Sequence record: NZ_CP088228.1
DNA from: a plasmid
DNA length: 64,000 nucleotides
Direction: 5' to 3' (one strand)
In this document: piece by piece, positions 1 through 64,000 of the stretch
Numbering within the stretch: the first letter of the stretch is position 1
How the letters are laid out: the number at the start of each line of letters is the position of its first letter
The notes under the pieces: generated by a model
What the model saw: the letters and a program-made list of their open reading frames with translations, nothing else
Told to the model about the DNA's origin: nothing
The model's database searches: none
Position numbers and translations under genes: made by a program

Positions 1-408
1 CACACCGATGGTCAGACGGGTACAGTCATACACGTGCTGGCGCAGCTGCCGGCCGAAATCCTCAAGATCCATGCAGTGCTCCACGCCTGTCAGGTCAAGG
101 AACATCTCGTCGATCGAATACTGTTCCACCCTGGGGGCCAGCTCCTCCAGGCAGTTCATCACGCGCGCCGACATCGAGGCGTAAAGCTCATAATTGCTTG
201 AAAAACAGTATATTTGTTCCGGGTAAAGCTCGTTCTTTATCTGGAACCACGGGGTGCCCATTTTGATCCAGGGCTTCGCCTCGGCGCTGCGTGCGATCAC
301 ATTTCCGTCGTTGTTGCTCAGGACGACGATCGGCTTTCCTTTCAAATCCGGGCGGAAAACGCGTTCGCAGCTGGCATAAAAGCTGTTCACATCGGCCAGG
401 GCAAACAT
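1..408 (-). CDS. umuC: UmuC (Y-family error-prone polymerase subunit), N-terminal portion; gene runs off window start
   Basis: Reverse complement from ATG at 406-408 reads [26 protein letters not shown]..., a canonical UmuC N-terminus; ATGA overlap with umuD stop; frame open to position 1. Confidence 0.85.
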
Positions 409-839
409 CAGTACATCTCCCTCGGGCGGTGGATGATGTGCGTGACGACGCCAAAGATATCCAGATCGTCCGGGTCGGGATAAATCGGCGACCAGGCGGC
501 GTTCATTGGCTGCAGCGTCAGTCGTGGCGTCAGCAGAAGCCGTTTAACCGTAAACTCCCCCTGCACGCTGGCCACAACAATATCGCCGTGCCGGGGCTTC
601 TCTGCACTGTCCACAACCAGCAGATCGCCATTGTAAAGGCTGCCGTCGGACATGCTGTCACCGCTGGCACGGAGATAGTAAGTCGCGCTCGGGTGCCGTA
701 TGCAGTAATCATGGAGATCCAGGTCGGACTCGACATAGTCAGCGGCAGGGCTGGGAAAACCGCAGCTGGCCAGGTCTGCAAACAACGGATGGGCCTGTGG
801 CGGGAGTGCTTTCCCGGTGCTGAAAAACTGCAGTTTCAT
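408..839 (-). CDS. umuD: UmuD (LexA-like S24 peptidase, SOS mutagenesis)
   Basis: 143-aa ORF with S24 peptidase features (...[10 protein letters not shown]...VKRL...); immediately precedes umuC with overlapping stop/start. Confidence 0.85.
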
Positions 840-861
840 CTTTCCTCCTGACGTCTAAATA

Positions 862-881
862 TACTGGTTATGCATACAGTA
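862..881. promoter_or_regulatory. LexA (SOS) box upstream of umuD
   Basis: tactggttatgcatacagta = CTG-N10-CAG palindrome matching SOS-box consensus, 23 bp upstream of umuD start. Confidence 0.75.
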
Positions 882-927
882 TATTTAACAGCGCGAGGAT
901 AATCCAGATCACCTGCTTCATGAACAG

Positions 928-1000
928 GGTGAGTAACCTAAGTTACTCAAAATGCTATTTACCCTCATTGTGAGATTTTTAAATTACTCACAATGAGAAA
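928..1000. promoter_or_regulatory. Inverted-repeat operator/centromere-like sites upstream of parM
   Basis: Two inverted repeats, gagtaacctaagttactc and ctcattgtgag-N15-ctcacaatgag, in the parM leader; candidate ParR-binding/parC-like sites. Confidence 0.4.
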
Positions 1001-1068
1001 ATAAGGCTTTTGTTTTGCCATTTTGCTCTTATAATATGTATCAAATTGAGTTTAATTAACGGAGCATA

Positions 1069-2043
1069 ATGATGAATATTTACTGCGATGATGGTTCAAC
1101 TAATGTTAAGCTGGCATGGTTTGAAGGAAACGAGCTGCAGACCCGGGTTTCAGCTAACTCCTTCCGGCATGGCTGGAAAGTGGCGGAATTCAGTGCCGCA
1201 ACGTTCAACTATCAGGTGGGCACGCTGAAATACACCTGGGACAGCGTCAGCCGGGATGCCATCCCGACGACAAACGTGGAATACCAGTACGGTGATCTCA
1301 ACCTGCTGGCCGTGCATCATGCCCTGCTGAACAGCGGACTTGAGCCGCAGCCGGTGAGCCTGACCGTGACGCTGCCCCTGAGCGAGTATTATGACGGGGA
1401 CTGCCAGCGGAACGAGGAGAACATCCGACGCAAACGGGAAAACCTGATGCGTGAGCTGGTTCTGAATAAGGGCAGGGCATTTACCGTAACGGACGTGAAG
1501 GTAATGCCGGAATCACTGCCGGCGGCGTTCTCCCGTCTCGCCGAGCTGAAGCCCGGACCCGCTGAGACCACACTGATTATCGATCTCGGCGGAACCACGC
1601 TCGATGCCGGCGTGATTGTCGGACAGTTTGATGATATCAGTGCGGTACACGGCAATCCGTCTGTCGGCGTGTCACAGGTCACCCGCGCAGCTGCAGGCGC
1701 GCTGCGGGCTGCAGACAGCGAAACCAGCGCGCTTATTGCTGACACGGTCATCCGCAACCGCAATGATCGTCAGTATCTGCAGCGAGTGATCAACGATGCC
1801 GGAAAAATTGACGATGTTCTGAACAAAATTACAGAGGCAATCACTTCCCTGGGCGCGCGCGTCACCAGTGAGCTGACGGCCTTCAGGAACGTTAACCGGG
1901 TATTCCTGGTCGGGGGAGGGGCATCCCTCATTGAAGAGGCTATCCGTCAGGCCTGGCCTCTGGCTCCTGACCGTATCGAGGTTATCGGCGATCCGCAGCT
2001 GGCGCTGGCCAGAGAGATTGCCCTTTACAATAAAGAGGACTAA
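1069..2043 (+). CDS. parM: ParM/StbA actin-like plasmid segregation ATPase
   Basis: 324 aa; N-terminus IYCDDGSTNVKLAW and overall collinearity with R1 ParM/StbA (DGSTN, VMPES, IIDLGGTTLD motifs). Confidence 0.85.
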   Translation: MMNIYCDDGSTNVKLAWFEGNELQTRVSANSFRHGWKVAEFSAATFNYQVGTLKYTWDSVSRDAIPTTNVEYQYGDLNLLAVHHALLNSGLEPQPVSLTVTLPLSEYYDGDCQRNEENIRRKRENLMRELVLNKGRAFTVTDVKVMPESLPAAFSRLAELKPGPAETTLIIDLGGTTLDAGVIVGQFDDISAVHGNPSVGVSQVTRAAAGALRAADSETSALIADTVIRNRNDRQYLQRVINDAGKIDDVLNKITEAITSLGARVTSELTAFRNVNRVFLVGGGASLIEEAIRQAWPLAPDRIEVIGDPQLALAREIALYNKED

Positions 2044-2045
2044 AC

Positions 2046-2708
2046 GTGCCGGACGGCCAGTATTCTTTCTATCTGCACAGCGACGATCGCACCGACATCG
2101 CGGCGATGGCGACCATCAGCACCATCTCACAGCCCCTGCGTGGTGACTTCATCCGGACCGCCGTCACCGCTGGGGCGGTGATGTACCAGACGGATGCACG
2201 TTTACCGGCGCTGATCCCGGTGTTCTTTGACGGGTATCTGAGCGCCATCCGGCTTTGTGCCGTGATGGCGCTGGTATCCGGCACCTGGTCTTCACTCTCA
2301 GGACTTCCTGATGAGCCTGATGGTGGCGTGGCGGCTCTGGCCATGTCACCGGAGACGGAATACCAGCGCCGGCGTTACACCCTGACGCTTCAGGATGACC
2401 GGAGCAGTGAACGGGTTGAGCGTGTGCTGACGGGCGTGTCATCCCGCCTGCGCGGAGAGCTGCTGAGAAACCTGATTATCACCGGTCTGGCCCTGCATAC
2501 GACCGCACCGGAGCTGCCGCGTCTGCTGGCCAGTATGCCGGTACCGCCCGGCACGGTCAGCGAGCTGCAGGTTCTGGTTCAGCAGATGGCTGGTACGGCT
2601 GACGTGAGTATGGCTGCAGTGCCGGAGAAACCAGCGGAGCCTGCCGCACCGGTATCCGCTGAAGCGACCAGGATAAAGAAAAATATGCGCCGGGCATTCG
2701 GAGACTAG
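2046..2708 (+). CDS. Putative ParR-like partner protein of ParM (hypothetical, Ala-rich)
   Basis: 220-aa ORF 2 bp after parM stop; position suggests the adaptor gene but no recognisable ParR motif. Confidence 0.4.
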   Translation: MPDGQYSFYLHSDDRTDIAAMATISTISQPLRGDFIRTAVTAGAVMYQTDARLPALIPVFFDGYLSAIRLCAVMALVSGTWSSLSGLPDEPDGGVAALAMSPETEYQRRRYTLTLQDDRSSERVERVLTGVSSRLRGELLRNLIITGLALHTTAPELPRLLASMPVPPGTVSELQVLVQQMAGTADVSMAAVPEKPAEPAAPVSAEATRIKKNMRRAFGD

Positions 2709-2711
2709 AGC

Positions 2712-2975
2712 ATGCCAGTGATTAAACAAAAAGCAGAGCAGTGCATTCATAACTTTCTGCGCGCCCGGAACGTGCCTGAATCTCAGTGGCCGGAGCGGGT
2801 AAAAAAGACCGGCAGGGGAATGATACTGGCAGGCGTGGCCGTCGTGGTTCCCGGTGTTCTGGTTGATAATATCTCCCTGCCGGTGACAATTGCGATGCAG
2901 GTCTGCTACGCCTCGCTGATCGGCCTCGGTGTTCTCCTGGCGTTTGACGATAAAAAGCCGAAGAACCGATCCTGA
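2712..2975 (+). CDS. Small hypothetical membrane protein
   Basis: 87-aa ORF with one hydrophobic segment directly after previous stop. Confidence 0.3.
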   Translation: MPVIKQKAEQCIHNFLRARNVPESQWPERVKKTGRGMILAGVAVVVPGVLVDNISLPVTIAMQVCYASLIGLGVLLAFDDKKPKNRS

Positions 2976-3119
2976 GCAGGAACATCATTCAGAATGGTAA
3001 CCAGACAGCCCGGGAGGGACTGATGCAAAAGGTTAAGAGAACGGGGCTGACGCTGGCGGAGGCCAGCGAGCTGTTGAACTGTCAGGACATAAGGGAGATG
3101 AACACAATGAGGAAGACAA

Positions 3120-3500
3120 ATGAAGTGTAATACTGCAATTTTGTTTGTGGCGCTCACACTGGCAATGCCTGGTGCTGTGAATGCCGCAGCCACAGTGGCG
3201 GTTCTTGACCAGATGGCCACGAAAAAGCAAAAGGAACGTGAAGACCAGCTCGAAGCCGTGGAACGTGATGCTTTGGCACAGCCAGATGCATGGAAAGCGT
3301 ATCTACAGGTGTCTGACGCAGTGCCTGCTGATGCTCCCATCATGCTGCAAAACCGCTACCGCAGCCTCGCCATTTCACTGGCACTGAAGGCTGCAATGGC
3401 CTGTTCGTCAGACGCTCTCAAGCTTCTCGAGCGTAACGACGTAATTGAGTTTCGCGTACTCCGATCATCGTTAGTCTCAGCCTGCAAAACAGCTAAATAA
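3120..3500 (+). CDS. Hypothetical secreted protein (signal peptide)
   Basis: 126 aa; N-terminus MKCNTAILFVALTLAMPGAVNAAA is a typical Sec signal; helical charged mature part. Confidence 0.5.
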   Translation: MKCNTAILFVALTLAMPGAVNAAATVAVLDQMATKKQKEREDQLEAVERDALAQPDAWKAYLQVSDAVPADAPIMLQNRYRSLAISLALKAAMACSSDALKLLERNDVIEFRVLRSSLVSACKTAK

Positions 3501-3673
3501 GTTTCGTGCCAGCTGCCCACTTCCAGATTCCAATGTTCGGCTGGCATTCTCTCAATCCTGTAACCCTCTGTCCTGCATTGTCCTCTTCAGGACAAAAAAA
3601 ACGGCAGGGTGACATCTTATCCCTGCCGTCAAAACTAATCGCTTAATTTTTCGGCGATTATAATGTATTGTTT

Positions 3674-3689
3674 TGTGATGTAAATCACA
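3674..3689. promoter_or_regulatory. CRP-like binding site
   Basis: tgtgatgtaaatcaca = TGTGA-N6-TCACA perfect half-sites in AT-rich region upstream of repeat B1. Confidence 0.35.
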
Positions 3690-3743
3690 TTTTTATTTAA
3701 TGTGAAATTTTCCCTTCGCTTTATATCTCCCGTAAGAAATTAC

Positions 3744-3930
3744 CCGCCGTGCCTTCACGCTAACCCGGCCGCTGCGGTCGCAAGGGTTCACGTTGTCTCC
3801 GTCCTCACCCGTTCGCGCCCTGCACGGTGCATTCAGCCCGTGAAGGGCTTGCGCTGCGGCTTCGGCGTCGCCCTGGCGTCCTCCGCTTTACGCCGTGTTT
3901 TTGTGGCGGCACGGCGCAAGAGGGTGCCGG
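3744..3930 (+). repeat. GC-rich ~190-bp leading-region repeat, family B copy 1 (ssi/Frpo-like candidate)
   Basis: Near-identical copies at 4728-4916 and 6470-6652; conserved 10-bp stem/10-nt loop (cacggtgcattcagcccgtg core) plus complementary termini; ends about 18 bp before ORF 3948. Confidence 0.7.
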
Positions 3931-3947
3931 ATGCTGAGGACACAACC

Positions 3948-4415
3948 ATGTTCAGACTGACCTGTATTGAACTCGATAACGGCGAGTTTGCCGTCTATAT
4001 CAATCACCATTACCTGGGGAGTGAAGATGCCAGCGGAGAGCGACTTTCTCTGGGGGAGGTTCTGGAGCAGCTCTCCCTGCTGCCGGGCGTGGAATTACAG
4101 ACCCTGCTGGAACCCGTACCGGAGTGCGATGACTGGTGCTGGAACGACATCGCCGATCGCGTCCTGCCGTCGCGTCCTGCATGTCGTGATGATGTGACGG
4201 TGGCAGGGCTCATCGCCAGGCTGAAGCAGTACCCACCGGATGCACTGTGTATGGGGACGTTCTGGCTGGAAGATGATTTTCTGTCGCTTGATGACAGTCT
4301 GTCGGAGGAAGAAATTGCAGAAGCCATGCGTATCTGCGACCACAGCCACGATGCAGGCATCGGTTTTAACTGGGACACGCTGCAGTTCGCTATCGACCAC
4401 GTGAAGGGGCGCTGA
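3948..4415 (+). CDS. Hypothetical acidic protein (155 aa) downstream of repeat B1
   Basis: ORF with ATG at 3948 (MFRLTCIELDNGEF...); about 21 percent Asp+Glu. Confidence 0.55.
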   Translation: MFRLTCIELDNGEFAVYINHHYLGSEDASGERLSLGEVLEQLSLLPGVELQTLLEPVPECDDWCWNDIADRVLPSRPACRDDVTVAGLIARLKQYPPDALCMGTFWLEDDFLSLDDSLSEEEIAEAMRICDHSHDAGIGFNWDTLQFAIDHVKGR

Positions 4416-4727
4416 AAAAAAGGACACCATCCGGGGAGGGGGTGTCCTGAAGCCATGCAATTCGTTACAGGTGAAAACCCTTAAGATGTTTTCGGCACTG
4501 ATAATCACATAATCACTTCGCACTTTCACCTGCCATATATCCGACTCAAAAAAAAGACGTCTCCGGTTGGGGACGTCCTGAAATCAAAGGCACACATGTC
4601 AGATAATGGCGCGAATCCATTATCAGTGTGCATTCTGCCATACACTCACGGACTCATCAGCTACCAGAACCGGTACCGAAGGATGTCGGTTCCCTCCGCC
4701 TTATTGCCGCCAGCCGGCGGCGTGTTC

Positions 4728-4916
4728 TACGCCGTGCCTTCACGCTAACCCGGCCGCTGTGGTCGCAAGGGTTCACGTTGTCTCCGTCCTCACCCGTTCG
4801 CACCTTTCACGGTGCATTCAGCCCGTGAAAGGCTTGCGCTGCGGCTTGCGGCGTCGCCCCTGCGCCCTCCGCTTTTCGCCGGGTTTTTGTGGCGGCACGG
4901 CGCAACAGGGTGCCGC
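4728..4916 (+). repeat. Family B repeat copy 2
   Basis: Aligns with 3744-3930 and 6470-6652; precedes methyltransferase gene. Confidence 0.7.
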
Positions 4917-4937
4917 ATATCAGAGAGGAGTGTGTCT

Positions 4938-5630
4938 ATGTCCCGTTTTATTCTGGGTGACTGCGTGCAGGTGATGTCCCGTTTTCCGGCGCGTGCCGTC
5001 GATTTTATTCTTACCGATCCACCGTACCTGGTTGGCTATAAGGACCGTACCGGCCGCACCCTGGCCGGGGACAACTCTGCCGAATGGCTCCAGCCCGCCT
5101 GTCATGAAATGTACCGCGTGCTGAAAAATGACAGCCTGATGGTGAGTTTCTATGCCTGGAACCGCGCGGATCTGTTTCTGAATGCGTGGAAAACGGCCGG
5201 TTTCCGGGTGGTTGGCCATATCGTCTTTGCCAAGAGCTACGCCTCAAAATCGACGTTCGTGGGTTACACCCATGAGAGCGCCTACCTGCTGGCGAAGGGA
5301 AGGCCGCAAACCCCGGACCGTCCCATCCCGGACGTGATCCCCTGGAAATACACGGGCAACCGACACCATCCGACGGAGAAGCCGGTGCAGAGCCTGCGGC
5401 CGCTGATTGAATCGCTCACGCGTCCGGGGGCTATTGTCCTTGACCCGTTCGCCGGAAGCGGCTCCACCTGCGTGGCCGCCGCCGAAGCCAGCCGCCGCTA
5501 TATCGGGATCGAGATGCTTGAGCAGTACCACGCCGCCGGCGTTCGACGTCTGGCACAGGTTGAACGGGCAAGAAGGATGCCGGCGGCCAATGACGGCGCG
5601 TTTTACCCCGACTATCCGGAGGCGGCATGA
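4938..5630 (+). CDS. Orphan beta-class N6-adenine (or N4-C) DNA methyltransferase
   Basis: 230 aa; motif IV DPPY (ILTDPPYLVGYKD) precedes motif I FAGSGST, the beta-class order; no adjacent endonuclease. Confidence 0.8.
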   Translation: MSRFILGDCVQVMSRFPARAVDFILTDPPYLVGYKDRTGRTLAGDNSAEWLQPACHEMYRVLKNDSLMVSFYAWNRADLFLNAWKTAGFRVVGHIVFAKSYASKSTFVGYTHESAYLLAKGRPQTPDRPIPDVIPWKYTGNRHHPTEKPVQSLRPLIESLTRPGAIVLDPFAGSGSTCVAAAEASRRYIGIEMLEQYHAAGVRRLAQVERARRMPAANDGAFYPDYPEAA

Positions 5631-5848
5631 ACTACCCGGGCCTTGAAAACCTGCGCGCGGACGTGGCCGCGCTCAGCAATGCCATGTGTGACGTGCGGAT
5701 GCTGCTGAACCGCCTCGAATCGCAGCACCGGCACGACGCGGCAACGCTTACCGAACGTATGGCTGCGCAGACTCTGCGCCGGATCAACACCCTGCTTCTT
5801 GAAGCCTACCGCGAAGCCCTGGTGCTGGACGAAACCTTTCAGGACTGA
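5627..5848 (+). CDS. Small hypothetical protein (73 aa) translationally coupled to methyltransferase
   Basis: ATGA overlap with MTase stop. Confidence 0.45.
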   Translation: MNYPGLENLRADVAALSNAMCDVRMLLNRLESQHRHDAATLTERMAAQTLRRINTLLLEAYREALVLDETFQD

Positions 5849-5903
5849 CTGACCCTGCCGGGCTGATGCCCGGTCTGTAACCCCTTACAAGAGAGAACAA
5901 ACG

Positions 5904-6326
5904 ATGTACGGAACCCGCGAAGAACTTTGTGTACAGCTTGAAAACATGTTCACGTCTGACGAACCCCTGGTCCTGCTGGTCTGGACGGAAGAGGGGATTA
6001 GCGTGGCCTGCCGTGAAGCCCAGCCAGAACCGGACGGGACTGAAATCCGGAATCTGATGAAGGCGATCGGCGAAATGAAAATGACGCAATACCGCCAGGA
6101 GGGGGTAAATAATCTGACTGTCAGCGATCTCCTGGCCCGTCAGCGGGAAGTGGCAAACCGTCAGGTGAGTGTTCCGGCGGTACTCCTGTCCCGCGTCCTG
6201 CGTAACTATGAATGCGAGCTGGAAAACCGGATCGGTATGGCCTGGGAAGCCGGGCGGCAGGAGCCTGAATCCGTCAGGAATGAGCTGAAGGACGTTCACG
6301 CATTACAGGAGACGCTGGCCGCGTAA
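5904..6326 (+). CDS. Hypothetical acidic protein (140 aa)
   Basis: ORF with RBS-like spacing; Glu-rich. Confidence 0.5.
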   Translation: MYGTREELCVQLENMFTSDEPLVLLVWTEEGISVACREAQPEPDGTEIRNLMKAIGEMKMTQYRQEGVNNLTVSDLLARQREVANRQVSVPAVLLSRVLRNYECELENRIGMAWEAGRQEPESVRNELKDVHALQETLAA

Positions 6327-6469
6327 GGGAGAGAGCCGGGGTAACGCCCCGGCAACCGGTGGCCATCCACTGCGAAAAGGATGTCAGTGCCTTCCGCTTT
6401 TATCCGCCGCTGCCCTCCGGGCCACGTCGGGACAATGAAACTCCCCTGAAGCTCCGTGCGGTGACGGCA

Positions 6470-6652
6470 TGCGCCGTGACTTCACTGTAGCCCGGCCGCA
6501 TCGGCCACAAGGGTTCGCTTACGCCTCCGTCCTCACCCGTTCGCACCCTTCACGGTGCATTCAGCCCGTGAAGGCTTTGCGCTGCGGCTTGCGGCGTCGC
6601 CCCTGTGTCCTCCGCTTTTCGCCGGTCTGTCGTGTCGTCACGGCGATGCCGG
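6470..6652 (+). repeat. Family B repeat copy 3
   Basis: Aligns with copies 1 and 2; precedes klcA. Confidence 0.7.
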
Positions 6653-6682
6653 AACCGAGAATATGTTAACCGTGGAGGATCT

Positions 6683-7111
6683 ATGAACCAGACCGTGACC
6701 TGTGATGCTGTTCGTCTTGAGGGTGCGCAGCGCCTGACTTTCCTGCCTGATTTGTTTGGCGGCGATTTTATGACGTCCGAGGCATCCGTGTACGCCTATG
6801 CCCAGCGTTACTGCCCTGAGTATCAGGGGGGATTCTGGCAGTTTTACCGGCTGCCGGAAGGTGGCGGATATATGGCGCCTGACGTGGAGAGCCTGACCCT
6901 GTGCAAACCGGACAACTGGTTTGAGCAGACTGTCAGCGGGGAAGTGGCGGGGATCATTCTCACGGCGCTGGTACTGAATCACCGGAGCTGGCACCACAGC
7001 AACCATGACCATGAAGAGCTGTGCCGCCACTTCTGCCGCCGTTATGAGCAGCTTATGGCATTTGCTGATACCCATCCGGAAAGCGCCACGATCTGGCGTG
7101 CCCTTGACTGA
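6683..7111 (+). CDS. klcA: KlcA/ArdB-family antirestriction protein
   Basis: 142 aa; matches KlcA pattern RL.FLP..FG...M..EA.VYA......YCP.Y.GG.W.FY.L..GG.YMAPD. Confidence 0.8.
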   Translation: MNQTVTCDAVRLEGAQRLTFLPDLFGGDFMTSEASVYAYAQRYCPEYQGGFWQFYRLPEGGGYMAPDVESLTLCKPDNWFEQTVSGEVAGIILTALVLNHRSWHHSNHDHEELCRHFCRRYEQLMAFADTHPESATIWRALD

Positions 7112-7153
7112 CTGACCACGGGCGGCGATGCCGCCCGACTAAAGGAGAAAAAC

Positions 7154-7564
7154 ATGATTGGTACAGCAAAAGAGATCGCCATCGAAATGCTGCGTGATGA
7201 CGATAATGACGGCGAGAAATTTGTATTCGCCAGCTGGAGCCGGAACGATATTCGCGGTCTCTGCATTGACTGGGATCTCAGTGATGAAGAGATCGACGTG
7301 GTGATGGAAAGACTGGAGGCAGAGCTGTATCCCTCCGGATGTGTCCCTCTCATCTACAACATTGTTGAGATGATGGTGGAAGAAAAACGGAAACACCGTA
7401 ATGTCACCATTCCGGCTGCGGCGCTTGCGGTGGTGATGCAGCTTGCAGGGAAGGAAATGGAGCGTATCGCTGTATGCGCGGAGGATGGAGGCGGATCAGC
7501 GGCAGAAACCCTGAAAGAAGAAAATGACGTCATGTTGAGCCTGCGCGCGGCGCTCGATGCCTGA
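7154..7564 (+). CDS. Hypothetical highly acidic protein (136 aa)
   Basis: ORF 43 bp after klcA; about 27 percent Asp+Glu (DDDNDGEKF..., DLSDEEIDVVMERLEAEL). Confidence 0.5.
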   Translation: MIGTAKEIAIEMLRDDDNDGEKFVFASWSRNDIRGLCIDWDLSDEEIDVVMERLEAELYPSGCVPLIYNIVEMMVEEKRKHRNVTIPAAALAVVMQLAGKEMERIAVCAEDGGGSAAETLKEENDVMLSLRAALDA

Positions 7565-7613
7565 CTGAGAAACCGGAGGCATTGCCTCCGGAAACTGAAA
7601 AAAGGAGAACACC

Positions 7614-7811
7614 ATGCAACTGTCACCGGAAACCCGTAACATCCTGCGCCAGTATAAAACGCTCATCAACGAACGACGTCGCGAATCCGGACTCAGCCCC
7701 GTAACCACAGCGAAAGTGCTGGATGAGATCTGCGAATCGGCTACCCGCCAGTGCGCCGTCTATCTTTGCGGCCACTTCATTCTCCAGGGCGGACAGGGGG
7801 ATGGAAAGTAA
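7614..7811 (+). CDS. Small hypothetical protein (65 aa)
   Basis: ORF with upstream aaaggagaa RBS. Confidence 0.4.
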   Translation: MQLSPETRNILRQYKTLINERRRESGLSPVTTAKVLDEICESATRQCAVYLCGHFILQGGQGDGK

Positions 7812-7985
7812 ATAATCCGGGCGGGGCATAGGCGCCGCCTGTTCGCGCGCGAAAACCCTGTCATCCCTTCGGGCTGACGGACGGTAAGGCCAGCGCCTGC
7901 GGCGCCGCCCCCTCCCGCCCGGATGTAAGCCCGGAGAGATGCAGATGAAAGGCATTGTGAGGGCAAATTGTCACGGATACGGTCC

Positions 7986-8025
7986 TGCGTGGCGTGGCGT
8001 GGCGTGGCGTGGCGTGGCGTGGCGG
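7986..8025. repeat. Pentanucleotide tandem repeat (GGCGT)x~8
   Basis: gcgtggcgtggcgtggcgtggcgtggcgtggcg seen directly; immediately upstream of repeat A1. Confidence 0.9.
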
Positions 8026-8073
8026 CTCTGAAACCCGATCAGCAAATCCTCTGAAAACTCCTGAATCCCACTT

Positions 8074-8548
8074 CTGGCCCCCTTCGGCTCCCGGCCCGCG
8101 TGGCGGTCCGGTCGTCGAGCCCCACTCCGCCAGGTCGGCTGCTGACGCACCCGCCGGGCTCCGCCGAACCCGCAAGCGGTTTCGGGCTGACGCTAGGGTC
8201 TGATGGCTGAGGTCAACCCCCTGGCTTGCACCGGCCGGAGGCCGGGCCGCCCTGACCGCGCCGGCGGAGCCGTCGCTTTAAGGCCGCCACGCCGTTCCGA
8301 CGTGTCGGGTGCGTGCATCCTGTTCATCCGGTGAGGCCATCCCCCGTGCGTCCTCACGCGGAGGGCTGCTTGTAGCACCGTCGTGTCGTCATCCGAAGGG
8401 TGAAATGCACGCCGCCAAAACTTTTTGCGTGCCGCAAAAAGTTTTGTCTGCGCCCTTCTCCTGCCGCCCCGCCGTTGCTCCTTTTGCCCTTTGCCGCGAG
8501 AGAACTCACCAGGGAGATGGCCAGCCATCACCACAGGAGAAAACCAGG
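8074..8548 (+). repeat. GC-rich ~0.5-kb leading-region repeat, family A copy 1 (ssi/Frpo-like candidate)
   Basis: Highly similar copies at 13980-14517 and 17288-17827; each ends in caccacaggagaaaaccaggATG; similarity continues ~45 nt into the downstream ORF. Confidence 0.7.
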
Positions 8549-8821
8549 ATGCACACACGAAACGTCAACGTCAAAACCGCCGCTCAAGAATCTTCCAGGA
8601 AGATGGGGGAAGAACAAAACCCTGTTTCTGTCGCACGGGAGTGGGTGGCTCAGGCCACTTCGCTGAAGGCGGGGGTCACCGTCACCCTGTCCGATGCGTC
8701 CCGATACGGCGACGTGCAGGTGGAGATCCGCACCAACGGAACGCTTAACTGGCGCGCCTGGTCGTTTGAACCGGATTTTCTTTTTGAACTGAAACGCAAT
8801 CTGCAATACGTGCAGCTTTAA
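8549..8821 (+). CDS. Hypothetical protein (90 aa) with repeat-encoded N-terminus MHTRNVNVKTAAQES
   Basis: ATG at 8549 preceded by RBS aggagaa; first 15 codons shared with ORFs at 14518 and 17828. Confidence 0.55.
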   Translation: MHTRNVNVKTAAQESSRKMGEEQNPVSVAREWVAQATSLKAGVTVTLSDASRYGDVQVEIRTNGTLNWRAWSFEPDFLFELKRNLQYVQL

Positions 8822-8864
8822 CCGGAGGCCGGATGTCCGGCCTTAACCCAGAGAAGGAGGAAAC

Positions 8865-9230
8865 ATGCAGAACCTTAACACCCGTCCGGCGACCCGTAAG
8901 GTCGGGCAGAGCACCGAAATCGTGAAGCTGCTGCGCATTCAGGCCAGCGACACCCACGTGGTCGAGTTTGACAACGTGGACACCCGATTTAATGACTGCA
9001 ACAACTGGCAGGTGATGGCAGGAGGCAAACGAGTCCTGTTCAGCAACCGCATGTATGAGCGTTTTTCAGATGTGAAATCGGGGATCGTGGCAACGATCAA
9101 CGTTTGTGAAAACAGCGGCAGCGTAACGGATAAAGCGATGCTGGAAGGGGCAAAAGTCATGATGCAGCTTCTTGATGGCTATCCGTCCTTTGGAGCACTG
9201 GCAGCACACCCGAAACGCATTACCGGTTAA
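8865..9230 (+). CDS. Hypothetical protein (121 aa)
   Basis: ORF with RBS gaaggagga; upstream of ParB-like gene. Confidence 0.5.
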   Translation: MQNLNTRPATRKVGQSTEIVKLLRIQASDTHVVEFDNVDTRFNDCNNWQVMAGGKRVLFSNRMYERFSDVKSGIVATINVCENSGSVTDKAMLEGAKVMMQLLDGYPSFGALAAHPKRITG

Positions 9231-9297
9231 CCGGGTGCCGTGACCGGATCGCACTCCGGCCACGGCTAACCACAACTATTACTGAGAGGTAAAAATC

Positions 9298-11310
9298 ATG
9301 GTCGCCACCAATACTACGGCAAAAAAACCAGCCAGGACCACCCGTCAGACAAAATCTGCGGAAAAAATCGCGCAGTCTACCGAGCAGAAGCTCGTCCAGC
9401 TGCTCGCTGATACGCCCGTGCAAATCTTCCCGTACTCCCGCCTGTCACACACTGGCTTAAACACGCGCATCATTCCGCATACCGATCAGGAAGTGGAAGA
9501 GATGGCAGACAGCATTCAGGCAATGGGCATCCTGCAGAACCTGATCGGTGCAGAACTGCCGGACGGTACGATCGGCATTGTCGGCGGGGAAGGTCGCCGC
9601 AGAGGCACAGGCATTCTGGTGATGCGCGGTGTGCTCGATGCGGACACGCCGTTTGTTCCGGTGAAAGTCCTGCCCGTGGAGATGGCTGTGGCGGCCTCGA
9701 TGATCGAGAACGGTCGACGTAAAAACATGCATCCCGCCGAGCAGATTATCGGTTTTCGTACCCTTCAACAGGAAGGTAAAACGGCCTCTCAGATCGGCGC
9801 ACTGATGGGCTACCACCCGCGCCACGTTCAGCGCTGCCTGAAGCTGGCGAATCTTGCCCCCTCCCTGCTGGATGCGCTGGCGCGGGATGCAATCTCCCTT
9901 GAACAGTGTGAAGTCCTGACACTTGCTGATACCCATGAGCGTCAGGAGCAGGTCTGGAAAGAGGCTGTTGAACAGTGGCGCGATCCAGCCGTACAGACTC
10001 TGCGCAGAATGGTGACCGACGACAAGATGGCCATCAGTCACCCGATGTTTGAGTATGTGGGCGAGGAAGCCTATACCGCCGCTGGCGGTACGCTGACCGC
10101 CGACCTGTTCAGCGACAAGGACAGCACCTTTGCCGATGCGGCGCTGGTGAAATCTCTGCTGGCTGGCAAGCTCACCGTGCTCGCCGCTCGCGTTAAGCAG
10201 GAGCAGGGCTGGGGCTGGGCTGAGTTCCGTATGACGGAACTGCGTGCCAGCGGTGAGGACGGTGAACAGTACCGTTTTGCGATGCCGAAAGCTGTCCTGA
10301 CGGAAGAAGAACAGAAGCGCGTCAGTGAGCTGGAAGAACAAATGGAAGCGACTGAAAGCTACGATGACGAATACGCGATTCAGGAGCAGATTGATGATAT
10401 CTACTGCGAGGCGACTTACCGCGAAGCCACGCCGGAATTTCGCGCCGCCCACGGTATCTGGGTGTCATGGGATGGTGACAATTTTCGGGTTCAGCCCGGT
10501 ATCCGCAGGCTGACCGACGAAGACCGGGTAGCTGAAGAACAGGCGCGTCAGGAACGTGAAAGCAATGTGATCAGACACACCACGCCTGACATTCCCGCCG
10601 ACGCTTATCCGGCAACGCTGGTAAAAGCTATGTCAGCCGAACGGACTCTCGCCGTTCAGGCCGAACTGGCGGGGCGTCCCGACGTATCGGTGGCGCTCCT
10701 GACGTGGACACTGTGCCTCAGTATGTTTGACCGCAGCTACGGTAAACGCAGCGAACCGCTGAAAGCCTCCGTGTCCTCGAATCAGTATCACCTTGCATCA
10801 CTGGCTCCATCCGGTGAAGAAGGGAAGGCGCTGACGGCGCTCAAAGCGCAGAAAGAGGCGCTTCAGGCAACGCTGCCCGAAAACTGGCATCTCGATTTCA
10901 CGTGGCTGCTTTCATGGTCAGCGGAGCAGGTGAACACCCTGCTGGGATTCTGTGCCGCGCACGGTATCAACGGTATTCAGGAACGTATGTACAACCATAC
11001 GCAGAAAAGCGAACTGGACGGGCTGGAAGCGGCGCTGGACTTTGACCTGCGCAAATGGTGGCAGCCGGATGCTGAGAGCTACTTCGGCAAGCTCACCATC
11101 GCCCAGATTGGCAAAGCCTACGAAGAAGCCGGACTCAGTGCCCGCGCCGGAGAGATTGTGAAGCTCAAGCGCCGCGATGCGGCGAAGGCCGCCGAGCAGG
11201 ATCTGAATGCTCAGGGCTGGCTGCCTGACTGGATGGTGCGCACATCACCAACCGCTGAGGCTGAAGAAGCCACCGAAACCGACGCTCACACCACTGACCA
11301 CGCTGCTTAA
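9298..11310 (+). CDS. ParB/KorB-like nuclease-domain protein of IncF leading regions (670 aa)
   Basis: N-terminal ParB-like segment (SRLSHTGLNTRIIPH...GILQNLIG...GRRR) and large size typical of the leading-region ParB-like protein that precedes psiB in F-like plasmids. Confidence 0.7.
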   Translation: MVATNTTAKKPARTTRQTKSAEKIAQSTEQKLVQLLADTPVQIFPYSRLSHTGLNTRIIPHTDQEVEEMADSIQAMGILQNLIGAELPDGTIGIVGGEGRRRGTGILVMRGVLDADTPFVPVKVLPVEMAVAASMIENGRRKNMHPAEQIIGFRTLQQEGKTASQIGALMGYHPRHVQRCLKLANLAPSLLDALARDAISLEQCEVLTLADTHERQEQVWKEAVEQWRDPAVQTLRRMVTDDKMAISHPMFEYVGEEAYTAAGGTLTADLFSDKDSTFADAALVKSLLAGKLTVLAARVKQEQGWGWAEFRMTELRASGEDGEQYRFAMPKAVLTEEEQKRVSELEEQMEATESYDDEYAIQEQIDDIYCEATYREATPEFRAAHGIWVSWDGDNFRVQPGIRRLTDEDRVAEEQARQERESNVIRHTTPDIPADAYPATLVKAMSAERTLAVQAELAGRPDVSVALLTWTLCLSMFDRSYGKRSEPLKASVSSNQYHLASLAPSGEEGKALTALKAQKEALQATLPENWHLDFTWLLSWSAEQVNTLLGFCAAHGINGIQERMYNHTQKSELDGLEAALDFDLRKWWQPDAESYFGKLTIAQIGKAYEEAGLSARAGEIVKLKRRDAAKAAEQDLNAQGWLPDWMVRTSPTAEAEEATETDAHTTDHAA

Positions 11311-11347
11311 TACCGGAGGCCGCCGCCTTCGGGCGGCGGGAACAGAC

Positions 11348-11782
11348 ATGACTATGCAATATGACCTGAACCAAATCAACAAACTGACCGCCTCCGACCT
11401 GGAGTTTATCCGTCAGCAGGGCGAGGACGCGCGCCGCGCCCTCAGCGATACCGTGACCGGCCTCCTGTCGACACCAGAAGGATGGCACGTCTGCGCCGAA
11501 TACCGCAGCGAGTTCGGCGGCTTCTTCCCCGTCCAGTGCCGCTTCAGCGCGGACGGCAGCGATGACTGGCATCTGTGCGTGTGCAGCCCCGGCGAAGTCT
11601 CGCCGTACTGGCTTCTGGTACTGCTCTCCTCCGGCGGGGAAGTGGTGCGTACCCTTTACCAGAGTGACACGCTACAGCCTGACCGGATAAGCCAGCTGAT
11701 CGCGCAGCTGGCAGGTATGCGCCGCTTTAACTGCACTGCCCGCACCGTGGCGAACCTGATGAGCGGGGAGGTGACAGCATGA
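11348..11782 (+). CDS. psiB: PsiB, plasmid SOS inhibition protein B
   Basis: 144 aa from ATG 11348; EYRSEFGGFFPVQ...CSPGEVS... matches the PsiB family. Confidence 0.85.
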   Translation: MTMQYDLNQINKLTASDLEFIRQQGEDARRALSDTVTGLLSTPEGWHVCAEYRSEFGGFFPVQCRFSADGSDDWHLCVCSPGEVSPYWLLVLLSSGGEVVRTLYQSDTLQPDRISQLIAQLAGMRRFNCTARTVANLMSGEVTA

Positions 11783-12507
11783 TCCCATCCTCACACGCGC
11801 TCGTTTCCCTGAAGCCCGCCCGTCAGGCTGCAATACAGGCTATCAGCCATGTTGAGTCTGCCCGCGAACGCGGCGCACGACTGCCCGCCATGCCGTATGT
11901 GCGTACCTTTCTGCGTCTTCTCACGGGCAGCGGACGCCTCAACGCCACGGTGGCCAGTAAAATACCTGGCCTGCACTGGGTGCCAAATAACCGTCATTCG
12001 AACCTGAAACAGGTCGAGGAGGCGCTTAACACGATGATCGCCACCAGTGGCGAAGCCTGCCCGCTGCCGCTCACGATTGACGTACAGGCCGAACTGTTTC
12101 CTGAGGTCATGCACACCCGCACGGGTCGACGGCTGCACCGGTCCGGCATTAAGACCACGCGCCAGCTGCGCCGCCAGTCCCGTGAGTACGAACAGCGCTG
12201 GAAACTGCGCCAGAACCTGCTGGAGCAGGCGAAAATTGACCTGAATTTTCAGTCTCCGGAAACCGTCTGCACCTGGTACACCCGGTGGAGCGACGAGTTT
12301 GACGCGGCAGAGCTTGCCGGACCGTTCTGGCGCTGGCAGTCGCGGTTCGCGTCGCTGAAGGAACTTGACTGGCTTCGCATCAGCGGTGAGCCGCTGTATA
12401 CAGTGATGTATGAAATCCCGTTTATTGTCCGGGAAACACCTGAGCATGTTCGTGTCGCTGAACGCTGGCAGGTGCCAAATAAGCTGGCTGACCGGAGCGG
12501 TGTATGA
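11779..12507 (+). CDS. psiA: PsiA, plasmid SOS inhibition protein A
   Basis: 242 aa overlapping psiB stop; size, position and sequence character of PsiA. Confidence 0.75.
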   Translation: MIPSSHALVSLKPARQAAIQAISHVESARERGARLPAMPYVRTFLRLLTGSGRLNATVASKIPGLHWVPNNRHSNLKQVEEALNTMIATSGEACPLPLTIDVQAELFPEVMHTRTGRRLHRSGIKTTRQLRRQSREYEQRWKLRQNLLEQAKIDLNFQSPETVCTWYTRWSDEFDAAELAGPFWRWQSRFASLKELDWLRISGEPLYTVMYEIPFIVRETPEHVRVAERWQVPNKLADRSGV

Positions 12508-12830
12508 AGTGGCGCTATTCCCTGCGCTGGAAATTGCCGCACAAGCCCTGCCCAGGTCTACTGGAGCTGGTTTCAGTTGTCGTGGAGGCAGGGCAGGCGG
12601 CACCTGAGGAGGTGATGGCACGCTGGGTTGCTGGCTCAGGTTACGCTGTTTGCGTGGATTTTCTCGGTCAGAAACAGATCCAGCGCTGGAGCGATGAACG
12701 GAAAGCCGCAGTGAGAAGGCGCAATATGCAGGCACGGATTAATCGTGTTGCCCCTTTGTTTGCCGATGAGTTAATCGAGCGTGAGCTGGCTGCACGTCAG
12801 GCATATTTCAATGGCAAGTCCGCCCGATGA
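12504..12830 (+). CDS. Hypothetical protein (108 aa) coupled to psiA
   Basis: ATGA overlap with psiA stop. Confidence 0.4.
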   Translation: MKWRYSLRWKLPHKPCPGLLELVSVVVEAGQAAPEEVMARWVAGSGYAVCVDFLGQKQIQRWSDERKAAVRRRNMQARINRVAPLFADELIERELAARQAYFNGKSAR

Positions 12831-12885
12831 ATCAGATACAATGTTGTCTGACTGCTCAGACAAAACATATAAGGAAAGCAGAATT

Positions 12886-13260
12886 ATGAGGTACTGGTTG
12901 CTCGTTATCTTCCTGAACGTGCTGTTCTATTTAATCGTTAAGCATGCTGCGCCAGAATGGCATGGTACGCCTGGTTATTATGCAGGCCAGATCATCTGCA
13001 CACTAATAGCTCTGGTCATCACATGGCGTGATCCGCCTGGCTGGTTAGATGAAATCCTGCTCGGCGTAATGAAATACGGAGTTCTGAGTGCCGGGATCAT
13101 CTTCTTTGTCTGGGGCGTCGGGTACAAGCTGGCATTCTGGGGGCAGGGTAATTCTGATGCCGAATTTGTAAGTGCATTTGACGTCATTTTGCCCAATCTT
13201 GCGCTGGTCACGGGCGTAGTGATCGCGGGATGGGGATACCTGAGATATTTCAGGCGATAA
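12886..13260 (+). CDS. Hypothetical small membrane protein (124 aa, 3-4 TM)
   Basis: ATG 12886 with aggaaagcag RBS; hydrophobic segments. Confidence 0.5.
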   Translation: MRYWLLVIFLNVLFYLIVKHAAPEWHGTPGYYAGQIICTLIALVITWRDPPGWLDEILLGVMKYGVLSAGIIFFVWGVGYKLAFWGQGNSDAEFVSAFDVILPNLALVTGVVIAGWGYLRYFRR

Positions 13261-13389
13261 GCAGCATAAAGCGTGGATATACCTGGTAAGAAAGAGCACC
13301 TGCCCGGTATAATCGACGTGGCGCTTGAGGCTTTTTGCCTCATGACGTGAAGGTGGTTTGTTGCCGTGTTGTGTGGCAGAAAGCAGAAA

Positions 13390-13455
13390 GCCCCGTAGTT
13401 AATTTTCATTAACCCACGAGGCCCCCTGTATGTCTCAACAACAACAGTATGGCCT
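13390..13455 (-). ncRNA. sok: Putative Sok-like antisense RNA
   Basis: Inferred from hok/sok family organisation (antisense to hok leader at mok start); not independently visible. Confidence 0.3.
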
Positions 13456-13645
13456 CTTACCGTGCTTAATGCAAGGAGGAGTAAACCATGAAACTGCCGC
13501 GAAACGCCCTTATCTGGTGCGTATTAATCGTGTGTATAACGCTCTTAATATTCACATGCCTGACCCGGAACCGCTTATGCGAACTCCGGCTAAAGGACGG
13601 GGACAGGGAGGTCGCGGCAAGCCTGGCTTACGAATCCAACGGTAA
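13430..13645 (+). CDS. mok: Mok-like overlapping reading frame
   Basis: 71-aa ORF overlapping hok in another frame, as in hok/mok/sok loci. Confidence 0.4.
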
Positions 13646-13649
13646 GTAG
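13488..13649 (+). CDS. hok: Hok/Gef-family type I toxin
   Basis: [53 protein letters not shown], close match to Hok/FlmA/SrnB; RBS aaggagga. Confidence 0.9.
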
Positions 13650-13654
13650 CAACC

Positions 13655-13682
13655 TGGAGGCGGGGGAAACCCCGCCTTTTCA
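13655..13682 (+). terminator. Rho-independent terminator after hok
   Basis: ggaggcgggggaaaccccgccttttc stem-loop plus T-run. Confidence 0.7.
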
Positions 13683-13721
13683 GGGCTGAGTTGCTCGGAC
13701 ATGCCTGAAGCGCCTTTATGA

Positions 13722-13754
13722 AGGGGTTGCCGGTTCGCCGGTAGCCCCTTTTTC
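13722..13754 (+). terminator. Second stem-loop/T-run
   Basis: ggggttgccggttcgccggtagcccctttttcc. Confidence 0.55.
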
Positions 13755-13979
13755 CATCCCGAAGGGTGCAGTCGCATGCATGAACAACCCGGAAGGTCTG
13801 TTCCCCTGCGGGGAACGGGGGAAGGGGGACGCGCCTTCGGCGCTGCCCCTCTGCTCCCTCCGCCTTGCCCTCTCTCCTGCCTGATTTTGCTGAAGTCAGC
13901 GCGCCATGAGTTACCTGCCTGTCTCTGGCTTCGGCCTGGTTTTCCCTGTGCTCTTCATCCCGGGCGTTATATCCGGCGT

Positions 13980-14517
13980 CCTGCTGGTTAACTTTCTCAG
14001 CTGCAGCTCAGTGGCCATAACCCAAAAAACGGGCAGGGCGATGGCCCCCTTCGGCTCCCGGCCAGCGCTGCTGTCCGGTCGTCGAGCCCCACTCCGCCAG
14101 GGCGGCCGCTGCGCACCCGCCGGGCTCCGCCGAACCCGCAAGCGGTTTCGGGCTGACGCTAGGGTCTGATGGCGAAGGTCAGGGGCTGCGGCTTCTCCGG
14201 CCGTGCCGTCCGGAACGCCTTCACCGCGCCGGCTGATGCCGTCGCTTTAATGGCGCCACGCCGTTCCGACGTGTCGGGTGTGTGCATCCTGTTCCCCCGG
14301 TGAAGCCATCCCCCGTGCGTCCTCACGCGGAGGGCTGCTTGTAGCACCGTCGTGTCGTCATCCGAAGGGTGAAATGCACTCCGCCAAAACTTTTTGCGTG
14401 CCGCAAAAACTTTCGTCTGCGCCCTTCTTCTGCCGCCCCGCCGTTGCTCCTTTTGCCCTTTGCCGCGAGAGAACTCACCAGGGAGATGGACAACCATCAC
14501 CACAGGAGAAAACCAGG
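13980..14517 (+). repeat. Family A repeat copy 2
   Basis: Aligns with 8074-8548 and 17288-17827. Confidence 0.7.
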
Positions 14518-14832
14518 ATGTACACACAAAACGTCAACGTCAAAACCGCCGCTCAGGAATCTTCCAGGAAGATAGGGGGAAAAACCGTGTCGTACACGTT
14601 CCTCGTCGCTGAGCAGAAAAAAAACTCAGCGGAGGAACCGGACGTTCTGGAGTTCAGCAGCCTGGCTGAGCTGAAGAAACTGCGCAGAAACTGCCCCGAA
14701 ACGATGCGCTGCACCTATTTCTACGCCCTCAGCAGCGGCGTCGATAAACAGTTCCGCCATATCCATGTGGCTGAAGCAGACCACTTCAAACAGTTTGTGC
14801 GCCTGATCGAGCGCGCAGGTATCGACATTTAA
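14518..14832 (+). CDS. Hypothetical protein (104 aa) with repeat-encoded N-terminus MYTQNVNVKTAAQES
   Basis: ATG 14518 after aggagaaaaccagg; diverges from 8549 ORF after about codon 17. Confidence 0.55.
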   Translation: MYTQNVNVKTAAQESSRKIGGKTVSYTFLVAEQKKNSAEEPDVLEFSSLAELKKLRRNCPETMRCTYFYALSSGVDKQFRHIHVAEADHFKQFVRLIERAGIDI

Positions 14833-14892
14833 ATCCGGTTCACCCCGTGCGGCACCCGCCGCACGGAACCTCATCAGACAGGAGCCAGAAAC

Positions 14893-15099
14893 ATGAGCGT
14901 TAACACCCCGACCGCAAAGGCCTGTTCCGGAAATGGGCATATGTCAGGCCCGGAGCCTAAAACAGCCACTCTCATTGCGATTTATGGCAATGAGGCGAGC
15001 TATTCATGGAACGTTCTGGAGGATCTGAAAGCTGCAGGTGCTTCTTATACCCGCAGAAACATTATCGCCGATATGTTCCGCCGTCTGGGCGTTCAGTAA
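14893..15099 (+). CDS. Small hypothetical protein (68 aa)
   Basis: ORF with RBS aggagcc. Confidence 0.4.
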   Translation: MSVNTPTAKACSGNGHMSGPEPKTATLIAIYGNEASYSWNVLEDLKAAGASYTRRNIIADMFRRLGVQ

Positions 15100-15176
15100 C
15101 CCGGATTTTCCTTCGACCCGATGCGGTGCTGTATAGCAGTTACCGCCCGGAACTAAATCAAACAGGAGCCTGAAAG

Positions 15177-15638
15177 ATGAACGTTAATCCTCCGACCGCT
15201 GCACCAATGGCCTTTTTCGTTCCGTCTCATAACGCCGTTTATGACCGCGCAACACAGCTGGACGGGCAGTGGGTGACTCAGCGTGAAGCGAAAACGCTGG
15301 AATCCCTTCGCCGTCTCTATCCGGATGCTGAGCTGATCTCCGCGACTCTGGTACAGGAAAAGCTGAATGACGGCTATCGCCGTCCCTGGGTGGAAATCAC
15401 CGAGGCCCGGTATATCGACCAGCTGGAAACGTTGCCGCCAGTGGACTGGTGCAGGGGGTATGGCGGGGAGTCGTTCAAATCGATGGAGTTTACGGGCGGG
15501 GATGTGACAGCGATTTTTGTCCGGTATGGCGCGCGTTTCTTTGAGTGCCATGACCTGCACACCCGCCATCACCGTGAGCTGATTGGCGACGTGATCGCAC
15601 GTTTCTGTCTCGATGCGTCGCTGAATTCCGCGCATTAA
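15177..15638 (+). CDS. Hypothetical protein (153 aa)
   Basis: ORF with RBS aggagcc. Confidence 0.5.
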   Translation: MNVNPPTAAPMAFFVPSHNAVYDRATQLDGQWVTQREAKTLESLRRLYPDAELISATLVQEKLNDGYRRPWVEITEARYIDQLETLPPVDWCRGYGGESFKSMEFTGGDVTAIFVRYGARFFECHDLHTRHHRELIGDVIARFCLDASLNSAH

Positions 15639-15721
15639 AAAAGCAGGGTTGCCCCTGCTTTCTCAACGCCGTATCTGGCCGACCAAAACGAGATACGGCA
15701 ATCACAACCAAAGTAAGGAGA

Positions 15722-15928
15722 TTGATCGTGAAATTTGACCCGCAAACTGTCGCACAGGCGAAGGCATTTGTAAATGCCCTCCGCGCCGGAAAACGCGCTC
15801 GCGTACCCGCGCTGCGCTTCTCACAGTGGCAGCCGTTCCTGTCCGTGGTAAATGCCGAAACGGGCTACGCCACCGATGCTGACTGTGGTCTGGCTGTCAG
15901 CGTCTACCCGGCGCTTGGACTGGCTTAA
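15722..15928 (+). CDS. Small hypothetical protein (68 aa)
   Basis: ORF with RBS aaggagat. Confidence 0.4.
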   Translation: MIVKFDPQTVAQAKAFVNALRAGKRARVPALRFSQWQPFLSVVNAETGYATDADCGLAVSVYPALGLA

Positions 15929-15968
15929 CAGGAGACGGCCGCCTGCGGGCGGCCGGTAAGGAGAAACC

Positions 15969-16760
15969 ATGTCACAACTGAGTTTTGAATCCCTGTTCCT
16001 GGCCGACCAGGCTGATCCGCAGCCGCGGGCTTCCGCACCGGCCCGGATGCTGTCGCCAGCTGAGGCGCGTAAAGAATTCGCCAGTGTCTTCCGTCAGATG
16101 GCGAAAAATATGCGCCGTTCCGAAGTGTTCCGCGACTTCATCACCCTCGCAGCCAGCGAGCTGGATATGGCCCGTATTCGCTCGCCGGAGAACATCGAAA
16201 ACAGCCGTCGCATCTGCGAACGGTATAAGCCGGACGATCTGGACGCCATGAAGCAGCTGTTCTGCCTGTTGGTGGAGGGGCTGGCGGGTGAAATTCATGA
16301 TTTCCTCGGCGCTCTGTATATGGAGCAGGAGCTGGGCGCGGACGAAATGGGGCAGTATTTCTCCCCGTCCTGCATCTCCCGCATGATGGCCGGACTACTC
16401 ATGCCCGGCGCTCAGGAGACGATAAAGCGTGAGGGGTGGATGACGCTCGATGAGCCTGCCTGTGGTAGCGCCGGAATGGTCATTGCCTTTGCATACTGGA
16501 TGGCTGAAGCGGGATATAACCCTTCACAACAGCTGTATGCCACCTGCACTGACATCGATCCAATGGTGGCAGATATGGCCTTTATCCAGCTGGCACTGCT
16601 GGGTATACCCGCGAAAGTCGTGACCGGTAATACGCTGACCCTGAAAGCGAACCGAGTGCGTTACACCCCTGTTTATTACTTCAATGACTGGCAGGGCCGT
16701 CTGGCATTTCGCAGTCGTCTGGATGCAATGAAAAAATTTCTGGCCACCGTGGCCGCCTGA
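15969..16760 (+). CDS. HsdM-like gamma-class N6-adenine methyltransferase-related protein lacking catalytic motif IV
   Basis: 263 aa; motif X-like GQYFSPS and motif I LDEPACGSAGMV as in type I HsdM, then YATCTDIDPMVADMAFIQLALLGI; no NPPF/Y-type motif before stop. Confidence 0.6.
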   Translation: MSQLSFESLFLADQADPQPRASAPARMLSPAEARKEFASVFRQMAKNMRRSEVFRDFITLAASELDMARIRSPENIENSRRICERYKPDDLDAMKQLFCLLVEGLAGEIHDFLGALYMEQELGADEMGQYFSPSCISRMMAGLLMPGAQETIKREGWMTLDEPACGSAGMVIAFAYWMAEAGYNPSQQLYATCTDIDPMVADMAFIQLALLGIPAKVVTGNTLTLKANRVRYTPVYYFNDWQGRLAFRSRLDAMKKFLATVAA

Positions 16761-16802
16761 CTGACAGAGCGGCAGGGCAGACCTGCCGCAGGGAGAGAGA
16801 AA

Positions 16803-17138
16803 ATGACAAGCAACACACTGAACGCTGTTCCGGCCACCGTGCTGGAGACGATGGCAGAACGCCTGCAAGGCCAGGCTGAACCGATAAAAATCCGCAGCAA
16901 CGACGATCACGCCGCGCTGGCTGCAGATGTGCTCTGGAAATTTGCCCGTAAAACCGGGCTGAACAGGGAAAGCGAAAGCGTGCAAACTGTCATCACGGAT
17001 TTTCTGGCCAATCTGCTGCACCTGTGCGAACAGTGCGAGCCGGACGGGGCTGGCATCGAGGGATTTAATGCCCTGCTGAACATGGCCATGATGCACTATG
17101 AGCAGGAAAACGGAGGGGACAGCGAAGAACCTGTTTGA
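16803..17138 (+). CDS. Hypothetical protein (111 aa)
   Basis: ORF with RBS gggagagagaaaATG. Confidence 0.45.
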   Translation: MTSNTLNAVPATVLETMAERLQGQAEPIKIRSNDDHAALAADVLWKFARKTGLNRESESVQTVITDFLANLLHLCEQCEPDGAGIEGFNALLNMAMMHYEQENGGDSEEPV

Positions 17139-17287
17139 TCGGGAGTCTGTGCCCTGATGGATACCATCAGGGCAACCGCAAAAAAACGCATCCCCTTCGG
17201 GGAAACGGGGAGGGCGAAAGCGCCTCCGGCGCTCCTGCCGTTCCCCGTTGCTGTGCTTCACTCCTTACCTGCGAGCATAGCCAGCAT

Positions 17288-17827
17288 CCTGCTGGTTAAC
17301 TTTCTCTGCTGCAGCTCAGTGGCCATAACCTGAAAACAGGGCAGGGTGATGGCCCCCTTCGGCTCCCGGCCAGCGCTGCTGTCCGGTCGTCGAGCCCCAC
17401 TCCGCCAGGGCGGCCGCTGCGCACCCGCCAGGCTCCGCCGAACCCCTTCGGGTTTCGGGCCATACGGCTAGGGTCTGATGGCGAAGGTCAAAGGCTGCGG
17501 CTTCTCCGGCCGTGCCGTCCGGAACGCCTTCACCGCGCCGGCTGATGCCGTCGCTTTAAGGCCGCCACGCCGTTCCGACGTGTCGGGTGTGTGCATCCTG
17601 TTCCCCCGGTGAAGCCATCCCCCGTGTGTCCTCACGCGGAGGGCTGCTTGTAGCACCGTCGGGTCGTCATCCAAGGGGTGAAATGCACTCCGCCAAAACT
17701 TTTTGCGTGCCGCAAAAACTTTAGTCTCCGCCCCTTTCCTTCCGCCCTTCGCCGTTGCTCCTTTGCCCTTTGCCGCGAGAGAACTCACCAGGGAGATGGA
17801 CAACCATCACCACAGGAGAAAACCAGG
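17288..17827 (+). repeat. Family A repeat copy 3
   Basis: Aligns with copies 1 and 2. Confidence 0.7.
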
Positions 17828-18121
17828 ATGCACACACGAAACGTCAACGTCAAAACCGCCGCTCAAGAATCTACCGGAAGATGTGATTCAAACCTCACCA
17901 TGTCCCAGTTCACGGATCTGTTTTGCTGGGTCCTGGCCGCATCGGAAGGGGAGCCACAACCGGCAATTTTTACGCCGCCAGAGAATGCCACTGAGCTGAC
18001 GTTAATAAATGACGAATGCCCGGATTATATCTCTGTCTGGTTTGTAGATGGTCGCCCGGTGGCAGCTGCAATGCCGCTGGATAATTTTCATCGCGTTATT
18101 TCTTCATCTCTTACTAAATAA
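17828..18121 (+). CDS. Hypothetical protein (97 aa) with repeat-encoded N-terminus MHTRNVNVKTAAQES
   Basis: ATG 17828; identical first 15 aa to ORF 8549, then unrelated sequence. Confidence 0.55.
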   Translation: MHTRNVNVKTAAQESTGRCDSNLTMSQFTDLFCWVLAASEGEPQPAIFTPPENATELTLINDECPDYISVWFVDGRPVAAAMPLDNFHRVISSSLTK

Positions 18122-18137
18122 TCAGGAGTAAATAAAA

Positions 18138-18959
18138 ATGGTCAGTTTCGCAAGCCGCTATCGTATGCCTACATCGATCCGCAAAGACCGTCCGCTGACG
18201 AATGATGAATTACAGCGCATCGTTCCGAGCGCGTTCTCATCGGATAAACACGATTCACGCTCTGAACGTTATACGTATATCCCGACCATTAACATTCTTG
18301 ATCGCTTACGTGATGAAGGTTTTCAGCCATATTATGCAACTCAGTCACGTACACGTGACCAGGATAAACGCGACTTTACAAAGCATATGCTTCGCCTGCG
18401 CCGTCATGACCAGATTAACGGAAAAGAAGTGCCGGAAATTATTCTGCTGAATAGCCATGATGGTTCAAGCAGCTATAAAATGATCCCCGGCATGTTCCGT
18501 CAGGTTTGCAGTAATGGTCTGGTTGCATGGAAGGATTTTGGTGAAATCCGCGTACCCCACAAAGGGGATATTGTCGGGCAGGTTATTGAAGGCGCTTACA
18601 CGGTGCTGAAAACATTCGACGCGGTTGATGAAAATATAGACCTCATGAAAAGCATTCAGCTCACTTTGCCTGAGCAGCGCCTTTTGGGTGCGACCGCCCT
18701 GGAACTTAAATACGATGGAAAACCAGCGCCGATTACACCGGAGCAAATTATTAACCCTCGCCGTGTGCTCGACAGAGGCCAGGATTTATGGACCACGTTT
18801 AACGTGGTGCAGGAAAATGTGATCCGTGGGGGAATTCGTGGCAGAACGGAAAAAGGGAAGATGACCAGAACGCGGGAAGTCACCGGAATAGATGGTGACA
18901 TCAAATTAAATCAGGTGCTCTGGAAAATGGCGGAGGAGTTTGCAAAACTGAAGGCCTGA
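18138..18959 (+). CDS. DUF932-type conserved leading-region protein (273 aa)
   Basis: Size, position next to oriT/geneX and sequence character of the ~270-aa protein conserved in IncF leading regions. Confidence 0.6.
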   Translation: MVSFASRYRMPTSIRKDRPLTNDELQRIVPSAFSSDKHDSRSERYTYIPTINILDRLRDEGFQPYYATQSRTRDQDKRDFTKHMLRLRRHDQINGKEVPEIILLNSHDGSSSYKMIPGMFRQVCSNGLVAWKDFGEIRVPHKGDIVGQVIEGAYTVLKTFDAVDENIDLMKSIQLTLPEQRLLGATALELKYDGKPAPITPEQIINPRRVLDRGQDLWTTFNVVQENVIRGGIRGRTEKGKMTRTREVTGIDGDIKLNQVLWKMAEEFAKLKA

Positions 18960-18987
18960 AAATTAAGCCGCTCAACAGAGCGGCTTT

Positions 18988-19527
18988 TTACTGTTCGTTG
19001 TTAAGCGATGCTGTTTCAGTAGTTTTTATCTCATGCTCCTTACCCGCAACTGGCGCCAGGCGTTCAGAAAGTAACTTTTTTCTGGCCAACAAAACGCGAT
19101 ATATATTTTTGATATCCTGAGCATACGCCTTGCGCTGCACAATCAGCTTTTTGCTCGGCCCAGTATTATACATCCCCACGCTGTCCCAGTTTTTTCCGTA
19201 TGACCTGAAGTTGTGCGCCAGTACCCATGCACCCGTATAAACGCAGATACATGGATCATTCAGCAGGCGCTCACGGGTAATATTGAAGTTTTTAAGTTTA
19301 CCGTAATGAGAGCTGTTTACCTGCATCCCACAGACATCTTCTGTTCCATTCCTGTTAGATCCATTTATCGCACCCGGCTTAAGTCTGCTCTCTTTAATCG
19401 AAATTGACATAAGCAGCAGTGGATCAATTTGATAATCTTTCCCGGCCTGATCAAAGCACATTTGTGGAGCTGCGCCAGCAGACATGGAAAGGGTCAGCAA
19501 TGCCGCAGGTAGTATCGATATTTTCAT
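18988..19527 (-). CDS. Lytic transglycosylase (F geneX/orf169, R1 gene 19 homologue)
   Basis: 179 aa with signal peptide and SLT catalytic segment KESRLKPGAIN...GMQVNSSH; collinear with F Orf169. Confidence 0.8.
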   Translation of the reverse strand: MKISILPAALLTLSMSAGAAPQMCFDQAGKDYQIDPLLLMSISIKESRLKPGAINGSNRNGTEDVCGMQVNSSHYGKLKNFNITRERLLNDPCICVYTGAWVLAHNFRSYGKNWDSVGMYNTGPSKKLIVQRKAYAQDIKNIYRVLLARKKLLSERLAPVAGKEHEIKTTETASLNNEQ

Positions 19528-19639
19528 GGTTTGGCCTTTTAGCGAAATAAACGGGCTCTGGAGAGGCGCTTTAAAAAATACCCCGGCGGATCGTCGTAAT
19601 CAAGTAAATTCACTACAAACGCGCGTGAGCGCTCTCCCG

Positions 19640-20110
19640 AAGGGATTTAACACCTGTCCGAAATAAACATGCCAGAACGGTAGACGGTATTAACATGCCG
19701 CTCTTTACTAACCCTTTTAAACATCACACCCCACGCAAGACTTCGTCTTGCAGATTTTTTCTTTTAATTCATATATATACCTGTGCTTATTATGCGGAAT
19801 TATGCTGTGTGAACGATAAAGGTGTGTGCATCAGCACACATTGCAGTGCCTGAACCCCACACACTACAGTGCCTAATCAAGCACTGTAGTGTGTGCTAAT
19901 CCAGCACTGCTGAGTGTGGGGATTGTGTGTATTCAATAAATAGAGTAACTTAAAAATGGGTAGTGCCTGATGAACACACATCACAGTGCCTGATGCACAC
20001 ACATGGTGGTGCCTGATGCACACACATGACAGTGCCGGATTAGCACACATCCAAAAGCCAGATTCACGCAAATCCTCAGTAAGTTACAGAACAACGTAAC
20101 TCCGGGAACT
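19640..20110. other. oriT: F-type origin of transfer (oriT) with nick site and TraM-binding repeats
   Basis: Minus strand reads gcaagacgaagtcttgcGTGGGGTGT|GATG, matching F gcaaaaacttgtttttgcGTGGGGTGT|GGTG (nick between + positions 19726/19727); downstream direct/inverted repeats cacacaYNRYRGTGCC x6 (19840-20045) resemble sbm TraM sites. Confidence 0.75.
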
Positions 20111-20171
20111 GACATATAAGTAGCATTGCAGTGCCGCATCAGGCACTGCATGAAATTTTTGAGAAAATATC

Positions 20172-20558
20172 ATGCCAAGAAAGAACATCTACTTTAAAGA
20201 TAAAATTGACAGAGAAATAAATGATATTCTTGAGATTGAGTTACAAAAGGGCGCAACAACGTCTGACATGAACTATTCTTCAATAGTCAACGAATTAGTT
20301 CGACTCGGACTGATGGTATACAAATCAAAGGAAGAGGGCTCAACTTTCGATCTCGATGGTTTCCGACGCGACCTCATTAAGAAAGTCTCTGGCTCACGTG
20401 AAGGTATTATGATTCTCACCGCACTTGTCTCTGATATCTTTGTCACGATGAAGGGGCCAGACTCTGGAGTGAAGCTTGAAGAACTGATAAATGCCAACAT
20501 CAGCTCGATTAACGATGCAGAAGATAAGGCTGAAAAAGACCACTTCCTGACGGATTAA
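20172..20558 (+). CDS. traM: TraM, oriT-binding relaxosome accessory protein
   Basis: 128 aa; N-terminal RHH-like MPRKNIYFKDKIDREINDILE and C-terminal tetramerisation-like region, position next to oriT. Confidence 0.8.
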   Translation: MPRKNIYFKDKIDREINDILEIELQKGATTSDMNYSSIVNELVRLGLMVYKSKEEGSTFDLDGFRRDLIKKVSGSREGIMILTALVSDIFVTMKGPDSGVKLEELINANISSINDAEDKAEKDHFLTD

Positions 20559-20595
20559 TTATTGGTTTCAGGCCGGACTTTTCCGGCCCTGTCGA

Positions 20596-21237
20596 TCACT
20601 GAGGCTCACCCTCATCCCACGGAAGGTCTTCCTTTTCCACCTCCGTGATTTTTTCTTTTAAAAAAACTTCAAATTCCATACACAACACTTTCAGCGCCTG
20701 CGCATCCTCATTCTGGTCAAGCAATCTCTCAGTAAAATATCCAAGCGTATTCATTAACCTGGTGAGTATTTCGTCATTCAGACTACGGTTATGCACCTTC
20801 GCCATTGCCCTGATTTCATCTGCAAGGTTTTCAGGAATTCGCATGCTATATCCGGTTGTTTTCCCCGGAAGCAAAACTCTTTCACCCTCACGCCACATCC
20901 ACAATTGCTCCTGCTTGGGCGAGGATTTAATTTCTTCAGCAACATCAACAGATTCACCATCAAGTAATTGCCCTAACCACTCTTCAAATCTCACCGCCAG
21001 AGCAATGAGCCGTTCACCCTCCGCAGTTTTAATGACAGGCTTGCCGGGCTGATAATTCAGCGACAACAAAAGCCTGGCAATAATTTCCTCATTCACACTT
21101 CTGTTGCCAGCTCTGGCACATATTCTCAGCTCCATAAGCAGATTATCCGGTGCACGCAATCGCCACTCCACCGCCTCACCTGGCTGGAACTTGCGTGGAC
21201 GGCCGCGACCATCCCACATTTTTTCTTTTACTTTCAT
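20596..21237 (-). CDS. Tandem Arc-type ribbon-helix-helix DNA-binding protein (213 aa)
   Basis: Two Arc-like modules (...ARAGNRSVNEEIIARLL... and ...AKVHNRSLNDEILTRLM...); convergent with traM. Confidence 0.6.
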   Translation of the reverse strand: MKVKEKMWDGRGRPRKFQPGEAVEWRLRAPDNLLMELRICARAGNRSVNEEIIARLLLSLNYQPGKPVIKTAEGERLIALAVRFEEWLGQLLDGESVDVAEEIKSSPKQEQLWMWREGERVLLPGKTTGYSMRIPENLADEIRAMAKVHNRSLNDEILTRLMNTLGYFTERLLDQNEDAQALKVLCMEFEVFLKEKITEVEKEDLPWDEGEPQ

Positions 21238-21326
21238 AGCTATAGATCCCGTAGGCCATTTCCGAACTTACTGGTCAACAAAGCCTACCCACTTACACAT
21301 TCGGATAAATCTGAATGGTTCCTAAA

Positions 21327-21358
21327 AGTGTGACATGCGTCACAGTTTTTTTTTTTTA
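21327..21358 (+). terminator. Stem-loop plus T12 run (plus-strand terminator-like)
   Basis: gtgtgacatgcgtcacag followed by tttttttttttt. Confidence 0.45.
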
Positions 21359-21409
21359 GGGTCATGGGACAATTGCGCCCGCGTAAAGGGGTCCGCTTGG
21401 AAAACGGAA

Positions 21410-22736
21410 TCTATGGTCACTCCCGTTTTTGCAACACCGATTTTGACGACAAGTTGGCTTGCTTGAATCTATCCGGCGTCTGAATGGGATTTTATTCCCG
21501 CGCCTTGATGAGTTCCGCGCCTGATGAACCTCCAGAAAATATACGGCTTCAATGAGCCTTTCCGTTTTACAGGTTCCTCAACAGGCCGGTGGGCCGTTAG
21601 TATCATCAATATCAGTATTCGCAAAACCAGATCAGTAATTCTTTAAACCGGTGTATTTCTGCCGTTATGCTACATAAGTTTGCTGTCGTGCCGTTAGGGC
21701 CCAGGCTATTCTGGCCAGCTTGTTTGCCAGAGCACAAGTGACGACAAAGTTGCTTTTCCGGCACAGTAAATCCCTGACCCAATCGGCCAATTTGCCAGAC
21801 TGGTGTTCCAGTTTTTGTATGAATACCCTGGCACATTGAACCAACAAAGTTCGGATCTTTTTATTACCTCGCTTACTAATTCCCAGCAATGTCGTCCTAC
21901 CTCCCGTGCTGTACTGCCGAGGTACAAGCCCTGTTGCCGCCGCAAAGTCACGGCTGCTGGCGTACTGCTTCCCGTCGCCAATCTCAGTTGAAATAGTACT
22001 CGCTGTCAGTGTTCCGACGCAGGGAATGCTCAGCAAGCGCTGTCCAACCTCATCTTCGTCCAACTTTCGTTTCAACTGGGATTCCAAATCTTTAATCTGC
22101 TCAACAAGATAGTGATAATGCTGTTGTAATTTCAGCAATAACTGGCTGAGGTAAAGAGGCAAACTATTATCCTCAAGAATGGTACTCAGTCGGCTAATAA
22201 CGGCAGCTCCTCGGGGAACGCTAATGCCAAATTCCAGCAGAAAAGCATGCATTTGATTGGTTGTTTTTACCTTATCCTGAACCAGGGATTCACGGACACG
22301 ATGCAGAGCCCGCATTGCCTGCTGAGATTCCGTTCTGGGCTGCACAAAACGCATAGACGGACGCGATGCAGCTTCACAAATAGCTTCGGCGTCGACAAAG
22401 TCGTTTTTATTGCTTTTAACGAACGGGCGGACAAATTGTGGTGATATCAGCTTTGGGGAATGCCCCAACTCTTCCAACTTGCGTGCCATAAAGTGAGAAC
22501 CGCCACAGGCTTCCATTGCGATGGTTGTAGCGGGGCATGTCGCCAAAAATTCGATCAACTTTGGCCGGGTAAATTTTTTACGGTAAACAGCCTTCCCGCG
22601 ACGATCCTGGCAATGAATATGGAAAGAGTTTTTACCCAGATCGATACCAATGAGCGCAATGTTTTCCATGATAGTTCTCCGAATGAAAGCCTGTCCTCAG
22701 CATAGTACCGGGAAGGAGGGAGTGACCATCTCATTA
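21410..22736 (-). mobile_element. IS5075/IS4321-like IS110-family element (1327 bp) inserted in transposon IR
   Basis: Exactly 1327 bp between the two IR parts; identical inverted copy at 30494-31820; this family is known to target Tn21-family IRs. Confidence 0.8.
21665..22669 (-). CDS. IS110-family transposase (334 aa)
   Basis: MENIALIGIDLGKNSFHIHCQD... DEDD-type IS110 transposase N-terminus. Confidence 0.85.
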   Translation of the reverse strand: MENIALIGIDLGKNSFHIHCQDRRGKAVYRKKFTRPKLIEFLATCPATTIAMEACGGSHFMARKLEELGHSPKLISPQFVRPFVKSNKNDFVDAEAICEAASRPSMRFVQPRTESQQAMRALHRVRESLVQDKVKTTNQMHAFLLEFGISVPRGAAVISRLSTILEDNSLPLYLSQLLLKLQQHYHYLVEQIKDLESQLKRKLDEDEVGQRLLSIPCVGTLTASTISTEIGDGKQYASSRDFAAATGLVPRQYSTGGRTTLLGISKRGNKKIRTLLVQCARVFIQKLEHQSGKLADWVRDLLCRKSNFVVTCALANKLARIAWALTARQQTYVA

Positions 22737-22747
22737 AATATCCTACG

Positions 22748-25732
22748 CTAAGCCTCTTTTTTGTACAGACTGACATCAACTGTGCGTAACGGTCGATATT
22801 TACCGGATCCCAGCTTAAGATTATTACGCCAGATGTAATCTCCGCTCAGGTTGATATGCTCCCAGCCCAGAGGGGACAGGTGAGAAACCAACGGCTCATT
22901 AATCTGGAGCCCCTTTCGTTTTAGTGATTCGATGGCCCTTTCTATATACACCGTGTTCCACAACGTGATCGCCGCAGTCAACAGCGTCAGCCCGCTGGCG
23001 CGATAGCTTTGATTTTCCAGCCCCCTGTCTCTTATTTCGCCCAACCGGTGCATAAAAACGGCCCGCGCAAGCGCATTGCGGGCTTCACCCTTATTTAAAC
23101 CGGCTTGCACACGACGACGCAGGGCCGGATCGCGAAACCAGTCCAGCATAAACAACGTTCGCTCGATACGGCCAATTTCCCGTAACGCTTTTGCCAGGCC
23201 GTTTTGTTTGGGGTAGCTGGCCAACTTTTTTAACATCAGCGAGGCGGTTACCGTGCCCTGCTTGATCGAGGTCGCCAGGCGCAGTACCTCATTCCAGTGT
23301 GTCTCAATTTCTTTGAGATTCAGACTGGTCGTGGATATGATTGACTGAAGCCCAGAATATTTTTCCGCCTTTCCATGAATGAATAGCCGTTTGTCATGGA
23401 GATCCCGGATCCTTGGTGCAAATGCAAACCCAAGTAGATGCATTAGCGCAAAAACATGTTCAGTGAAACCCGCTGTATCGGTGTAATGCTCCGTAATTTC
23501 CAGGTCGCTTTCGTGATAGAGCAACCCATCCAGCACATGGGTAGAGTCCCTGACCCGGCTGATCACTTTGGTATAAAATGGGCTGTATTGGTCTGATATA
23601 TGTGTATAAACCTGCACGCCGGGTTCCTGACCGTACTTTAAATTCACCTGTCCGGCATAGCGGCCATGACTTCCGACTCGAAAATTCTGGCCGTCGGAGG
23701 ATGACGTTGTACCGTCCCCCCATGATGCTGCCAGTGGGCACTTTTTTTGTGCATTCACTAGTTCGGCAAGCGCGGCTGCATACGTTTCATCCCTGATGTA
23801 CCATGCCTGAATGCTTTCCAGCGACGCTTTTGTGGTTCCCGGGCAGGATTCTGCCATTTTAGTCAGCCCCAGGTTGATACCATCTGCCAGGATGGTGGTC
23901 AGCAACAGCTTTTTGTCTTTTGGTCTGACGTGATTATTTTTGAGGTGAGTAAAGTGGCGGGTAAATCCCGTCCAACTGTCCACTTCATCTAATATCTCGG
24001 TAATTTTTGGGTGCGGCAGCATGCCGTAAACCAGGTCGGCAAACGGTGATACAATCGAAGGAACGCTGTTATCAAGAGGCGTGACCTTCACACCTTTGTC
24101 CGATATATCAACATCAGGCAAATCACCGGCAATCGCCATCGCATTGACCTCTTCCAGTCGCGACGCCAGCAGTGTCATACGGGAGTGAAGGTATTCCTGG
24201 CAGTCTGTCGGAATGGCAAGCTGTAACTGTTTCTCTTTGAGTGATTTTTCAAAATCAGCAGGAGGAATGAGGTAATCGTCAAAATTCCTGTAGCGTCGTG
24301 ATCCTCTAACCCAGATATCACCAGATCGCAATGCGCCTTTCAGCTCATTCAGTACACAGAATTCATAATACCGGCGATCGATACCCGATGGCGTTATTAC
24401 CAACTTTTTCCAGCTCTCAGGGATAAACTTTACTGGCGCTGTTGACGGAACCTTGCGGAGTTGTTTGCGGTACATTTCTCTGACGGTATCCAGCGCATCA
24501 CCGAGTGGCAGTGCTGAAGGGGCTGCACTGAACTGCAATGCAGACAACATACGGGGCGCATATTTACGCAGCGTGCTGTATTTTTCGGTGATCAGATGAA
24601 GCGGATCAAAATTATCCTTTCGGGCCAGAAACTGTGTTTCCTCCAGACTGGTGATAAATTCCGGCCAGGGAAGTACGTCTTCTATCGCCGCCCAGGGATC
24701 TTCTCCTGACTCCCGTGCGTTTAGCAGCGCCTGCCCAACAGTAAGATATTGCCTTAACTTGCTCTGGATGAGTTTTCCTGTTTTCTGAAGCCGTTCGGCT
24801 TGTGTGCGCTTTGCCCTGCTGAACAAGCTACCCAGGATACGTTCGTGTAGTTCGATGATTTCATCGGTAAGCGTTGCCCTTGCTTCTGAGATAATACAAA
24901 CCAGCACGGCATAACGACGTGTGCCGGAGAATTTTGCCAGGTCCCTGCTACTCATTTTCCGGCCTTCGCGAGCCAGTTTCAGCAGTCGGTTCTGGTGAAC
25001 GGAAAGCGTAATACCTTCCGGCAGTGCCAACCCCTCAATGGCATTCAACCGATCAATATGTTGCAGCACGTTTTTACCGTTAATCTTACCCGGGGGCTGA
25101 AGCAGCCAGGCAAGACGGGAAAGTTGCTCATCACCTGATGCAAGCAGATTATCCAGTGCTGTTTTATGTCGTTGTTCCAGTTGCGTCGTCAGTGTAGAAA
25201 ATACGGCTCTGTCTGCAAGTGTTGCGGCTTCAGCAAGGGTTCGCTCCATCACATCAACGGAAGGGAAAATAACGTTGTTGTTGTGCAACCAAGCGAGCAT
25301 CTCTTCAGCAAGAATCAGGCCTTTGTCGGTCCGCATGGCGTGCGGATATAAATGGCGGATGCATGTTTTTTGCAATGACCTGTTGAAAGGCACTAATCCC
25401 AAGTAGCGATAGAGTTCGGCAAGATGCTCCCAACGGGTTTCCTCCCTCGTTGCGTACTCTCGCCATAAATCAGGTTGAAGTTTCAATCTCTCTGCCACTC
25501 TGGACATAACGCCATCGTGAGGGAGACTGTTTTTGTCTGGAGTAAAACCCGGCCCTCGCAGATAACAGAGTAAAACGGCAAAGCCCAGGCGGTTAGCGGG
25601 TCTCCGGTGTTTGTTGATGAGGACCAGATCCTGCTCACTTAAAAAGCACATCCTGGTTAGCAGAATGTCATCATCCGGCACAATCAGTAAGCGTTCTTTT
25701 TCATCACTGCTCAGTATCTGTCGCCGTGGCAT
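22748..25732 (-). CDS. tnpA: Tn3-family transposase TnpA (994 aa)
   Basis: Size and sequence of Tn21/Tn3 TnpA; stop codon lies within inner IR. Confidence 0.9.
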   Translation of the reverse strand: MPRRQILSSDEKERLLIVPDDDILLTRMCFLSEQDLVLINKHRRPANRLGFAVLLCYLRGPGFTPDKNSLPHDGVMSRVAERLKLQPDLWREYATREETRWEHLAELYRYLGLVPFNRSLQKTCIRHLYPHAMRTDKGLILAEEMLAWLHNNNVIFPSVDVMERTLAEAATLADRAVFSTLTTQLEQRHKTALDNLLASGDEQLSRLAWLLQPPGKINGKNVLQHIDRLNAIEGLALPEGITLSVHQNRLLKLAREGRKMSSRDLAKFSGTRRYAVLVCIISEARATLTDEIIELHERILGSLFSRAKRTQAERLQKTGKLIQSKLRQYLTVGQALLNARESGEDPWAAIEDVLPWPEFITSLEETQFLARKDNFDPLHLITEKYSTLRKYAPRMLSALQFSAAPSALPLGDALDTVREMYRKQLRKVPSTAPVKFIPESWKKLVITPSGIDRRYYEFCVLNELKGALRSGDIWVRGSRRYRNFDDYLIPPADFEKSLKEKQLQLAIPTDCQEYLHSRMTLLASRLEEVNAMAIAGDLPDVDISDKGVKVTPLDNSVPSIVSPFADLVYGMLPHPKITEILDEVDSWTGFTRHFTHLKNNHVRPKDKKLLLTTILADGINLGLTKMAESCPGTTKASLESIQAWYIRDETYAAALAELVNAQKKCPLAASWGDGTTSSSDGQNFRVGSHGRYAGQVNLKYGQEPGVQVYTHISDQYSPFYTKVISRVRDSTHVLDGLLYHESDLEITEHYTDTAGFTEHVFALMHLLGFAFAPRIRDLHDKRLFIHGKAEKYSGLQSIISTTSLNLKEIETHWNEVLRLATSIKQGTVTASLMLKKLASYPKQNGLAKALREIGRIERTLFMLDWFRDPALRRRVQAGLNKGEARNALARAVFMHRLGEIRDRGLENQSYRASGLTLLTAAITLWNTVYIERAIESLKRKGLQINEPLVSHLSPLGWEHINLSGDYIWRNNLKLGSGKYRPLRTVDVSLYKKEA

Positions 25733-25786
25733 AAATGCTCTCCCTGCATACGGACGCTGTCCGCTTGGACGTTCAAAATATACGCA

Positions 25787-26410
25787 TCAAGAACATGCTT
25801 TGAGTTTAACAATGCGTATAACCGTTCGTTCTGAAACGCCACACAACCTTGCGGTATCACGGATGCTCTGCCTGTTTTTAACCCGAAGCTCTATGATTTT
25901 TTCATGCAATTGATGATCTGCCTGACGTCCCCGAAATTTACCGGCCACCTTGGCTTTCGCTATCCCTTCCTCTTGGCGCCGGCGACGATCCTGATAGTCT
26001 TTGCGAGCTATGGCGGCCAGCATATCAAGCATCATTCCGTTAATAGCCTTAAGTATTGCAAGGGTAAAGTCATCGCCAGCATGTGTTGCAAGAGCCATAT
26101 GGCTCGTTGGGAGGTCAAGACTGACAACCACAAGGTGTTTTTCCTGGATAAGATGCTTTAGTTTTTGCCAGCCCTCTTCATCCAGGCGCGAAAGGCGATC
26201 AACCTGCTCGATGAGAATAATGTCACCAGGTGCAGCATCATCAAGTAACCGTAAAAGTTCTGGCCGTTGAAGTGATGCCCCGGATACATTTTCGGTGTAC
26301 CAACTGGCCAGCCGAAATCCTTTTTCTTCAACAAAGGCTTTCATCCGATTTTTTGCTCGGAGAGCATCCTGTTCTTTTGTTGATGCGCGGAGGTAACCAT
26401 GAATGTACAT
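25787..26410 (-). CDS. tnpR: Serine recombinase/resolvase TnpR (207 aa)
   Basis: N-terminal catalytic YLRASTKEQ and C-terminal HTH. Confidence 0.85.
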   Translation of the reverse strand: MYIHGYLRASTKEQDALRAKNRMKAFVEEKGFRLASWYTENVSGASLQRPELLRLLDDAAPGDIILIEQVDRLSRLDEEGWQKLKHLIQEKHLVVVSLDLPTSHMALATHAGDDFTLAILKAINGMMLDMLAAIARKDYQDRRRRQEEGIAKAKVAGKFRGRQADHQLHEKIIELRVKNRQSIRDTARLCGVSERTVIRIVKLKACS

Positions 26411-26834
26411 TTTTCACCCATTTATGACGTTTAAGTGATGATCATAATGTACGTGACAGATAGGTGATGATCCAAGGGGAAAATGGCGACACTTTAGGCT
26501 ATGACACTGGGGTATACATTAATGGCACATTTAATCCATGATTGACCCTGTTTCAGTTTCGTTTATAGTAAGACGCTGTTTGCCTTGGCAGACTCCGCGG
26601 CCAGCCTTGAATATCTTCATCTGGTTTATCTGATCCCTGAAGGTGTACACACCGACCATCAAGGAGTAATAAAAACTACCATGCATATGACGCCACCCTG
26701 AGTTTTCCCCTTCTCTGTCGTTCTGAGTAACCCTCAGCGCGCACTCTTTAACATCCCGTCTGCGGATGTGCTTTACCGTATCTAAATTTTTTGCCCTTTA
26801 CGGGCTGACTGTATTCAAAAACTGAGAAACGACT
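26411..26834. other. Probable res region between tnpR and cargo
   Basis: Inferred from Tn21-type organisation (res upstream of tnpR); subsites not individually resolved. Confidence 0.4.
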
Positions 26835-28313
26835 ATGTTGCTGTCCTCGACGCGTAAGGACTGGCTGGGTAACGTCCGTGGAGACGTCCTCGCCGGTATT
26901 GTTGTCGCGCTCGCGCTTATCCCTGAAGCGATCGCCTTTTCCATCATCGCTGGTGTTGACCCGCAAGTTGGGCTCTACTCTGCGTTTTGTATCCCGCTGA
27001 TAATCGCCATCTGTGGTGGTCGTCCAGGGATGATATCTTCGTCAACCGGTGCTATGGCATTGCTGATGGTCACCCTAGTGAAGGACCACGGCTTGCAGTA
27101 TTTACTGGCAGCCACCGTTCTTACAGGTGTGATTCAGCTTATTGCGGGCTATCTGAAGCTTGGAAGCCTGATGCGCTATGTTTCCCGCTCGGTAGTTACC
27201 GGTTTTGTTAATGCGCTGGCGATCCTCATTTTCATGGCGCAGTTGCCGGAGTTGACCAACGTCACCTGGCACGTTTACGCCCTGACGGCGGCCGGTCTAG
27301 GCATTATTTATCTGTTCCCGTACCTCAATAAAACCATCCCCTCGCCGCTGGTCTGCATCGTCGTGCTGACCGGGATCTCCATGTGGCTGCATCTGGACGT
27401 ACGCACTGTCGGCGACATGGGTAAGTTGCCGGACAGCCTGCCAGTATTTCTGTTACCCGATGTACCTCTCAATCTCGATACCCTATTAATCATTCTGCCT
27501 TATTCCGCCGGCCTTGCCGTGGTGGGGCTGCTTGAGTCAATGATGACCGCGACTATTGTGGATGACATGACCGATACACCGAGCGACAAGAACCGGGAAT
27601 GCAAAGCACAGGGTATCGCCAACATTGGCGCCGCATTTATTGGCGGTATGGCTGGGTGCGCGATGATCGGTCAGTCGGTGATCAACGTGAAATCTGGGGG
27701 GCGTGGCCGCCTCTCCGCACTCACTGCGGGCGTTGTCCTGCTTTGTATGGTGGTTTTCCTGCGTGACTGGGTCTCACAAATCCCAATGGCGGCCCTGGTC
27801 GCGGTCATGATCATGGTCTCTATCGGTACCTTCTCCTGGGGGTCGATCGCTAACTTACGCAGCCATCCACTGTCAACCAGTGTCGTCATGCTGGCCACCG
27901 TGGTGGTAGTGGTCGCCACGCATAATCTGGCGTATGGCGTCTTAACCGGCGTTCTGATTGCCTCATTGAACTTTGCCACCAAAGTGGCCCGTTTTATGGC
28001 GGTGTCGTCCGAACTTAAAGCGTCAACGCGGATCTACACCGTAGCCGGTCAGGTGTTCTTTGCTTCTGCCGATCGGTTCATGAGCCACTTCGATTTTCGC
28101 GAAGCGGTGGAGCACGTAGTCATTGACGTCTCACATGCCCATTTCTGGGATATTACGTCGGTCAGCGCACTCGACAGGGTGGTTATTAAGTTCCGCCGTG
28201 AAGGCACGAACGTGGAAATCCGTGGAATGAATCAGGCTACCCGCACAATTGTTGACCGCTTCGGGGTGCATGACAAACCTGAAGAAGTGGAAAAATTAAT
28301 GGGCGGCCATTAA
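26835..28313 (+). CDS. SulP-family anion transporter with C-terminal STAS domain (492 aa)
   Basis: Multiple TM segments, SulP-like N-terminus, C-terminal STAS-like region. Confidence 0.75.
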
Positions 28314-28330
28314 CAGTCAGGAGAACAGAG

Positions 28331-29158
28331 ATGAACAATACCGTTATTGCCTGCGTTGACGGCTCACCGTCTACCCGACCTGTGTGCGAATACGCGGCCT
28401 GGGCCGCCAATCTGCTGGATGCGCCGCTGTCCCTGCTGCACGTACTGGAGAAAGACGTACATCCTGCCGTGTCAGATTTGACCGGAAGTATCGGCATTGA
28501 TAGCCAGGCGCATCTCACCGAAGAGTTGGTGAAAGTTGAAGGAGAGCGTAACCGATTATTAATGGCACAGGGCAAAGCCATACTGGCTAGCTGTGCGAAG
28601 TTGCTGAATGATGCTGGTCATGCTGATGTTCAATTACTGCAAAAACATGGCGCGTTGGATGAAATCCTGGCTGATTTAGGGGATGTTCGCCTGATGGTGC
28701 TGGGCCGCCGTGGAACGCAGAACCCGGTTGGCAGCCACCTGGAAAGCATTATTCGCCTGCAGAAAAAACCGGTACTTATCGTGCCGGAGGCTTATTCTCC
28801 ACCATCCAAAGTTATGTTCGCCTATGATGGCAGCGATGAGAGTCGCAAAAACCTGACGCGCCTGACACTTAGCCCGCTACTCAATGGCCTGGTTTGCCAC
28901 CTCGTGATGGTTAAGGGGGATACACGAGCCTTGCAGGAAGCACAGAGTGTGCTGCAAGCAGCTGGCATCGCGACCGAAAGCCACCTACTGGAAGGTACAT
29001 CCGTTGCTGAGGCGCTCTGCCGTCACGCTAATGAAAACGACATTAACCTGATTGTGATGGGTGCCTATGGCCATTCGCCATTGCGGCGATTCTTTATCGG
29101 CAGCAACACCACCGCCATGTTGGAAAAAACACAAATCCCACTCTTAATGCTGAGGTGA
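28331..29158 (+). CDS. Tandem-domain universal stress protein (UspA family, 275 aa)
   Basis: Two Usp-like halves (...VIACVDGS... and ...VLIVPEAYSPP...GAYGHSPLRRFFIGSNT...). Confidence 0.7.
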   Translation: MNNTVIACVDGSPSTRPVCEYAAWAANLLDAPLSLLHVLEKDVHPAVSDLTGSIGIDSQAHLTEELVKVEGERNRLLMAQGKAILASCAKLLNDAGHADVQLLQKHGALDEILADLGDVRLMVLGRRGTQNPVGSHLESIIRLQKKPVLIVPEAYSPPSKVMFAYDGSDESRKNLTRLTLSPLLNGLVCHLVMVKGDTRALQEAQSVLQAAGIATESHLLEGTSVAEALCRHANENDINLIVMGAYGHSPLRRFFIGSNTTAMLEKTQIPLLMLR

Positions 29159-29162
29159 TTAT

Positions 29163-29186
29163 TGTCCCCGGAAATAACTCCGGGGA
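29163..29186 (+). terminator. Stem-loop after uspA
   Basis: gtccccggaaataactccggggac. Confidence 0.5.
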
Positions 29187-29218
29187 CAAATAAATACATT
29201 CAATTTACTGGAGTGAAC

Positions 29219-29968
29219 ATGAAACATGAAATTGCGGTGAGTGTAATAATCCCCGTTTACAACGCAGAAAAAACCATCAAATCCTTGATCGAAGATATCT
29301 TATTAGAAGACAGGATCAACATTGAAGTTATTATCGTTAACGATGGTTCCTCAGACAACACGTCAACGATAATTAACTCCATAAAGGATGGCAGAGTTCA
29401 AGTTATTGAACAAAATAATAAAGGTGTATACGCGGCCAGAAATAATGGATTAGACAAGCATAAAGGCCAGTGGGTCATGTTTCTGGATGCCGATGACGAT
29501 GTGTCTGAAGGATTCATTTATAACAGGTACATCCAGGCTTCCAGCCATAATGCCGATGTGCTTTTGTCCAATGCCTGGAAGCTTTGGCATGAAAGCGATA
29601 ATAAAAAACCTGTACATACCAACCAACCTTATGATGAAATTTTATCCGGCAATGCGTGGGTAAGTCACGCAGTAAAAGTCAGGGAATGGCCACATTACCT
29701 TTGGTTACAGATAGTTAGATCTGACTATATCAGGAATAACAATCTGTCATTTCATGATGGCCGGAGTCATAAAGATATTTTATGGACGATGGAATTGGCG
29801 TTGGCAAATGGGCGTTTCTACATATCAAAAGATATGGACTACACCTACAAGTACAATAATGAATCCATCACAAATCGCGGTGATTATTTCGACGTCAGAG
29901 CAGAATGCTATATTGATGTAATATCTAAAACCATCGGCCACGCAAAGTCGAAAAAAATAATGATTTGA
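29219..29968 (+). CDS. Family 2 glycosyltransferase (GT2), low-GC
   Basis: VSVIIPVYNAEKTI...IIVNDGSSDNT...DADD GT2 signature; ATG 29219 with ggagtg RBS; local GC much lower than surroundings. Confidence 0.75.
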   Translation: MKHEIAVSVIIPVYNAEKTIKSLIEDILLEDRINIEVIIVNDGSSDNTSTIINSIKDGRVQVIEQNNKGVYAARNNGLDKHKGQWVMFLDADDDVSEGFIYNRYIQASSHNADVLLSNAWKLWHESDNKKPVHTNQPYDEILSGNAWVSHAVKVREWPHYLWLQIVRSDYIRNNNLSFHDGRSHKDILWTMELALANGRFYISKDMDYTYKYNNESITNRGDYFDVRAECYIDVISKTIGHAKSKKIMI

Positions 29969-30493
29969 GCGTATCGCTGTTTAGGCATGCCCTATATGAG
30001 GCCAGACACTTCCTTGGTTTATATAGAAAAAAGGTGAGGGGCAAATAAAAAATAAGGAGGTTATTTGTTAAAAAAATAGCATATAGAGATTTAGTAAAAG
30101 GTGTATATAGCCTTAGTGATATTTTCTTTTTACTAAAAGTTTTCGTAAAAACAAAAAAATTCACTGATGCTAGCCCGAAATTAAAATGGATAATTATATT
30201 TCTATTGGCTTAACATGGGGAATACTTATCTCGCTGCGAATGCCGTAGTTAATCCAGCGATACGTGACTGACGGTGAGTAATTGGTAGCATTATATCTTT
30301 CATTTTACCCTCCCATTACTGGGGATCCCTCAGTAATAGGTGGTCTTTCGTCTCCGCTTCCTTGGTATATGCAAACTTGATACGGGCACGATGAGCTATC
30401 AACATACTCGTGAGGTAGTATTGGTGATTTTTTAGCTATCACCATAGACCCGTGAAGCAATCTGTACGAAAAACAGGCTTAGCGTAGGATATT

Positions 30494-31820
30494 TAATGAG
30501 ATGGTCACTCCCTCCTTCCCGGTACTATGCTGAGGACAGGCTTTCATTCGGAGAACTATCATGGAAAACATTGCGCTCATTGGTATCGATCTGGGTAAAA
30601 ACTCTTTCCATATTCATTGCCAGGATCGTCGCGGGAAGGCTGTTTACCGTAAAAAATTTACCCGGCCAAAGTTGATCGAATTTTTGGCGACATGCCCCGC
30701 TACAACCATCGCAATGGAAGCCTGTGGCGGTTCTCACTTTATGGCACGCAAGTTGGAAGAGTTGGGGCATTCCCCAAAGCTGATATCACCACAATTTGTC
30801 CGCCCGTTCGTTAAAAGCAATAAAAACGACTTTGTCGACGCCGAAGCTATTTGTGAAGCTGCATCGCGTCCGTCTATGCGTTTTGTGCAGCCCAGAACGG
30901 AATCTCAGCAGGCAATGCGGGCTCTGCATCGTGTCCGTGAATCCCTGGTTCAGGATAAGGTAAAAACAACCAATCAAATGCATGCTTTTCTGCTGGAATT
31001 TGGCATTAGCGTTCCCCGAGGAGCTGCCGTTATTAGCCGACTGAGTACCATTCTTGAGGATAATAGTTTGCCTCTTTACCTCAGCCAGTTATTGCTGAAA
31101 TTACAACAGCATTATCACTATCTTGTTGAGCAGATTAAAGATTTGGAATCCCAGTTGAAACGAAAGTTGGACGAAGATGAGGTTGGACAGCGCTTGCTGA
31201 GCATTCCCTGCGTCGGAACACTGACAGCGAGTACTATTTCAACTGAGATTGGCGACGGGAAGCAGTACGCCAGCAGCCGTGACTTTGCGGCGGCAACAGG
31301 GCTTGTACCTCGGCAGTACAGCACGGGAGGTAGGACGACATTGCTGGGAATTAGTAAGCGAGGTAATAAAAAGATCCGAACTTTGTTGGTTCAATGTGCC
31401 AGGGTATTCATACAAAAACTGGAACACCAGTCTGGCAAATTGGCCGATTGGGTCAGGGATTTACTGTGCCGGAAAAGCAACTTTGTCGTCACTTGTGCTC
31501 TGGCAAACAAGCTGGCCAGAATAGCCTGGGCCCTAACGGCACGACAGCAAACTTATGTAGCATAACGGCAGAAATACACCGGTTTAAAGAATTACTGATC
31601 TGGTTTTGCGAATACTGATATTGATGATACTAACGGCCCACCGGCCTGTTGAGGAACCTGTAAAACGGAAAGGCTCATTGAAGCCGTATATTTTCTGGAG
31701 GTTCATCAGGCGCGGAACTCATCAAGGCGCGGGAATAAAATCCCATTCAGACGCCGGATAGATTCAAGCAAGCCAACTTGTCGTCAAAATCGGTGTTGCA
31801 AAAACGGGAGTGACCATAGA
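30494..31820 (+). mobile_element. IS5075/IS4321-like IS110-family element (second, inverted copy)
   Basis: Identical to 21410-22736 in opposite orientation, inserted in the other transposon IR. Confidence 0.8.
30561..31565 (+). CDS. IS110-family transposase (334 aa)
   Basis: Identical protein to 21665-22669. Confidence 0.85.
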   Translation: MENIALIGIDLGKNSFHIHCQDRRGKAVYRKKFTRPKLIEFLATCPATTIAMEACGGSHFMARKLEELGHSPKLISPQFVRPFVKSNKNDFVDAEAICEAASRPSMRFVQPRTESQQAMRALHRVRESLVQDKVKTTNQMHAFLLEFGISVPRGAAVISRLSTILEDNSLPLYLSQLLLKLQQHYHYLVEQIKDLESQLKRKLDEDEVGQRLLSIPCVGTLTASTISTEIGDGKQYASSRDFAAATGLVPRQYSTGGRTTLLGISKRGNKKIRTLLVQCARVFIQKLEHQSGKLADWVRDLLCRKSNFVVTCALANKLARIAWALTARQQTYVA

Positions 31821-31847
31821 TTCCGTTTTCCAAGCGGACCCCAGACA

Positions 31848-32630
31848 ATGAAAGCAAAAAAATTAGCCGCATTAATAGTTACAACATACATTAGCTTTAG
31901 TTCAACGGCACACGCTTCAGCACCTCAGCCGGTATTCAGCCCGGAACAGGAAGCTCGTATCGGCGAAATCGCTGCCGACTATCTGGTATCTCACCCGGAG
32001 ATTCTGGTGACCGTCAGTAATAAGCTGCAGGAACAGCAGGAAACACGTAAGCAGAAGATGTTTGCACTCAACGTCATGGAGAATCAGGCGAACCTTCTGC
32101 ATGATCCGGACACCCCGGCTTACGGGCCTGATACTGCAAAGGTCGCGGTGATTGAATTCTTTGATTACCAGTGCGTGTTCTGCAGCCGCTTCGCGCCGGA
32201 ACTGGAGAAGGTCATGAAAGCGCAGCCGGACGTCCGCTACCTCTTTAAGGAGTGGCCAATATTTGGTGGTCGCTGGGAAGCTTCACTTCAGGCTGCACAG
32301 CAGGGGCTGACGGTCTGGCAACAGAAAGGGCCGCAGGCCTATGTCACCTATCACAATGCCATCTACGCCACCGGCCATAATGAAGGCAAGCTGACGGCAG
32401 AGGATATACTCGCGGCAGCGTCAAAGGCAGGGCTGGCCGCCTCTGTGCCGGGCGACCATACCGCGTCCCTTGAGAAAAACAGTAACCTGGCAGAGGAACT
32501 GGGGCTCACCGGAACGCCGGGGATCGTCGTCATGCCCGTTAGCGGGGCGACTCCCGACACCATCACGGTTTTCCCGGAAGCCGTAACCGCTGACAGACTA
32601 CAGGCCGCGATAAGAAAAGCCTCCCGGTGA
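31848..32630 (+). CDS. DsbA/DsbG-like periplasmic thiol:disulfide oxidoreductase (260 aa)
   Basis: Signal peptide, thioredoxin-fold CXXC (FDYQCVFCSRF). Confidence 0.7.
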   Translation: MKAKKLAALIVTTYISFSSTAHASAPQPVFSPEQEARIGEIAADYLVSHPEILVTVSNKLQEQQETRKQKMFALNVMENQANLLHDPDTPAYGPDTAKVAVIEFFDYQCVFCSRFAPELEKVMKAQPDVRYLFKEWPIFGGRWEASLQAAQQGLTVWQQKGPQAYVTYHNAIYATGHNEGKLTAEDILAAASKAGLAASVPGDHTASLEKNSNLAEELGLTGTPGIVVMPVSGATPDTITVFPEAVTADRLQAAIRKASR

Positions 32631-32766
32631 CAATGACCCTCACTCGTATTTTCAGCGGAATGGCTTCGTGATGCCGTGTTGAGCGCAGTCAAATCATAAG
32701 GGTCAAATTGCAGTTGGACTAAATTTAGGCTATATTAAGTCCTGATTTAACGACAAGGCTCCCACA

Positions 32767-32994
32767 ATGAAAGTTGAAACAATCTCTTTCGTCAAAAAAA
32801 ATGCAGCATCCCTGGACCTCTCGGAACCGATTCTGGTTACCCAGAATGGTGTACCAGCTTACGTTATTGAGTCCTATGACCAGCAACAGGAGCGGGAAAA
32901 TGCCATAGCACTTCTTAAACTGCTGACGCTATCTGAACAGGACAGAGCGGAAGGAAAAGTGCTTACCAGAGGTCAGTTGCTTGAGGGATTGTAA
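32767..32994 (+). CDS. Type II antitoxin (RelB/ParD/Phd-like, 75 aa)
   Basis: Small ORF directly upstream of ParE/RelE-like toxin. Confidence 0.55.
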
Positions 32995-33020
32995 GGACGC
33001 TTTCCGCTTAAGGTGAAAAA

Positions 33021-33356
33021 ATGGAAAAAAAAGTCGTTAAAATTGAATACACGGAAACAGTGAAAATTTGCCTGTCAGAGATCGCATCTCACCTTACACA
33101 TTCAGACGTTGTCCCTGCTCCCGTCCTGGCCGAAATACTGGATCAGTATGAGCAGCGCGTGAGTCTCTACCCCTATGGCTGTCAGAGTTGTCCGGAACTG
33201 CTTAAAATGGGTGTCTCAAAATATCGTGAATGTAATACGGCAAACGGATACCGCGTCATTTACTCTGCAGAAGATTCTGTCGTCACGACACACGCGATAC
33301 TTGCGCACAAACAGGATATTAAGCAACTCTTGTTCAGACGCCTTATCAAGGCCTGA
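33021..33356 (+). CDS. ParE/RelE-family toxin (111 aa)
   Basis: Size, pairing and sequence character of plasmid-stabilisation ParE/RelE proteins. Confidence 0.55.
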   Translation: MEKKVVKIEYTETVKICLSEIASHLTHSDVVPAPVLAEILDQYEQRVSLYPYGCQSCPELLKMGVSKYRECNTANGYRVIYSAEDSVVTTHAILAHKQDIKQLLFRRLIKA

Positions 33357-33458
33357 TAAATAATCAGCATCCCGTATGCAGTCTCTTATTCAAAGTGATG
33401 GCCGGCGGATTTGCCAGCAGGCTGACACTGCTTGCCTGGCCGGCCGCAGGGCCTTTCA

Positions 33459-33692
33459 TTATGAGAGTACGAATCGGAGAACCAGCGTAGCCAGATACAG
33501 CTGACACAGGAGCTGGAACATTCTCCATCCCCATATGACATATCGCCATTTGCGTTTCTCCCTGGCATCGGCTTCTGCAATAGCCGTGTTGGCGCTGTTT
33601 TTTTTCCACCACTCTCTGTACATGCTGCAGAACAACCAGAGCCACAGAGCAAGCAATAATGTCATAATCATTTTTTCAAACACAATGTCCAT
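33459..33692 (-). CDS. Small hypothetical membrane protein
   Basis: Hydrophobic ORF MDIVFEKMIMTLLLALWLWLF...; start uncertain. Confidence 0.3.
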   Translation of the reverse strand: MDIVFEKMIMTLLLALWLWLFCSMYREWWKKNSANTAIAEADAREKRKWRYVIWGWRMFQLLCQLYLATLVLRFVLS

Positions 33693-34123
33693 AACGTTGT
33701 GTCCTGTAATTGCATAGCGTCTCCTTTCTCGGCATTCACAGGAAAGACTAGCATAAAGCATTCAGATAACCGGGGCGAAAGGAAAAGGGACGTGGGAAAG
33801 GACGGGATACTGCGTGGTGGCTAAACGAATGCTGACGTATACACGCCGGACGGGTTCAGGAACCACTCAGGATAAGCACTGACGAGGCATGGCCAAACCA
33901 GCTTCTGGAAAAGGGCTCCGGACAAACAGAGCTTTCCGGCACTATCTGCGTGACAACAGTAAAACCAGTTCATGCAAATAATACGCTGCATCGCGGCAGA
34001 TATCGGGATGCAGCAGGAATGTCAGCACAATCAGGATAATCTCCAGGATCATCATCTTTTTCATTTGTCTTTCAGCAGTCCGGGATCACGGAGACCGGTA
34101 TGATCTGCCAGGTCCGGCAGACG

Positions 34124-34891
34124 CTATTTTTCCGACATTTGCATTTTATCGCGGAAAGTCAGATAGCCTACCAGACTGAGAATGGCTAGCAAAAACAGAA
34201 TACTTGTACCCGTCGCGCCCAGACCAATCCCCCCGTTCCCGGGAGGCTGCGACAGCAAATCACCGCAGGAAGCCCCGAAGGGGCGCGTCAGAATATAGGC
34301 AATCCAGAAACAGAGCACGTTGTTTGCCCTGAACAGATAAAAAGCCGCCGCCGTCAGCCCAATCAGAGCGCCGAACAGTGCTGCGGCATTCAGATAGCCA
34401 AGATCCATGCCTTCCGCCAGCCAGTCACCCGCGGCGGTACCCAGAGAAAAGGTAAAAAGTATGGCCACCCAGTAGAACATCTCGCGTTTACGGGTGGTGA
34501 TACTATGAATTGACAGGGTTTTCTCTTCGTTATGCCAGAGTACGAAAGTCAGGATCAGCAGCGAACCAAACACCCCACTGGATAAAGAAAGAGGTACGCT
34601 GAAATGGTCTGTCAGGTTGTCCGTCAGCAGCGTGCCGAACACACTGATGAGCAGTACCGTCAGCCAGTAAAGCGCCGGCACATAGCGCGTCGCGCGCATC
34701 TGGAATACAAGGACAACCACAAATAAAAAACAGGTCAGCAGGGTGGTGTAAGTCAAGCCCCAGCCGAGATCCATGTTTAAATAATCGGCGAAGGTTTAAC
34801 CTACGGTGGTGGACATCATTTTGATGAGCCAGAAGAAAAAGGTGACTTCCGGCACCTTACTGAGCCCTGTGGTTCTGGAGTGAGTCATCAT
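34124..34891 (-). pseudogene. Membrane protein gene interrupted by in-frame TAA (possible pseudogene)
   Basis: ATGATG at 34891 opens a frame encoding 31 aa, TAA at 34796-34798, then the same frame continues through ATG 34774 for 216 aa of polytopic membrane protein. Confidence 0.5.
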
Positions 34892-35133
34892 TTTGCAGCC
34901 CTGTTCAGCAGTGTGATGAGTTCACTCTACGGACGCCAGATTAGCTCTACCTTAGGAAAGCAGCTTATCTTCTTGGATATGACGATCTCCTGACACAGGC
35001 CTGACGTGTAGCCAGCCAGGGATGACCGCATCGCTCAGGGTTCACAGCAGCAGGAGAAGGATTACGGACCGGTAAGAGGAGGCTCAGGGAGATGGCCACT
35101 CAGGATAATAACGGAGTGAACGGGCGCCCGGAT

Positions 35134-35418
35134 TTATCTGTTCCAGAGCAGATCCAGTATTGCGAGACCTTCGCCCTCATGAAAAAGTGACAGGACAGCC
35201 TTCACTATCATGACGGTAATAATTAATACCAGCAACGGATTCATGTGCATATGGTCACCTGCCAGACGGTCCCTGAGCTGACACAATGTATCAGAAAAGA
35301 GATCCCCCGATCGGCCAGTAAGCACAACGGGATAATCAGAGTCACATTTTGTCTTCATCGTAAATGCGATGACACCCGTCCGTACTGAACCCGGCAGGTT
35401 TATGATGGACGGCTCCAT
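35134..35418 (-). CDS. Small ORF downstream of mcr (possible wbuC-like cupin remnant)
   Basis: 94-aa ORF; identity not established. Confidence 0.3.
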   Translation of the reverse strand: MEPSIINLPGSVRTGVIAFTMKTKCDSDYPVVLTGRSGDLFSDTLCQLRDRLAGDHMHMNPLLVLIITVMIVKAVLSLFHEGEGLAILDLLWNR

Positions 35419-35622
35419 CCGTCAGGATAATGCAGACGGCAGGCATCCGGTATGACGCCAGGTACAGAGATACTACGGGCCCGCGCGCTGGCCGAGAGGC
35501 AACCGGTCATTCTGCCGCCCGAAGGTACCAGAAACGGGGATCCGTTTTGTAAGGTTTATCCACAGGAACCGGGGATAAGGGTGTGGGTAAGCGCGGCGAT
35601 GTATGTCAGACAGGTCGACTCA

Positions 35623-35652
35623 GGTAAAAAAATGCCTGCTTCGGGAGCAGGC
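35623..35652 (-). terminator. Rho-independent terminator of mcr gene
   Basis: Minus strand gcctgctcccgaagcaggcattttttt. Confidence 0.65.
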
Positions 35653-35744
35653 AAACAGGCGCTGACGGCATGCACGCCGTCAGCAAAATTTTATAATTTC
35701 CGGCAGCAGGCTGTTTGTTTCCGGAAATCGACCGAGTATGTAGG

Positions 35745-37364
35745 CTATCCACGACATTCGCGGAACAGGTCGCTTTCCGGAAGATAGGCCCCGGTGGTGA
35801 TGTCCCAGAGCCCCAGTACGGACGCGAAAAGGTTATCGTGGGAATATGTCCTGTTAACGGCATTATGCTGCAGACACGCGGCGTTAATATTTTTAGCAGC
35901 AATGAAGCCTGGCGACATCCAGAGCTGCATCGGGATGTGCGTCTGCTGATCCGGTGCCAGTTTGTAGGGGGTACCGTGCAGATACAGTCCGCTCTCTCCC
36001 AGAGATTCGCCGTGATCGGACACATACAGCAGTACGGTGTTGTACTGTTCGCTGTATTGCTTAAGCTTTTCAATCATCTGCGCTAACACATAGTCGGTGT
36101 GGCGAATGGTATTGTCGTAGGTATTAACCAGCTGTTCCTGCGTGCAGTTTTCGATATCGCTGCGCGCACATTCCGGCATGAAGTGACGATGCTCTGCCGG
36201 ATAACGCTGGTAATAGGTCGGTCCATGGCTGCCAATCATATGGAAGGCGATCAGCTTGTCTCCGGCCATTTTGCCGATTTCGGTATCCAGGTTTTCCAGC
36301 ATAACATCGTCATAGCAGGTTTTACCGTCACACAGTTTTTTACTGATACCGGGATTAATTTCGACAGTCGGGATACGGCTGCATACGCCTTTACACCCGC
36401 CATCGTTTTCTTTCCACAACAGCGAAACCCCCGTTTTCTGCACGATGTCGAGGACATTTTCACTGCCGGCAGCCTTTTTACCATCGTAATCCGTCCGGTT
36501 CATATCCGAGAACATACAGGGCACCGAGACTGCGGTCGCCGTGCCACAGGAACGCATATTCCTGAACGAAATAACGCCATCGATTTTGCTGGTAAAGGCA
36601 TTTGTGTCACGCGGGTAGCCGTTCATGGAGAAATTCTGGCTCCGTGCCGTTTCGCCAATTACCAGGAACATCAGCGTGGGTTTACCATTCCGGGTAACGC
36701 GCCTTGCATCATCCCCCAGCGTCCGGAAAGGCATTTTCGTCGTAAAATAGGTATCCTTCACGTAATGGAAAGTGCTGTACGCATAGTTTGCCGGGATAAT
36801 TTCTTTGTTCAGCGTCGGGTTATTGCGCCCGACAGAAGCATAATCCTGGTAATACAGAGCGGCAACACCTGCAATCAGGATCAGCGAAGCGAGCATGGAA
36901 AGCAGCCGGTGGGCAACCCCTTTGTACCATTTGTCTGCATATTCAATTTTAATCAAAAACAACAGGATAGCCGGAAGAATGCCCATGAAGACCAGCCACA
37001 GCACCAGTGAGCCATTCAGGTAGGCATGCGCTTCCTGTGGGTTTGTTTCCAGTATATTTTCGATCATGGACTGATCAAACATCACTTTATATTTCAGTGT
37101 GGCGTAACTCACCACCGAACCGGTGACCAGCAACAGGGCAAAGAAGGGTTTGAGCAGGTAGCGAACCGAGAAGGGCATAAACACAAAGTTAAGCGCTGCA
37201 ACCAGCACAAACGGAATGGAGATGACGAACCCCGCCCTCACATGTTCAAGACGGCTCAGGATATCGTAGAAATGCAGCAACACCGGCCAGTTAAGTAAGA
37301 ATGCAAAAACGAGTGCCAGAAGTAAAACCAAGGGGATTACCCTCATCCTGAAAAGTACGGGCAT
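35745..37364 (-). CDS. mcr-10: MCR-9/MCR-10-lineage phosphoethanolamine-lipid A transferase (539 aa); xerC adjacency fits the mcr-10 context
   Basis: N-terminus MPVLFRMRVIPLVLLLALVFAFLLNWPVLLHFYDILSRLEHV and full-length EptA/MCR architecture (5 TM + sulfatase domain with conserved Thr/His/Cys); tyrosine recombinase gene immediately upstream. Confidence 0.7.
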   Translation of the reverse strand: MPVLFRMRVIPLVLLLALVFAFLLNWPVLLHFYDILSRLEHVRAGFVISIPFVLVAALNFVFMPFSVRYLLKPFFALLLVTGSVVSYATLKYKVMFDQSMIENILETNPQEAHAYLNGSLVLWLVFMGILPAILLFLIKIEYADKWYKGVAHRLLSMLASLILIAGVAALYYQDYASVGRNNPTLNKEIIPANYAYSTFHYVKDTYFTTKMPFRTLGDDARRVTRNGKPTLMFLVIGETARSQNFSMNGYPRDTNAFTSKIDGVISFRNMRSCGTATAVSVPCMFSDMNRTDYDGKKAAGSENVLDIVQKTGVSLLWKENDGGCKGVCSRIPTVEINPGISKKLCDGKTCYDDVMLENLDTEIGKMAGDKLIAFHMIGSHGPTYYQRYPAEHRHFMPECARSDIENCTQEQLVNTYDNTIRHTDYVLAQMIEKLKQYSEQYNTVLLYVSDHGESLGESGLYLHGTPYKLAPDQQTHIPMQLWMSPGFIAAKNINAACLQHNAVNRTYSHDNLFASVLGLWDITTGAYLPESDLFRECRG

Positions 37365-37700
37365 TACGATCTCCATCAATAATATGTCCCCGCCCGGGGT
37401 CACAGGTTGCACCAGAAAAAGGGCAACAGGTTATCAGACCCGGCGGTTCCTAAGCGAAACTATTTTTTAATGACTAGTACCCAATCAGTGAGTTATCTCT
37501 GGTACCCGGCCTGAGTCGCCGGTAGCGGTATTGGGATACAAAGCGGAGCAGCCAGCTGGCCGTTTACCGAAGGGAAAAGATGAAGACGTCCTTCAGACTG
37601 CGCAACAGGGGAAGCAGCGTAGTCCGGAGTTCCGCCTCCTCTGTTCAGACAGTACCGGATATGACAGCAGCACGGCTGCCACCGGCATTACTGTTACGGT

Positions 37701-37717
37701 TTCTTGTTAAGTTATTA
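37701..37717. other. Perfect palindrome ttaagttattaacttaa between xerC-like gene and mcr
   Basis: Seen directly 14 bp from recombinase stop codon. Confidence 0.4.
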
Positions 37718-37730
37718 ACTTAATATGATA

Positions 37731-38807
37731 TTAAATGTCAGTCAGATTCAGGCGATCGCGGGCCGTGCGCAGGCGCGCTTCGCCGCGGCGATCGTACTGC
37801 TGGGTGGTGGTGACGCTGGCATGCCCCATCGCGTCCTTTACCGTGATGAGATCCTCGCCATTATCGAGCATGGCGGTGGCAAAAGTTCGCCTTAAATCGT
37901 GCGGGGCACATTTTGTAACCCCCGCCTGGCGCTGGCGGACCTGCAGGACGTGATACACCGCCTGGTCGGTCAGCCGGTCGTTCGTCAGGGTGTCAAAGCG
38001 GCGGATACGGGTGAACAACGGCCCGTCTTTTTCTCCCCGCACGTCATCGATCCACGTCCTTAGCCGCTGCCAGGTGCCCGCCGGCATATAGGCCAACCGC
38101 TCCTTGTTTCCCTTACCCAGCACCCGGAGCGCCCGCTCATCTGTGACAACGTCACGCAAATCCAGCCCTACCGCCTCTGACCGGCGCAGGCCGCAGCCGA
38201 GAATGACGGCCAGCATTGCCGCATCGCGTACCCCGATGCTGGAGTCATCGGCCTCGCAGGCACCAAACAGCGCCCGTATCTCCTCCGGCGGCAGGGCCCG
38301 GCCGCGCGGCAGGCGGCTGCCCCTAAGGTTACGCACCGCCCGGATGTGCTGGAAGCTCTCGACGTCCATGAGTTTCAGCATCCAGGCTTCCTTCGCCACC
38401 CCCTTGAGTGCCGAAAGATAGGTGTTGACGGTCGCCGTGGCCCGGCCGGTGTCGCGCAGGAGCTCGGTCACGGCCATAACGTGATGACGGCGCAGGCTGC
38501 CCCAGCTGCAGGACTCCAGGGACGCGGCGCCGAGCATGCCGGCAACAATACCGAGGAACGAGGCCATGGTCTGCCGGCTGCGGGGGGAATTGAGGGAAAG
38601 CAGGTAGGCCCGGGCGGGACCGACCGGGCTTTCAGTACCAACCAGCGCCGGCAGGAAATCCACATCAAGCGGAATGACCGCCGGTGGCGGGAGCTGCTCG
38701 GGTTCATCGTCAGGCATCAGTGTCATCCGGGGCTCCGTCCGGGCCGGAAAGCGTCCGGCGCGCTGCGTGAAAAATCGGGGAAAAGTATACGCCAGAGCGT
38801 ACCGCAT
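37731..38807 (-). CDS. xerC: XerC/XerD-family tyrosine site-specific recombinase
   Basis: C-terminal HDLRRTFATAMLDNGEDLITVKDAMGHASVTTTQQY catalytic region; N-terminal extent uncertain. Confidence 0.8.
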   Translation of the reverse strand: MRYALAYTFPRFFTQRAGRFPARTEPRMTLMPDDEPEQLPPPAVIPLDVDFLPALVGTESPVGPARAYLLSLNSPRSRQTMASFLGIVAGMLGAASLESCSWGSLRRHHVMAVTELLRDTGRATATVNTYLSALKGVAKEAWMLKLMDVESFQHIRAVRNLRGSRLPRGRALPPEEIRALFGACEADDSSIGVRDAAMLAVILGCGLRRSEAVGLDLRDVVTDERALRVLGKGNKERLAYMPAGTWQRLRTWIDDVRGEKDGPLFTRIRRFDTLTNDRLTDQAVYHVLQVRQRQAGVTKCAPHDLRRTFATAMLDNGEDLITVKDAMGHASVTTTQQYDRRGEARLRTARDRLNLTDI

Positions 38808-39031
38808 AGAGTCTACTTTCTCAAACGTACATTTTAATAAGTAGATAAAGCAGCTATCTCGCCTTGATACTGGTGGTATTGCTCTTTACGAAACCTAGTC
38901 CGTTCCCTTAGCGGAAATGCTTATAGTTCCTTTGGATTGCTCGGCGCTGTGCTGGCTTTAGCCGTAACGAATATGACGAATGACGTCTTTTTCAAAGTGG
39001 GCCAGATAACCCTGATTGGCCTTTCCGCTAA

Positions 39032-40227
<1,196 letters not shown>

Positions 40228-40486
40228 CTTGATGACTCGAAGATAATGACTGATATGATTTCAAAGAAGAAACGACAAATTTTGGTTGTCAATGGTGGCG
40301 TTTACGACCGGGAAATTTGCCAGAAGTAGCGTTGTCCTTGCCCTTGAAATGGAGGGGGAGAATCCCCTCCATCACCCCTTCAACAGGTATTGGCGCAAGC
40401 AGGAATCGAGTTTGAAGGGAGCTGCATTGCAAATTGTTTTGCGAAGCATCGCCAGTAAGATGGTACTCGAATTGTGCTTCATAACA

Positions 40487-41176
40487 TTAAAGCAGGGCCT
40501 GCCCTGCAAAATGACCAATCCCCATAGACAAAAGCATAGCCATGGTACTCCAGAACGTAATTCTTATGATCGCCCTGACAGGAGAGGCTTTACTCAAAAC
40601 CGAAGATATATAGCCAAGGACCGCCAGTGAAAAAAGGGTGGAAAGGATTATCAACAAAAAAGCCAGTTTCAGAGGGGAGAGCCATGCCACGATTAAGGGT
40701 AACACCGCACCAGCGGAAAAACTCAGGGCAGAAAAGACAGCTGCCTGTAGGGGCTGTGCAGAATTTATATCCGTCAACCCCAGTTCTTCACGGGCATGAG
40801 CATCCAGGGCATCTTTGACCATAAGTTGCTCCGCAACCTGCCGGGCAAGCTCTGGCTCCAGTCCACGTTGCATATAAAGTGAAGTCAGTTCCCGCACCTC
40901 TCCCTGATAATCAGTTTCCAGCTCCCTTTTTTCCTGGGCAAGTGCTGCGTTTTCGGTATCCGCCTGAGATGAGACGGAAACATATTCCCCTGTAGCCATT
41001 GACATAGCTCCGGCAACCAGTCCTGCAACACCTGCAAGTAAAACACCGGAAGGACTGCTATTTGCAGATGCAACCCCAAGAACAAGGCTCGCTGTCGAAA
41101 CAATTCCGTCATTTGCCCCCAGTACAGCTGCCCTCAGCCATCCCACTTTTTCGATACTATGTCGTTCAAGATGCAT
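40487..41176 (-). CDS. VIT1/CCC1-family (DUF125) iron/manganese transporter
   Basis: 229 aa; N-terminal ...GANDGIVSTASLVLGVA... and C-terminal TM bundle typical of VIT family. Confidence 0.6.
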   Translation of the reverse strand: MHLERHSIEKVGWLRAAVLGANDGIVSTASLVLGVASANSSPSGVLLAGVAGLVAGAMSMATGEYVSVSSQADTENAALAQEKRELETDYQGEVRELTSLYMQRGLEPELARQVAEQLMVKDALDAHAREELGLTDINSAQPLQAAVFSALSFSAGAVLPLIVAWLSPLKLAFLLIILSTLFSLAVLGYISSVLSKASPVRAIIRITFWSTMAMLLSMGIGHFAGQALL

Positions 41177-41310
41177 ATATTTTTTCCTTCAAATACGCAT
41201 ACTCATCGGAATTACGGATAAATAGAAAATGCATTGACGGATAAATGCGCGGTTATAGTCTGTTTTAGCCAACCATTACAGGGCATCTTATCCATCATAA
41301 ACCTACAGCA

Positions 41311-41892
41311 CTATTCGGTAACGGGATTTTTCCTTTGGCTACGAACGGTGAGGAAGATATGCAGCAACCCCATCGCACCATGTGCCCAGAAATAGGTTTC
41401 AATAAATACAGTCAGAAACTTATGCACATGCAGGACGGTTTCTGTCAGCACAGGTGACGTGCCAAGAGCAGTATTGAGAGCAAACCAGAATCCACCACAT
41501 AATGCAACGCCCAATAGTGCAAGTACACCAAGCCCCTGAACCAGAGCAGCAATCCCACCAGCATGAGCTTCAGGAAGACGGAATGATATCAGCATTTTGA
41601 TATCTTCAACCACACCTCGAAAATCAAGGACCACCCAGGCAAAATAGTAACGAAATCCTCGTTGTGTCAGCATCCATGCAAGCATGACAAACCCAAGGAC
41701 AATCAGTGATAACCCAGTGATAACATGGAACCATGTTACGAACCCAGTGAGAGTATAGTCACTAAGCGCATCGCTTTCGGTAAGGTTTGAATTAATAATC
41801 TGCAATAAAATCAATACAGCTACGATGATATGCAGCACCCGTAGAAATGGTGTGTTTTTGTGAGGAAGAGCATTACGTAAATTTTCGTTCAT
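41311..41892 (-). CDS. Cytochrome b561-family membrane protein
   Basis: 193 aa, 4 TM with conserved His positions; CybB-like. Confidence 0.55.
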   Translation of the reverse strand: MNENLRNALPHKNTPFLRVLHIIVAVLILLQIINSNLTESDALSDYTLTGFVTWFHVITGLSLIVLGFVMLAWMLTQRGFRYYFAWVVLDFRGVVEDIKMLISFRLPEAHAGGIAALVQGLGVLALLGVALCGGFWFALNTALGTSPVLTETVLHVHKFLTVFIETYFWAHGAMGLLHIFLTVRSQRKNPVTE

Positions 41893-42680
41893 AATTTAGC
41901 CACTTTTTTAAGGTTGGTTGACCACTCAATATTATGCCTTTTTATTAATGATAACCTTAACTTCTCAAAACCAAGATGCACTCAGTAATATCCAAACCAT
42001 GTTCAAAGGCCCAGTACTCGACAGGTAAATTCAGGTTCCTGAGTGGTTCTTATCGTCGCCAGATAGCCACGAAACAACGCAATGCTGTACAGAATGCTTA
42101 TATCTGAACGCTTGAAATTCCAAAAGCGACGTGGATCGTACGGCACTTAATCCGACGACCGATGAAGAGTGCAGCCATGACAAAATCCATTCACCAAGCC
42201 ACATTAGGTGACGTCGGAAATGATCTTCTTACGGCAAAGCACATGGCTTAGAATCCCTGTTCCAGCCTCGAAGAGGATACTGATGATTTATTTGCCGGAA
42301 AAAAGCATCTTAATGAGGGTCTCATACCGATGATGAAGACATTACGGGCATCAGTGTGTTAATCAACGGGGAGCAGGTCATCATGACCAACAAACAAAAC
42401 ACAGACTGACGCGTGACCACCAAATATAATTTGGCCCCCTGAATCCACCCCGCGCAACACCAATAGGTACTTAACTTATGTTGAGGCAACAAACTAAAAT
42501 ATGTAGCATTGATAATGCATGTTTGTTACCCCAACATTTTTATATGTATTTTGCAGATAAGATAACGTTGTGAAATTTCCTCACCAGTGCATAGCTATCT
42601 GCTTGATTACAGGCACGTGTATCATGTCAGTTCAGGGATATCTTTCCAGCATATCTACCTTCACCGAATAATTCCCGGTC

Positions 42681-43055
42681 TCAGTCAACACCTAGTTTAT
42701 TGTGGTATTTTCTCATCAGACTGCCTAGTTTCTGTGCTGCAATTTTCCCGGCGTCAAGACCTTCCTTCTCAGCGGTACTTTCAACGGCAGTTACCTCATC
42801 AATTAGAAGTGACATGCCTGCAACATACGTTTCCCTGTCATACCCTTCTACAGGGCTGTTCAGGATGGACTCTGCTGTTGCTTTCAGTTCCCGCATATCT
42901 TTCCTGAAGGATGTAACGTCCTCCTCCTTAAGTGCTGCGCGGTAGCTTTTATTCATCATCTTCATGGCATGTTCAACACCGTCAGAACCAGCCATTACAC
43001 AGGGGGATAAAAGAAGGGTGGCTCCTATCACAACAGTACGCATAATTTTTCTCAT
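42681..43055 (-). CDS. Cytochrome b562-like periplasmic protein
   Basis: Signal peptide MRKIMRTVVIGATLLLSPCVMA then four-helix-bundle-like sequence; start chosen at Met34 of longer ORF. Confidence 0.5.
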   Translation of the reverse strand: MRKIMRTVVIGATLLLSPCVMAGSDGVEHAMKMMNKSYRAALKEEDVTSFRKDMRELKATAESILNSPVEGYDRETYVAGMSLLIDEVTAVESTAEKEGLDAGKIAAQKLGSLMRKYHNKLGVD

Positions 43056-43172
43056 AATAGCCTCCATATTGTTTACTCTCGTTTTCACAGTCAGAAGGGG
43101 TAATATTGCGCAAAAAAATAACCCCTTCCCAATCTTCTCAAAAAACAGCAGCATTCATATTATTTTTCAGGA

Positions 43173-44111
43173 TTATTTGCCCCCGCAACCAGGACTATTA
43201 TCACCTTTAAAATAAGGGTCAACATGTGTCATAACATTTAAAACATGATGATTATCTAAAACTGATTTCCTGGCCAAAACAGCAATGTCATGTCCTACTT
43301 TCACTGATAAATCACCATCAATTTCCAGATGAACATCAACCACAACAAGGTCCCCCATTTTTCTGGTCTTGAGGTCATGGATGCCTTCGACCCCAGGCGT
43401 GGACAATAATGTTGTTTTTATACTATTTTCAGTTTCAATATCCACGGCCCTGTCCATCAAGTCATGAAGCGAATCTGACATAAATGAATATCCCATTCTG
43501 GTCACAATCAGTCCCACAACCAGTGCAGCTACCGGATCAAGCAATTTAAACCCTGATAAACTACCAATAATACCAATAGCCACCACCAAAGATGAGGCGG
43601 CATCAGAGCGGGCATGCCAGGCATTGGCAACCAGCATAGTGGATTTTACTCGGGTTGCTACTGCCAGCATATAGCGAAAAAGAAGCTCTTTGATAACCAG
43701 TGCGGCTAAGGCCACCCACAGAGCAACAATATGTACCTGAGGAATATCATCTGGTTGTTGCATTTTATTTGCTGCTGACCATAACATCCCGATGCCAACA
43801 ATGAATAAAATTGTCCCCAGAATTAATGATGCACCATTTTCATAACGATGATGCCCGTAGTGATGGTCATCATCGGGATTTTTTTTACTTTTATGATTAG
43901 CAATAAGCACCACAAAGTCTGAAACTAAATCAGACAGAGAATGGATACCATCCGCAATAAGCCCCTGAGATCCGGAAAATACGCCAGTAATCACTTGCCC
44001 GGATGTCAGAAAACAATTAACAAGCACACTAACCCATGTGCTTTTACGGGCCGCGAGGAAACGCTCATGAGAACTAATATCAATATCATCCGTAAGTTTG
44101 TTTACCTGCAC
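43173..44111 (-). CDS. Cation diffusion facilitator (CDF) metal efflux transporter
   Basis: 312 aa; His-rich loop HKSKKNPDDDHHYGHHRYEN and 6-TM CDF layout. Confidence 0.75.
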   Translation of the reverse strand: MQVNKLTDDIDISSHERFLAARKSTWVSVLVNCFLTSGQVITGVFSGSQGLIADGIHSLSDLVSDFVVLIANHKSKKNPDDDHHYGHHRYENGASLILGTILFIVGIGMLWSAANKMQQPDDIPQVHIVALWVALAALVIKELLFRYMLAVATRVKSTMLVANAWHARSDAASSLVVAIGIIGSLSGFKLLDPVAALVVGLIVTRMGYSFMSDSLHDLMDRAVDIETENSIKTTLLSTPGVEGIHDLKTRKMGDLVVVDVHLEIDGDLSVKVGHDIAVLARKSVLDNHHVLNVMTHVDPYFKGDNSPGCGGK

Positions 44112-44342
44112 CTGAAACTCCTAATAACAGCATCTACAGTTAATACTAAGCAGCCAATACTACCCGGCCAAGTTCAGTTTTGGTATATGAAATTTTGAGG
44201 TACTGTGGTGAAAATATAAAAATGGTGAGATTTATTCCTGTAAAGACCGCGCCATGGTGGCGATAACATCTATTTATCATAACGCCTGAACATTAATTTA
44301 TTCTGAACAGAAGAGAGAAGAAAAGTTGACAGTTATCACAAC

Positions 44343-45399
44343 GGCTTTGTTGAATAAATCAGATTTCGGGTAAGTCTCCCCCGTAGCGGGTTGTGTTTTC
44401 AGGCAATACGCACGCTTTCAGGCATACCTGCTTTCGTCATTTTGTTCAGCGCTCGTACCAGGGCCATAGCCTCCGCAACCTGACCATCGTAGTCACGCAG
44501 CATCAGTGAACCCCCGAACAGCTGTTTTACCCGGTACATTGCCGTTTCCGCTATCGAGCGACGGTTGTAATCTGTTGTCCATTTCCACCGCGCATTACTC
44601 CCGGTCATTCGCTGATTAGCCACTGCACGGTTACGGTCTGCATATTCACCGGGCCAGTAACCCGCACCTTTTCGGGGAGGGATAAGCGCGCTGATTTTCT
44701 TACGCCGCAGTTCATCGTGACATAGCCGGGTATCGTAAGCGCCATCGGCGGCGGCTGACCTGATTTTCCGGTGGGTTTGCCGGATTAACCCGGGGAAGGC
44801 CTCTGAGTCCGTAACGTTGTTCAGCGACAGGTCAGCGCAGATGATTTCATGTGTTTTACTGTCAACGGCGAGATGCAGCTTACGCCAGATACGGCGGCGT
44901 TCCTGGCCATGCTTTTTGACTTTCCACTTTCCTTCACCGAAGACCTTCAGCCCGGTAGAATCAATTACCAGGTGTGCGATTTCACCCCGGGTGGGCATTT
45001 TGAAACTGACGTTAACCGACTTTGCCCGCCTGCTGACACAGCTGTAATCCGGGCAGCGTAGCGGAACGTTCATCAGTGTAAAAATGGAATCAATAAAGCC
45101 CTGCGCAGCGCGCAGGGTCAGCCTGAACACGCGTTTAATGACCAGCACAGTCGTGATGGCAAGGTCAGAATAGCGCTGAGGTCTGCCTCGTGAAGAAGGT
45201 GTTGCTGACTCATACCAGGCCTGAATAGCTTCATCATCCAGCCAGAAAGTTATGGAGCCACGGTTGATGAGGGCTTTATTGTAGGTGGGCCAGTTGGTGA
45301 TTTTGAACTTTTGCTTTGCCACGGAACGGTCTGCGTTGTCGGGAAGATGCGTGATCTGATCCTTCAACTCAGCAAAAGTTCGATTTATTCAACAAAGCC
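44343..45399 (-). mobile_element. IS903-like element (IS5 family, 1057 bp)
   Basis: 18-bp IRs ggctttgttgaataaatc at 44343 and inverted at 45382-45399. Confidence 0.85.
44399..45367 (-). CDS. IS903-group transposase (322 aa)
   Basis: MKDQITHLPDNADRSVAKQKFKITNWPTYNKALINRGS... typical of IS903/IS102. Confidence 0.85.
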   Translation of the reverse strand: MKDQITHLPDNADRSVAKQKFKITNWPTYNKALINRGSITFWLDDEAIQAWYESATPSSRGRPQRYSDLAITTVLVIKRVFRLTLRAAQGFIDSIFTLMNVPLRCPDYSCVSRRAKSVNVSFKMPTRGEIAHLVIDSTGLKVFGEGKWKVKKHGQERRRIWRKLHLAVDSKTHEIICADLSLNNVTDSEAFPGLIRQTHRKIRSAAADGAYDTRLCHDELRRKKISALIPPRKGAGYWPGEYADRNRAVANQRMTGSNARWKWTTDYNRRSIAETAMYRVKQLFGGSLMLRDYDGQVAEAMALVRALNKMTKAGMPESVRIA

Positions 45400-45539
45400 C
45401 CGCTTCGGCTTTGTCTTTTTTATTCCCGGTCAGCACCACACTGCCGCCCGCTTCCAGTACCATGCGTGCCACGGCGAGACCCATGCCGCTGGTGCCGCCG
45501 ACGACAAGCAGTTTTTTACCTTTGAAAAATGTATTCATT
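45400..45539 (-). pseudogene. 5' fragment of short-chain dehydrogenase gene truncated by IS903
   Basis: MNTFFKGKKLLVVGGTSGMGLAVARMVLEAGG... (Rossmann GxxxGxG) ends at IS903 IR. Confidence 0.6.
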
Positions 45540-45603
45540 TTCAGACTCCATTACTGGTGGGTAAGACGTTGCCGGCAGCGTGAAACTGCCGGCGGTTGAC
45601 GGA

Positions 45604-46305
45604 TTAAATGCTGCAGCCATCCGTTCCGCAGGTCTGACCCGCTGTGGCTGAAAATTCGGTTTGCTGTTCATCCCAGACCTGACGCAGGGCATTCAAAAAG
45701 TTGTCTGCCCCCTGAGCCCCGCTGATGGCGTATTTCTCGTTCATCACAAAAACCGGAACGCCGCTGAGGCCAATAGACTGTGCGTGGGCTTCATCGTCGG
45801 AAACGGTGGCGCGAAAATCGTCATTTTCCAGAGCGGCTTCGGCGTCAGCTTTCTCCATACCGGCTTCTACGGCCATTGCAACGAGCTGCTGACGGTCAAA
45901 GAGAGAGCGACCTTCGGTGATACTGCCGTGATAAAAACGTTCTTCCACCGCGTCCGCAATTCCGGCCTTACGCGCGGCAACCAGCAGGGTGTGTGCATCT
46001 TCTGTATCACCAAACATCATGCCGTCAAAGTTGTAGATCAGACCTTCAGATTTACCGGCGGTGCCCACCTGATTCATCATCAGCTCCGCTGAATGCTGAC
46101 TGCCCAGTTTTTTAACGATGGCATCCTTAAAAGGCATAGCGGGAGTACCACCGGCCAGACGGTAGCTGTGATGGCGGATCACCACCTGATCGCGAAATTC
46201 AAAGCGATTCAGACCCTGTTCAAATCTTTTCTTAGCAATCCAGCACCACGGGCAGACCAAATCTGACCAGATATCGATGGTGAGGGTGGGTTTCAGCGTT
46301 TGCAT
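45604..46305 (-). CDS. DsbA-family (FrnE-like) thiol oxidoreductase
   Basis: 233 aa; CPWC active site (DIWSDLVCPWCWIAKKRFE). Confidence 0.7.
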   Translation of the reverse strand: MQTLKPTLTIDIWSDLVCPWCWIAKKRFEQGLNRFEFRDQVVIRHHSYRLAGGTPAMPFKDAIVKKLGSQHSAELMMNQVGTAGKSEGLIYNFDGMMFGDTEDAHTLLVAARKAGIADAVEERFYHGSITEGRSLFDRQQLVAMAVEAGMEKADAEAALENDDFRATVSDDEAHAQSIGLSGVPVFVMNEKYAISGAQGADNFLNALRQVWDEQQTEFSATAGQTCGTDGCSI

Positions 46306-46370
46306 AATGATTCCTCAAAGACCTTGGGCGGTCGGGTCTCACTTATCAGAGAACCGCGACCGTATGGGAT

Positions 46371-47477
46371 TTATTGCGCCTGCCAGACCGGGTAATCGGT
46401 ATAGCCTTTTTCCGGGGAACCACTGACGCCGTAGTAGGTGGCGCGGTCACTTTCTGCCAGTGGCCAGCCGTTTTGCATTCTTTCAACCAGATCCGGGTTA
46501 GCGATGTAGGGCACACCAAATGCCACCAGATCCAGCTCATCATCTTCCAGAGCCTGCTCTGCGATATCACGGGTGAAACCGCCGGCAGCGATGATGGTGC
46601 CTTTAAACGTGTTGCGAAAACGGCGGCGGAATCCTTCCGGAAGTGGCGCTTTGGTGTACACCGGCTGATAGTAAAGGTGTACGTAAGCCAGCTCCCGCTG
46701 ACCGAGCGCGTCGGTGATGGCTGACCAGGTTTGCTCTTCACCTTCATACGGCGCGAGGTCATAAATGCGGCCGAACGGTGACAGGCGCACGGCAACGTGG
46801 CTGTTACCCACGGCTTCCGCCACGGCGTCAATGGTCTCCAGCAGGAAACGCTGACGATTTTCCACCGAGCCGCCGTATTCGTCAGTGCGGGTGTTCAGTT
46901 CGCTACTGAGGAACTGGTCAAAGATGAATCCGTTTGCAGCCATGATTTCCACACCGTCAAAGCCGGCTTCCATCGCCAGGCGTGCGGAGTGCACGAAGTC
47001 TGCAGTGATGCGTTTCACTTCATGCGTTTCCAGCGCGCGTGGCTGGCTTGGTACAACCGGGCCCGGTTCTCCGGATTCGGTCAGCGCAAAAACGGTGGTA
47101 TTGACCGCCTGAACGGTGCCCGCTGAAACCGGCGCTATGTGGCCTGGCTGAAGAGAGACGTGAGACATACGGCCGACGTGCCAGAGCTGCGCGAAAATAC
47201 GGCCACCTTTGGCGTGAACCGCTTGTGTCACCTTACGCCAGCCCTGGACGTGTTCGTCGTTGTAGATACCAGGGGTATAGAGGTAACCCCGGCCTTCTTC
47301 TGAAACCGGCATCCCTTCGGTGATGAGCAGGCCAGCAGAAGCACGATGTGCATAGTACAAAGCCACGACCTCATCCGGCACGTCATTCATGGTGCGGGTG
47401 CGGGTCATCGGTGCCATGACTACACGGTTTTTTAACGCCAGGCCAGACAGATTGTAGGGGGTGAAAAGCTTACTCAT
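46371..47477 (-). CDS. Old Yellow Enzyme family NADH:flavin oxidoreductase / alkene reductase
   Basis: MSKLFTPYNLSGLALKNRVVMAPMTRTR... OYE N-terminus; start at Met17 of longer ORF. Confidence 0.8.
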   Translation of the reverse strand: MSKLFTPYNLSGLALKNRVVMAPMTRTRTMNDVPDEVVALYYAHRASAGLLITEGMPVSEEGRGYLYTPGIYNDEHVQGWRKVTQAVHAKGGRIFAQLWHVGRMSHVSLQPGHIAPVSAGTVQAVNTTVFALTESGEPGPVVPSQPRALETHEVKRITADFVHSARLAMEAGFDGVEIMAANGFIFDQFLSSELNTRTDEYGGSVENRQRFLLETIDAVAEAVGNSHVAVRLSPFGRIYDLAPYEGEEQTWSAITDALGQRELAYVHLYYQPVYTKAPLPEGFRRRFRNTFKGTIIAAGGFTRDIAEQALEDDELDLVAFGVPYIANPDLVERMQNGWPLAESDRATYYGVSGSPEKGYTDYPVWQAQ

Positions 47478-47689
47478 CGTATACCTCACAGAAACAAAAA
47501 GGAGTATCCCGGCAGGGATTTGCACAACCCGGAAGTATCATCGACCGGACGTCGCGCACTGGAGTTGCATAAACATCTGATGGATGGCAATATACCAACC
47601 ATCTAGTAGGTAGGTCAACGGGTGTGCCGTATTTTTTTGTCATAACGCAGCCATTTCTGAATTGTCACTCATTTTGCGAGGTCATCACC

Positions 47690-48019
47690 ATGCGTACATT
47701 AACAGCTTATAACGAAGATAATTTCCGCCAGATAGAGCAGTACAAAGGAATATCGGTGGTACGTTTCTCTGCACCCTGGTGTCCGCCCTGTCAGGCCAGC
47801 GAAGAAATGTTCAGTCAGTTTGCAGACCGGCTCGATGGAGATATTCAGGTGGGGAAAGTCAATGTAGATCAGGCGCCGGTGCTGACAACCAAATACGAGA
47901 TCTGGGGGCTGCCGTCTGTGCTGATATTTCATGAAGGGCAATTAGTTAAACGCATACCGGGTGTGAAACCTGCATCGGTATATGCTCAGGCGATTGCGGA
48001 CATAAAAAAAGGGCAGTAA
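47690..48019 (+). CDS. Thioredoxin-like protein with atypical WCPPC active site
   Basis: 109 aa; FSAPWCPPCQ in place of canonical WCGPC. Confidence 0.7.
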   Translation: MRTLTAYNEDNFRQIEQYKGISVVRFSAPWCPPCQASEEMFSQFADRLDGDIQVGKVNVDQAPVLTTKYEIWGLPSVLIFHEGQLVKRIPGVKPASVYAQAIADIKKGQ

Positions 48020-48048
48020 TGCCCTTTTAACGTGGAATTTATTAATGC

Positions 48049-48387
48049 TTAACCGCGTGCCTGACCGACGGCATCCAGAGTGCGGGCTGAATAAATGACC
48101 GCCGCGCCAGCGTTGAGGTTAATCGCCACGCCCAGCGCTTCAGCAATTTCAGCGTCGGTTGCACCGGCTTTCACAGCGGCGTCGGCGTGAAAAGCAATAC
48201 AGCCGTCGCAGCGGGTTGTGACTGCGCACGCCAGGGCAATGAGTTCACGCACTTTTGCGCCCAAAAGGTCAGTTTTGTTACCTGCGTTGCCCAGGGCAAC
48301 CACGCCTTTCATGGTCTCGGGGGTCAGTTTGCCCAACTCGCCTAAACGTTGCATTAACTCTGAGCGATAGTTGTTCCAGTCCAGCAT
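48049..48387 (-). CDS. Carboxymuconolactone decarboxylase/AhpD-like family protein
   Basis: 112 aa with CxxC-like TRCDGCIAFH motif typical of AhpD/CMD. Confidence 0.6.
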   Translation of the reverse strand: MLDWNNYRSELMQRLGELGKLTPETMKGVVALGNAGNKTDLLGAKVRELIALACAVTTRCDGCIAFHADAAVKAGATDAEIAEALGVAINLNAGAAVIYSARTLDAVGQARG

Positions 48388-48391
48388 AGTG

Positions 48392-48973
48392 TCATTCTCC
48401 TGAATGAGGGGTATTAAGAAGCAGTTTTATATACTTAAGGCTGTTGGCGAAGACTTCGGGTCTGGCCGTTGCATGCGCCACTACGCTTGAGCCTTCACAG
48501 ACATTAATGATCATCAAAGCAATATCTGATGGTTCGGCATGGGATGAAAACTCACCTGACTCCATGCCCGCCCTGACGACTTTTGTGAGCCACTCGATTT
48601 GCATATCGAAATAAAGTGATGTCTGTACAGTAATTGCCTGAGGCAGATTGGCGGTCTCTGCTGACAACGCACAACACAGTGGCAGTAGTGAAGCTTTATG
48701 GCTTTGCGCGAAGATATCGATGTAGGCCGCAATTCTTTTCTCCGCGCTTTTCTCAGTAGCCTCTATCTGCTCAAATACGCGTTGCGTATCAGAGAACGCC
48801 TGTATTACCACCTGCTCACCCAGAATATCTTTGGTCGGGAAATGGTGATGAATACTGGCCTTGGTGATACCCACTATTTTTGATAAATCAGCATAGCTGA
48901 ATGCTGAATACCCTTTTTCGCGCATCAGGTGTTCTGCTTCGCTGAGCAGCCGTTCCCGTGTCATGGTTGTCAT
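48392..48973 (-). CDS. TetR-family transcriptional regulator
   Basis: N-terminal HTH ...GYSAFSYADLSKIVGITKASIHHHFPTKD... Confidence 0.8.
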   Translation of the reverse strand: MTTMTRERLLSEAEHLMREKGYSAFSYADLSKIVGITKASIHHHFPTKDILGEQVVIQAFSDTQRVFEQIEATEKSAEKRIAAYIDIFAQSHKASLLPLCCALSAETANLPQAITVQTSLYFDMQIEWLTKVVRAGMESGEFSSHAEPSDIALMIINVCEGSSVVAHATARPEVFANSLKYIKLLLNTPHSGE

Positions 48974-49114
48974 AATTACTCCATATAATCTACTAGTTGA
49001 TAGATTATATTGTTGCTATTTTTCCGTAGCAAGTTGTATCACTGACTCAGTATCGTGCAGAGCTGAACGTCACTGCCATCCTGCATTCTGAATGGCAGCA
49101 TTACATCTCTGACA

Positions 49115-49672
49115 TCACGCCAGGCGTGTAATCATTTCAACCGGATTAGCCAGAGTATCGTGGATTGGCGAATTCTTTTGCATTTCGCTGACCAGCGCTT
49201 CTAACTCCTCGCGACTGGCGGTCTTGCTCGTAAGGTGAACATCGACGCGAATAGATTTCGCACCTTTACGCACGTTGCTGTCCAGCCCAAGGAAGCCGTT
49301 GAGGTTGATATCGAAATTAAGATCCAGCTCGATACCGTCCAGGTCGATCCCTTTTTCAGCAGCCATCATGGTGAGGGTGGCGGTATAACAGCCAGCCAGC
49401 GCCTGCATGATGTATTCAGTCGGGCTCATGCCGGTATCGGTGCCGAGTAAACCTGCGGGTTCATCACCGATATTAGAAAATTTCCCCACGCGGCTGGTAT
49501 CGATAACGCCGTTCTGGATTGTGGCGCCGGTCTCTGTGCGAACGGTTAATCCGCCGCTGGAACGGGCTTTCATCTGGAAAGTCAGGTTACCCAGGCCAGG
49601 CTGGCTGCGAACTGCTTCACGGGTATTGTGGATCGCAGCTGCGTCTGCAGAAGGTTTAACGGTAGTAGACAT
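49115..49672 (-). CDS. OsmC/Ohr-family peroxiredoxin-like protein
   Basis: 185 aa from Met20 of longer ORF; OsmC-like conserved Cys pair region. Confidence 0.6.
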   Translation of the reverse strand: MSTTVKPSADAAAIHNTREAVRSQPGLGNLTFQMKARSSGGLTVRTETGATIQNGVIDTSRVGKFSNIGDEPAGLLGTDTGMSPTEYIMQALAGCYTATLTMMAAEKGIDLDGIELDLNFDINLNGFLGLDSNVRKGAKSIRVDVHLTSKTASREELEALVSEMQKNSPIHDTLANPVEMITRLA

Positions 49673-49856
49673 AATGGCTCCTGTAATTTCTTGATAAAAG
49701 TTATAGCTGGTGTAATCAGTGCCAACCATCTAGTTGGTAGGTTAATATCGCGAACCTCTTTTGTCTACTCTTTTATAAAAAATAGGGGGAAAAGAACCCA
49801 GAAGGCTGTTTTATTTCATAATAACCATTTGATTTTTTTATAATCTTCCCAGCCGC

Positions 49857-50441
49857 TCACTCTTGCAGCAATCCAGCCTTTACCCGAAGGATAGTCTGGC
49901 GGGTGGTATTAAATTCCCGGGCAATAGCACTGATACTGATGCCAGCATTTAGGCGCTCTGTCACTGTTTGCTTTTGTTCCTCGCTCAGGATGGGAGGGCG
50001 ACCGAAGCGTTTTCCAGCCGCTTTTGCCCTCGCAATACCTGAATGCGTTCGCTCAAGCAGCAAATCCCGCTCAAACTCCGCTACAGCAGAAATTACCTGC
50101 ATAGTCATTTTTCCGGCCGGACTGGTCAAGTCAACGCCTCCGAGTGCGAGACAATGAACGCGAATATCTAAAGCCGCCAGTTGCTCTACTGTTTTTCGGA
50201 TATCCATCGCATTACGACCCAGACGGTCAAGTTTGGTGACAATCAGTACATCCCCATTTTCCATGCGATCTAGCAACCGGATAAATCCGGGGCGTTCGCT
50301 GGCAGCAACCGAGCCACTGATATGCTCCTCAATAAGTCGTTGGGATCTGATGGCAAAACCCGCCGCTTCAATTTCACGACGCTGGTTTTCTGTGGTCTGT
50401 TCCAGAGTTGAGACCCTGCAGTAGGCAAAAACACGTGACAT
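49857..50441 (-). CDS. tnpR: Serine recombinase (Tn3-family resolvase)
   Basis: [15 protein letters not shown] catalytic N-terminus, C-terminal HTH. Confidence 0.85.
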
Positions 50442-50444
50442 GGG

Positions 50445-50600
50445 AAACTTTCCGTACGAAATAGGTGTCCGAATTATAACGTGTGTCCGAAATTAATTTC
50501 ACTAAGTTTCGGACATGTGCTGTAAGCGGTGTACGAAACCGACCGGTTTCGGACGTTTAAGTCACATGCACGTTAACTGTCGGTATTCATCGCCTCACTA
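50445..50600. other. res site upstream of resolvase
   Basis: Repeated TGTCCGAA / TTTCGGACA inverted half-sites (gtgtccgaattataacgtgtgtccgaaa...tttcggaca...ggtttcggacg). Confidence 0.65.
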
Positions 50601-50603
50601 GTA

Positions 50604-50972
50604 CTACTCTGCTAGTTCATCATGTTCTTCGAGAGCATATTCAAAATCGGCAACAAGCAAGAAATTTTCTATCCTATAAGCCTGATTTAACTTAATTCGT
50701 TGGTATCTTTCGTTCAATAATCGCCATGCTGTTTTCCGTAGTACCATCGGTACGGATTCATCTTTTAAAGTACGCATGAGCACAGAACAGGTTGTCAGAA
50801 AAGCAGCGTCCTTACGTTTTCGGTAATACGCATCAGTCGAACAAACCGCAATGATCTCGATTGATTCAGGGTGATGACAGATAGCATTAACCGTAGTTTG
50901 TTCATGTATCTGTACCTTGAGTTCAGCCTGAATTTTTGATTGATGATACATAGCCTTGAGATAGCTAAACAT
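50604..50972 (-). CDS. Hypothetical protein (122 aa)
   Basis: ORF between res and 38-bp IR. Confidence 0.4.
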   Translation of the reverse strand: MFSYLKAMYHQSKIQAELKVQIHEQTTVNAICHHPESIEIIAVCSTDAYYRKRKDAAFLTTCSVLMRTLKDESVPMVLRKTAWRLLNERYQRIKLNQAYRIENFLLVADFEYALEEHDELAE

Positions 50973-51078
50973 GATTTCCCCATCAAACAGTAAGTCGTGT
51001 CAATTCCTAGAGTTAACACATTTCTGATCATGACTCACACGTTACGTTCAGTCGGTAGCCATCTGTGCAAAAAATGCG

Positions 51079-51116
51079 CTTAGCGTAGGATAATTTCCTT
51101 TTTCCAAGCGGACCCC
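51079..51116 (-). repeat. Intact 38-bp Tn21-family terminal inverted repeat
   Basis: Minus strand GGGGTCCGCTTGGAAAAAGGAAATTATCCTACGCTAAG, same family as IS-interrupted IRs at 21388/31842; inner side faces res/resolvase. Confidence 0.8.
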
Positions 51117-51672
51117 TAAGTGAACTGCAGTTGCCATGTTTTACGGCAGTGAGAGCAGAGATAGCGCTGATGTCCGGCAGTGCTTTTGCCGTTACGCACC
51201 ACCCCGTCAGTAGCTGAACAGGAGGGACAGCTGATAGAAACAGAAGCCACTGGAGCACCTCAAAAACACCATCATACACTAAATCAGTAAGTTGGCAGCA
51301 TCACCGGCGATTGTTACTCGTTTTGGACAAGTCAGCCTGAAGGAAAATCAGCGACGAACCGGCACTGATTATTTGCATCCTGAACGTCTGTCCTTACCTC
51401 TGACATTGCGACCATCCTTAAAGCCCGCTTTACGCAACATCAGACGTTAGTAAGTCATTCTCAATATTGCTCTAATCAAAGTGAATCCCCAGATCTGATG
51501 CAATTTATGCAAATCAAATGCTCCAGAAGACGGCTGGCAGACTATCAACAGGATATCTGTATGGCCACTCTTGCACTCTGCATTCCGATTGACGCCGCAT
51601 CGTAAGTTGAAGTTTGCTAATCTTTGAGATGTAGTACCCTCTATACAGTGCGGATTTTAATTAATGGAATAA

Positions 51673-53676
51673 ATGATTATGAGTGAAAATGATACAATCC
51701 AAAAGAAGTCTAAAAGCCAGATTAACAAAGCGGTATTCTTTACATCTGCTTTGTTAATTTTCCTTCTTGTCGCCTTTGCCGCTGTATTCCCGGATGTCGC
51801 CGACAAAAATTTTAAACTACTTCAGCAACAAATCTTCACGAATGCCAGCTGGTTCTACATCCTTGCAGTGGCCCTGATTCTACTGAGTGTCTCGTTCCTG
51901 GGACTCTCACGCTACGGTGATATCAAACTGGGTCCGGACCATGCGCAGCCTGATTTTAGCTATCACTCCTGGTTTGCGATGCTTTTCTCGGCAGGGATGG
52001 GGATCGGCCTGATGTTCTTTGGCGTTGCTGAACCTGTGATGCATTATCTTTCACCTCCTGTCGGCACTCCAGAGACCGTTGCGGCAGCGAAGGAAGCAAT
52101 GCGCCTGACGTTCTTCCACTGGGGCCTGCACGCATGGGCAATCTATGCCATTGTGGCACTGATCCTGGCCTTTTTCAGTTACCGTCACGGTCTGCCTTTA
52201 ACGCTGCGTTCCGCACTTTATCCCATTATTGGCGAGCGCATATACGGACCTGTAGGCCATGCGGTTGATATTTTCGCCGTTATTGGCACCGTCTTTGGCG
52301 TTGCGACATCGCTGGGGTACGGTGTTTTGCAGGTGAATGCTGGTTTGAATCATCTTTTCGGGGTGCCTATTAATGAAACGGTGCAGGTGATTCTAATCGT
52401 TGTCATCACTGGTTTAGCGACGATTTCGGTGGTGTCCGGCCTGGACAAGGGAATACGTATACTGTCTGAGCTCAACCTGGGCCTGGCAGTGCTGCTGCTG
52501 GCGCTGGTCCTGTGTCTGGGACCAACCGTGCTTCTGCTGAAGTCATTTGTGGAAAATACGGGCGGTTATCTTTCTGAACTGGTGAGTAAAACTTTTAACC
52601 TTTATGCGTATGAACCTAAGTCGAGCAACTGGCTGGGGGGCTGGACATTACTGTACTGGGGATGGTGGCTTTCATGGTCGCCGTTTGTGGGGATGTTCAT
52701 CGCAAGAGTCTCGCGCGGTCGAACCATTCGCGAGTTTGTCACCGGCGTGCTGTTTGTTCCCGCCGGCTTCACGCTCATGTGGATGACGGTGTTTGGTAAC
52801 AGCGCAATCTATCTCATTATGCACCAGGGGGCGGCTGATCTCGCCAATACCGTTCAGCAGGATGTCGCGCTGGCCCTGTTTAATTTCCTGGAGCATTTCC
52901 CGTTTTCTTCCGTGCTGTCATTTATTGCAATGGCGATGGTCATTGTCTTCTTTGTCACCTCGGCTGACTCCGGGGCAATGGTTGTTGATACGCTGGCATC
53001 GGGTGGCGTCGCTAACACGCCTGTATGGCAGCGAATTTTCTGGGCCTCGCTCATAGGGATTGTGGCAATCGCACTGCTGATTGCGGGGGGACTGAGCGCG
53101 CTGCAAACCGTGACAATAGCGAGCGCATTACCTTTCTCAGTGATTTTACTGATATCCATATACGGATTATTAAAAGCCCTGCGTCGGGATTTGACCAAGC
53201 GTGAAAGCCTGAGCATGGCGACTATTGCTCCGACTGCAGCGCGTAACCCGATTCCATGGCAGAGACGCTTGCGCAATATCGCTTATCTGCCAAAGCGCTC
53301 TCTTGTGATACGCTTTATGGGCGACGTTATCCAGCCCGCCATGACGCTGGTTCAGGAAGAACTGAATAAACAGGGAACGATAAGCCATATAAGTGATACT
53401 GATGACGAACGAATTCGGCTTGAAGTCGATTTGGGCAATGAGCTGAACTTTATTTATGAAGTGAGACTTCGTGGCTATAACTCACCGGCTTTCGCCATGG
53501 CTGCAATGGACAATGACGAGCAGCAGGTTGAGCAACATCGATATTATCGCGCTGAGGTCTATCTGAAAGAAGGCGGTCAAAACTATGATGTGATGGGCTG
53601 GAATCAGGAACAGCTGATTAATGACATACTGGACCAGTACGAAAAACACCTGCACTTCCTGCACCTCGTTCGTTAA
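51673..53676 (+). CDS. BCCT-family (BetT-like) betaine/choline transporter (667 aa)
   Basis: 12-TM BCCT layout with WTLLYWGWWLSWSPFVGMFIARVSRGRTIREF signature region. Confidence 0.8.
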   Translation: MIMSENDTIQKKSKSQINKAVFFTSALLIFLLVAFAAVFPDVADKNFKLLQQQIFTNASWFYILAVALILLSVSFLGLSRYGDIKLGPDHAQPDFSYHSWFAMLFSAGMGIGLMFFGVAEPVMHYLSPPVGTPETVAAAKEAMRLTFFHWGLHAWAIYAIVALILAFFSYRHGLPLTLRSALYPIIGERIYGPVGHAVDIFAVIGTVFGVATSLGYGVLQVNAGLNHLFGVPINETVQVILIVVITGLATISVVSGLDKGIRILSELNLGLAVLLLALVLCLGPTVLLLKSFVENTGGYLSELVSKTFNLYAYEPKSSNWLGGWTLLYWGWWLSWSPFVGMFIARVSRGRTIREFVTGVLFVPAGFTLMWMTVFGNSAIYLIMHQGAADLANTVQQDVALALFNFLEHFPFSSVLSFIAMAMVIVFFVTSADSGAMVVDTLASGGVANTPVWQRIFWASLIGIVAIALLIAGGLSALQTVTIASALPFSVILLISIYGLLKALRRDLTKRESLSMATIAPTAARNPIPWQRRLRNIAYLPKRSLVIRFMGDVIQPAMTLVQEELNKQGTISHISDTDDERIRLEVDLGNELNFIYEVRLRGYNSPAFAMAAMDNDEQQVEQHRYYRAEVYLKEGGQNYDVMGWNQEQLINDILDQYEKHLHFLHLVR

Positions 53677-53739
53677 TACAAAAATGCCGTCCTGCCGGGC
53701 GGCATTTATTTTCCCGAACTTAATACAAGGATATGCTGA

Positions 53740-56200
<2,461 letters not shown>

Positions 56201-57023
56201 TTAGCATACATGTTGATGTATCGGCCAGAGGTAGCCGCTCTCTGCCCTTCAGGATCAATAACTGTCTTATTTACCTTGTCCTCAATTCCGAACAGAAATT
56301 TTCACTTATGGTCAGTGCTGAATCCTTTGGTGAACTCAGGTTGTTCAGGTATCCGGATGGAACCCTTTTTAACACTTTCTACCGCAGCAACGGTGATCCA
56401 CTTGAAGGTGTGATGAAAACGCTCTGGGAAATGGAGATGGAAATTACCGATACACCAGTGGTGCGGTTTGAACATCGCTGAGCAAAATTAAGGTGACCCC
56501 GGATGGGGTCGCTGTTAAATTGCTTTGTTGTTAATAATTAATTTGAATTGCGATATTTACAGCAATAATCCACTCATCACAACAATTCACTCTTTTTTGT
56601 GCTTATCCTGCAATAATCTCTCTCTTCCTCTCCTGAGATCCGAAAAGATGTTGTTCCGGATCTTCCGGAACAGCCCCGGCGCGCAGCGGCCTAAAAACAC
56701 AATATGTGCTACGCCATAGGCTGATTTTTCTTCTATATATAGTGTTTACCCCCTTCCCTGCGACCCTTCGTGCAGGGGCAGATATTGCCGCTTTGTTTAT
56801 TCCCTCACCGTGTTACACTTCCGGAAAGTTGTTATATGACGGAAAGTCGGATCTGCCGGAAACGGGTATCCGGTAATTTAATGGCGTGGTTATATGGCTG
56901 CTTATTATCTTTCTGGTGATATTCATGGCAGGAAAAATAAGCAGGGGAATATTCAGGTGGGTGACTGATGCAGTCCTGTGCGCAGTCAGTTGTGCTGCAC
57001 ATAATAATTACTCTGAGTGACTA

Positions 57024-57332
57024 TTGCGTATGAATACATCATCACATGAAAGCGAGCGCGTCCCGGTTTCACTTGAAACCGTCTGGCGGGCGCTGACCGC
57101 CCTCGGTCATCAGCGGCTCTGGCTCCGCCCTCCGGATGAGCGGAGCGTGAACACTTGGCTGATCGTCACCTGGGACGGCCTGACGGTGGCTGAGCGAATC
57201 AGAAATTCCGGAACGTGGTGGCTGGCCGGGGATGCGAATGCCATCTACACCAATCCGGAACGGATCGTCCCGGACGGGCTGGAAGAGCTCACCTTGCTCT
57301 CTGTGCAGCGGCGAATGAAGGACGGATTCTGA
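57024..57332 (+). CDS. Hypothetical protein (102 aa)
   Basis: ORF only. Confidence 0.35.
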   Translation: MRMNTSSHESERVPVSLETVWRALTALGHQRLWLRPPDERSVNTWLIVTWDGLTVAERIRNSGTWWLAGDANAIYTNPERIVPDGLEELTLLSVQRRMKDGF

Positions 57333-57381
57333 GAACGTCATGAGATAACTGGTGGCGGGATTTCTCAGTAGAGGAAGGGTT

Positions 57382-57711
57382 ATGTGTGATTTATGCAGGG
57401 CGGACGGAAATTACTTTCACTCGGCTGAATGCGTATATGACCAGCTGGTCAGTGAGTACCCCGTTATGTGGCTGCGGGACTCGACCCGGATTGGCGCCTG
57501 CTACACGCTCCGTGAGCTGCTGTCGCCGGAAGGGATGGTGCTGGCCATACAGAACGCGCCTCCCGTGACGGGATGGCGGCTGCGTATGTGGTATAACGAG
57601 GCCACAGATGAAGAGATCGACCCGCTGCGCGGGGACTGTACCGAGCTGCCCTCCAGGACGTACGCCCTGTTGGCCTTTGAGCCGTTCCGTGAAGGCGCTA
57701 CGTCAGTATGA
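57382..57711 (+). CDS. Hypothetical protein (109 aa)
   Basis: ORF from MCDLCRADGNYF... Confidence 0.35.
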   Translation: MCDLCRADGNYFHSAECVYDQLVSEYPVMWLRDSTRIGACYTLRELLSPEGMVLAIQNAPPVTGWRLRMWYNEATDEEIDPLRGDCTELPSRTYALLAFEPFREGATSV

Positions 57712-57759
57712 CCGACGGGATTTTTCATTTACAGAACCATACAGAAGGGTACTGGCATT

Positions 57760-58578
57760 ATGGGAAGCATGAAAGACCAGATGATGGATATTGAATCTGA
57801 ACGATTTGATAAATGGCTTGCGGAAAATTCTCCGGATGTTGTACCCGGCTCAGAAGAATGGGAACAGGCCGCTAACCTTTATTACTGGGAACAGGAGTAT
57901 CTCGCCGATCAGGCTCAGTGGGATCATGAACACGGGCTGTTTGTGGCTTCCCTGAACAATGTTCATCAGCGTTACCTTCACGCCAGGCAGGAGTTGAAGG
58001 GGCTGTATACCCTGCTCGATACAGAGCAGCCTGAACTGGTGTACAGGATGTCTTTCGTCCATGCCGTGACGGTCATGGAGGCGTACCTGATGTACTGCGC
58101 CAGGGCTCTGCTGGAAGAGGATTTTCCGCTTACACGGTTCAGGGATGAGTTTTATATGAAGTCCGATAAAATCAAAAATCCGGTAAAACATGCTGCCCGT
58201 GAAATGGCTCTTTCTATGTTCCGGCCTGCGGCGCAGAATTTTGTTTCCCGGATGACGTTTCATAACGTAAAAACCATTGAGCGCTATTTCGGGACTGTGC
58301 TTCATATACCGCCCGTCTGGCCAACTGAGCCGCTGGGTATCATCGCAGACTGGCGAAACGATCTGGTACACCGCAACGGTGTGGATGTGCATGATGTGCA
58401 ACGAGTGATATCAGCGCCGCAGCTGCAAAGCGCCCTGCAGAAAGTGTCGGATCTGATAGAGGCTGCAGATCATTCCCTGCGTCTGGAAGTGGACTATTTT
58501 GGTAACTCGCGTACCGAAGAAAACCGGGAAATCATTGCGGAAGCACTGCGCATATCCCCGGGCGGAGAATCATCCTGA
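57760..58578 (+). CDS. Hypothetical protein (272 aa)
   Basis: ORF with RBS; stop overlaps resD start. Confidence 0.5.
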   Translation: MGSMKDQMMDIESERFDKWLAENSPDVVPGSEEWEQAANLYYWEQEYLADQAQWDHEHGLFVASLNNVHQRYLHARQELKGLYTLLDTEQPELVYRMSFVHAVTVMEAYLMYCARALLEEDFPLTRFRDEFYMKSDKIKNPVKHAAREMALSMFRPAAQNFVSRMTFHNVKTIERYFGTVLHIPPVWPTEPLGIIADWRNDLVHRNGVDVHDVQRVISAPQLQSALQKVSDLIEAADHSLRLEVDYFGNSRTEENREIIAEALRISPGGESS

Positions 58579-59351
58579 TGACCGGACTCGTTACCCTGGG
58601 AGGGTATTCGACCACAGGGGCTCAGTTACCTGTTTCTATCGACTATCCGGCGGCGCTGGCCCTGCGTCAGATGGCTCTGGTTCAGGACGAACTGCCGAAA
58701 TACCTGCTGGCCCCGGAAGTGAGTGCCCTGCTCCACTATGTGCCCGACCTTCACCGCAAGATGCTTCTTGCTACCCTGTGGAACACCGGCGCCCGTATTA
58801 ACGAAGCACTGGCCCTGACCCGGAGTGATTTTTCCCTGGCACCGCCCTATCCGTTCGTGCAGCTGGCCACACTCAAACAAAGGGCTGAAAAAGCCGCCAG
58901 AACGGCTGGCCGTGCGCCCGTCGGCAGTCAGACTCACCGGCTGGTACCGCTTTCTGATGCGAATTATGTCGGTCAACTGGAGATGATGGTGGCCACGCTG
59001 AAAATTCCTCTTGAACGACGTAATAAGCGAAGCGGCAGAACCGAGAAGGCACGCATCTGGGAGATCACCGACCGGACGGTCCGCACCTGGCTCAGCGAAG
59101 CAGTTGAAGCCGCAGCGGCCGACGGGGTGACGTTCTCCGTGCCGGTGACCCCGCACACGTTCCGTCATTCCTACGCGATGCACATGCTGTATGCCGGTAT
59201 ACCACTGAAGGTGCTGCAGAGTTTGATGGGGCATAAGAGCATCAGTTCGACTGAGGTGTATACGAAGGTGTTTGCGCTCGATGTCGCGGCACGGCACCGG
59301 GTGCAGTTCCAGATGCCGGGCGATGAGGCGGTAGCGTTGCTAAAAAAATAG
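58578..59351 (+). CDS. resD: ResD-like tyrosine recombinase (F plasmid multimer resolution)
   Basis: 257 aa; C-terminal HTFRHSYAMHMLYAGIPLKVLQSLMGHKSISSTEVY; overall match to F ResD. Confidence 0.8.
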   Translation: MTGLVTLGGYSTTGAQLPVSIDYPAALALRQMALVQDELPKYLLAPEVSALLHYVPDLHRKMLLATLWNTGARINEALALTRSDFSLAPPYPFVQLATLKQRAEKAARTAGRAPVGSQTHRLVPLSDANYVGQLEMMVATLKIPLERRNKRSGRTEKARIWEITDRTVRTWLSEAVEAAAADGVTFSVPVTPHTFRHSYAMHMLYAGIPLKVLQSLMGHKSISSTEVYTKVFALDVAARHRVQFQMPGDEAVALLKK

Positions 59352-59410
59352 ATGATTAAGATAGCAAGATAGTAATTTATTATCTTGCTATCTTATTAAG
59401 TTATTAAATT
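59352..59410. repeat. Short direct/inverted repeats flanking partition operon
   Basis: gatagcaagatag / atcttgctatctt motifs. Confidence 0.5.
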
Positions 59411-59411
59411 A

Positions 59412-59717
59412 TTATTTTAATCTAGATTTTTCAATGAGTTGAGATATTTCTTCTCGCGATAAATTTTCTAACGCCATCACTGCAGCTCTAACTACATCTG
59501 ATCTATTGACTCTCCTGTTCCCTGATAACATCTCTTCCCTTATGACATTATCAATTGAGCTAAGATTCTCTTCAGCAAGAGAGATGCTGACTGGTTTTGC
59601 TTTACTAGTCGCAGGTTTATTACTTGGTTCGTCAAGATTTTTTGCAGTAAGGCCAGCTGAACCTCCATTTATAAACGAAGCTTCATCCTTTGGCGGCGTA
59701 TGTGCTCTATTTCTCAC
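59412..59717 (-). CDS. ParG-like RHH centromere-binding protein (101 aa)
   Basis: Small basic protein with C-terminal RHH-like SDVVRAAVMALENL, downstream of small ParA. Confidence 0.55.
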   Translation of the reverse strand: MRNRAHTPPKDEASFINGGSAGLTAKNLDEPSNKPATSKAKPVSISLAEENLSSIDNVIREEMLSGNRRVNRSDVVRAAVMALENLSREEISQLIEKSRLK

Positions 59718-60349
59718 AGAATGATCTCCTTAACCAGAGCTTCAATTTCTTCTTGGGCTTTGATGTTCTGTGTTTCAAAAATAGTCATTGATTCGGCCCA
59801 GGCATCCCTGTGAGCTTTTCTGTCACATACGCGAGCATTAGACAGATTCATTTCCGGAAAGTCTTTGAGAACATCCGCCGCCTGATTAGCTTCATTAACG
59901 AACATGTTAGTTGGTGTCATATTCAACACTAAATACCCACGTACAGACTCGTTGAAATCTTTAGCAGCAGTAAAAACAGAGCATGTATGAGGTACAACAT
60001 CCAAATCCATTTGGGACGGTCGTAAAGGGGAAATAAACACATCTGCAGCCATTAATCCACTTCGCATCTCTGCACTGTCACGGCCAGCACAATCGGCGAT
60101 TACAAAGTCATAAGATTTTTCATGCTCTTTAAGCATGGCTTTGATGTTGCCGGACGCTCCAGTCACAGGCATATGAGGCAAGTTCTCTGGTCGATTGTTA
60201 TACCAGGTCAGCACTGATTTTTGATCGTCGGCATCTACAATGAGAACTCGCTTTCCTAATGCCATAAGATATGCAGCGATGGAAACTGCGAGCGTACTTT
60301 TACCTACTCCACCTTTTTGACTACCAAGAACAATGATCATATTCCGCAC
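59714..60349 (-). CDS. ParA/ParF-type (type Ib) partition ATPase (211 aa)
   Basis: Deviant Walker A GSQKGGVGKST and MinD/ParA fold. Confidence 0.8.
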   Translation of the reverse strand: MRNMIIVLGSQKGGVGKSTLAVSIAAYLMALGKRVLIVDADDQKSVLTWYNNRPENLPHMPVTGASGNIKAMLKEHEKSYDFVIADCAGRDSAEMRSGLMAADVFISPLRPSQMDLDVVPHTCSVFTAAKDFNESVRGYLVLNMTPTNMFVNEANQAADVLKDFPEMNLSNARVCDRKAHRDAWAESMTIFETQNIKAQEEIEALVKEIIL

Positions 60350-60560
60350 ACCTTGTTTGTTATCTTATTAAGATAATAGGATAGCAAACATTAATTTTCA
60401 ATATGCGCTGGAGTTGATATTTTGTTATCATGCTAACTTAATATGTTAGCAACTACATTAAATTCAATTGATTAGAATGTAACACTACCATCTTGCGATA
60501 TTAATAAGATATTACGATAACAAGATGCTATCTTGTTATCGTAATCGCACTTTTGAGTGA
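60350..60560. repeat. Centromere/operator-like repeats upstream of partition operon
   Basis: Repeated ttatcttattaagataata, gatgctatcttgttatcg, ttgttatcgtaatcg motifs. Confidence 0.5.
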
Positions 60561-60572
60561 AGGAGTAAAGCA

Positions 60573-61931
60573 ATGGACCTGGTGTGGAAAAAAAATCCAA
60601 GGGGAAGGCTTGAAAGGAAACTGAATCTGGCAGAGAGAGAGGCATTGCTGCATGTGTTCAGCAACGGTCGAAAACCCGCTCAGGCTGATTTACGTATAGC
60701 AAATTCTGTGCTTGAAGAAATGGACCGCCGTAAGTTGTGGTTAAAATGCGATTGCGTCGAACATGACCCGAACATTGAAGGTCCTTTTAACTGCGAGGTT
60801 AACGTTGCCAGGTTACGCCACGTCAAGACGACAAGACAGCATGATGAACAGTGCCCTTTGTTCAGGCTAAAGAAAAGTAAGGACGCTGATAACACTATCA
60901 CTGAAGGAAAAACCAGCCCACTAAATCCGGTTGGCGGTAATGACTGGCTACCTGACAAGAAGAAAGACACCAAAATCACCGCTGTGGAAGGGCCGGTAGT
61001 GCCCCGTAAGCGTCGACGCAAAACTCTTAAACCCATTCCGGCTCTAGGCCGAAAATTGCTGACTCTCATTCAGGCAGCTGGCCTGAACCAACTTGAACTA
61101 GTACCTGAATATAAAAGTCCGGGGTTAGTCGGTTCGGTCAAAAGAATAAAAGAAGTTCTGGATGAACATACAATGGGCAATGGAACACAGCTTAATATGC
61201 TGTTCAGTTGCGCGCCCTGGCTGTCCCTCGAACGGATTAACGACATGCTGACTCAGCTGGAAGTCTCACTGCAGACTGATAGCAGTGATAAGGAGTCATG
61301 CGTGTATATCATTGGTATTGCGACCGATGCCAGTCGGGAAGAAGTAACCTTTAGCGTTCGGAGTAATACTTTTATCCATAGGCCTGAAGCCCGAGTCAGT
61401 ATCAATGGCGAAAGCACCTACAACACTGGCAGTCGGGCCCCATACTGGGCAATTCTGGAATACCGCAGAGGTAGGGATGGCAAGGTTTACTGCCATGAGG
61501 GCTATGCGCATGCTGCGTATACGCTTGATAATCCTGTGCCTGTGGATAGCAACAAAGAACGCGACACACTGAAGGTAATAATAAACGCCAGCAGCTATGC
61601 TGGCCGTCAGGAAAATCATCCGGATGCTATCAGCCTCAGCAAGCCACTTTTCACGTCTAAAAGCACTAAAAATGGGGTGGAGGAGGTCATTCATCCTGAC
61701 TTCATACTGAATGTAGTTCCGAGCAAAGAAAACATCGTTACCACTTTGATCATCGAAACAATGGGCTCTGAATCCGAGGAGTATGTCGAGCGTAAACTGC
61801 AAACACATAGCTGGATGGAGCAGGAAGGTGTGCTCTTAACTGATCCTCCGGGTTGGCCAGAACCTTCAGACAGGACATTTAACAGCTTCCTGCTCAAACA
61901 CATTTTTAGTGCAGGGAAAATGCACAATTAG
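60573..61931 (+). CDS. Large hypothetical protein (452 aa) with N-terminal Cys cluster
   Basis: ORF with RBS gaaggagt; CDC...C...C cluster (KCDCVEHDP...FNCEV...DEQCP); no family recognised. Confidence 0.55.
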   Translation: MDLVWKKNPRGRLERKLNLAEREALLHVFSNGRKPAQADLRIANSVLEEMDRRKLWLKCDCVEHDPNIEGPFNCEVNVARLRHVKTTRQHDEQCPLFRLKKSKDADNTITEGKTSPLNPVGGNDWLPDKKKDTKITAVEGPVVPRKRRRKTLKPIPALGRKLLTLIQAAGLNQLELVPEYKSPGLVGSVKRIKEVLDEHTMGNGTQLNMLFSCAPWLSLERINDMLTQLEVSLQTDSSDKESCVYIIGIATDASREEVTFSVRSNTFIHRPEARVSINGESTYNTGSRAPYWAILEYRRGRDGKVYCHEGYAHAAYTLDNPVPVDSNKERDTLKVIINASSYAGRQENHPDAISLSKPLFTSKSTKNGVEEVIHPDFILNVVPSKENIVTTLIIETMGSESEEYVERKLQTHSWMEQEGVLLTDPPGWPEPSDRTFNSFLLKHIFSAGKMHN

Positions 61932-61974
61932 TTCAGGCAGCGGTTTTGAATTCAAATAGTGACAATGCACCCTC

Positions 61975-62225
61975 AGCCAGAAGTGGAAAGGACGCACTTA
62001 AGTGTGACAAACGACACTCAGGGCTGAGGGGATATGTGACAAGCTGCACTGAACTAAATGTGACAAATTGCCCTCATTAAGTGTATTTAAAGCACAAAAT
62101 CGGAACCATGTAGTTCCAGAAAACCAGTCAGGGCAAAGGAAGACAAACTATTCTGTGACAAATCACCCTGAGAGCTTTAACTCTAGTGTGACAAACCACC
62201 CTGCTAATTGTGACAAATCACCCTC
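61975..62225. repeat. RepFIA iterons (incC-like direct repeats)
   Basis: Five copies of tgtgacaaaYYRCCCTSA (gtgacaaacgacactca, tgtgacaagctgcactga, tgtgacaaattgccctca, tgtgacaaatcaccctga, gtgacaaaccaccctgc/tgtgacaaatcaccctca). Confidence 0.8.
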
Positions 62226-62230
62226 AAAAC

Positions 62231-63300
<1,070 letters not shown>

Positions 63301-63429
63301 TAACCATTAGACTCCGAGCGTAAGCAGAATTTATCCGTGCAGTTCCCTGGTGCTTCCTCGCTCACTCGCGGGCTTCGCCCTGTCGTTCGGCTGCGGCGAG
63401 CACTACTGGCTCTCTCTGAAAAGCGAAAT

Positions 63430-64000
63430 TTAACCGATCCTCGCTATGGGGATATCTTTCCAGCGTGTGGTATACGCAGGGGAGAGCATATCGCGTTTCA
63501 TCTGCCATGCAGGCGCAATCCCTCGTCCTGCAAACCAGATCTGTCCCAGTCCGGAATGATTAATGCCATCAAGAACCTTCATCAGCTCAGCGCTGTGAGG
63601 ACGTGGCGGACGTTCGTCGAACAGCTGCAGCTGCGAAACGCCGGAGCCGGTGAAGTCATTCAGCATCACACCGGCTTTGGCATACCGGTGGCCATCCTTC
63701 CAGATACGCTCCAGAGCCGTTGTGGCGGCCGCAATAATGTCCCGGGTGTCCTGGGTGGGGGTAAGCAGTTTCTCCGTGGCCACGTTGCCATAGTAAGGCT
63801 CTTTAACGGCGAACGGAGACGTTTTGATGAAAACGGAAATATGCCGGCAATACTGGTGTTCTTTACGCAGCTTTTCTGAGGCCCGCTCTGCGTACTGACA
63901 GACAGCCTGGCGGAGCGAATCGTACTCCGTGATTTTCTCTCCAAAACTGCGGCTGCAGACAATCTGCTGTTTCACTGGCGGGGCTTCCTCAAGTGACATA
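63430..64000 (-). CDS. umuC: UmuC C-terminal portion; gene continues beyond window end
   Basis: ...VCSRSFGEKITEY...CRHISVFIKTSPFAVKEPYYGN...QLQLFDE...WQMKRDMLSPAYTTRW matches UmuC C-terminal region; stop at 63430. Confidence 0.8.
   Translation of the reverse strand, partial: MSLEEAPPVKQQIVCSRSFGEKITEYDSLRQAVCQYAERASEKLRKEHQYCRHISVFIKTSPFAVKEPYYGNVATEKLLTPTQDTRDIIAAATTALERIWKDGHRYAKAGVMLNDFTGSGVSQLQLFDERPPRPHSAELMKVLDGINHSGLGQIWFAGRGIAPAWQMKRDMLSPAYTTRWKDIPIARIG

What the first reader, a model, noticed from the sequence alone, without database searches (positions are those of the whole stretch)
3744..6652. Three copies of a ~190-bp structured GC-rich element each placed just upstream of a leading-region gene (acidic ORF, orphan methyltransferase, klcA)
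- Placement: copies at 3744-3930, 4728-4916 and 6470-6652 each end 18-30 bp before a plus-strand gene.
- Conserved hairpin: all share a 10-bp stem with a 10-nt loop (cacggtgcattcagcccgtg core). The stem shows compensatory differences between copies (ccctgcacgg/ccgtgaaggg vs cctttcacgg/ccgtgaaagg).
- Termini: the ends are mutually complementary (cgccgtgcc ... ggcacggcg), so a long imperfect hairpin can form in single-stranded DNA.
- Entry order: the oriT nick (19726/19727, minus strand) means the minus strand enters recipients first, leading region ahead, and serves as template for these plus-strand genes.
- Interpretation: this is the architecture of single-strand promoters (Frpo in F, ssi elements in ColIb-P9) that drive burst expression of anti-restriction and SOS-inhibition genes before second-strand synthesis.
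- Consequence: two of the three downstream genes are known anti-restriction types. The third, ORF 3948-4415, therefore becomes a candidate early establishment or anti-defence gene.
Basis: partly seen in the sequence, partly recalled or inferred. Interest (0 to 1): 0.75.

Follow-up and report, generated by a model that had tools for sequence, protein, structure and literature searches.

The report
Single-strand DNA promoters before anti-restriction genes

Summary
Three 83-93% identical copies (hairpin cores 3745-3916, 4730-4902, 6472-6645) each end about 30 nt before a plus-strand gene: an orphan 155-aa ORF, an N6/N4 methyltransferase, and klcA/ardB.

They show no detectable similarity to classic Frpo/ssi (class 1). 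A profile built only from this subtype hits the pESBL/F promoters ssp2 (E ~1e-17) and ssp3 (E ~1e-12). Wen et al. 2025 published those as separate classes 2 and 3, with 5'-RACE start sites. Samuel et al. 2024 listed the same subtype as low-certainty "Frpo* 1/3".

Across 29 copies from 14 plasmids:
- The hairpin covaries: 26 of 51 pairs show compensatory changes.
- It is more stable on the transferred (minus) strand in 29 of 29 copies.
- Its 3' arm carries TTGnnn-15-TAnn(G/A)T, with A-11 to -9 in a conserved bubble.

Inferred mechanism: the distal arm supplies the non-template promoter strand. Transcription would start at the hairpin base (A3911, A4897, A6640) and run into the gene. Second-strand synthesis would erase the promoter.

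It is a new member of a known kind. Modest additions are the link between ssp2 and ssp3, a conserved hairpin at the predicted 5' end, and an uncharacterised early-gene candidate.

The parts
3745..3916 (-). Copy A hairpin on the transferred strand (covariance-model match 3737-3923). Basal stem 3745-3753 pairs with 3908-3916. Apical stem-loop 3818-3847. -35 TTGCGA at 3783-3778. -10 TAGCGT at 3762-3757.
   Evidence: DNA fold -46.0 kcal/mol. A-11 to -9 have unpaired probability 0.9-1.0.
4730..4902 (-). Copy B hairpin (model match 4722-4909). Basal stem 4730-4738 pairs with 4894-4902. Apical stem-loop 4803-4832. -35 TTGCGA at 4768-4763. -10 TAGCGT at 4747-4742.
   Evidence: (z = -3.55). DNA fold -53.8 kcal/mol.
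6472..6645 (-). Copy C hairpin (model match 6464-6652). Basal stem 6472-6480 pairs with 6637-6645. Apical stem-loop 6546-6574. -35 TTGTGG at 6510-6505. -10 TACAGT at 6489-6484.
   Evidence: (z = -3.96). DNA fold -57.3 kcal/mol.
3911..3947 (+). Predicted leader of transcript A. Inferred +1 at A3911. Small stem-loop at 3912-3929. Shine-Dalgarno GAGGA at 3936-3940.
   Evidence: The start site is inferred from the -10 position and has not been measured.
4897..4937 (+). Predicted leader of transcript B. Inferred +1 at A4897. Small stem-loop at 4898-4915.
6640..6682 (+). Predicted leader of transcript C. Inferred +1 at A6640. Small stem-loop at 6641-6651.
3948..4415 (+). Orphan 155-aa ORF downstream of copy A. 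Its function is unknown.
4938..6326 (+). Operon downstream of copy B: N6/N4 DNA methyltransferase 4938-5630, 73-aa ORF 5627-5848, DUF1380 protein 5904-6326.
6683..7564 (+). Operon downstream of copy C: klcA/ardB-type antirestriction gene 6683-7111, then a 136-aa ORF at 7154-7564 that its relative annotates as DUF1380 family.
19722..19736 (-). oriT nick-region motif gcgtggggtgt|gatg. It makes the minus strand the transferred strand, with lower coordinates entering first.
   Evidence: Flanking SLT (18988-19527, minus strand), DUF932 and traM (20172-20558) match the F arrangement.

Best explanation
Each copy is a single-strand-DNA promoter of the ssp2/ssp3 superfamily (classes 2 and 3 of Wen et al. 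2025).

Proposed mechanism:
1. During conjugation the minus strand enters the recipient, leading region first, and each element folds into a ~175-nt imperfect hairpin.
2. The 3' arm of the hairpin carries TTGnnn, a 15-nt spacer and TAnn(G/A)T. It plays the non-template promoter strand for host sigma-70 RNA polymerase. The -35 is base-paired. The -10 sits over a conserved 3-nt mismatch bubble with A-11 unpaired.
3. The 5' arm is the template.
4. Transcription starts in the 9-11-bp basal stem (about A3911, A4897 and A6640) and runs out of the hairpin base. The resulting mRNAs have 37-43-nt leaders that begin with a small stem-loop and carry a strong Shine-Dalgarno sequence.
5. These mRNAs encode the orphan ORF, the methyltransferase operon and the klcA operon.
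6. Once the complementary strand is made, the template arm faces GTTTTTGTGGCGGCACGG, which has no -10. The promoter disappears and expression stops.

What is shown and what is inferred:
- Shown here: homology, structure, strand bias, motif conservation and placement.
- Taken from the literature: ssDNA-dependent transcription of the homologues.
- Inferred: which arm is the template, the exact start site, and activity of this particular subtype.
For: Homology:
- A sequence profile built only from window-type copies hits, in F and pESBL, exactly the five elements upstream of the klcA, ardA and DUF1281-methylase operons. E-values are 3.5e-17 to 1.1e-12, all full length and on the T strand.
- The covariance model gives the ssp2 copies, which were not in its seed, 78-80 bits.
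- Wen 2025 reports 5'-RACE start sites and up to ~500-fold induction of leading-region genes. Fraikin 2026 reports ssp2 deletion and replacement by ssp3.

Structure, across 29 copies:
- 93.7% of cells are paired, against 34-37% when partners are slid.
- 26 of 51 pairs have double changes.
- 0 of 500 shuffles reach the observed covariation score.

Strand: the T strand is more stable than the plus strand in 29 of 29 copies, by 7.0 kcal/mol on average.

Promoter motif:
- TTG is present in 28 of 29 copies and TAnn(G/A)T in 29 of 29. The spacer is 15 nt in 27 copies and 16 in 2.
- -35 is paired. T-12 is paired. A-11 has unpaired probability 1.0 in 27 of 29 copies.

Placement:
- The conserved A lies 37-49 nt before an annotated start codon in all 27 copies that have one, always in the same orientation.
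- No conventional plus-strand sigma-70 site lies directly upstream of the three genes.
Against: - No experiment exists for this compact Enterobacter subtype.
- The hexamers match the sigma-70 consensus only modestly (6-7 of 12), and a 15-nt spacer is short. A simple hexamer scan does not single this site out in every copy.
- I could not see Wen et al.'s Supplementary Fig. S3, so the mapped +1 of ssp2 and ssp3 was not compared with my prediction.
- My identification of their 'class 3' hairpin with L003 3271-3446 rests on its being the only intergenic region upstream of that operon.
- In class-1 Frpo a conserved TTGACG lies on the other (5') arm near the base. That could mean the opposite geometry is used there.
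- Copy A alone folds no better than shuffled sequence (z = -0.34).
- The covariation alignment was fitted to the model structure, which biases the pair counts upward.
Confidence: 0.82

Rival explanations
1. It is the same kind of ssDNA promoter with the opposite geometry. The -35 and -10 are read on the 5' arm from the base towards the apex, for example GTG(C/A)C(G/C)-15-G(A/T)AAAG. The 3' arm is the template. RNA polymerase transcribes up the stem, round the loop and back out, giving a ~200-nt structured leader.
For: - The long stem would supply a normal downstream duplex for polymerase.
- In class-1 Frpo the conserved TTGACG lies on the 5' arm near the base.
- A GTGACC-15-GATAAG combination scores as well as the 3'-arm site in one copy.
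- G(A/T)AAAG sits in a predicted internal loop.
Against: - The 5'-arm hexamers are not conserved. G(A/T)AAAG is replaced by GACCGC in ssp3 (which is active experimentally), CCCGAG in the Serratia myotis copy, TCTGAG in L014 copy b and AGGGAG in pMT1 copy b.
- It lacks T-12 and T-7.
- The 3'-arm TA..(G/A)T is invariant in 29 of 29 copies although largely unpaired.
- The small covarying stem-loop starts 1-3 nt after the +1 predicted by the other geometry.
Confidence: 0.13
2. The elements act mainly as replication elements on the incoming strand and contribute little transcription. They would be priming sites or structural roadblocks that time complementary-strand synthesis, as shown for F ssp2.
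For: - Fraikin 2026 shows that ssp2 stalls conversion until UvrD melts it.
- Class-1 transcripts prime DNA synthesis.
- All three copies are stable G+C-rich hairpins.
Against: - The window copies fold at -46 to -57 kcal/mol, like ssp3 (-50). Ssp3 is reported to have no roadblock activity. Ssp2 folds at -72 to -80.
- A pure roadblock would not need an invariant unpaired TA..GT, a fixed 37-49-nt distance to a start codon, or one copy per operon.
- The two roles are not exclusive.
Confidence: 0.04
3. It is an RNA-level leader structure, a double-strand regulatory region, or a selfish palindromic repeat (MITE/REP-like) with no role in single-strand transcription.
For: - It is a repeated, G+C-rich element with terminal inverted repeats, and long open frames run through it.
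Against: - The sense (plus) strand folds worse in 29 of 29 copies. A G.T wobble kept in 19 of 29 copies would be a C.A mismatch in the mRNA sense.
- There is no Rfam match.
- Orientation and distance to the start codon are fixed in every copy.
- It was found in plasmid leading regions, in 4142 of 72,556 plasmid records, and in none of 50,697 phage records.
- 1-nt indels and an apical module that is replaced by a much longer, unrelated insert are incompatible with coding.
Confidence: 0.01

Closest known systems
ssp3 / class 3 ssDNA promoter of pESBL and F (Wen et al. 2025, PMC12672017; named in Fraikin et al. 2026)
   Same: - Compact T-strand hairpin: 176 nt against 172-174 nt here, and -50 against -46 to -57 kcal/mol.
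- Same basal stem GCCGTGCC/GGCACGGC.
- Same TTGCAT-15-TAACGT layout and same middle motifs (AAGCCGCAGCG / GACCGGGTGAGGA).
- Lies 38 nt before the first gene of the methylase operon.
   Different: - The apical module is unrelated. Ssp3 lacks the CACGG..CTGAATG..CCGTG stem-loop.
- A-11 is predicted to be less open (unpaired probability 0.2).
- In F and pESBL it precedes DUF1281. Here copy B sits directly before the methylase and copy A before an orphan ORF.
ssp2 / class 2 ssDNA promoter upstream of klcA (yfgB/ardB) and ardA in pESBL and F
   Same: - Best profile hits (E ~1e-17).
- Same base module with TTGCAT-15-TAAGAT and the same -11 to -9 bubble.
- Precedes klcA, as copy C does.
   Different: - About 240 nt long, with a much longer apical insert that is unrelated in sequence, and -72 to -80 kcal/mol.
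- It is reported to be a UvrD-resolved replication roadblock. That property is untested here and, on stability, less likely.
'Frpo* 1' and 'Frpo* 3' low-certainty candidates from an insect-gut metagenome island (Samuel et al. 2024, Supplementary Table 2)
   Same: - Same compact subtype, with the apical GGGCTGAATGCCC / GGACTGAATGTCC stem-loop.
- 75-76% identity over 179-214 nt for Frpo* 1 and 72-74% over 128-160 nt for Frpo* 3, against all three window copies.
   Different: - They were listed as having only distant similarity to Frpo, with no experiment.
- They were not linked to what later became ssp2 and ssp3.
Frpo1/Frpo2 of F (ssp1a/b) and ssi1-3 of ColIb-P9, class 1 (Masai & Arai 1997; Couturier et al. 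2023, PMC9849209)
   Same: - Same logic: a T-strand hairpin that rebuilds a promoter, sits in the leading region, gives zygotic induction and is switched off by conversion to duplex DNA.
   Different: - No detectable sequence similarity.
- About 330 nt long.
- Different conserved boxes (TTGACG on the 5' arm).
- The window has its own class-1-like family elsewhere.

Membership tests
Class 1 ssDNA promoters (Frpo/ssp1, ssi1-3) | Sequence homology to the ~328-nt Frpo/ssi repeat | tested here: not met
   The profile HMM reports nothing at F Frpo1/2 (about L001 8270-8600 and 13800-14000) up to E = 10. The covariance model reports nothing there or at the window's D1 family up to E = 0.1.
Class 1 ssDNA promoters (Frpo/ssp1, ssi1-3) | Stable hairpin on the transferred strand, upstream of T-strand-templated leading genes | tested here: met
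   This feature is shared with all classes, so it does not decide class-1 membership.
ssp2/ssp3 superfamily (classes 2 and 3) | Sequence homology to experimentally mapped ssp2 and ssp3 | tested here: met
   nhmmer E: 3.5e-17 for F ssp2, 4.2e-18 and 4.5e-18 for pESBL ssp2, 1.1e-12 and 2.7e-13 for ssp3. The profile contained no F or pESBL sequence.
ssp2/ssp3 superfamily (classes 2 and 3) | Conserved, covarying hairpin that is specific to the T strand | tested here: met
   26 of 51 pairs have compensatory changes, and 0 of 500 shuffles reach the observed score. The T strand is more stable in 29 of 29 copies.
ssp2/ssp3 superfamily (classes 2 and 3) | Reconstituted -35 and -10 boxes in the stem | tested here: met
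   TTGnnn-15/16-TAnn(G/A)T in 28-29 of 29 copies. -35 is paired, and -11 to -9 are unpaired. Which boxes Wen et al. assigned could not be checked.
ssp2/ssp3 superfamily (classes 2 and 3) | Transcription start on ssDNA in transconjugants, silent in donors | not testable with these tools
   Reported for pESBL by 5' RACE and RNA-seq. No data exist for this plasmid.
ssp2 specifically | Extended ~240-nt hairpin (-72 to -80 kcal/mol) that acts as a UvrD-resolved replication roadblock | tested here: not met
   For the structure: the window matches are 187-189 nt (cores 172-174 nt) and fold at -46 to -57 kcal/mol, without the long apical insert. Roadblock activity itself cannot be tested here.
ssp3 specifically | Compact hairpin with the ssp3 apical module, upstream of the DUF1281-methylase operon | tested here: inconclusive
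   Size and energy match. The apical module differs. The downstream genes are only partly the same.

The most novel reading that the evidence does not exclude
The compact element seen here would be the link showing that the published 'class 2' and 'class 3' ssDNA promoters are one modular superfamily.
- A fixed basal module would do the promoter work. It comprises the basal stem, the bubble -10, the -35, and a leader hairpin that shares its 5' half with the basal stem.
- An exchangeable apical module would set hairpin stability, and so whether the element also stalls second-strand synthesis.
- The leader hairpin would then be functional. It could free or stabilise RNA made on a template that has no non-template strand.
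- ORF 3948-4415 would be a new early establishment or anti-defence protein.
Probability: 0.3. Interest if true: 0.55.

Novelty: new member of a known kind. Interest (0 to 1): 0.35.

Why it matters
Relatives of this element match 4142 of 72,556 plasmid records, mostly Klebsiella and Enterobacter conjugative plasmids of clinical origin. They sit directly in front of methylase, KlcA/ArdB and ArdA genes, which blunt restriction in a new host.

Three practical points follow:
- Recognising the family by profile rather than by BLAST to Frpo lets one mark early-expressed operons in any enterobacterial plasmid. It also flags unknown genes behind them, such as ORF 3948-4415, as establishment or anti-defence candidates.
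- It corrects gene calls that run into the hairpin.
- The shared base module with a variable apex gives a concrete design for testing what makes ssp2 a replication roadblock and ssp3 not.

Tried and rejected
- Rfam scan of 1-22000 at E <= 1: nothing at the elements.
- Direct BLAST of the copies against F: only weak collinear hits, E 6e-6 to 0.1. This was insufficient alone, so I moved to a covariance model and a profile HMM.
- Simple sigma-70 hexamer scoring of every copy: noisy. The conserved site is top-ranked in only some copies, so the argument rests on positional conservation instead.
- MAFFT alignment of the leader hairpin: out of register because loop lengths differ. I replaced it with per-sequence folds and shuffles.
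- Supplementary figures of Wen 2025 and of the NAR 2026 codon-usage paper, and the Bikard 2010 review: not held. The published +1, the published -35/-10 assignments and the Frpo geometry could therefore not be read.
- Phage collection: no match.
- Coding hypothesis for the element: rejected because of indels, the replaced apical module and compensatory substitutions.
Full report
**Observation**

The three repeats exist as described.
- The repeat finder returns them as families D2 and D5, at 3745-3932, 4730-4918 and 6472-6661.
- A three-way alignment has 84% mean column identity that collapses outside the element.
- BLAST gives 93% identity for A/B and 83-85% for C.
- The terminal inverted repeat, the apical 10-bp stem with a 10-nt loop, and the placement before plus-strand start codons at 3948, 4938 and 6683 are all in the sequence.
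- Pfam confirms the methyltransferase and the KlcA/ArdB-type antirestriction protein. It also confirms the DUF932 / SLT / TraM arrangement around oriT.
- The nick-region motif gcgtggggtgt|gatg is on the minus strand at 19736-19722. The minus strand is therefore the transferred strand, the low-coordinate side enters first, and the minus strand is the template for the plus-strand genes. F has the same gene order.
- The window is 99% identical to Enterobacter hormaechei and E. kobei IncF-like conjugative plasmids.

**What the literature already holds**

- Wen et al. 2025 (PMC12672017) profiled pESBL and F by RNA-seq after removing donors. They found six strongly induced leading-region operons and mapped their starts by 5' RACE. 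They sorted the upstream hairpins into class 1 (ssi1-3/Frpo), class 2 (before klcA and ardA) and class 3 (before the M.EcoGIX operon). They stated that classes 2 and 3 have no homology to class 1, and that class 3 differs from all the others.
- Fraikin et al. 2026 renamed these ssp1a/b, ssp2 and ssp3. They showed that ssp2 also stalls complementary-strand synthesis until UvrD melts it, whereas ssp3 has equal promoter strength and no roadblock activity.
- A codon-usage study found ssp2 independently.
- Samuel et al. 2024 had earlier listed candidate sequences.

**Homology**

- I fetched the F and pESBL leading regions and 11 further plasmid loci from Pantoea, Erwinia, Serratia, Yersinia pMT1, Citrobacter, Salmonella, Klebsiella and Enterobacter.
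- A covariance model built from seven compact copies found 29 full-length matches. All are on the strand equivalent to the window's minus strand. They include F ssp2 and both pESBL ssp2 copies at 78-80 bits, although these were not in the seed.
- To avoid circularity I built a sequence-only profile from ten compact copies, excluding F and pESBL. In those two plasmids it hit exactly five places: ssp2 at E 3.5e-17 to 4.2e-18 and ssp3 at E 1.1e-12 to 2.7e-13. It hit nothing at Frpo1/2.
- Direct ssp2-ssp3 BLAST is weak (E 3e-5 over 73 nt). The compact type seen here is therefore what ties the two published classes together.
- Samuel's 'Frpo* 1' and 'Frpo* 3' match the three window copies at 72-76% identity. 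Their 'Frpo' 4' is visibly ssp2-type, and the codon-usage study reports 86% identity between ssp2 and a Samuel insect-metagenome candidate.
- One caveat applies. I equate Wen's class 3 hairpin with L003 3271-3446 because it is the only intergenic region ahead of the DUF1281-hyp-M.EcoGIX operon.

**Structure**

- On the 29-copy alignment, 93.7% of cells form standard pairs, against 34-37% when partners are slid by 1-3 columns.
- 26 of 51 pairs show changes on both sides (142 cells).
- No shuffle out of 500 reaches the observed covariation score.
- The alignment was fitted to the model, which inflates pairing somewhat. The double changes are nevertheless plain in the rows.
- With DNA parameters the transferred strand is more stable than its complement in 29 of 29 copies, by 7.0 kcal/mol on average. 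This is what selection on the single-stranded T strand predicts, because G.T pairs become C.A on the other strand.
- Single-sequence z-scores are -3.6 and -4.0 for copies B and C but only -0.3 for A. Thermodynamics of one copy alone would not have been convincing.

**Anatomy and inferred mechanism**

- The 3' arm of the T-strand hairpin reads CCCTTGnnn-N15-TAnn(G/A)T-N3-4-GGCACGG.
- TTG is present in 28 of 29 copies and TA..(G/A)T in 29 of 29. The spacer is 15 nt in 27 copies and 16 in 2.
- In base-pair probability calculations the -35 is paired and T-12 is paired. A-11 to -9 are unpaired, and a second 2-nt mismatch lies at about -5/-4. An 11-bp basal stem follows.
- Strong conservation of unpaired bases at exactly the positions sigma-70 reads on the non-template strand is the main reason I assign the 3' arm as non-template and the 5' arm as template.
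- Transcription would then start about 7 nt past the -10, at the conserved A of GGCACGG (A3911, A4897, A6640), and leave through the hairpin base.
- That A lies 37-49 nt from the annotated start codon in all 27 copies with annotation, and a GGAGG-type ribosome site is present.
- In duplex form the strand opposite the template arm is GTTTTTGTGGCGGCACGG, which has no TAnnnT. No conventional plus-strand promoter is predicted directly upstream of the three genes. This explains switch-off on conversion.
- The alternative geometry has the promoter on the 5' arm and transcription through the hairpin. It is not excluded. Class-1 elements keep a TTGACG on that arm. The candidate 5'-arm boxes here are not conserved, however, and are missing in ssp3 itself. 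I put about two to one on the proposed geometry.

**A further conserved feature**

- The sequence beginning 1-3 nt after the predicted +1 forms a small stem-loop in all 24 copies examined, at -5 to -11.5 kcal/mol as RNA.
- Its stem changes are compensated: CGGCGC/GUGCCG, CGGCAC/GUGCCG, CGGCCU/AGGCCG, ACGGUGC/GCACCGU.
- The median shuffle fraction is 0.023. Mean energy is -9.5 kcal/mol, against -4.6 in control windows.
- Its 5' half is the same sequence as one arm of the basal stem. That arm is therefore under a double pairing constraint, which may explain why CCGTG/CACGG never varies.
- Its role is unknown. Possibilities are mRNA 5'-end protection, release of nascent RNA from a template that has no non-template strand, or an alternative DNA fold.

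**Which published class?**

- The base module is shared by all. The apex differs.
- Window copies, Pantoea, Erwinia, Serratia myotis and the insect metagenome carry a short covarying stem capped by CTGAATG.
- ssp3 has a different short apex.
- ssp2 and the Klebsiella, Salmonella and Yersinia types carry a much longer apical insert.
- Fold energies are -46, -54 and -57 kcal/mol here, -50 for ssp3 and -72 to -80 for ssp2.
- On that basis I expect ssp3-like behaviour, meaning a promoter without a strong roadblock. This is a prediction only.

**The orphan gene**

- ORF 3948-4415 (155 aa) has 63 homologues. Those that carry a source name are from Enterobacter, Citrobacter, Leclercia, Scandinavium or Escherichia, and all are labelled hypothetical.
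- It has no Pfam or NCBIfam match and no real similarity to DUF1281, which occupies the equivalent position in F, pESBL, Pantoea and Erwinia.
- Its candidacy as an early gene rests only on sitting 37 nt behind a family member. It is reasonable but unproven.
- Several database entries of 170-191 aa probably start too early, inside the hairpin, through the open frame 3702-4415.

**Verdict**

The family is ssp2/ssp3, not Frpo/ssi.
- This is a new member of a kind that was flagged in 2024 and demonstrated in 2025-2026, so novelty is limited.
- The modest additions are the statistical link between classes 2 and 3 through this compact type, the explicit bubble-promoter anatomy with strand-bias evidence, the leader hairpin, and one uncharacterised downstream gene.

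Noticed in passing
window ~8040-8600, ~13950-14560, ~17260-17870: A second, unrelated repeat family (D1/D3/D4/D6/D7) forms very stable T-strand hairpins: -160 kcal/mol over 541 nt, z = -8.2. It matches Samuel et al.'s Salmonella 'Frpo* 5' at 75-80% over ~400 nt, but F Frpo only over short stretches (34-43 nt). These are probably the window's class-1-like ssDNA promoters, which would give six candidate ssDNA promoters in all, as in pESBL.
   Followed up: partly
window 3912-3929, 4898-4915, 6641-6651, and the equivalent positions in all 24 copies examined: A small covarying stem-loop starts 1-3 nt after the predicted transcription start. It shares its 5' half with the basal stem of the main hairpin, so the two structures are mutually exclusive in ssDNA.
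   Followed up: partly
alignment A5 columns 66-77 and 200-216; e.g. window 3846-3862 and 3797-3812: The motifs AAGCCGCAGCG (5' arm) and GCGAACGGGTGAGGA (3' arm) are nearly invariant in all subtypes, including ssp2 and ssp3, although only partly paired. The apical loop CTGAATG is also conserved in the compact subtype while its stem covaries. Nothing explains this sequence-level conservation.
   Followed up: no
window 3594-3628, 4416-4450, 4549-4583: By eye, three hairpins are each preceded by an A-run on the plus strand. On the minus strand they would read as stem plus T-run terminators. They lie just 'behind' copies A and B. The scan missed them because its loop limit is 8. In duplex form the elements' -35/-10 point leftwards towards them. 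A strong minus-strand sigma-70 site (TTTACA-16-TATAAT, 3684-3657) also sits about 30 nt upstream of the first hairpin.
   Followed up: no
window 13319-13490: A sok antitoxin RNA (Rfam RF01794, 97.8 bits, E 2e-21) marks a hok/sok module between the class-1-like repeats. F has flm in the same position.
   Followed up: no
window 3702-4415; proteins P0004, P0007, P0009, P0014, P0023: An open frame runs from GTG 3702 through the whole hairpin into ORF 3948-4415. Database homologues of 170-191 aa probably use such upstream starts and are likely mis-called.
   Followed up: no
L005 13588-13675; L011 5820-6257; L008 (Y. pestis pMT1): Three observations in related loci:
- Erwinia has a partial match (model positions 47-145 only, no base module) ahead of a large DNA methylase.
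- The Klebsiella sp. LY plasmid has no detectable element before its DNA methylase.
- The non-mobilizable pMT1 still keeps two full copies, before its methylase and its ardA.
   Followed up: no
This rests on analogy with the F nick, recalled from my own knowledge.
   Followed up: partly

Follow-up and report, generated by a model that had tools for sequence, protein, structure and literature searches.

Why do three otherwise unrelated ORFs on one plasmid begin with the same residues, behind the same half kilobase of DNA? In the 64,000-nucleotide stretch of plasmid analyzed here (the window), a repeat search and a three-way MAFFT alignment identified three direct repeats of ~0.52 kb, each ending in AGGAG-N9-ATG and 16–20 common codons that are fused to an otherwise unrelated ORF. 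A preliminary description had reported three repeats of ~0.5 kb; these are real, and its coordinates were correct within a few bases (Table 1). We consider it probable that the repeats are class-1 single-stranded DNA (ssDNA) promoters (Frpo/ssi/ssp1) of an F-like leading region, with the translation start built in and the shared peptide mostly a passenger. The repeats are a known element family in a new architectural variant, and a Shine-Dalgarno sequence (SD), ATG, and first codons inside the stem base of this subfamily are apparently undescribed. The literature that we searched, which excludes Masai and Arai 1997, Bates 1999, and Nasim 2004, contains no description of such a tag or built-in start in ssDNA promoters.

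Table 1. Features of the repeats, their modules, and their surroundings (window coordinates)
Feature	Position	Strand	Details	Basis
Tandem tract	7987-8024		(GCGTG)7.6
Repeat copy 1	8075-8600	+	probable class-1 ssDNA promoter unit	repeat search, MAFFT, homology to F Frpo1/2
Repeat copy 2	13969-14575	+	core 14042 to ~14575	repeat search, MAFFT
Repeat copy 3	17277-17875	+	core 17350 to ~17875	repeat search, MAFFT
Extra 73 nt 5' of core	13969-14041; 17277-17349		copies 2 and 3 only
Motif AGGAGAAAACCAGGATG	8535-8551; 14504-14520; 17814-17830		copies 1, 2, and 3
Built-in start, copy 1	8535-8605	+	SD AGGAG 8535-8539, ATG 8549, tag MHTRNVNVKTAAQESSRKM
Built-in start, copy 2	14504-14574	+	SD 14504-14508, ATG 14518, tag MYTQNVNVKTAAQESSRKI
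Built-in start, copy 3	17814-17875	+	SD 17814-17818, ATG 17828, tag MHTRNVNVKTAAQEST
Predicted main hairpin, copy 1	8309-8558	-	possible basal extension 8291-8580	fold, covariation
Predicted main hairpin, copy 2	14278-14527	-	possible basal extension 14260-14549	fold, covariation
Predicted main hairpin, copy 3	17587-17837	-	possible basal extension 17569-17859; A+T-rich apex ~17698-17722
Module 1 (behind copy 1)	8549-12830	+	orf90 8549-8821 (weak DUF905-like C-terminus), orf121 8865-9230, ParB-like gene 9298-11310, psiB 11348-11782, psiA 11779-12507, orf108 12504-12830
Module 2 (behind copy 2)	14518-17138	+	tagged YgeA homologue 14518-14832, orf68, DUF1419 protein, orf68b, N6 DNA methylase 15969-16760, orf111
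Module 3 (behind copy 3)	17828-18959	+	tagged orf97 17828-18121, DUF932 gene 18138-18959
Decayed SD + tag, no hairpin	14859-14915	+	heads orf68 (MSVNTPTAKACSGNGH...)	repeat family D6
Second decayed SD + tag	15143-15199	+	heads DUF1419 gene (MNVNPPTA...)	repeat search, alignment
Minus-strand ORFs, 111-122 aa	8193-8558; 14159-14527; 17468-17803	-	one per repeat copy	ORF list
Presumed F-like nic-site motif	19718-19736	-	GCGTGGGGTGTGATG

Three repeats with a common translation start

Between copies, pairwise identity in 40-column windows is 80–100% except in two short mosaic patches, and after window position ~8600 it collapses to 12–53%. The three copies are mosaics of each other. Copy 1 consists of a GC-rich 5' half, the main hairpin, a leader, the SD, the ATG, and the tag. 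The conserved 19-mer AACGTCAAAACCGCCGCTC occurs three times in the window against 0.01 expected, and the reported (GGCGT)n tract upstream of copy 1 is the tandem tract of Table 1 read in another phase.

All three tagged ORFs start M(H/Y)T(R/Q)NVNVKTAAQES, as had been described, and the same three starts are annotated by PGAP in the near-identical plasmid NZ_OQ821071. An alignment of the copies, proposed earlier as a check, confirms that similarity passes the ATG: the identity of copies 1 and 2 extends to codon ~20, and that with copy 3 to codon 16. The proteins then diverge, and the tag-stripped ORFs land in different BLAST clusters. Copy 1 does head an operon, although not of psiB/psiA alone, as had been suggested, since orf90, orf121, the ParB-like gene, and orf108 also belong to it. 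The DUF932 gene behind copy 3 is the counterpart of F ygeB.

When units were found via an anchor elsewhere in the hairpin, the ATG was in register in 75 of 75 tail-bearing units, and compensating indels preserve the reading frame of the tag (CCAGGAAGATGGGGG vs CCGAAAGATGGGGGG). There is no conserved alternative start, and neither orf97 nor orf90 has a conserved internal Met. This conservation of frame suggests that the tag is translated and that the ATG lies downstream of +1. Further into module 2, the decayed tag that heads orf68 aligns along the entire tag with a tagged homologue (L052).

Searching other genomes and metagenomes for the tag, another of the proposed checks, recovered 107 tagged ORFs with a length of 60 aa or more, and in these the tag is in frame with 16 cargo BLAST clusters. 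About 15 of these clusters are real and represent cargo families, all small unrelated leading-region proteins, and the tagged ORFs are spread across Enterobacter, Klebsiella, Citrobacter, Serratia, Erwinia, Yersinia, and Rahnella. A protein search with the tag doubled to form the query recovered no more than 37 short ORFs (≤74 aa) and missed longer cargos; DNA pattern scans revealed far more. Among cargo representatives, Pfam gave only weak DUF905 and DUF1419 matches, both to the window's own ORFs. A Pfam Antirestrict match belongs to the window's untagged protein at 6683–7111, which BLASTP aligns with the tagged L037 protein. Overall, these results support the earlier view of a module that supplies promoter, leader, SD, ATG, and the first ~16–20 codons to different cargo genes.

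Homology to F Frpo elements and a predicted hairpin on the transferred strand

The motif GCGTGGGGTGTGATG, which we take to be an F-like nic-site motif, matches once in the window against 0.03 expected. Because this motif is on the minus strand, we take the minus strand to be the transferred strand and place the repeats in the leading region. They lie 1.9–11 kb from the F-like nic site, and the plasmid is an F-like one from Enterobacter. The traM and tra genes are found downstream, and psiB, psiA, and the DUF932 gene behind the repeats. All of these genes lie on the plus strand, which makes the transferred strand their template. Gene order is as in F, with Frpo followed by a small ORF, the DUF932 gene, an SLT gene, oriT, and traM.

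MAFFT alignment with F at 63.5–64.0 kb and 58.0–58.7 kb revealed conserved blocks along the hairpin and tail, including a tail block of 14–19 nt that is fully conserved between the window copies and F Frpo1/Frpo2, although global identity is only 0.64–0.68. F Frpo1 and Frpo2 (ssp1a/ssp1b) are the ssDNA promoters of Masai and Arai 1997, as cited in PMC9849209. More broadly, Frpo/ssi ssDNA promoters are an experimentally characterized element family (PMC9849209, PMC12672017), and class-1 transcription starts have been mapped in pESBL (PMC12672017). The window and F elements are alike in their hairpin blocks and common 3' tail (AACGTCAAAACCGCSGCTC..GAA.CT...GATGGGGG), in their place in the leading region and their neighbors (DUF932/ygeB, psiB/psiA, and hok), in forming a long imperfect hairpin on the transferred strand, and in occurring as scattered, nearly identical copies, two of which flank a hok/sok locus. 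By contrast, the F elements, which sit upstream of ygeA (Frpo1) and ssb (Frpo2), contain no start codon. Their tail is an untranslated leader, and translation of ygeA and ssb starts from an SD and ATG of their own, 40–70 nt further on, whereas the window copies carry the SD and ATG in the stem base and use the tail as the first ~20 codons of the cargo. The preliminary description had raised an Frpo-like structure only as something to check; homology now places the repeats in the family.

Folding of the transferred strand, also proposed earlier, predicted an Frpo-like hairpin of ~250 nt for every copy. For copy 3, z-scores were −6.0 to −6.4; under DNA parameters, its minus strand folds at −85.7 kcal/mol (z −6.4) and the plus strand at −65.4 kcal/mol. 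Among non-redundant copies, the transferred strand was the more stable of the two in 30 of 30, with a mean difference of 20.7 kcal/mol (RNA parameters). This asymmetry may be partly compositional, since minus-strand folding is favored across much of the leading region. Indeed, in a sliding 300-nt fold across 1–21 kb nearly everything passed the threshold and the minus-strand advantage was partly regional; because of the high G+C content, such a scan is unable to single out the hairpins.

Across 15 diverse copies with the built-in start (type A), 95% of cells were paired and 20 pairs had changed on both sides, vs 10.1 ± 1.9 in shuffles, with 0 of 500 shuffles reaching 20. Shuffle controls overstate significance because the copies are phylogenetically related, making slid controls, which gave 2–9 pairs with compensatory change, the safer comparison. 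The stem base of copy 1 holds the complement of the SD-proximal spacer, the ATG, and codons 2–4. Here, helix 3 pairs 8541–8558 with 8309–8325 (and their equivalents in other copies) and includes five pairs with compensatory change. A C/A polymorphism in codon 2 (His/Asn) covaries with its pairing partner, as GC in eight sequences and UA in four. The helices of the proposed basal extension never vary across copies and so give no covariation signal, and in F-type elements RNAalifold favors a local hairpin in their place. Conservation of the tail past the main stem (codons 5–20) is only partly explained.

Peptide, cassette, or duplex promoter

The shared N-terminus had previously been suggested as a possible signal, and its presence in frame on 107 ORFs from ~15 families and seven genera could mean that the ~20-residue peptide is itself functional, as a degradation tag, a targeting or secretion signal, or a translation enhancer, and is kept on many cargos for that reason. 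Restoration of the frame via compensating indels fits this explanation, and structure in the mRNA around the start does not exceed that of shuffled sequence (z +0.1 to +1.2), which is compatible with open initiation. Still, we regard a functional peptide as improbable. Distinct single-base variants of the tag comprise 11 synonymous and 29 non-synonymous changes, near the 23% synonymous expected by chance, and fall on codon positions 1, 2, and 3 in numbers of 15, 9, and 16. Residues 2, 4, 13, 15, and 16 vary freely (H/N/Y/S/D, R/Q/H, and Q/P/L/H/K), while the invariant stretches are unchanged at all three codon positions and match predicted helices, the variable stretch being a predicted bulge. 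As noted above, codon 2 covaries with the opposite hairpin arm. Moreover, the 3'-terminal GAAGATGGGG segment of the tag occurs in two reading frames, as K-M-G or R-W-G, with its nucleotides conserved, and the homologous tail of F-type elements is a 5' UTR.

Five cargo families are also known from untagged homologues: F YgeA, the DUF905 proteins of F and pESBL (a short, weak match), and the window's antirestriction protein, orf68, and DUF1419 protein. On direct reading, MHTRNVNVKTAAQESSRKMG is polar, with no hydrophobic stretch and no RR motif; the absence of a hydrophobic core means that the peptide is no Sec- or Tat-type signal. Where a copy of the tag has lost its hairpin, it has diverged much further than hairpin-bearing ones. 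The peptide therefore looks like a passenger, held mainly by nucleic-acid constraints (pairing at the hairpin base and membership in the repeat unit), with selection on the peptide playing a small part. That the tag persists on ~15 families is nonetheless compatible with a mild benefit at the peptide level.

Among related plasmids, entire modules differ, and the break points fall inside the repeats: L029 lacks 14574–17275, L115 lacks ~8025–14041, and L075 carries other cargos in the same slots. Together with the mosaic copies and the many independent cargos that join at nearly the same 3' boundary (...GATGGGGG(N)AAAAC), this could point to a dedicated cassette system, integron- or mobile element-like, in which the repeats serve first of all as recombination sites and their promoter features are secondary. 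We find this very unlikely. No integrase or transposase is annotated in or beside the leading region of NZ_OQ821071, and the integrase or recombinase expected of an integron is absent from the annotation of its 28.6-kb context. Ordinary homologous recombination over 0.5 kb at 90–100% identity fits the break points, and modules are bounded by promoter repeats rather than cassette-specific sites. Some junctions also keep remnants of earlier cargo, such as the GEEQNP common to orf90 and L056 and a second decayed tag in L151, indicating sloppy rather than site-specific joining. A promoter, moreover, directly explains the strand-biased, covarying hairpin and the Frpo homology. The shuffling system envisaged in the preliminary description is supported in a passive sense, by module differences that break inside repeats and by the mosaic copies.

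Linear scans contributed little to locating the promoter. A sigma-70 consensus scan found no convincing −35/−10 pair in the window copy on either strand, and it is uninformative because the experimentally validated F Frpo1 fails it too; a relaxed scan found no site conserved across copies. The only candidate boxes, which we infer, are TTGGAT-N16-(TGc)TACAAG on the minus strand at 17674–17647. On its minus strand, the conserved 19-mer also contains a −35-like TTGACG, which was rejected as a promoter for lack of a conserved −10 partner. The Rfam search matched only sok, symR scoring well under its gathering threshold.

That the repeat is an ordinary duplex promoter/terminator region, or encodes a protein on the opposite strand, is hardly credible: although long minus-strand ORFs occur in all three copies and RefSeq annotates one such ORF inside F Frpo2, the N-terminal frame of the minus ORF in copy 3 differs from copies 1 and 2, indels between diverse copies are not multiples of three, PGAP leaves these ORFs unannotated in NZ_OQ821071, neither strand has a sigma-70 consensus pair in its linear sequence, no Rfam family matches the repeats, and folding is strongly strand-specific.

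Proposed expression on entry and comparison with known systems

As ssDNA promoters, the repeats would act during transfer. The window minus strand would enter the recipient with its 5' end leading, starting at the nic site near 19.7 kb, and in each arriving module the ~250-nt imperfect palindrome would fold into a hairpin that, by homology with F, host RNA polymerase would treat as a duplex promoter. The leading genes (psiB/psiA, the methylase, the DUF932 gene, and those for small uncharacterized proteins) would then be transcribed before the complementary strand is made, and synthesis of that strand would remove the hairpin and turn the promoter off. Polymerase recognition, ssDNA transcription, expression timing, and silence of the duplex are all projected here from work on F and pESBL. 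In type-A elements, the basal stem encodes the SD, ATG, and first codons, with the conserved unit running on for ~20 codons; a cargo with no start of its own must then join in frame, inheriting M(H/N)T(R/Q)NV(NV)KTAA(Q/P)ES.... Dispersed, near-identical promoter copies also appear to serve as portable homology through which promoter-plus-cargo modules are gained, lost, and exchanged.

A more speculative possibility, which we put forward tentatively and think unlikely to hold in full, is that type-A elements are self-contained "entry expression cassettes" that together make the leading region a recombinase-free, integron-like cassette array. With the SD, AUG, and first ~11 codons in the basal stem, the hairpin could re-anneal behind RNA polymerase and strip the nascent RNA's ribosome-loading region from the single-stranded template, where it would otherwise remain as an RNA:DNA hybrid or primer. 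Translation could then begin before the second strand exists, and the repeats could double as homology arms that swap in-frame cargo, mostly uncharacterized and possibly anti-defense.

In a new host, the leading region is the first part of a plasmid to be expressed, and its genes determine whether a resistance plasmid overcomes SOS induction, restriction, and CRISPR. The built-in start explains the common N-terminus of many "hypothetical proteins" on plasmids of Enterobacter, Klebsiella (KPC plasmids), Citrobacter, and Serratia, and it carries a warning for annotation in that this N-terminus is no sign of homology between tagged proteins. The tag or its DNA is a simple handle for collecting early-expressed cargo, amounting to ~15 families, most with no Pfam domain, that are candidate establishment or anti-defense genes. 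An ssDNA promoter with a start region would also be a natural compact part for expressing a payload only on plasmid entry.

The closest relatives outside F are ssi1-3 of the IncI1 plasmids ColIb-P9 and pESBL (PMC12672017), which are class-1 elements with the same role, likewise present as three dispersed copies heading leading-region operons. Their hairpin has an A+T-rich apex that is 74–80% identical to F over ~80–120 nt. Unlike the window copies, they have neither the conserved tail nor a built-in ATG, and the SD and ATG of the cargo follow directly; these elements and a "type C" variant work, or at least exist, without the tail.

In filamentous phages such as M13, RNA polymerase recognizes a hairpin in single-stranded DNA at the complementary-strand origin. 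This hairpin mimics a duplex promoter for the sigma-70 holoenzyme, which is the likeness to the elements described here, and its transcripts can prime DNA synthesis. M13-type origins differ in making short primers only, in heading no protein-coding operon, and in having no start codon inside. In class 1 integrons, the Pc promoter and the translation-initiation region at attI1 (ORF-11) serve cassettes that lack their own start. The window repeats have no integrase and no attC sites, exchange appears to proceed via homologous recombination between repeated promoters, and the promoter, by analogy with F and pESBL, would be an ssDNA hairpin active only on entry. Yet the two systems share a fixed upstream unit that provides interchangeable promoterless genes with both transcription and translation-start signals and sometimes adds an N-terminal extension to them.

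Three repeats with a shared translation start

Repeat search and a three-way alignment bore out the preliminary description of three similar copies, here numbered 1 to 3. Identity between copies was 80–100% per 40-column window, two short patches excepted; similarity passed the ATG and collapsed to 12–53% just after position 8600. Every copy contains AGGAGAAAACCAGGATG; 5′ of the core, a further 73 nt are common to copies 2 and 3. As had also been proposed, the ORFs opened by the shared ATGs have a common N-terminal tag, M(H/Y)T(R/Q)NVNVKTAAQES, and are unrelated in the remainder (the cargo). All three start codons are called identically by PGAP in NZ_OQ821071, a nearly identical Enterobacter hormaechei F-type (MPF_F) plasmid; coordinate offsets place a ~52-nt difference between this plasmid and the window somewhere in 7564–8549. 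The tandem tract previously noted beside copy 1 proved to be a perfect microsatellite, and the alignment of the window with metagenome plasmid L115 breaks exactly at its end (8024).

Genes run in the order of the F leading region, with oriT and the tra genes after it: methylase, antirestriction gene, ParB-like gene, psiB, psiA, hok/sok, small ORFs, DUF932, SLT gene, and traM. In the A+T-rich oriT region, which separates the SLT gene from traM, the minus strand carries the motif GCGTGGGGTGTGATG / GCGTGGGGTGTGATGTTTA, which resembles the F nic site. The minus strand is therefore the one transferred, and it is the template for all of these genes. The hok/sok locus lies between module 1 (the operon behind copy 1) and copy 2, just as flm sits between Frpo2 and Frpo1 in F. 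The segment between copies 2 and 3, absent from the related plasmid L029, contains no locus of this type.

Features of the leading region in the window
Feature	Coordinates	Strand	Remarks
Second direct-repeat family	3745–3932, 4730–4918, 6473–6661		three copies, ~190 nt
Methylase gene	~4990
Segment folding into a ~215-nt hairpin	6400–6690	minus	z −3.2
Antirestriction gene	6683–7111
Microsatellite	7987–8024		(GCGTG)7.6, adjoins copy 1
Copy 1, common core	8075–~8600		ATG 8549; orf90, 90 aa
Copy 2, common core	14042–~14575		ATG 14518; YgeA homologue, 104 aa
Copy 3, common core	17350–~17875		ATG 17828; orf97, 97 aa
Basal helix, copy 1	8309–8325 with 8541–8558
Antisense ORFs	8193–8558, 14159–14527, 17468–17803	minus	111–122 aa, one through each repeat
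symR-like Rfam match	9234–9303	minus	weak, sub-threshold
Strongly minus-folding segments	9151–9480, 15541–15840	minus	54–56% G+C only
hok/sok toxin–antitoxin locus	13319–13649		sok by Rfam, 13319–13490 (97.8 bits); Hok ORF, 13488–13649
Decayed SD + tag, orf68	14859–14915		MSVNTPTA...
Decayed SD + tag, DUF1419 gene	15143–15199		MNVNPPTA...
Hairpin, copy 3, ~250 nt	17587–17837	minus
nic-like motif	19718–19736	minus

The transferred-strand hairpin and the start codon

The preliminary description had proposed folding the transferred strand for Frpo-like structure, and such a hairpin emerged. With DNA parameters, the minus strand of copy 3 folded at −85.7 kcal/mol (z = −6.4), vs. −65.4 kcal/mol for its plus-strand complement. 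In a set of 30 non-redundant copies drawn from many genera, it was in every case the transferred strand that folded more stably (mean difference, 20.7 kcal/mol), and this strand had more G-T pairs, although a folding bias in the same direction across much of the leading region qualifies this asymmetry. RNAalifold on 15 diverse copies predicted 73 pairs, with 95% of cells paired. Two-sided changes occurred at 20 pairs, compared with 10.1 ± 1.9 in shuffles (0/500) and 2–9 with slid partners.

Elsewhere, the two strongly minus-folding segments also folded far better on that strand with RNA parameters (−121 to −125 vs. −88 and −133 vs. −102 kcal/mol). RefSeq annotates an equivalent of the antisense ORFs in F Frpo2. 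In the window the frames of these ORFs differ between copies, indicating artefacts of a G+C-rich palindrome.

The basal helix, with equivalent positions in copies 2 and 3, spans the spacer after the Shine-Dalgarno (SD) sequence, the ATG, and codons 2–4. Compensatory change was seen at five of its pairs, and a C/A difference in codon 2 (His or Asn) varies jointly with its left-arm partner (GC in eight sequences, UA in four). In this subfamily, the modelled basal stem may extend to codon 11 through two helices with a 6-nt bulge between them. Covariation is uninformative on these helices because they are invariant; in a left-arm-anchored sample, ORF nucleotides 13–21 and 28–33 (predicted helices) are invariant, and 22–27 (predicted bulge) are variable or deletable. 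The mRNA at the start is no more structured than shuffled sequence, which fits an accessible initiation region without proving it.

The tag and its cargo in relatives

A scan with a conserved 19-mer, taking one genome per species, separated two subfamilies. In type A (...GCCGCTC), an SD and ATG precede this sequence by 12 or 18 nt; type B, to which F belongs (...GCGGCTC), has no ATG, and the cargo's own SD and ATG follow 40–70 nt downstream. A second scan, of metagenomes, gave 95 usable units and was unbiased for the tail because its anchor sits in the hairpin left arm. The tail was present in 75 of these, always with the ATG in register (75/75). The other 20 (L076, L084, L086, L088, and 15 further metagenome units, plus L087, apparently a chance anchor match) form a third 3′-end variant without tail or tag, which shares the hairpin anchor and right arm but has, after GCCGCGAAAGG, an unrelated leader and the cargo's own SD and ATG.

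Looking for the tag on other C-termini, as had been suggested, yielded, over both scans, 107 ORFs that carry the tag and are 60 aa or longer, in 16 BLAST clusters, one apparently a frameshift. Among them are YgeA homologues, the families of orf97 and orf90, an antirestriction protein of the ArdB/KlcA type, DUF1419 proteins, a 124-aa protein encoded on KPC plasmids of Klebsiella pneumoniae, and several 100–250-aa families without a Pfam domain. Single-base indels compensate to keep the frame (CCAGGAAGATGGGGG vs. CCGAAAGATGGGGGG) and neither orf97 nor orf90 has conserved internal Met codons, so the shared ATG is the only consistent start.

The peptide had been considered as a possible signal; the evidence speaks mostly against the peptide itself being what matters. 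In the left-arm-anchored set, the first 16 codons held 40 distinct single-base variants, of which 29 change the amino acid and 11 are synonymous (random expectation, 23% synonymous), spread over codon positions 1, 2, and 3 as 15, 9, and 16. The unit end GAAGATGGGG is conserved in nucleotides yet read in two frames, as K-M-G or R-W-G; the homologous tail in F is not translated, yet it is the longest perfectly conserved F–window block. Some cargo families have untagged members that bring a start of their own, namely F YgeA and, in the window, the antirestriction gene, orf68, and the DUF1419 gene. The peptide itself is polar and shows none of the features of a signal peptide. Tags without a hairpin have decayed: those heading the internal genes orf68 and DUF1419 form a 57-nt repeat pair, 81% identical, that looks like scars of former promoter fusions. 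The N-terminus of F YgeA, MSTRNIHVNTA, resembles their starts.

Module exchange and relation to known promoters

The idea of a shuffling system gained support in a passive sense. The window copies are mosaic, copy 2 agreeing with copy 1 in some segments and with copy 3 in others. L029 matches the window without 14574–17275, its junction lying within a copy 2/copy 3 hybrid; L115 lacks ~8025–14041, and its junction falls in copies 1 and 2; and a third relative, L075, has different cargos in the same slots. Some junctions retain scraps of previous cargo or a second decayed tag. A tagged 144-aa ORF (L151:440) repeats the tag in degenerate form 40 residues in (...QNININTAARESAGQW...), which suggests nested fusion events. 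No recombinase is annotated near the leading region of NZ_OQ821071, and the pattern is the one expected of homologous recombination between scattered repeats of 0.5 kb, effectively turning the leading region modular.

In the ~190-nt repeat family, two copies lie upstream of the methylase and antirestriction genes; these repeats are probably class-2 (ssp2-like) single-stranded-DNA promoters.

The 0.5-kb repeats align with Frpo1 and Frpo2, the single-stranded-DNA promoters that lie upstream of ygeA and ssb, respectively, in F; the first description of these promoters is attributed to Masai and Arai in PMC9849209. Early expression in transconjugants requires these elements (PMC9849209), later named class 1 or ssp1 (PMC12672017; bioRxiv 10.64898/2026.01.09.698686). 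The repeats had no linear sigma-70 consensus in a scan that was also blank on the validated F Frpo1, and no family match in Rfam. Their homology, position and orientation, and strand-specific covarying hairpin are those of class 1, and the unit contains a start and codons; we therefore regard them as a known element, here in a variant architecture that appears not to have been described, and not as a system of a new kind. The literature searched, which excludes older subscription papers, held no mention of a start and codons built into such a promoter. The interest of this variant lies in annotation, in the mining of early-expressed cargo, and in its use as a natural part for expression. Unlike the window repeats, IncI1 ssi1-3 wholly lack the tail, and compared with F Frpo and IncI1 ssi, only the window unit encloses a translation start and ~20 codons.

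What the first reader, a model, noticed from the sequence alone, without database searches (positions are those of the whole stretch)
15969..16760. HsdM-like methyltransferase-fold protein that has SAM-binding motifs but no catalytic NPPF/Y motif
- The 263-aa ORF carries a motif-X-like GQYFSP and a motif-I-like LDEPACGSAGMV, in the order found in type I HsdM (gamma-class).
- An HsdM-like helix follows (YATCTDIDPMVADMAFIQLALLGI).
- The protein ends without any (N/D)PP(F/Y/W) catalytic motif.
- Inference: it cannot methylate but could still bind SAM and/or HsdS/HsdR partners. That would make it a candidate dominant-negative decoy of type I R-M complexes, encoded where anti-restriction genes cluster.
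Basis: partly seen in the sequence, partly recalled or inferred. Interest (0 to 1): 0.75.

Follow-up and report, generated by a model that had tools for sequence, protein, structure and literature searches.

The report
Half an HsdM methylase on plasmids
This plasmid gene, labelled a DNA methylase in databases, encodes only the cofactor-binding front half of a type I restriction-system methylase with its catalytic motif altered; it belongs to a large undescribed family on plasmids, integrative elements and phages that probably helps incoming DNA establish itself, by a mechanism not yet known.

Summary
ORF 15969-16760 (+) is a real, selected gene (dN/dS 0.13) for a 263-aa protein. It matches only positions 21-118 of the 311-position N6_Mtase profile. 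Motifs X, I, II and III, which bind S-adenosylmethionine (SAM), are intact. There is no (N/D)PP(F/Y/W).

- **Native length.** At least 923 clusters at 50% identity, almost all 215-340 aa, occur on 2,195 plasmids, on integrative elements and in 12 phage records.
- **Motif IV is replaced, not just lost.** Its position holds T-P-x-(H/Y/F/W), with T in 137 of 140 diverse members.
- **The whole back half is missing.** That includes strands 5-7, motif VIII and the C-terminal tail that anchors HsdM to HsdS.

DNA methylation of the HsdM kind is therefore very unlikely. An HsdS-capturing decoy is also unlikely.

The context supports an early anti-restriction or establishment role:
- The gene lies in the leading region between Frpo-like single-strand hairpin elements.
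- KlcA/ArdB genes are often nearby.
- Relatives are fused to, or adjacent to, ArdC-N domains.

The mechanism is open. My best guess is a SAM-loaded, non-methylating HsdM mimic, with a SAM-directed activity as the main rival. No paper in the searched library describes the family.

The parts
15969..16760 (+). Gene for the 263-aa 'half-HsdM' protein, annotated 'N-6 DNA methylase' (WP_048209988.1) in identical plasmids
   Evidence: ORF list and sequence; 100% identical region in Enterobacter hormaechei plasmid NZ_OQ821071; Pfam N6_Mtase over part of the profile only; dN/dS 0.13
15958..15963 (+). Shine-Dalgarno AAGGAG, 5 nt before the ATG
   Evidence: Read directly from the sequence
15975..15998 (+). 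N-terminal peptide QLSFESLF (residues 3-10), conserved in the enterobacterial clade; resembles a beta-clamp-binding motif (lead only)
   Evidence: M-S-Q-L-[SD]-F-x-[SD]-[FL]-F in 105 of 109 full-length close relatives; followed by a low-confidence variable linker; Hda motif QLSLPL/QLSLF in PMC5397184
16056..16334 (+). Helical N-terminal region (residues 30-122), including the D-F-L-G..Y-M-E helix that precedes motif X in HsdM
16350..16367 (+). Motif X, GQYFSP (residues 128-133)
   Evidence: Q 138/140, F 137/140, T/S 138/140, P 135/140 in diverse family members; aligned with EcoKI GQYFTP
16446..16478 (+). Strand 1 and motif I, LDEPACGSAGM (residues 160-170); G166 corresponds to EcoKI G177
   Evidence: E/D162 139/140, P163 135/140, G166 138/140; alignment; G177D impairs AdoMet binding in EcoKI (PMC2647291)
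16533..16562 (+). Strand 2 and motif II, LYATCTDIDP (residues 189-198), with the acidic residue D195 at the strand end
   Evidence: D195 137/140; predicted strand 189-195; following helix aligned to StySJI M
16617..16637 (+). Strand 3 and motif III, VVTGNTL (residues 217-223)
   Evidence: G220 131/140, N/D221 136/140, L223 129/140; same GNTL as EcoKI 247-250
16665..16676 (+). Degenerate motif IV position, T233-P234-V235-Y236, in place of N-P-P-F
   Evidence: T 137/140 (the other 3 are gaps), P 123/140, H/Y/F/W at 236 in 127/140; aligned to EcoKI N266-F269 by hand and by hhalign at low confidence
16689..16754 (+). Conserved W241 and the single C-terminal helix (residues 241-262); the chain ends here, before strand 5 of the methyltransferase fold
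   Evidence: W241 116/140; helix 241-262, pLDDT about 90; aligned to the EcoKI helix after NPPF
13969..14540 (.). Frpo-like repeated element upstream of the gene cassette (copy 2 of 3); probable single-strand promoter or priming hairpin
   Evidence: Direct repeats D1, D3, D4, D6; 14200-14540 folds as ssDNA into a long imperfect hairpin, -94 kcal/mol, z = -7.9; no sigma-70-like site in 13800-18200
17277..17846 (.). Frpo-like repeated element downstream of the cassette (copy 3 of 3)
   Evidence: Direct repeats D1, D3, D4; same inverted-repeat arms as copy 2
15207..15638 (+). DUF1419-like gene, a frequent upstream neighbour in Enterobacterales
   Evidence: Weak Pfam match (E = 7e-4, below cut-off); annotated DUF1419; homolog at -1 or -2 in 18 of 61 loci
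15722..15928 (+). 68-aa ORF directly upstream, same strand; no family match
   Evidence: homolog at -1 in 5 loci
16803..17138 (+). 111-aa ORF directly downstream, same strand; no family match and not conserved next to relatives

Best explanation
**What it is (shown).** The gene encodes a member of a large, so far undescribed family of 'half-HsdM' proteins carried by mobile elements.
- Present: a short helical N-terminal domain, then the first four strands of a gamma-class N6-adenine methyltransferase fold, then one closing helix.
- Kept: every residue class that contacts S-adenosylmethionine (motifs X, I, II, III).
- Changed: catalytic motif IV is replaced by an invariant T-P-x-aromatic.
- Absent: strands 5-7, motif VIII and the HsdS-binding tail.

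**What it does (inferred).**
- It binds SAM but does not methylate DNA as an HsdM does.
- It is made early in the recipient, from the leading-region cassette between Frpo-like single-strand hairpins.
- It serves plasmid establishment, most likely as an anti-restriction or anti-defence effector.

**Mechanism I commit to (least certain part).** It acts as a SAM-loaded mimic of the N-terminal-domain plus cofactor half of an M subunit. In that form it disturbs type I, and possibly related BREX or type IIG, methyltransferase cores. It would act at the M-M or M-R interfaces, or on the newly made duplex. It does not act by capturing HsdS.
For: Identity and anatomy:
- The Pfam N6_Mtase match is limited to profile positions 21-118 of 311.
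- The AlphaFold2 model has pLDDT 82.9 and pTM 0.80, with four strands and a final helix.
- Residue conservation over 140 members sharing at most 50% identity is.
- T233-Y236 aligns with EcoKI N266-F269.

Native length and selection:
- phrog_5696 matches at 7e-81 over the full length.
- 923 clusters at E < 1e-30 are almost all 215-340 aa.
- dN/dS is 0.13.

Not a normal methylase:
- There is no canonical motif IV in 269 family sequences.
- EcoKI N266 or F269 changes abolish activity, and F345 stacks the flipped base (PMC2647291).
- No hsdS or hsdR is adjacent.
- No homolog of the HsdM back half was found in the window or in 82 loci.

Early anti-defence context:
- The gene lies in the leading region of an F-type plasmid, about 3 kb from the lytic transglycosylase/traM junction.
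- Frpo-like hairpin elements flank the cassette.
- A KlcA/ArdB gene lies within three genes in 20 of 61 loci.
- ICE proteins fuse ArdC-N, a zincin peptidase, a CbtA-like domain and this domain.
- Flavobacterium phage laban6-1 has a stand-alone ArdC-N gene whose end overlaps the start of the family gene.
- 2,195 plasmids carry it, 69% of them conjugative.
Against: - No experiment exists for any member, and no paper on the family was found.
- SAM binding is inferred from residue conservation only.
- The anti-defence role rests on guilt by association. The neighbours are also compatible with a replication or partition-linked role: SSB, DnaD and ParB in phage FP_Taranis, and ParB, PsiB and PsiA in plasmids.
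- ArdC-N was nearby in only 1 of 79 genome loci.
- No conserved partner gene was found.
- The pattern of conservation, pocket rather than surface, fits a SAM-centred activity at least as well as protein mimicry.
- The motif IV equivalence lies in a low-confidence part of the alignment.
- The model coordinates could not be inspected.
Confidence: 0.4

Rival explanations
1. One reading: a dominant-negative decoy that sequesters HsdS (and/or HsdR) so that functional R2M2S1 complexes cannot form.
For: - HsdM-like fold and motifs.
- Position among anti-restriction genes.
- Mutations in the EcoKI HsdM N-terminal domain (L113, W115, S144) that abolish restriction hint at an M-R contact in a region this protein may retain (PMC2647291).
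Against: - The HsdS anchor of M subunits is the C-terminal tail, and its removal abolishes assembly (PMC2647291; PMC9613975).
- The protein ends one helix after the motif IV position.
- It also lacks the loops (EcoKI 430-433, 464-470) that touch the HsdS recognition domains.
- The C-terminal helix is poorly conserved beyond W241, R/K244 and L245.
- HsdS conserved regions differ between type I families.
Confidence: 0.1
2. A SAM-directed activity rather than protein mimicry. The half-fold would bind SAM and either destroy or withhold it, a functional analogue of the phage T3 SAM lyase that starves SAM-dependent restriction and BREX. Alternatively it would transfer the methyl group to a substrate other than duplex-DNA adenine, using the invariant Thr-Pro-x-aromatic and Trp241.
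For: - The most conserved positions of the whole family are exactly the SAM-pocket residues, plus a new invariant T-P and W. That is what is expected of an active site rather than of a partner interface.
- The family works without a conserved partner gene in very different hosts, from Enterobacterales to Melainabacteria and Clostridia, and in phages.
Against: - No known SAM lyase or hydrolase has this fold (own knowledge).
- Stoichiometric sequestration of an abundant metabolite is implausible.
- A four-strand half-domain with an open face has no evident substrate site.
- Nothing here tests catalysis.
Confidence: 0.2
3. A role in DNA replication or establishment unrelated to defence, for example a SAM-sensing or clamp-associated factor acting during complementary-strand synthesis or partition.
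For: - In phage FP_Taranis the gene sits in the replication/recombination module next to a ParB-like gene.
- A ParB-like gene also follows it in a Lachnospiraceae element.
- Plasmid neighbours include ParB-like, PsiB and PsiA genes.
- The enterobacterial clade has a conserved N-terminal QLSF.. peptide resembling a beta-clamp-binding motif.
Against: - The clamp motif is a resemblance only, and it is absent from most of the wider family, whose members start near residue 40.
- Fusion to and adjacency with ArdC-N and frequent KlcA neighbours point to restriction evasion.
Confidence: 0.15
4. A genuine DNA adenine methyltransferase, as annotated. It would act either alone with an unusual minimal fold or as one piece of a split enzyme completed by another plasmid or host protein.
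For: - Database annotation 'N-6 DNA methylase'.
- Pfam score above the gathering cut-off.
- Orphan methylases are common in leading regions (PMC11541004).
Against: - Only about a third of the profile is matched.
- Motif IV Asn/Asp is replaced by Thr in every member.
- Strands 5-7 and motif VIII are absent.
- There is no target-recognition domain or hsdS gene.
- No back-half homolog was found in the window or in 82 loci.
- No conserved neighbour could complete it.
- The same leading region already carries a complete N6_N4_Mtase orphan methylase at 4938-5630.
Confidence: 0.05

Closest known systems
Type I R-M modification subunit HsdM (Pfam N6_Mtase PF02384; EcoKI, StySJI, PacII M1/M2)
   Same: - Helical region followed by motifs X, I, II and III in the same order and spacing.
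- Same D-x-x-G-x-x-Y-E helix before motif X.
   Different: - About half the length.
- T-P-x-aromatic in place of N-P-P-F.
- No strands 5-7, no motif VIII, no C-terminal HsdS-binding tail.
- No hsdS or hsdR neighbours.
- The Pfam HsdM_N model is not matched.
Orphan DNA methyltransferases of plasmid leading regions (PMC11541004; M.EcoGIX, PMC7736820)
   Same: - Same genomic niche and orientation in the leading region.
- Same database label.
- A family labelled 'N-6 DNA methylase / type I M subunit' appears in that paper's supplementary gene-family table. Whether it is this family, and whether that family is leading-region enriched, was not checked.
   Different: - Those are complete enzymes that protect by methylating the incoming DNA.
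- This protein lacks the catalytic motif and half of the fold.
- A complete orphan methylase (N6_N4_Mtase) is present separately at 4938-5630.
Modules of polyvalent proteins of conjugative elements and phages (ArdC-N, zincin MPTase; PMC5512222)
   Same: - Relatives of this domain form the C-terminal module of 651-656-aa ICE proteins that begin with ArdC-N and a zincin peptidase.
- A phage has ArdC-N and this domain as adjacent genes.
   Different: - The window protein is a stand-alone form.
- The methylase module described in that paper is the complete DarB-like enzyme fused to a helicase, not this truncated domain.
Catalytically dead methyltransferase-like partners such as METTL14 or DNMT3L (own knowledge, not tested here)
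   Same: A methyltransferase-derived protein with a degenerate catalytic motif that is retained by selection for a non-catalytic role.
   Different: - Those keep the complete fold and have lost SAM binding.
- Here the SAM pocket is the best conserved part and the back half of the fold is gone.
- They are obligate partners of an active paralog; no such partner gene is seen here.
Phage T3 SAM lyase and DNA mimics Ocr/ArdA (known anti-type I strategies; own knowledge)
   Same: An early-expressed product of an invading element placed to counter SAM-dependent restriction.
   Different: - No sequence or fold relation.
- pI 5.3 and net charge about -4, not the extreme acidity of DNA mimics.
- No evidence of SAM turnover.

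Membership tests
N6_Mtase / type I HsdM | Profile match above the curated cut-off over the catalytic domain | tested here: inconclusive
   33.1 bits against a 20.4-bit cut-off, but only profile positions 21-118 of 311 are matched
N6_Mtase / type I HsdM | SAM-binding motifs X, I, II, III | tested here: met
   GQYFSP, EPACGSAG, D195 and GNTL are present and 95-99% conserved in the family; aligned to EcoKI and StySJI M
N6_Mtase / type I HsdM | Catalytic motif IV (N/D)PP(F/Y/W) | tested here: not met
   TPVY at the aligned position; Thr in 137 of 140 members; no canonical motif at that position in 269 sequences
N6_Mtase / type I HsdM | Complete seven-strand methyltransferase fold, including motifs V-VIII | tested here: not met
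   Four predicted strands, then one helix, then the chain ends 30 residues after T233; tail after the Thr has a median of 54 aa across the family
N6_Mtase / type I HsdM | C-terminal tail that forms the helical bundle with HsdS | tested here: not met
   No counterpart of EcoKI residues 470-529; requirement documented in PMC2647291 and PMC9613975
N6_Mtase / type I HsdM | Encoded with hsdS (and hsdR) | tested here: not met
   Neighbours are DUF1419, small ORFs, DUF932 and a lytic transglycosylase; no such neighbours in 61 related loci
Leading-region orphan DNA methyltransferase | Catalytically competent enzyme that methylates the incoming DNA | not testable with these tools
   Sequence argues against it (no motif IV, half a fold); methylome or enzyme assay needed
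Known anti-restriction families (ArdA, ArdB/KlcA, ArdC, Ocr) | Sequence or profile similarity to the family | tested here: not met
   Only N6_Mtase is matched in Pfam. NCBIfam gives two faint methyltransferase matches far below their cut-offs. PADLOC matches only MTase models and mad2. The plasmid's KlcA is a separate gene at 6683-7111
Polyvalent-protein module (Iyer et al. 2017 sense) | Occurs fused with ArdC-N, MPTase or other effector domains in large proteins of mobile elements | tested here: met
   Met for relatives P0140, P0144 and P0179 and for phrog_23459; the window protein itself is stand-alone
Beta-clamp-binding proteins | QL[SD]LF-type peptide in a flexible terminus that binds DnaN | not testable with these tools
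   QLSFESLF at residues 3-10, conserved in 105 of 109 close relatives; resemblance to Hda QLSLPL; binding untested

The most novel reading that the evidence does not exclude
The half-HsdM family would be a new class of anti-restriction effector.
- It would be a SAM-loaded fragment-mimic of the modification subunit.
- It would be brought to incoming DNA in one of two ways: by an ArdC-N single-strand-binding partner or fusion, or, in enterobacterial plasmids, by an N-terminal clamp-binding peptide.
- It would block or misdirect type I, and perhaps BREX or type IIG, complexes on the newly synthesised duplex. Alternatively it would use its invariant Thr-Pro-x-aromatic/Trp site for a new SAM-dependent reaction.

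This would mean that thousands of database 'N-6 DNA methylases' on resistance plasmids are not methylases.
Probability: 0.3. Interest if true: 0.8.

Novelty: new variant of a known kind. Interest (0 to 1): 0.6.

Why it matters
- **Spread.** The gene family sits on about 3% of sequenced plasmids (2,195 of 72,556). These include many conjugative Klebsiella, Enterobacter, Acinetobacter and Pseudomonas plasmids. It also occurs on ICEs and in phages.
- **Annotation.** It is uniformly annotated as a DNA methylase. Surveys of leading regions may therefore have counted it among protective orphan methylases. If it cannot methylate, those counts are inflated and a separate function is hidden under the label.
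- **An unusual design.** The cofactor pocket is kept, the catalytic Asn is replaced by an invariant Thr, and half of the fold is discarded. This is not a described way of building a pseudoenzyme. It points to a SAM-dependent but non-methylating step in the first minutes after DNA entry.
- **Practical interest.** That step is a possible new route of restriction evasion and a possible target for limiting plasmid spread.

Tried and rejected
- **Local truncation or pseudogene.** Rejected. The family is conserved at this length in hundreds of clusters and is under purifying selection.
- **Split methylase with a nearby back half.** tblastn of EcoKI HsdM found nothing in the window or in 82 related loci. 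Clustering of neighbours in 61 loci gave no universal partner.
- **DNA mimic like Ocr or ArdA.** pI is 5.3 with a family median of 5.4, so there is no extreme acidity.
- **Relation to the IncC anti-type I genes vcrx089/090.** These encode an AAA+ ATPase and an unrelated protein. Dead lead.
- **General ArdC-N neighbourhood.** A profile of five ArdC-N sequences found such a gene next to the family gene in only 1 of 79 genome loci (L070). The link is recurrent (fusions, one phage, one Photorhabdus locus) but not general.
- **Objective alignment through motif IV.**
  - Default hhalign and hmmsearch alignments to EcoKI stop after motif I, because of an EcoKI insertion.
  - Only the greedy hhalign setting reaches motif IV. 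It agrees with the manual alignment but at low confidence.
- **Literature.** Ten full-text searches found no description of a truncated or inactive HsdM-like protein of plasmids. The F-plasmid translocated-protein paper (PMC11288057) mentions no methylase.
- **Fusion protein P0194.** This 704-aa protein has the domain at its N-terminus. Its remaining 470 aa match nothing in Pfam or PDB.
Full report
**1. The observation**

The ORF exists as described: 15969-16760 on the + strand, 263 aa. An AAGGAG ribosome-binding site lies at 15958-15963.

The window is the leading region of an F-type conjugative plasmid. The surrounding 3 kb is 100% identical to Enterobacter hormaechei plasmid p11A14071_B_KPC (NZ_OQ821071). 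There the gene is annotated 'N-6 DNA methylase', WP_048209988.1.

- Pfam N6_Mtase matches at E = 4.9e-8 (33.1 bits, cut-off 20.4). It covers only profile positions 21-118 of 311, which is residues 123-226.
- PADLOC type I MTase models match the same stretch.
- NCBIfam gives nothing significant.
- GQYFSP and EPACGSAG align with EcoKI HsdM GQYFTP and DPAAGTAG.
- The next strand and helix (YATCTDIDP...LALLGI) align with StySJI M.
- No (N/D/S)PP(F/Y/W/H) is present in the protein.

**2. Not a broken gene but a family**

- PHROG 5696, a 250-position profile of unknown function, matches end to end at 7e-81.
- The large protein collection returns 567 relatives. The closest 120 are nearly all 260-280 aa and come from Enterobacterales.
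- An exhaustive profile search of 1.84 billion cluster representatives finds 923 clusters at E < 1e-30. Of the best 150, all but four are 143-340 aa long.
- Against the Enterobacter soli ortholog, dN/dS is 0.13.
- tblastn finds the protein on 2,195 of 72,556 PLSDB plasmids. Of these, 69% are predicted conjugative. The main hosts are Klebsiella, Enterobacter, Acinetobacter, Pseudomonas, Citrobacter and Serratia.
- It is also in 12 phage records.
- Genome loci extend the range to Melainabacteria, Clostridia, Bacteroidetes, Haemophilus and Chromobacterium.

**3. Anatomy**

The AlphaFold2 model, built from a 21-sequence alignment, has pLDDT 82.9 and pTM 0.80.
- Residues 1-29 are poorly ordered.
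- Helices run from residue 30 to 155.
- Strands lie at 158-163, 189-195, 215-221 and 226-232.
- A short helix lies at 234-238.
- One final helix covers 241-262.

I aligned 140 members that share at most 50% identity. The most conserved positions are these:

| Feature | Residues and counts (of 140) |
|---|---|
| Motif X | Q129 138, F131 137, T/S132 138, P133 135 |
| Motif I | E/D162 139, P163 135, G166 138 |
| End of strand 2 | D195 137 |
| Motif III | G220 131, N/D221 136 |
| Family-specific | T233 137 (the other three are gaps), P234 123, H/Y/F/W at 236 127, W241 116 |

G166 corresponds to EcoKI G177, whose G177D change impairs AdoMet binding (PMC2647291).

Counting from the shared GNTL motif, the sequence KANRVRY-TPVY lines up with EcoKI KAHIVAT-NPPF. 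hhalign, when allowed to extend, produces the same pairing: T233/N266, P234/P267, V235/P268, Y236/F269. Its confidence over that stretch is low.

So motif IV is not simply absent. It has been replaced by an invariant Thr-Pro-x-aromatic. The chain then forms one helix, the counterpart of the helix that follows NPPF in EcoKI, and stops. EcoKI HsdM continues for another 263 residues. Those residues carry:
- strands 5-7;
- F345, which stacks the flipped adenine;
- the loops that touch HsdS;
- the C-terminal domain, residues 470-529.

Across the family the tail after the Thr has a median of 54 aa, too short for the missing half.

One caveat on topology. Only four residues separate predicted strands 3 and 4. 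I could not inspect the coordinates, so the exact strand order is not settled.

**4. Consequences for activity and for the decoy idea**

- EcoKI loses activity when N266 or F269 is changed (PMC2647291).
- With Thr at that position, no motif VIII, no recognition subunit and no hsdS gene nearby, DNA methylation of the HsdM type is very unlikely.
- No homolog of the HsdM back half is present in the window or in 82 related loci.
- Clustering of neighbours in 61 loci found no universal partner gene.
- A split enzyme is therefore not supported.

- The stable M-S anchor is the bundle formed by the C-terminal tails of M with the HsdS coiled coil.
- Deleting the PacII tails abolishes assembly (PMC9613975).
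- EcoKI HsdM lacking about 43 C-terminal residues folds normally but no longer binds M1S1 (PMC2647291).
- The present protein has no such tail.

What it may retain is the N-terminal-domain surface. In EcoKI this surface bridges the two M subunits over the DNA, and r- m* mutations there suggest an HsdR contact. Interference at those interfaces is possible but untested.

**5. Context**

Gene order along the + strand of the window:

| Feature | Coordinates | Evidence |
|---|---|---|
| Complete N6_N4_Mtase orphan methylase | 4938-5630 | |
| KlcA/ArdB | 6683-7111 | |
| ParB-like gene | 9298-11310 | |
| psiB | 11348-11782 | |
| psiA | 11779-12507 | |
| hok | 13527-13649 | |
| Focal cassette | about 14.5-17.2 kb | |
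| DUF932 | 18138-18959 | |
| Lytic transglycosylase (- strand) | 18988-19527 | |
| traM | from about 20172 | |

The focal gene therefore lies about 3 kb from the region where oriT is expected.

Three copies of a roughly 570-nt element lie at about 8000-8570, 13969-14540 and 17277-17846. The second and third bracket the cassette. The segment 14200-14540 folds as single-stranded DNA into a long imperfect hairpin (-94 kcal/mol, z = -7.9). No sigma-70-type promoter match occurs between 13800 and 18200. This fits Frpo-type single-strand promoters, which drive early expression in the recipient (PMC11541004). That expression is an inference, not a measurement.

Among 61 related loci:
- a KlcA homolog lies within three genes in 20;
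- a DUF1419 homolog lies at -1 or -2 in 18.

In distant hosts the neighbours are recombinases, toxin-antitoxin pairs, ParB and replication genes of mobile elements.

Three observations tie the domain to ArdC-N, the single-strand-binding module of the ArdC anti-restriction protein:
- ICE-borne proteins of 651-656 aa carry ArdC-N, a zincin peptidase, a CbtA-like domain and this domain in one chain.
- Flavobacterium phage laban6-1 has a stand-alone ArdC-N gene whose end overlaps the start of the family gene.
- A Photorhabdus locus has ArdC-N just upstream.

This link is recurrent but not general: it was found in 1 of 79 genome loci.

In phage FP_Taranis the gene sits in the replication/recombination module, before a ParB-like gene.

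**6. Mechanism**

*Shown:*
- an HsdM-derived half-domain with a conserved SAM pocket;
- a replaced catalytic motif;
- no HsdS anchor;
- native length and purifying selection;
- a mobile-element, leading-region niche.

*Inferred:*
- SAM binding;
- early expression;
- an anti-restriction or establishment role.

*Best guess (confidence about 0.4 for the whole statement, less for the last step):* a SAM-loaded, non-methylating mimic of the front half of an M subunit. It would disturb type I and related methyltransferase cores at M-M or M-R interfaces or on the new duplex.

*Main rival (0.2):* a SAM-directed activity. The pattern of conservation looks like an active site. A new invariant T-P...W has appeared where the catalytic loop was.

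*Other rivals:*
- a replication or partition-linked role (0.15);
- the HsdS/HsdR-sequestering decoy (0.1);
- a true methylase (0.05).

**7. Comparison and novelty**

The protein passes the N6_Mtase score cut-off. It fails four defining features of an HsdM: motif IV, the complete fold, the C-terminal tail, and hsdS/hsdR linkage. It should not be filed as a methylase. It matches no known anti-restriction family.

The polyvalent-protein survey (PMC5512222) describes complete methylase-helicase modules but not this truncated domain. The leading-region survey (PMC11541004) treats methyltransferases as one protective class. Its supplementary gene-family table lists a family named 'N-6 DNA methylase / type I M subunit' that may be this one. 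I did not check that, nor whether that family is among those reported as leading-region enriched.

Ten full-text searches found no paper on a truncated HsdM-like protein of mobile elements.

I rate it a new variant of a known kind. It is a widespread, mis-annotated pseudo-methylase family of unknown mechanism. It deserves experiments, and most of the ones proposed here are quick assays.

Noticed in passing
window 15975-15998 (residues 3-10 of the focal protein): The N-terminal peptide M-S-Q-L-[SD]-F-x-[SD]-[FL]-F is conserved in 105 of 109 close full-length relatives. A variable, poorly ordered linker follows it. It resembles the beta-clamp-binding motif QLSLF and the N-terminal QLSLPL of Hda. 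Most distant family members lack this extension.
   Followed up: partly
window about 8000-8570, 13969-14540, 17277-17846: There are three copies of a roughly 570-nt element, 70-97% identical between copies. Each has arms about 222 nt apart, and the element folds as ssDNA into a long hairpin (z = -7.9). They are probably Frpo-type single-strand promoters or priming signals that divide the leading region into cassettes.
   Followed up: partly
window 3745-3932, 4730-4918, 6473-6661: A second family of about 190-nt direct repeats (three copies, 65-96% identical) lies upstream of the orphan methylase and klcA genes. Their function was not examined.
   Followed up: no
window 4938-5630 and 6683-7111: The same leading region carries a complete orphan DNA methylase (N6_N4_Mtase, E = 1.4e-37) and a KlcA/ArdB anti-restriction gene (Antirestrict, E = 4e-25). 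The plasmid therefore has a real methylase in addition to the truncated one.
   Followed up: partly
window 15937-15954: A perfect GC-rich hairpin, GGCCGCC-TGCG-GGCGGCC, lies between the stop of the upstream 68-aa ORF and the Shine-Dalgarno of the focal gene. No T-run follows it. It may be a transcript-stabilising or translational-coupling element.
   Followed up: no
window between 7111 and 9298, compared with L001 (NZ_OQ821071): Gene coordinates shift by 52 nt relative to the otherwise identical reference plasmid somewhere in this interval, which contains the first Frpo-like copy. This implies an indel there.
   Followed up: no
L090 4681-5678 (Flavobacterium phage laban6-1 gp26-gp27): A stand-alone ArdC-N ssDNA-binding gene overlaps by 4 nt the start of a 217-aa member of the family. 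This is the same pairing that is fused in ICE polyvalent proteins. A SymE-like toxin gene lies just upstream.
   Followed up: partly
window 15207-15638 and related loci: A DUF1419-like gene and a small 70-90-aa ORF precede the family gene in 18 of 61 loci, all Enterobacterales. This may be a conserved three-gene unit of unknown function.
   Followed up: partly
protein P0194 (704 aa, metagenomic): This is the only relative among the top 150 with the domain at the N-terminus. It is followed by about 470 residues that match nothing in Pfam or PDB.
   Followed up: partly

What the first reader, a model, noticed from the sequence alone, without database searches (positions are those of the whole stretch)
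20596..21387. Convergent tandem-Arc repressor where traJ should be, with an upstream terminator-like hairpin suggesting an antisense RNA
- Immediately after traM the expected traJ/traY are missing.
- A 213-aa minus-strand protein with two Arc-type RHH modules ends 38 bp from the traM stop.
- Its 5' UTR contains a plus-strand hairpin plus T12 (21327-21358), with no plus-strand gene upstream.
- That terminator could end a FinP-like antisense RNA complementary to the RHH gene leader.
- This is an unusual regulatory replacement of the traJ-finP node in a plasmid that has lost its tra operon.
Basis: inference. Interest (0 to 1): 0.55.

Follow-up and report, generated by a model that had tools for sequence, protein, structure and literature searches.

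The report
Known EntFR regulator with CRP-type promoter site
The two-domain DNA-binding gene next to traM is EntFR, a putative regulator already described for Enterobacter-type F-like plasmids. The "terminator hairpin" upstream of it looks like a host CRP-type protein-binding site in the control region shared with the lost pilus operon, not the end of an antisense RNA.

Summary
A 213-aa minus-strand ORF (20596-21237) has two Arc-type RHH modules and ends 37 bp from the traM stop. Upstream lie a 6-bp palindrome (21329-21344) and a T12 run (21346-21357).

The arrangement is neither new nor peculiar to this plasmid. All 14 annotated relatives inspected, including conjugative ones, read traM -> <- tandem-RHH, ~200 bp, -> traA, with no traJ or traY. 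Fernandez-Lopez et al. 2016 (PMC5102898) named this protein EntFR in "Group D" MOBF12 plasmids and proposed a TraY-like or TraJ-like role. Its function is still untested.

The backbone here stops at 21387, where a Tn3-family transposon carrying IS4321 begins, 47 nt before where traA would start.

The FinP-like antisense-RNA idea is not supported:
- In 40 of 42 related loci the palindrome is kept as (T)GTGA-N6-TCAC(A), with a freely varying spacer and no compensatory changes.
- This is the CRP consensus. Two Buttiauxella loci have an FNR-like variant.
- It sits 49-50 or 60-61 nt (about one helical turn further) from a conserved -10-like hexamer for entFR, and 31 nt from one for traA.
- No plus-strand promoter or Rfam match was found.

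The invariant T run and an invariant N-terminal AT-hook motif (RGRPRK) remain unexplained.

The parts
19528..20171 (.). oriT region with repeated CAGTGCC-type motifs, between the SLT lytic transglycosylase gene (18988-19527, -) and traM.
   Evidence: Searches give the sequence and the SLT and Tra_M Pfam hits. The SLT - oriT - traM order is the same in all annotated relatives. The nick site was not mapped.
20172..20558 (+). traM, the relaxosome protein TraM.
   Evidence: Pfam Tra_M E 1.9e-11. Annotated as 'relaxosome protein TraM' in relatives.
20569..20590 (.). GC-rich 8-bp hairpin between the convergent traM and entFR genes. No U tail on either strand.
   Evidence: -17.9 kcal/mol on the plus strand, -14.9 kcal/mol on the minus strand.
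20596..21237 (-). entFR: a 213-aa tandem RHH protein. An RGRPRK AT-hook-like motif (residues 11-16) is followed by two modules, each beta-alpha-alpha plus a long helix.
   Evidence: Pfam Arc with two stretches. AF2 model elements: E22-30, H31-43, H48-59, H70-92 and E127-135, H136-148, H153-165, H177-202. Best PDB fold match is F TraY. 89% identical to the pENTAS01 protein. Named EntFR in PMC5102898.
21282..21287 (-). TAGGCT, a conserved -10-like hexamer and the predicted entFR promoter. The predicted transcription start is near 21275, giving a ~38-nt leader.
   Evidence: AGCCTA is invariant or TAnnCT-like in both clades while its flanks diverge. It was not experimentally mapped, and no -35 match was found.
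21299..21316 (.). Conserved AT-rich box, an imperfect palindrome ATTCGGAT-AA-ATCTGAAT. It spans about -24 to -41 of the predicted entFR promoter. Candidate EntFR operator (inference).
   Evidence: The conserved core GA(T/A)AA(T/A)TC is seen in alignment A1. A different but also conserved box occupies this position in the Pantoea clade.
21329..21344 (.). TGTGA-CATGCG-TCACA, a CRP-consensus palindrome.
   Evidence: Core 10/10 to the CRP consensus. Expected 0.1 per window. Half-sites are conserved and N6 is variable across 31 distinct sequences from 40 loci. No covariation. Its centre is 49 nt from TAGGCT and 31 nt from GACAAT.
21346..21357 (.). T12 tract. Runs of 10-14 T are conserved in 40 of 42 related loci. 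Function unresolved.
21365..21373 (+). TGgGACAAT, an extended -10-like element and the predicted promoter of the lost traA/tra operon.
   Evidence: A conserved (G/T)A(C/T/A)A(A/C)T hexamer lies 23 nt after the palindrome in 33 of 40 loci. In intact relatives the traA ATG lies 47 nt beyond window position 21387. Not experimentally mapped.
21388..21409 (.). Outer part of a Tn3-family terminal inverted repeat (GGGGTCCGCTTGGAAAACGGAA). IS4321 is inserted in it; its transposase is at 21665-22669(-). This is where the F-like backbone ends.
   Evidence: Backbone homology ends at 21387. The same transposon/IS4321 segment occurs at 100% identity in many plasmids. The mirrored end lies at 31823-31844, and the flanking 5-mers differ (GTAAA vs AGACA), so there is no target-site duplication.

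Best explanation
The 213-aa gene is entFR, the conserved double-RHH putative regulator that replaces traJ and traY in Group D (Enterobacter/Pantoea) F-like MOBF12 plasmids.

- Layout: in intact relatives entFR is transcribed divergently from the pilus/transfer operon (traA, traL, traE, traK, traB...) across a ~200-bp control region. The stretch 21238-21387 is the left three-quarters of that region, cut by a transposon end 47 nt before where traA would start.
- The hairpin: the 'hairpin' is most likely a binding site for the host CRP protein, TGTGA-N6-TCACA. Its centre would lie at about -61.5 from a conserved -10-like hexamer for entFR, a canonical class I activation position. The Pantoea clade has it 11-12 bp (about one helical turn) further, at about -72.5 to -73.5. 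It lies about -43.5 from an extended -10-like element for traA, close to but 2 bp off the class II position.
- Inferred model: entFR, and probably the tra operon, are tied to cAMP-CRP. This would mirror the reported CRP control of traJ in classical F-like plasmids.
- EntFR function: EntFR probably folds as an intramolecular RHH pseudo-dimer like F TraY. It probably acts as a TraY-like relaxosome accessory and promoter-binding factor, possibly also as the master switch.
- Shown versus inferred: gene identity, synteny, the conservation pattern, the spacing and the fold similarity are shown. The promoters, CRP binding and EntFR function are inferred.
- In this plasmid: entFR is an orphan left beside oriT and traM after transposon-associated loss of the tra operon.
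For: - Synteny traM -> <- Arc-family gene, ~200 bp, -> traA traL traE traK traB, with no traJ or traY, holds in all 14 annotated loci. These span down to 40% protein identity and include conjugative plasmids.
- 248 plasmid records carry the protein; 158 are typed conjugative.
- The literature names it EntFR: a double RHH at the traJ locus of FinO- and TraJ-negative Group D plasmids (PMC5102898).
- The AF2 model has two beta-alpha-alpha-plus-helix modules. The best PDB matches are F TraY chains of the relaxosome cryo-EM structures, with probability 1.00, E 2e-3 and target-normalised TM 0.61-0.74.
- The palindrome matches the CRP core 10/10, against 0.1 expected per window.
- In 40 of 42 loci GTGA and TCAC are nearly invariant while the N6 spacer takes about 20 different sequences.
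- There are no compensatory changes: covariation score 0.123 against a shuffled mean of 0.150, with 473 of 500 shuffles at least as high.
- The outermost pair is broken in 7 of 31 distinct sequences. The Yokenella locus breaks two pairs. Two Buttiauxella loci carry TTGAT-N4-(A/G)TCAT, an FNR-like variant of the same transcription-factor family.
- The palindrome is identical (TGTGACATGCGTCACA) in the window and in Pantoea plasmids. Yet their EntFR beta-strand residues differ: VEWRLRAP/GYSMRIP against MQYRKLWLP/AFSSSFP. This argues for a conserved host factor rather than EntFR itself.
- Spacing is fixed at 49-50 nt or 60-61 nt to the TAnnCT hexamer. It is 23 nt from the palindrome end to the traA-side hexamer in 33 of 40 loci, despite a slippage-prone homopolymer in between.
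- No full sigma-70 consensus promoter exists in the intergenic region, consistent with activator dependence.
- CRP is a known host factor for F-like conjugation and for the traJ promoter (Starcic et al. 2003, cited in PMC7762799).
Against: - No transcription start, CRP binding or EntFR binding data exist. The promoters are inferred from conserved hexamers only, and both lack a recognisable -35.
- The traA-side spacing (centre 31 nt from the hexamer) is 2 bp longer than the canonical class II spacing of 29 nt.
- I used a consensus match, not a calibrated CRP weight matrix.
- A pure T10-14 run conserved at the sequence level is not explained by a CRP site or by spacing alone. It is exactly what an intrinsic terminator needs.
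- In the window the hairpin plus flanking A/U pairs reaches -10.3 kcal/mol, so some termination cannot be excluded.
- RHH proteins can also recognise inverted repeats about 11 bp apart.
- Sequence similarity to TraY is not significant: hhalign probability 0.2%. Pfam TraY matched only 2 of 14 relatives, at E 0.012.
- The AF2 model is only moderately confident: mean pLDDT 60, RHH cores about 80.
Confidence: 0.62

Rival explanations
1. The palindrome plus T12 is a real intrinsic terminator, but only an insulator. It would stop stray plus-strand transcription (traM read-through or spurious antisense starts inside entFR) before it enters the tra promoter. It would not produce a regulatory RNA.
For: - The pattern scan calls it terminator-like: 6 pairs, 3 of them G-C, a loop of 4 and a T run.
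- It folds at -10.3 kcal/mol with z -3.87 in the window, and reaches -16.6 kcal/mol in L006.
- The pure T run and an upstream A-rich stretch are conserved in 40 of 42 loci.
Against: - The stem is only 5-6 bp, and 4 bp in the CGTGA variants.
- Energies fall to between -2.3 and -5 kcal/mol in L003, L004, L013, L022, L030, L031 and L038, yet the T run is still kept there.
- No covariation.
- A stronger GC-rich hairpin already sits between traM and entFR.
- No plus-strand promoter-like site lies upstream.
- The exact CRP core and the fixed spacing to hexamers on both strands would be coincidences.
Confidence: 0.12
2. One reading: a FinP-like antisense RNA of about 100 nt is made from the plus strand and ends at the T12 terminator. 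It would pair with the entFR leader to control its translation.
For: - A terminator-like element lies on the strand opposite to entFR, with no plus-strand gene upstream.
- The position is analogous to finP opposite the traJ leader.
Against: - No plus-strand promoter-like site lies between traM and the hairpin.
- No Rfam FinP or traJ 5' UTR match in the window or in pENTAS01.
- The hairpin is about 100 nt from the entFR ATG and does not overlap its ribosome-binding site.
- The conserved -10-like hexamer places the entFR start near 21275. An RNA ending at 21357 would then overlap little or none of the mRNA.
- No covariation, and the hairpin is lost in several relatives.
- Group D plasmids are reported to lack FinO (PMC5102898).
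Confidence: 0.04
3. The palindrome is the operator of a plasmid-encoded protein rather than of CRP. The candidate is EntFR itself: two tandem-RHH pseudo-dimers would bind half-sites 11 bp apart, with the AT-hook in the adjacent T tract.
For: - RHH repressors such as Arc and Mnt bind short inverted half-sites about one helical turn apart (established knowledge).
- The site lies in EntFR's own control region.
- The invariant RGRPRK motif sits next to an invariant T12.
Against: - The half-sites are identical between clades whose EntFR beta-strand (DNA-reading) residues differ strongly.
- The sequence is the exact CRP core. Its only systematic variant is FNR-like, which points to the CRP/FNR family.
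- A second perfect TGTGA-N6-TCACA with CRP-like flanks occurs elsewhere in the window (3674-3689), in an unrelated context.
Confidence: 0.15

Closest known systems
EntFR, the putative regulator of Group D MOBF12 (Enterobacter/Pantoea) F-like plasmids (Fernandez-Lopez et al. 2016, PMC5102898)
   Same: - Same locus, between traM and the tra operon where Group A plasmids have traJ.
- Same double-RHH prediction and same host range.
- 89% identical to the pENTAS01 protein.
   Different: Nothing differs in the protein. In this window the downstream tra operon has been removed at a transposon junction. The paper does not mention the gene's opposite orientation, the CRP-type palindrome, the T12 run or the AT-hook motif.
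F-plasmid TraY (relaxosome accessory protein and activator of the traY promoter; PDB 9f0x chain E)
   Same: - Two RHH repeats in one polypeptide.
- Best structural match in the PDB.
- Encoded next to oriT and traM in an F-type transfer region that has no other TraY candidate.
   Different: - 213 aa against 131 aa, with an extra long helix after each RHH and an N-terminal AT-hook-like motif.
- No significant sequence similarity.
- Encoded on the opposite strand with its own promoter, instead of as the first gene of the tra operon.
traJ-finP/FinO fertility-inhibition node of classical F-like plasmids
   Same: Same map position, between traM and the tra operon. It is a plausible point where host signals enter transfer control. 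CRP is reported to act on the traJ promoter (Starcic et al. 2003, cited).
   Different: - No TraJ homologue and no FinP-like RNA.
- The family is reported to lack FinO.
- The protein is an RHH protein, not a TraJ-type one.
- The hairpin shows none of the FinP features.
cAMP-CRP-dependent divergent promoters (class I at -61.5 or -72.5, class II at -41.5; established knowledge, Busby and Ebright)
   Same: - Perfect TGTGA-N6-TCACA core.
- Half-sites conserved with a free spacer.
- 49 nt from the site centre to the -10-like hexamer, the same as at lac P1.
- A shift of about one helical turn in the Pantoea clade.
   Different: - Binding and promoters are not demonstrated.
- The traA side is 2 bp off the class II position.
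- An invariant T12 run abuts the site, which is not a usual CRP-promoter feature.
Phage P22 Arc/Mnt repressors and AmrZ (Pfam Arc, PF03869)
   Same: The RHH domain sequence matches this family.
   Different: Arc is a 53-aa single domain that dimerises. Here two domains are fused in one chain, each with an added helix, and the setting is a plasmid transfer region. Repressor activity is not established, and AmrZ shows that the family includes activators.

Membership tests
EntFR (Group D MOBF12 regulator) | Encoded at the traJ locus, between traM and the tra operon of an F-like (MOBF12/MPF_F) plasmid. | tested here: met
   traM lies immediately next to it in the window. In 14 annotated relatives traA, traL, traE, traK and traB follow on the other side.
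EntFR (Group D MOBF12 regulator) | Two RHH domains in one polypeptide. | tested here: met
   Two Pfam Arc stretches. The AF2 model has two beta-alpha-alpha units.
EntFR (Group D MOBF12 regulator) | Close sequence relationship to the Enterobacter prototype protein. | tested here: met
   89% identity to the pENTAS01 (NC_015963) protein Entas_4537. That the paper's 'pENT01' is pENTAS01 is my inference.
EntFR (Group D MOBF12 regulator) | The plasmid lacks traJ and finO. | tested here: inconclusive
   traJ is absent from the locus. finO could not be assessed because the distal tra region is missing from the window.
TraY (Pfam PF05509) | Significant sequence match to the TraY family. | tested here: not met
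   The window protein has no TraY hit even at E up to 10. Two of 14 relatives hit at E 0.012. hhalign against F TraY gives probability 0.2%.
TraY (Pfam PF05509) | RHH fold, tandem as in F TraY. | tested here: met
   The top Foldseek PDB hits are F TraY chains: probability 1.00, E 2e-3, target-normalised TM 0.61-0.74. The model is only moderately confident.
TraY (Pfam PF05509) | First gene of the tra operon, co-directional with traA. | tested here: not met
   The gene is on the opposite strand, divergent from traA.
TraY (Pfam PF05509) | Binds oriT and the tra promoter and stimulates TraI nicking. | not testable with these tools
   A k-mer comparison of the oriT and intergenic regions found no shared motif.
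FinP-type antisense RNA | Own promoter on the strand opposite the regulator's leader. | tested here: not met
   No plus-strand promoter-like site between 20558 and 21329. This is a consensus scan only.
FinP-type antisense RNA | Stem-loops complementary to the target's ribosome-binding site or leader, supported by conserved structure. | tested here: not met
   There is a single 6-bp stem about 100 nt from the ATG. No covariation. No Rfam FinP match.
Intrinsic (Rho-independent) terminator | Stable G+C-rich stem followed by a U tract. | tested here: inconclusive
   The U tract is excellent (T12). The stem has only 6 bp, 3 of them G-C. Energy is -10.3 kcal/mol in the window with A/U extension, but -2.3 to -5 kcal/mol in several relatives.
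Intrinsic (Rho-independent) terminator | Pairing maintained by compensatory change among relatives. | tested here: not met
   Covariation is at or below the shuffle expectation.
CRP binding site | Match to TGTGA-N6-TCACA with A/T-rich flanks. | tested here: met
   10/10 core match, with flanks AAAAG and G-T12.
CRP binding site | Half-sites conserved and central spacer free among orthologous regions. | tested here: met
   Across 31 distinct sequences T9, G10, A11, T18 and C19 are invariant, while the N6 columns are variable.
CRP binding site | Located at a canonical activation distance from a promoter. | tested here: inconclusive
   The centre is 49-50 or 60-61 nt from a conserved -10-like hexamer (about -61.5 and -72.5). 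It is 31 nt from the traA-side hexamer (-43.5, where class II is -41.5). The promoters are predicted, not mapped.
CRP binding site | Binding by cAMP-CRP and crp-dependent expression. | not testable with these tools
   Requires EMSA or footprinting and reporter assays.

The most novel reading that the evidence does not exclude
EntFR is a TraY-like tandem-RHH protein that has acquired a eukaryote-style AT-hook (invariant RGRPRK). The hook would dock in the minor groove of the equally invariant T12·A12 tract, wedged between a CRP site and the tra-operon -10 element.

CRP and EntFR would then form a compact two-input switch on a divergent promoter. This switch would replace the whole TraJ/FinP/FinO/TraY circuit in one lineage of F-like plasmids. 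The slippage-prone T run (10-14 T seen among relatives) could add heritable on/off tuning of transfer.
Probability: 0.15. Interest if true: 0.5.

Novelty: already known. Interest (0 to 1): 0.22.

Why it matters
Group D F-like plasmids carry clinically important genes in Enterobacter; this window itself carries mcr-10. How their transfer is switched on is unknown, because they lack TraJ, TraY and FinOP.

The core of the finding, a double-RHH gene at the traJ locus, was published in 2016, so by itself it adds nothing.

What this analysis adds is a concrete, testable map of the control region:
- a CRP-type site at fixed helical phase to conserved promoter-like elements on both strands;
- an invariant T12 tract;
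- an invariant AT-hook motif in the protein.

It also removes an attractive but unsupported antisense-RNA idea. For this particular plasmid the element is a remnant, since the operon it would control has been lost at a transposon junction.

Tried and rejected
- Antisense RNA or terminator. I folded the hairpin in the window and in 40 relatives and counted pairs on 31 distinct sequences. There was no covariation and the hairpin is weak or lost in several lineages. The plus-strand promoter scan was negative. Rfam at a permissive E-value returned only chance miRNA-type hits on oriT repeats.
- Sequence homology to TraY. hhalign was not significant and Pfam TraY gave only marginal hits in 2 of 14 relatives. 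Only the fold-level match holds.
- Shared EntFR/TraY-type binding motif between oriT and the entFR-traA region. A 7-mer sharing analysis over 14 plasmids gave nothing consistent.
- TAGGGT at the end of the T run as the traA -10. Rejected because the palindrome centre would then sit at -33.5 and the hexamer is not kept in the Pantoea clade.
- 'Compensation' between T-run length and flanks. On inspection the g+T12+10, ga+T12+9, g+T13+9 and T14+9 forms differ by substitutions, not indels. The valid statement is only that the 23-nt length is preserved.
- Wider family search. A profile HMM search of 1.84 billion representatives gave only 31 hits. About four are full-length clusters, and the distant ones are generic multi-Arc proteins. 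No informative characterised relatives emerged.
- Literature. No paper other than PMC5102898 mentions EntFR or this regulator.
- An early pair of fold calls on L003 and L004 used the wrong coordinates and should be ignored (second half).
Full report
**1. The observation**

The window contains, in order:
- a DUF932 gene (18138-18959, +);
- an SLT lytic transglycosylase gene (18988-19527, -);
- a repeat-rich oriT-like region;
- traM (20172-20558, +; Pfam Tra_M E 1.9e-11);
- a 213-aa minus-strand ORF (20596-21237) with two matches to the Arc RHH domain (PF03869, 55.1 bits, E 6.8e-15).

The two stop codons are 37 bp apart. A GC-rich 8-bp hairpin without a U tail lies between them.

Upstream of the ORF lie TGTGAC-ATGC-GTCACA (21329-21344), a G, and T12 (21346-21357). 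As RNA this folds at -10.3 kcal/mol, z -3.87. Neither the palindrome (0.1 expected per window) nor the T run (0.13 expected) is a chance feature.

**2.

Megablast against plasmids shows that backbone homology ends exactly at 21387.
- From 21388 runs a Tn3-family transposon whose terminal inverted repeat is interrupted by IS4321. The same segment occurs at 100% identity in many Klebsiella and Enterobacter plasmids.
- Its mirrored end is at 31823-31844, and the flanking 5-mers differ (GTAAA vs AGACA). This is therefore not a simple insertion; it is associated with a deletion or recombination.
- The closest backbone relative is pEk72-1 of E. kobei, an mcr-10 plasmid, which has a traA'-traI' remnant at this point. 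Window 31842-38457 matches its DsbA-to-mcr-10 region at 99.9%.
- No tra operon sequence from pENTAS01 beyond the control region is found in the window.

**3. What the gene is**

In the conjugative plasmid pENTAS01 of Enterobacter soli the order is SLT, oriT, traM(+), Arc-family gene(-), 196 bp, then traA, traL, traE, traK, traB....
- The same order, always without traJ or traY and with a ~200-bp gap, holds in all 14 annotated loci examined. They come from Enterobacter, Citrobacter, Escherichia, Salmonella, Kosakonia, Phytobacter, Yokenella, Pantoea and a Pectobacteriaceae isolate, and protein identity falls to 40%.
- tblastn finds the protein in 248 plasmid records, 158 of them typed conjugative.
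- A profile HMM search of 1.84 billion representative proteins finds only 31 hits, about four of them full-length clusters. The family is narrow and tied to this plasmid lineage.

The literature already describes it. Fernandez-Lopez et al. [quoted passage not shown] A conserved double-RHH protein sits at the traJ locus. They named it EntFR and suggested it is the functional homologue of TraY, or possibly of TraJ. No other paper in the searchable library mentions it. The paper does not discuss the cis elements analysed here.

**4. Anatomy of the protein**

The alignment and an AlphaFold2 model (mean pLDDT 60, RHH cores about 80) show an internal duplication. Each half is a beta strand, two helices and a long third helix:
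- E22-30, H31-43, H48-59, H70-92;
- E127-135, H136-148, H153-165, H177-202.

Fold and sequence comparisons:
- The best PDB fold matches are the TraY chains of the 2025 F-plasmid relaxosome cryo-EM structures: probability 1.00, E 2e-3, target-normalised TM 0.61-0.74. Permuted single-chain Arc comes next. I confirmed that chain 9f0x_E is TraY.
- At the sequence level the link to TraY is not significant, whereas the link to Arc/AmrZ is.
- The N-terminus carries RGRPRK, invariant in all 14 aligned sequences. This is the core of an AT-hook; Pfam AT_hook gives only weak hits because the motif is so short.

**5. The 'hairpin plus T12'**

I extracted the region upstream of the gene from 42 loci: the window, 13 plasmid loci, and 28 of the 29 genome loci.
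- 40 of the 42 keep the module.
- Among the 31 distinct sequences the positions GTGA and TCAC are invariant or nearly so. The six central bases take about 20 different forms.
- Counting pairs for the proposed stem shows no covariation. The score is 0.123 against a shuffled mean of 0.150, and 473 of 500 shuffles are at least as high. The outer pair is unpaired in 7 sequences and the inner pair in 9.
- Folding energies range from -16.6 down to -2.3 kcal/mol. The T run persists where the hairpin is essentially gone (L004, L013, L022, L030, L031).

This is the signature of a protein-binding site, not of a selected RNA structure. The sequence is the CRP consensus core, TGTGA-N6-TCACA (established knowledge).
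- The two Buttiauxella loci have TTGAT-N4-(A/G)TCAT. This differs from the CRP motif in the way FNR sites do.
- The palindrome is letter-for-letter identical in the window and in Pantoea plasmids, although the DNA-reading beta strands of their EntFR proteins have diverged. This favours a conserved host factor over EntFR as the ligand.

**6. Spacing**

On the entFR strand, a TAGGCT/TAnnCT hexamer (window 21287-21282) is conserved in both clades while its surroundings are not.
- The palindrome centre lies 49-50 nt upstream of it in the Enterobacter-type loci, and 60-61 nt upstream in the Pantoea clade.
- If this is the -10 element, these distances correspond to about -61.5 and -72.5. These are the classical class I CRP positions, one helical turn apart (established knowledge).

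On the traA strand, a TGn(G/T)A(C/T/A)A(A/C)T element lies 23 nt after the palindrome in 33 of 40 loci (centre to hexamer 31 nt).
- The seven exceptions differ only in the length of the T run, by 1-2 nt.
- This would put CRP at about -43.5, close to but not at the class II position.

No full sigma-70 consensus promoter is present, as expected for activator-dependent promoters. All promoter assignments are inference. CRP involvement has a precedent in F-like plasmids: crp mutants are defective in F conjugation, and cAMP-CRP regulates the pRK100 traJ promoter (PMC7762799, citing Starcic et al. 2003).

**7. The antisense-RNA proposal**

- No promoter-like site exists on the plus strand between traM and the hairpin.
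- There is no Rfam FinP or traJ-leader match in the window or in pENTAS01.
- The hairpin lies about 100 nt from the start codon, and upstream of the predicted entFR promoter rather than in its leader.
- The plasmid group is reported to lack FinO.

I rate this model at about 4%. A simple insulating terminator is somewhat more likely (about 12%), because the pure T run is otherwise unexplained.

**8. What remains unexplained**

A homopolymer of 10-14 T is conserved at the sequence level, not only in length, across plasmids whose EntFR proteins are only 40% identical. Options are:
- a terminator U tract;
- a rigid A-tract spacer in the tra promoter;
- an H-NS nucleation site;
- a docking site for the invariant AT-hook of EntFR.

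The two loci without the T run offer only anecdotal hints. L043 lies in a different upstream context and has RRPRK. L027 is a decayed copy on a 985-kb contig, with T8, a lost half-site and RGRPKK.

**9. Verdict**

The sequence features are real. The protein and its position are already published as EntFR, with function untested. The 'unusual replacement in a plasmid that lost its tra operon' is in fact the native Group D architecture, truncated here by a transposon. The antisense-RNA reading is not supported.

The most likely reading of 21238-21387 is the surviving part of a divergent, CRP-type-controlled entFR/traA promoter region. Interest is low to modest. The added value is a testable cis-regulatory map and the T12/AT-hook puzzle.

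Noticed in passing
window 20596-21237 (residues 11-16 of the protein) and 21346-21357: The N-terminal RGRPRK of EntFR is invariant down to 40% identity and equals the core of a eukaryotic AT-hook. It co-occurs with an invariant T10-14 tract in the gene's own control region. L043, a homologue without the T run, has RRPRK instead.
   Followed up: partly
window 3674-3689: This is the window's only other perfect TGTGA-N6-TCACA (TTTTGTGATGTAAATCACATTTTT, with CRP-like flanks). It lies 12 bp upstream of an ORF with no Pfam match (3702-4415, +) and downstream of parM/stbB (1069-2708).
   Followed up: no
window 35745-37412 (-) and 37731-38807 (-): A phosphoethanolamine transferase gene lies in a segment 99.9% identical to the mcr-10.1 region of E. 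kobei plasmid pEk72-1, next to a tyrosine recombinase (XerC-type) gene. The window therefore comes from an mcr-10-type Enterobacter IncF plasmid.
   Followed up: partly
window 21388-31844: A Tn3-family transposon has IS4321 (IS110 family) inserted in both terminal inverted repeats. It contains tnpA, a resolvase and a SulP transporter gene. The 5-bp flanks differ (GTAAA vs AGACA), so there is no target-site duplication. Compared with pEk72-1, it replaces the traA'-traI' remnant.
   Followed up: partly
L030 and L031 (Buttiauxella MAG contigs), upstream of the EntFR homologue: The CRP-type palindrome is replaced by TTGAT-CTGC-(A/G)TCAT, which resembles an FNR site. This may be a switch of host input from CRP to FNR in one sublineage.
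   Followed up: no
L002 9745-9790 and L005/L014 equivalents (lost from the window beyond 21387): The traA leader of intact relatives carries conserved short repeats. Enterobacter has GCGTAAAC-N6-CTTACGC. Pantoea has three TTACG motifs about 10 bp apart. They differ between clades, as would be expected for operators of the diverged EntFR proteins.
   Followed up: no
L015 (E. adelaidei plasmid) versus the window, oriT-traM region: The EntFR gene and control region are about 94% identical. The oriT-proximal repeats and traM are replaced by an unrelated variant, which suggests modular exchange of the TraM/oriT specificity unit independently of EntFR.
   Followed up: no
T run in L002/L019 (T11), L018 and L035 (T13), L025 (T14), L039 (T11), L040 (T10): Homopolymer length varies by 1-2 nt between otherwise near-identical control regions. 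This could be slipped-strand variation that changes promoter spacing, or it could be sequencing error.
   Followed up: no
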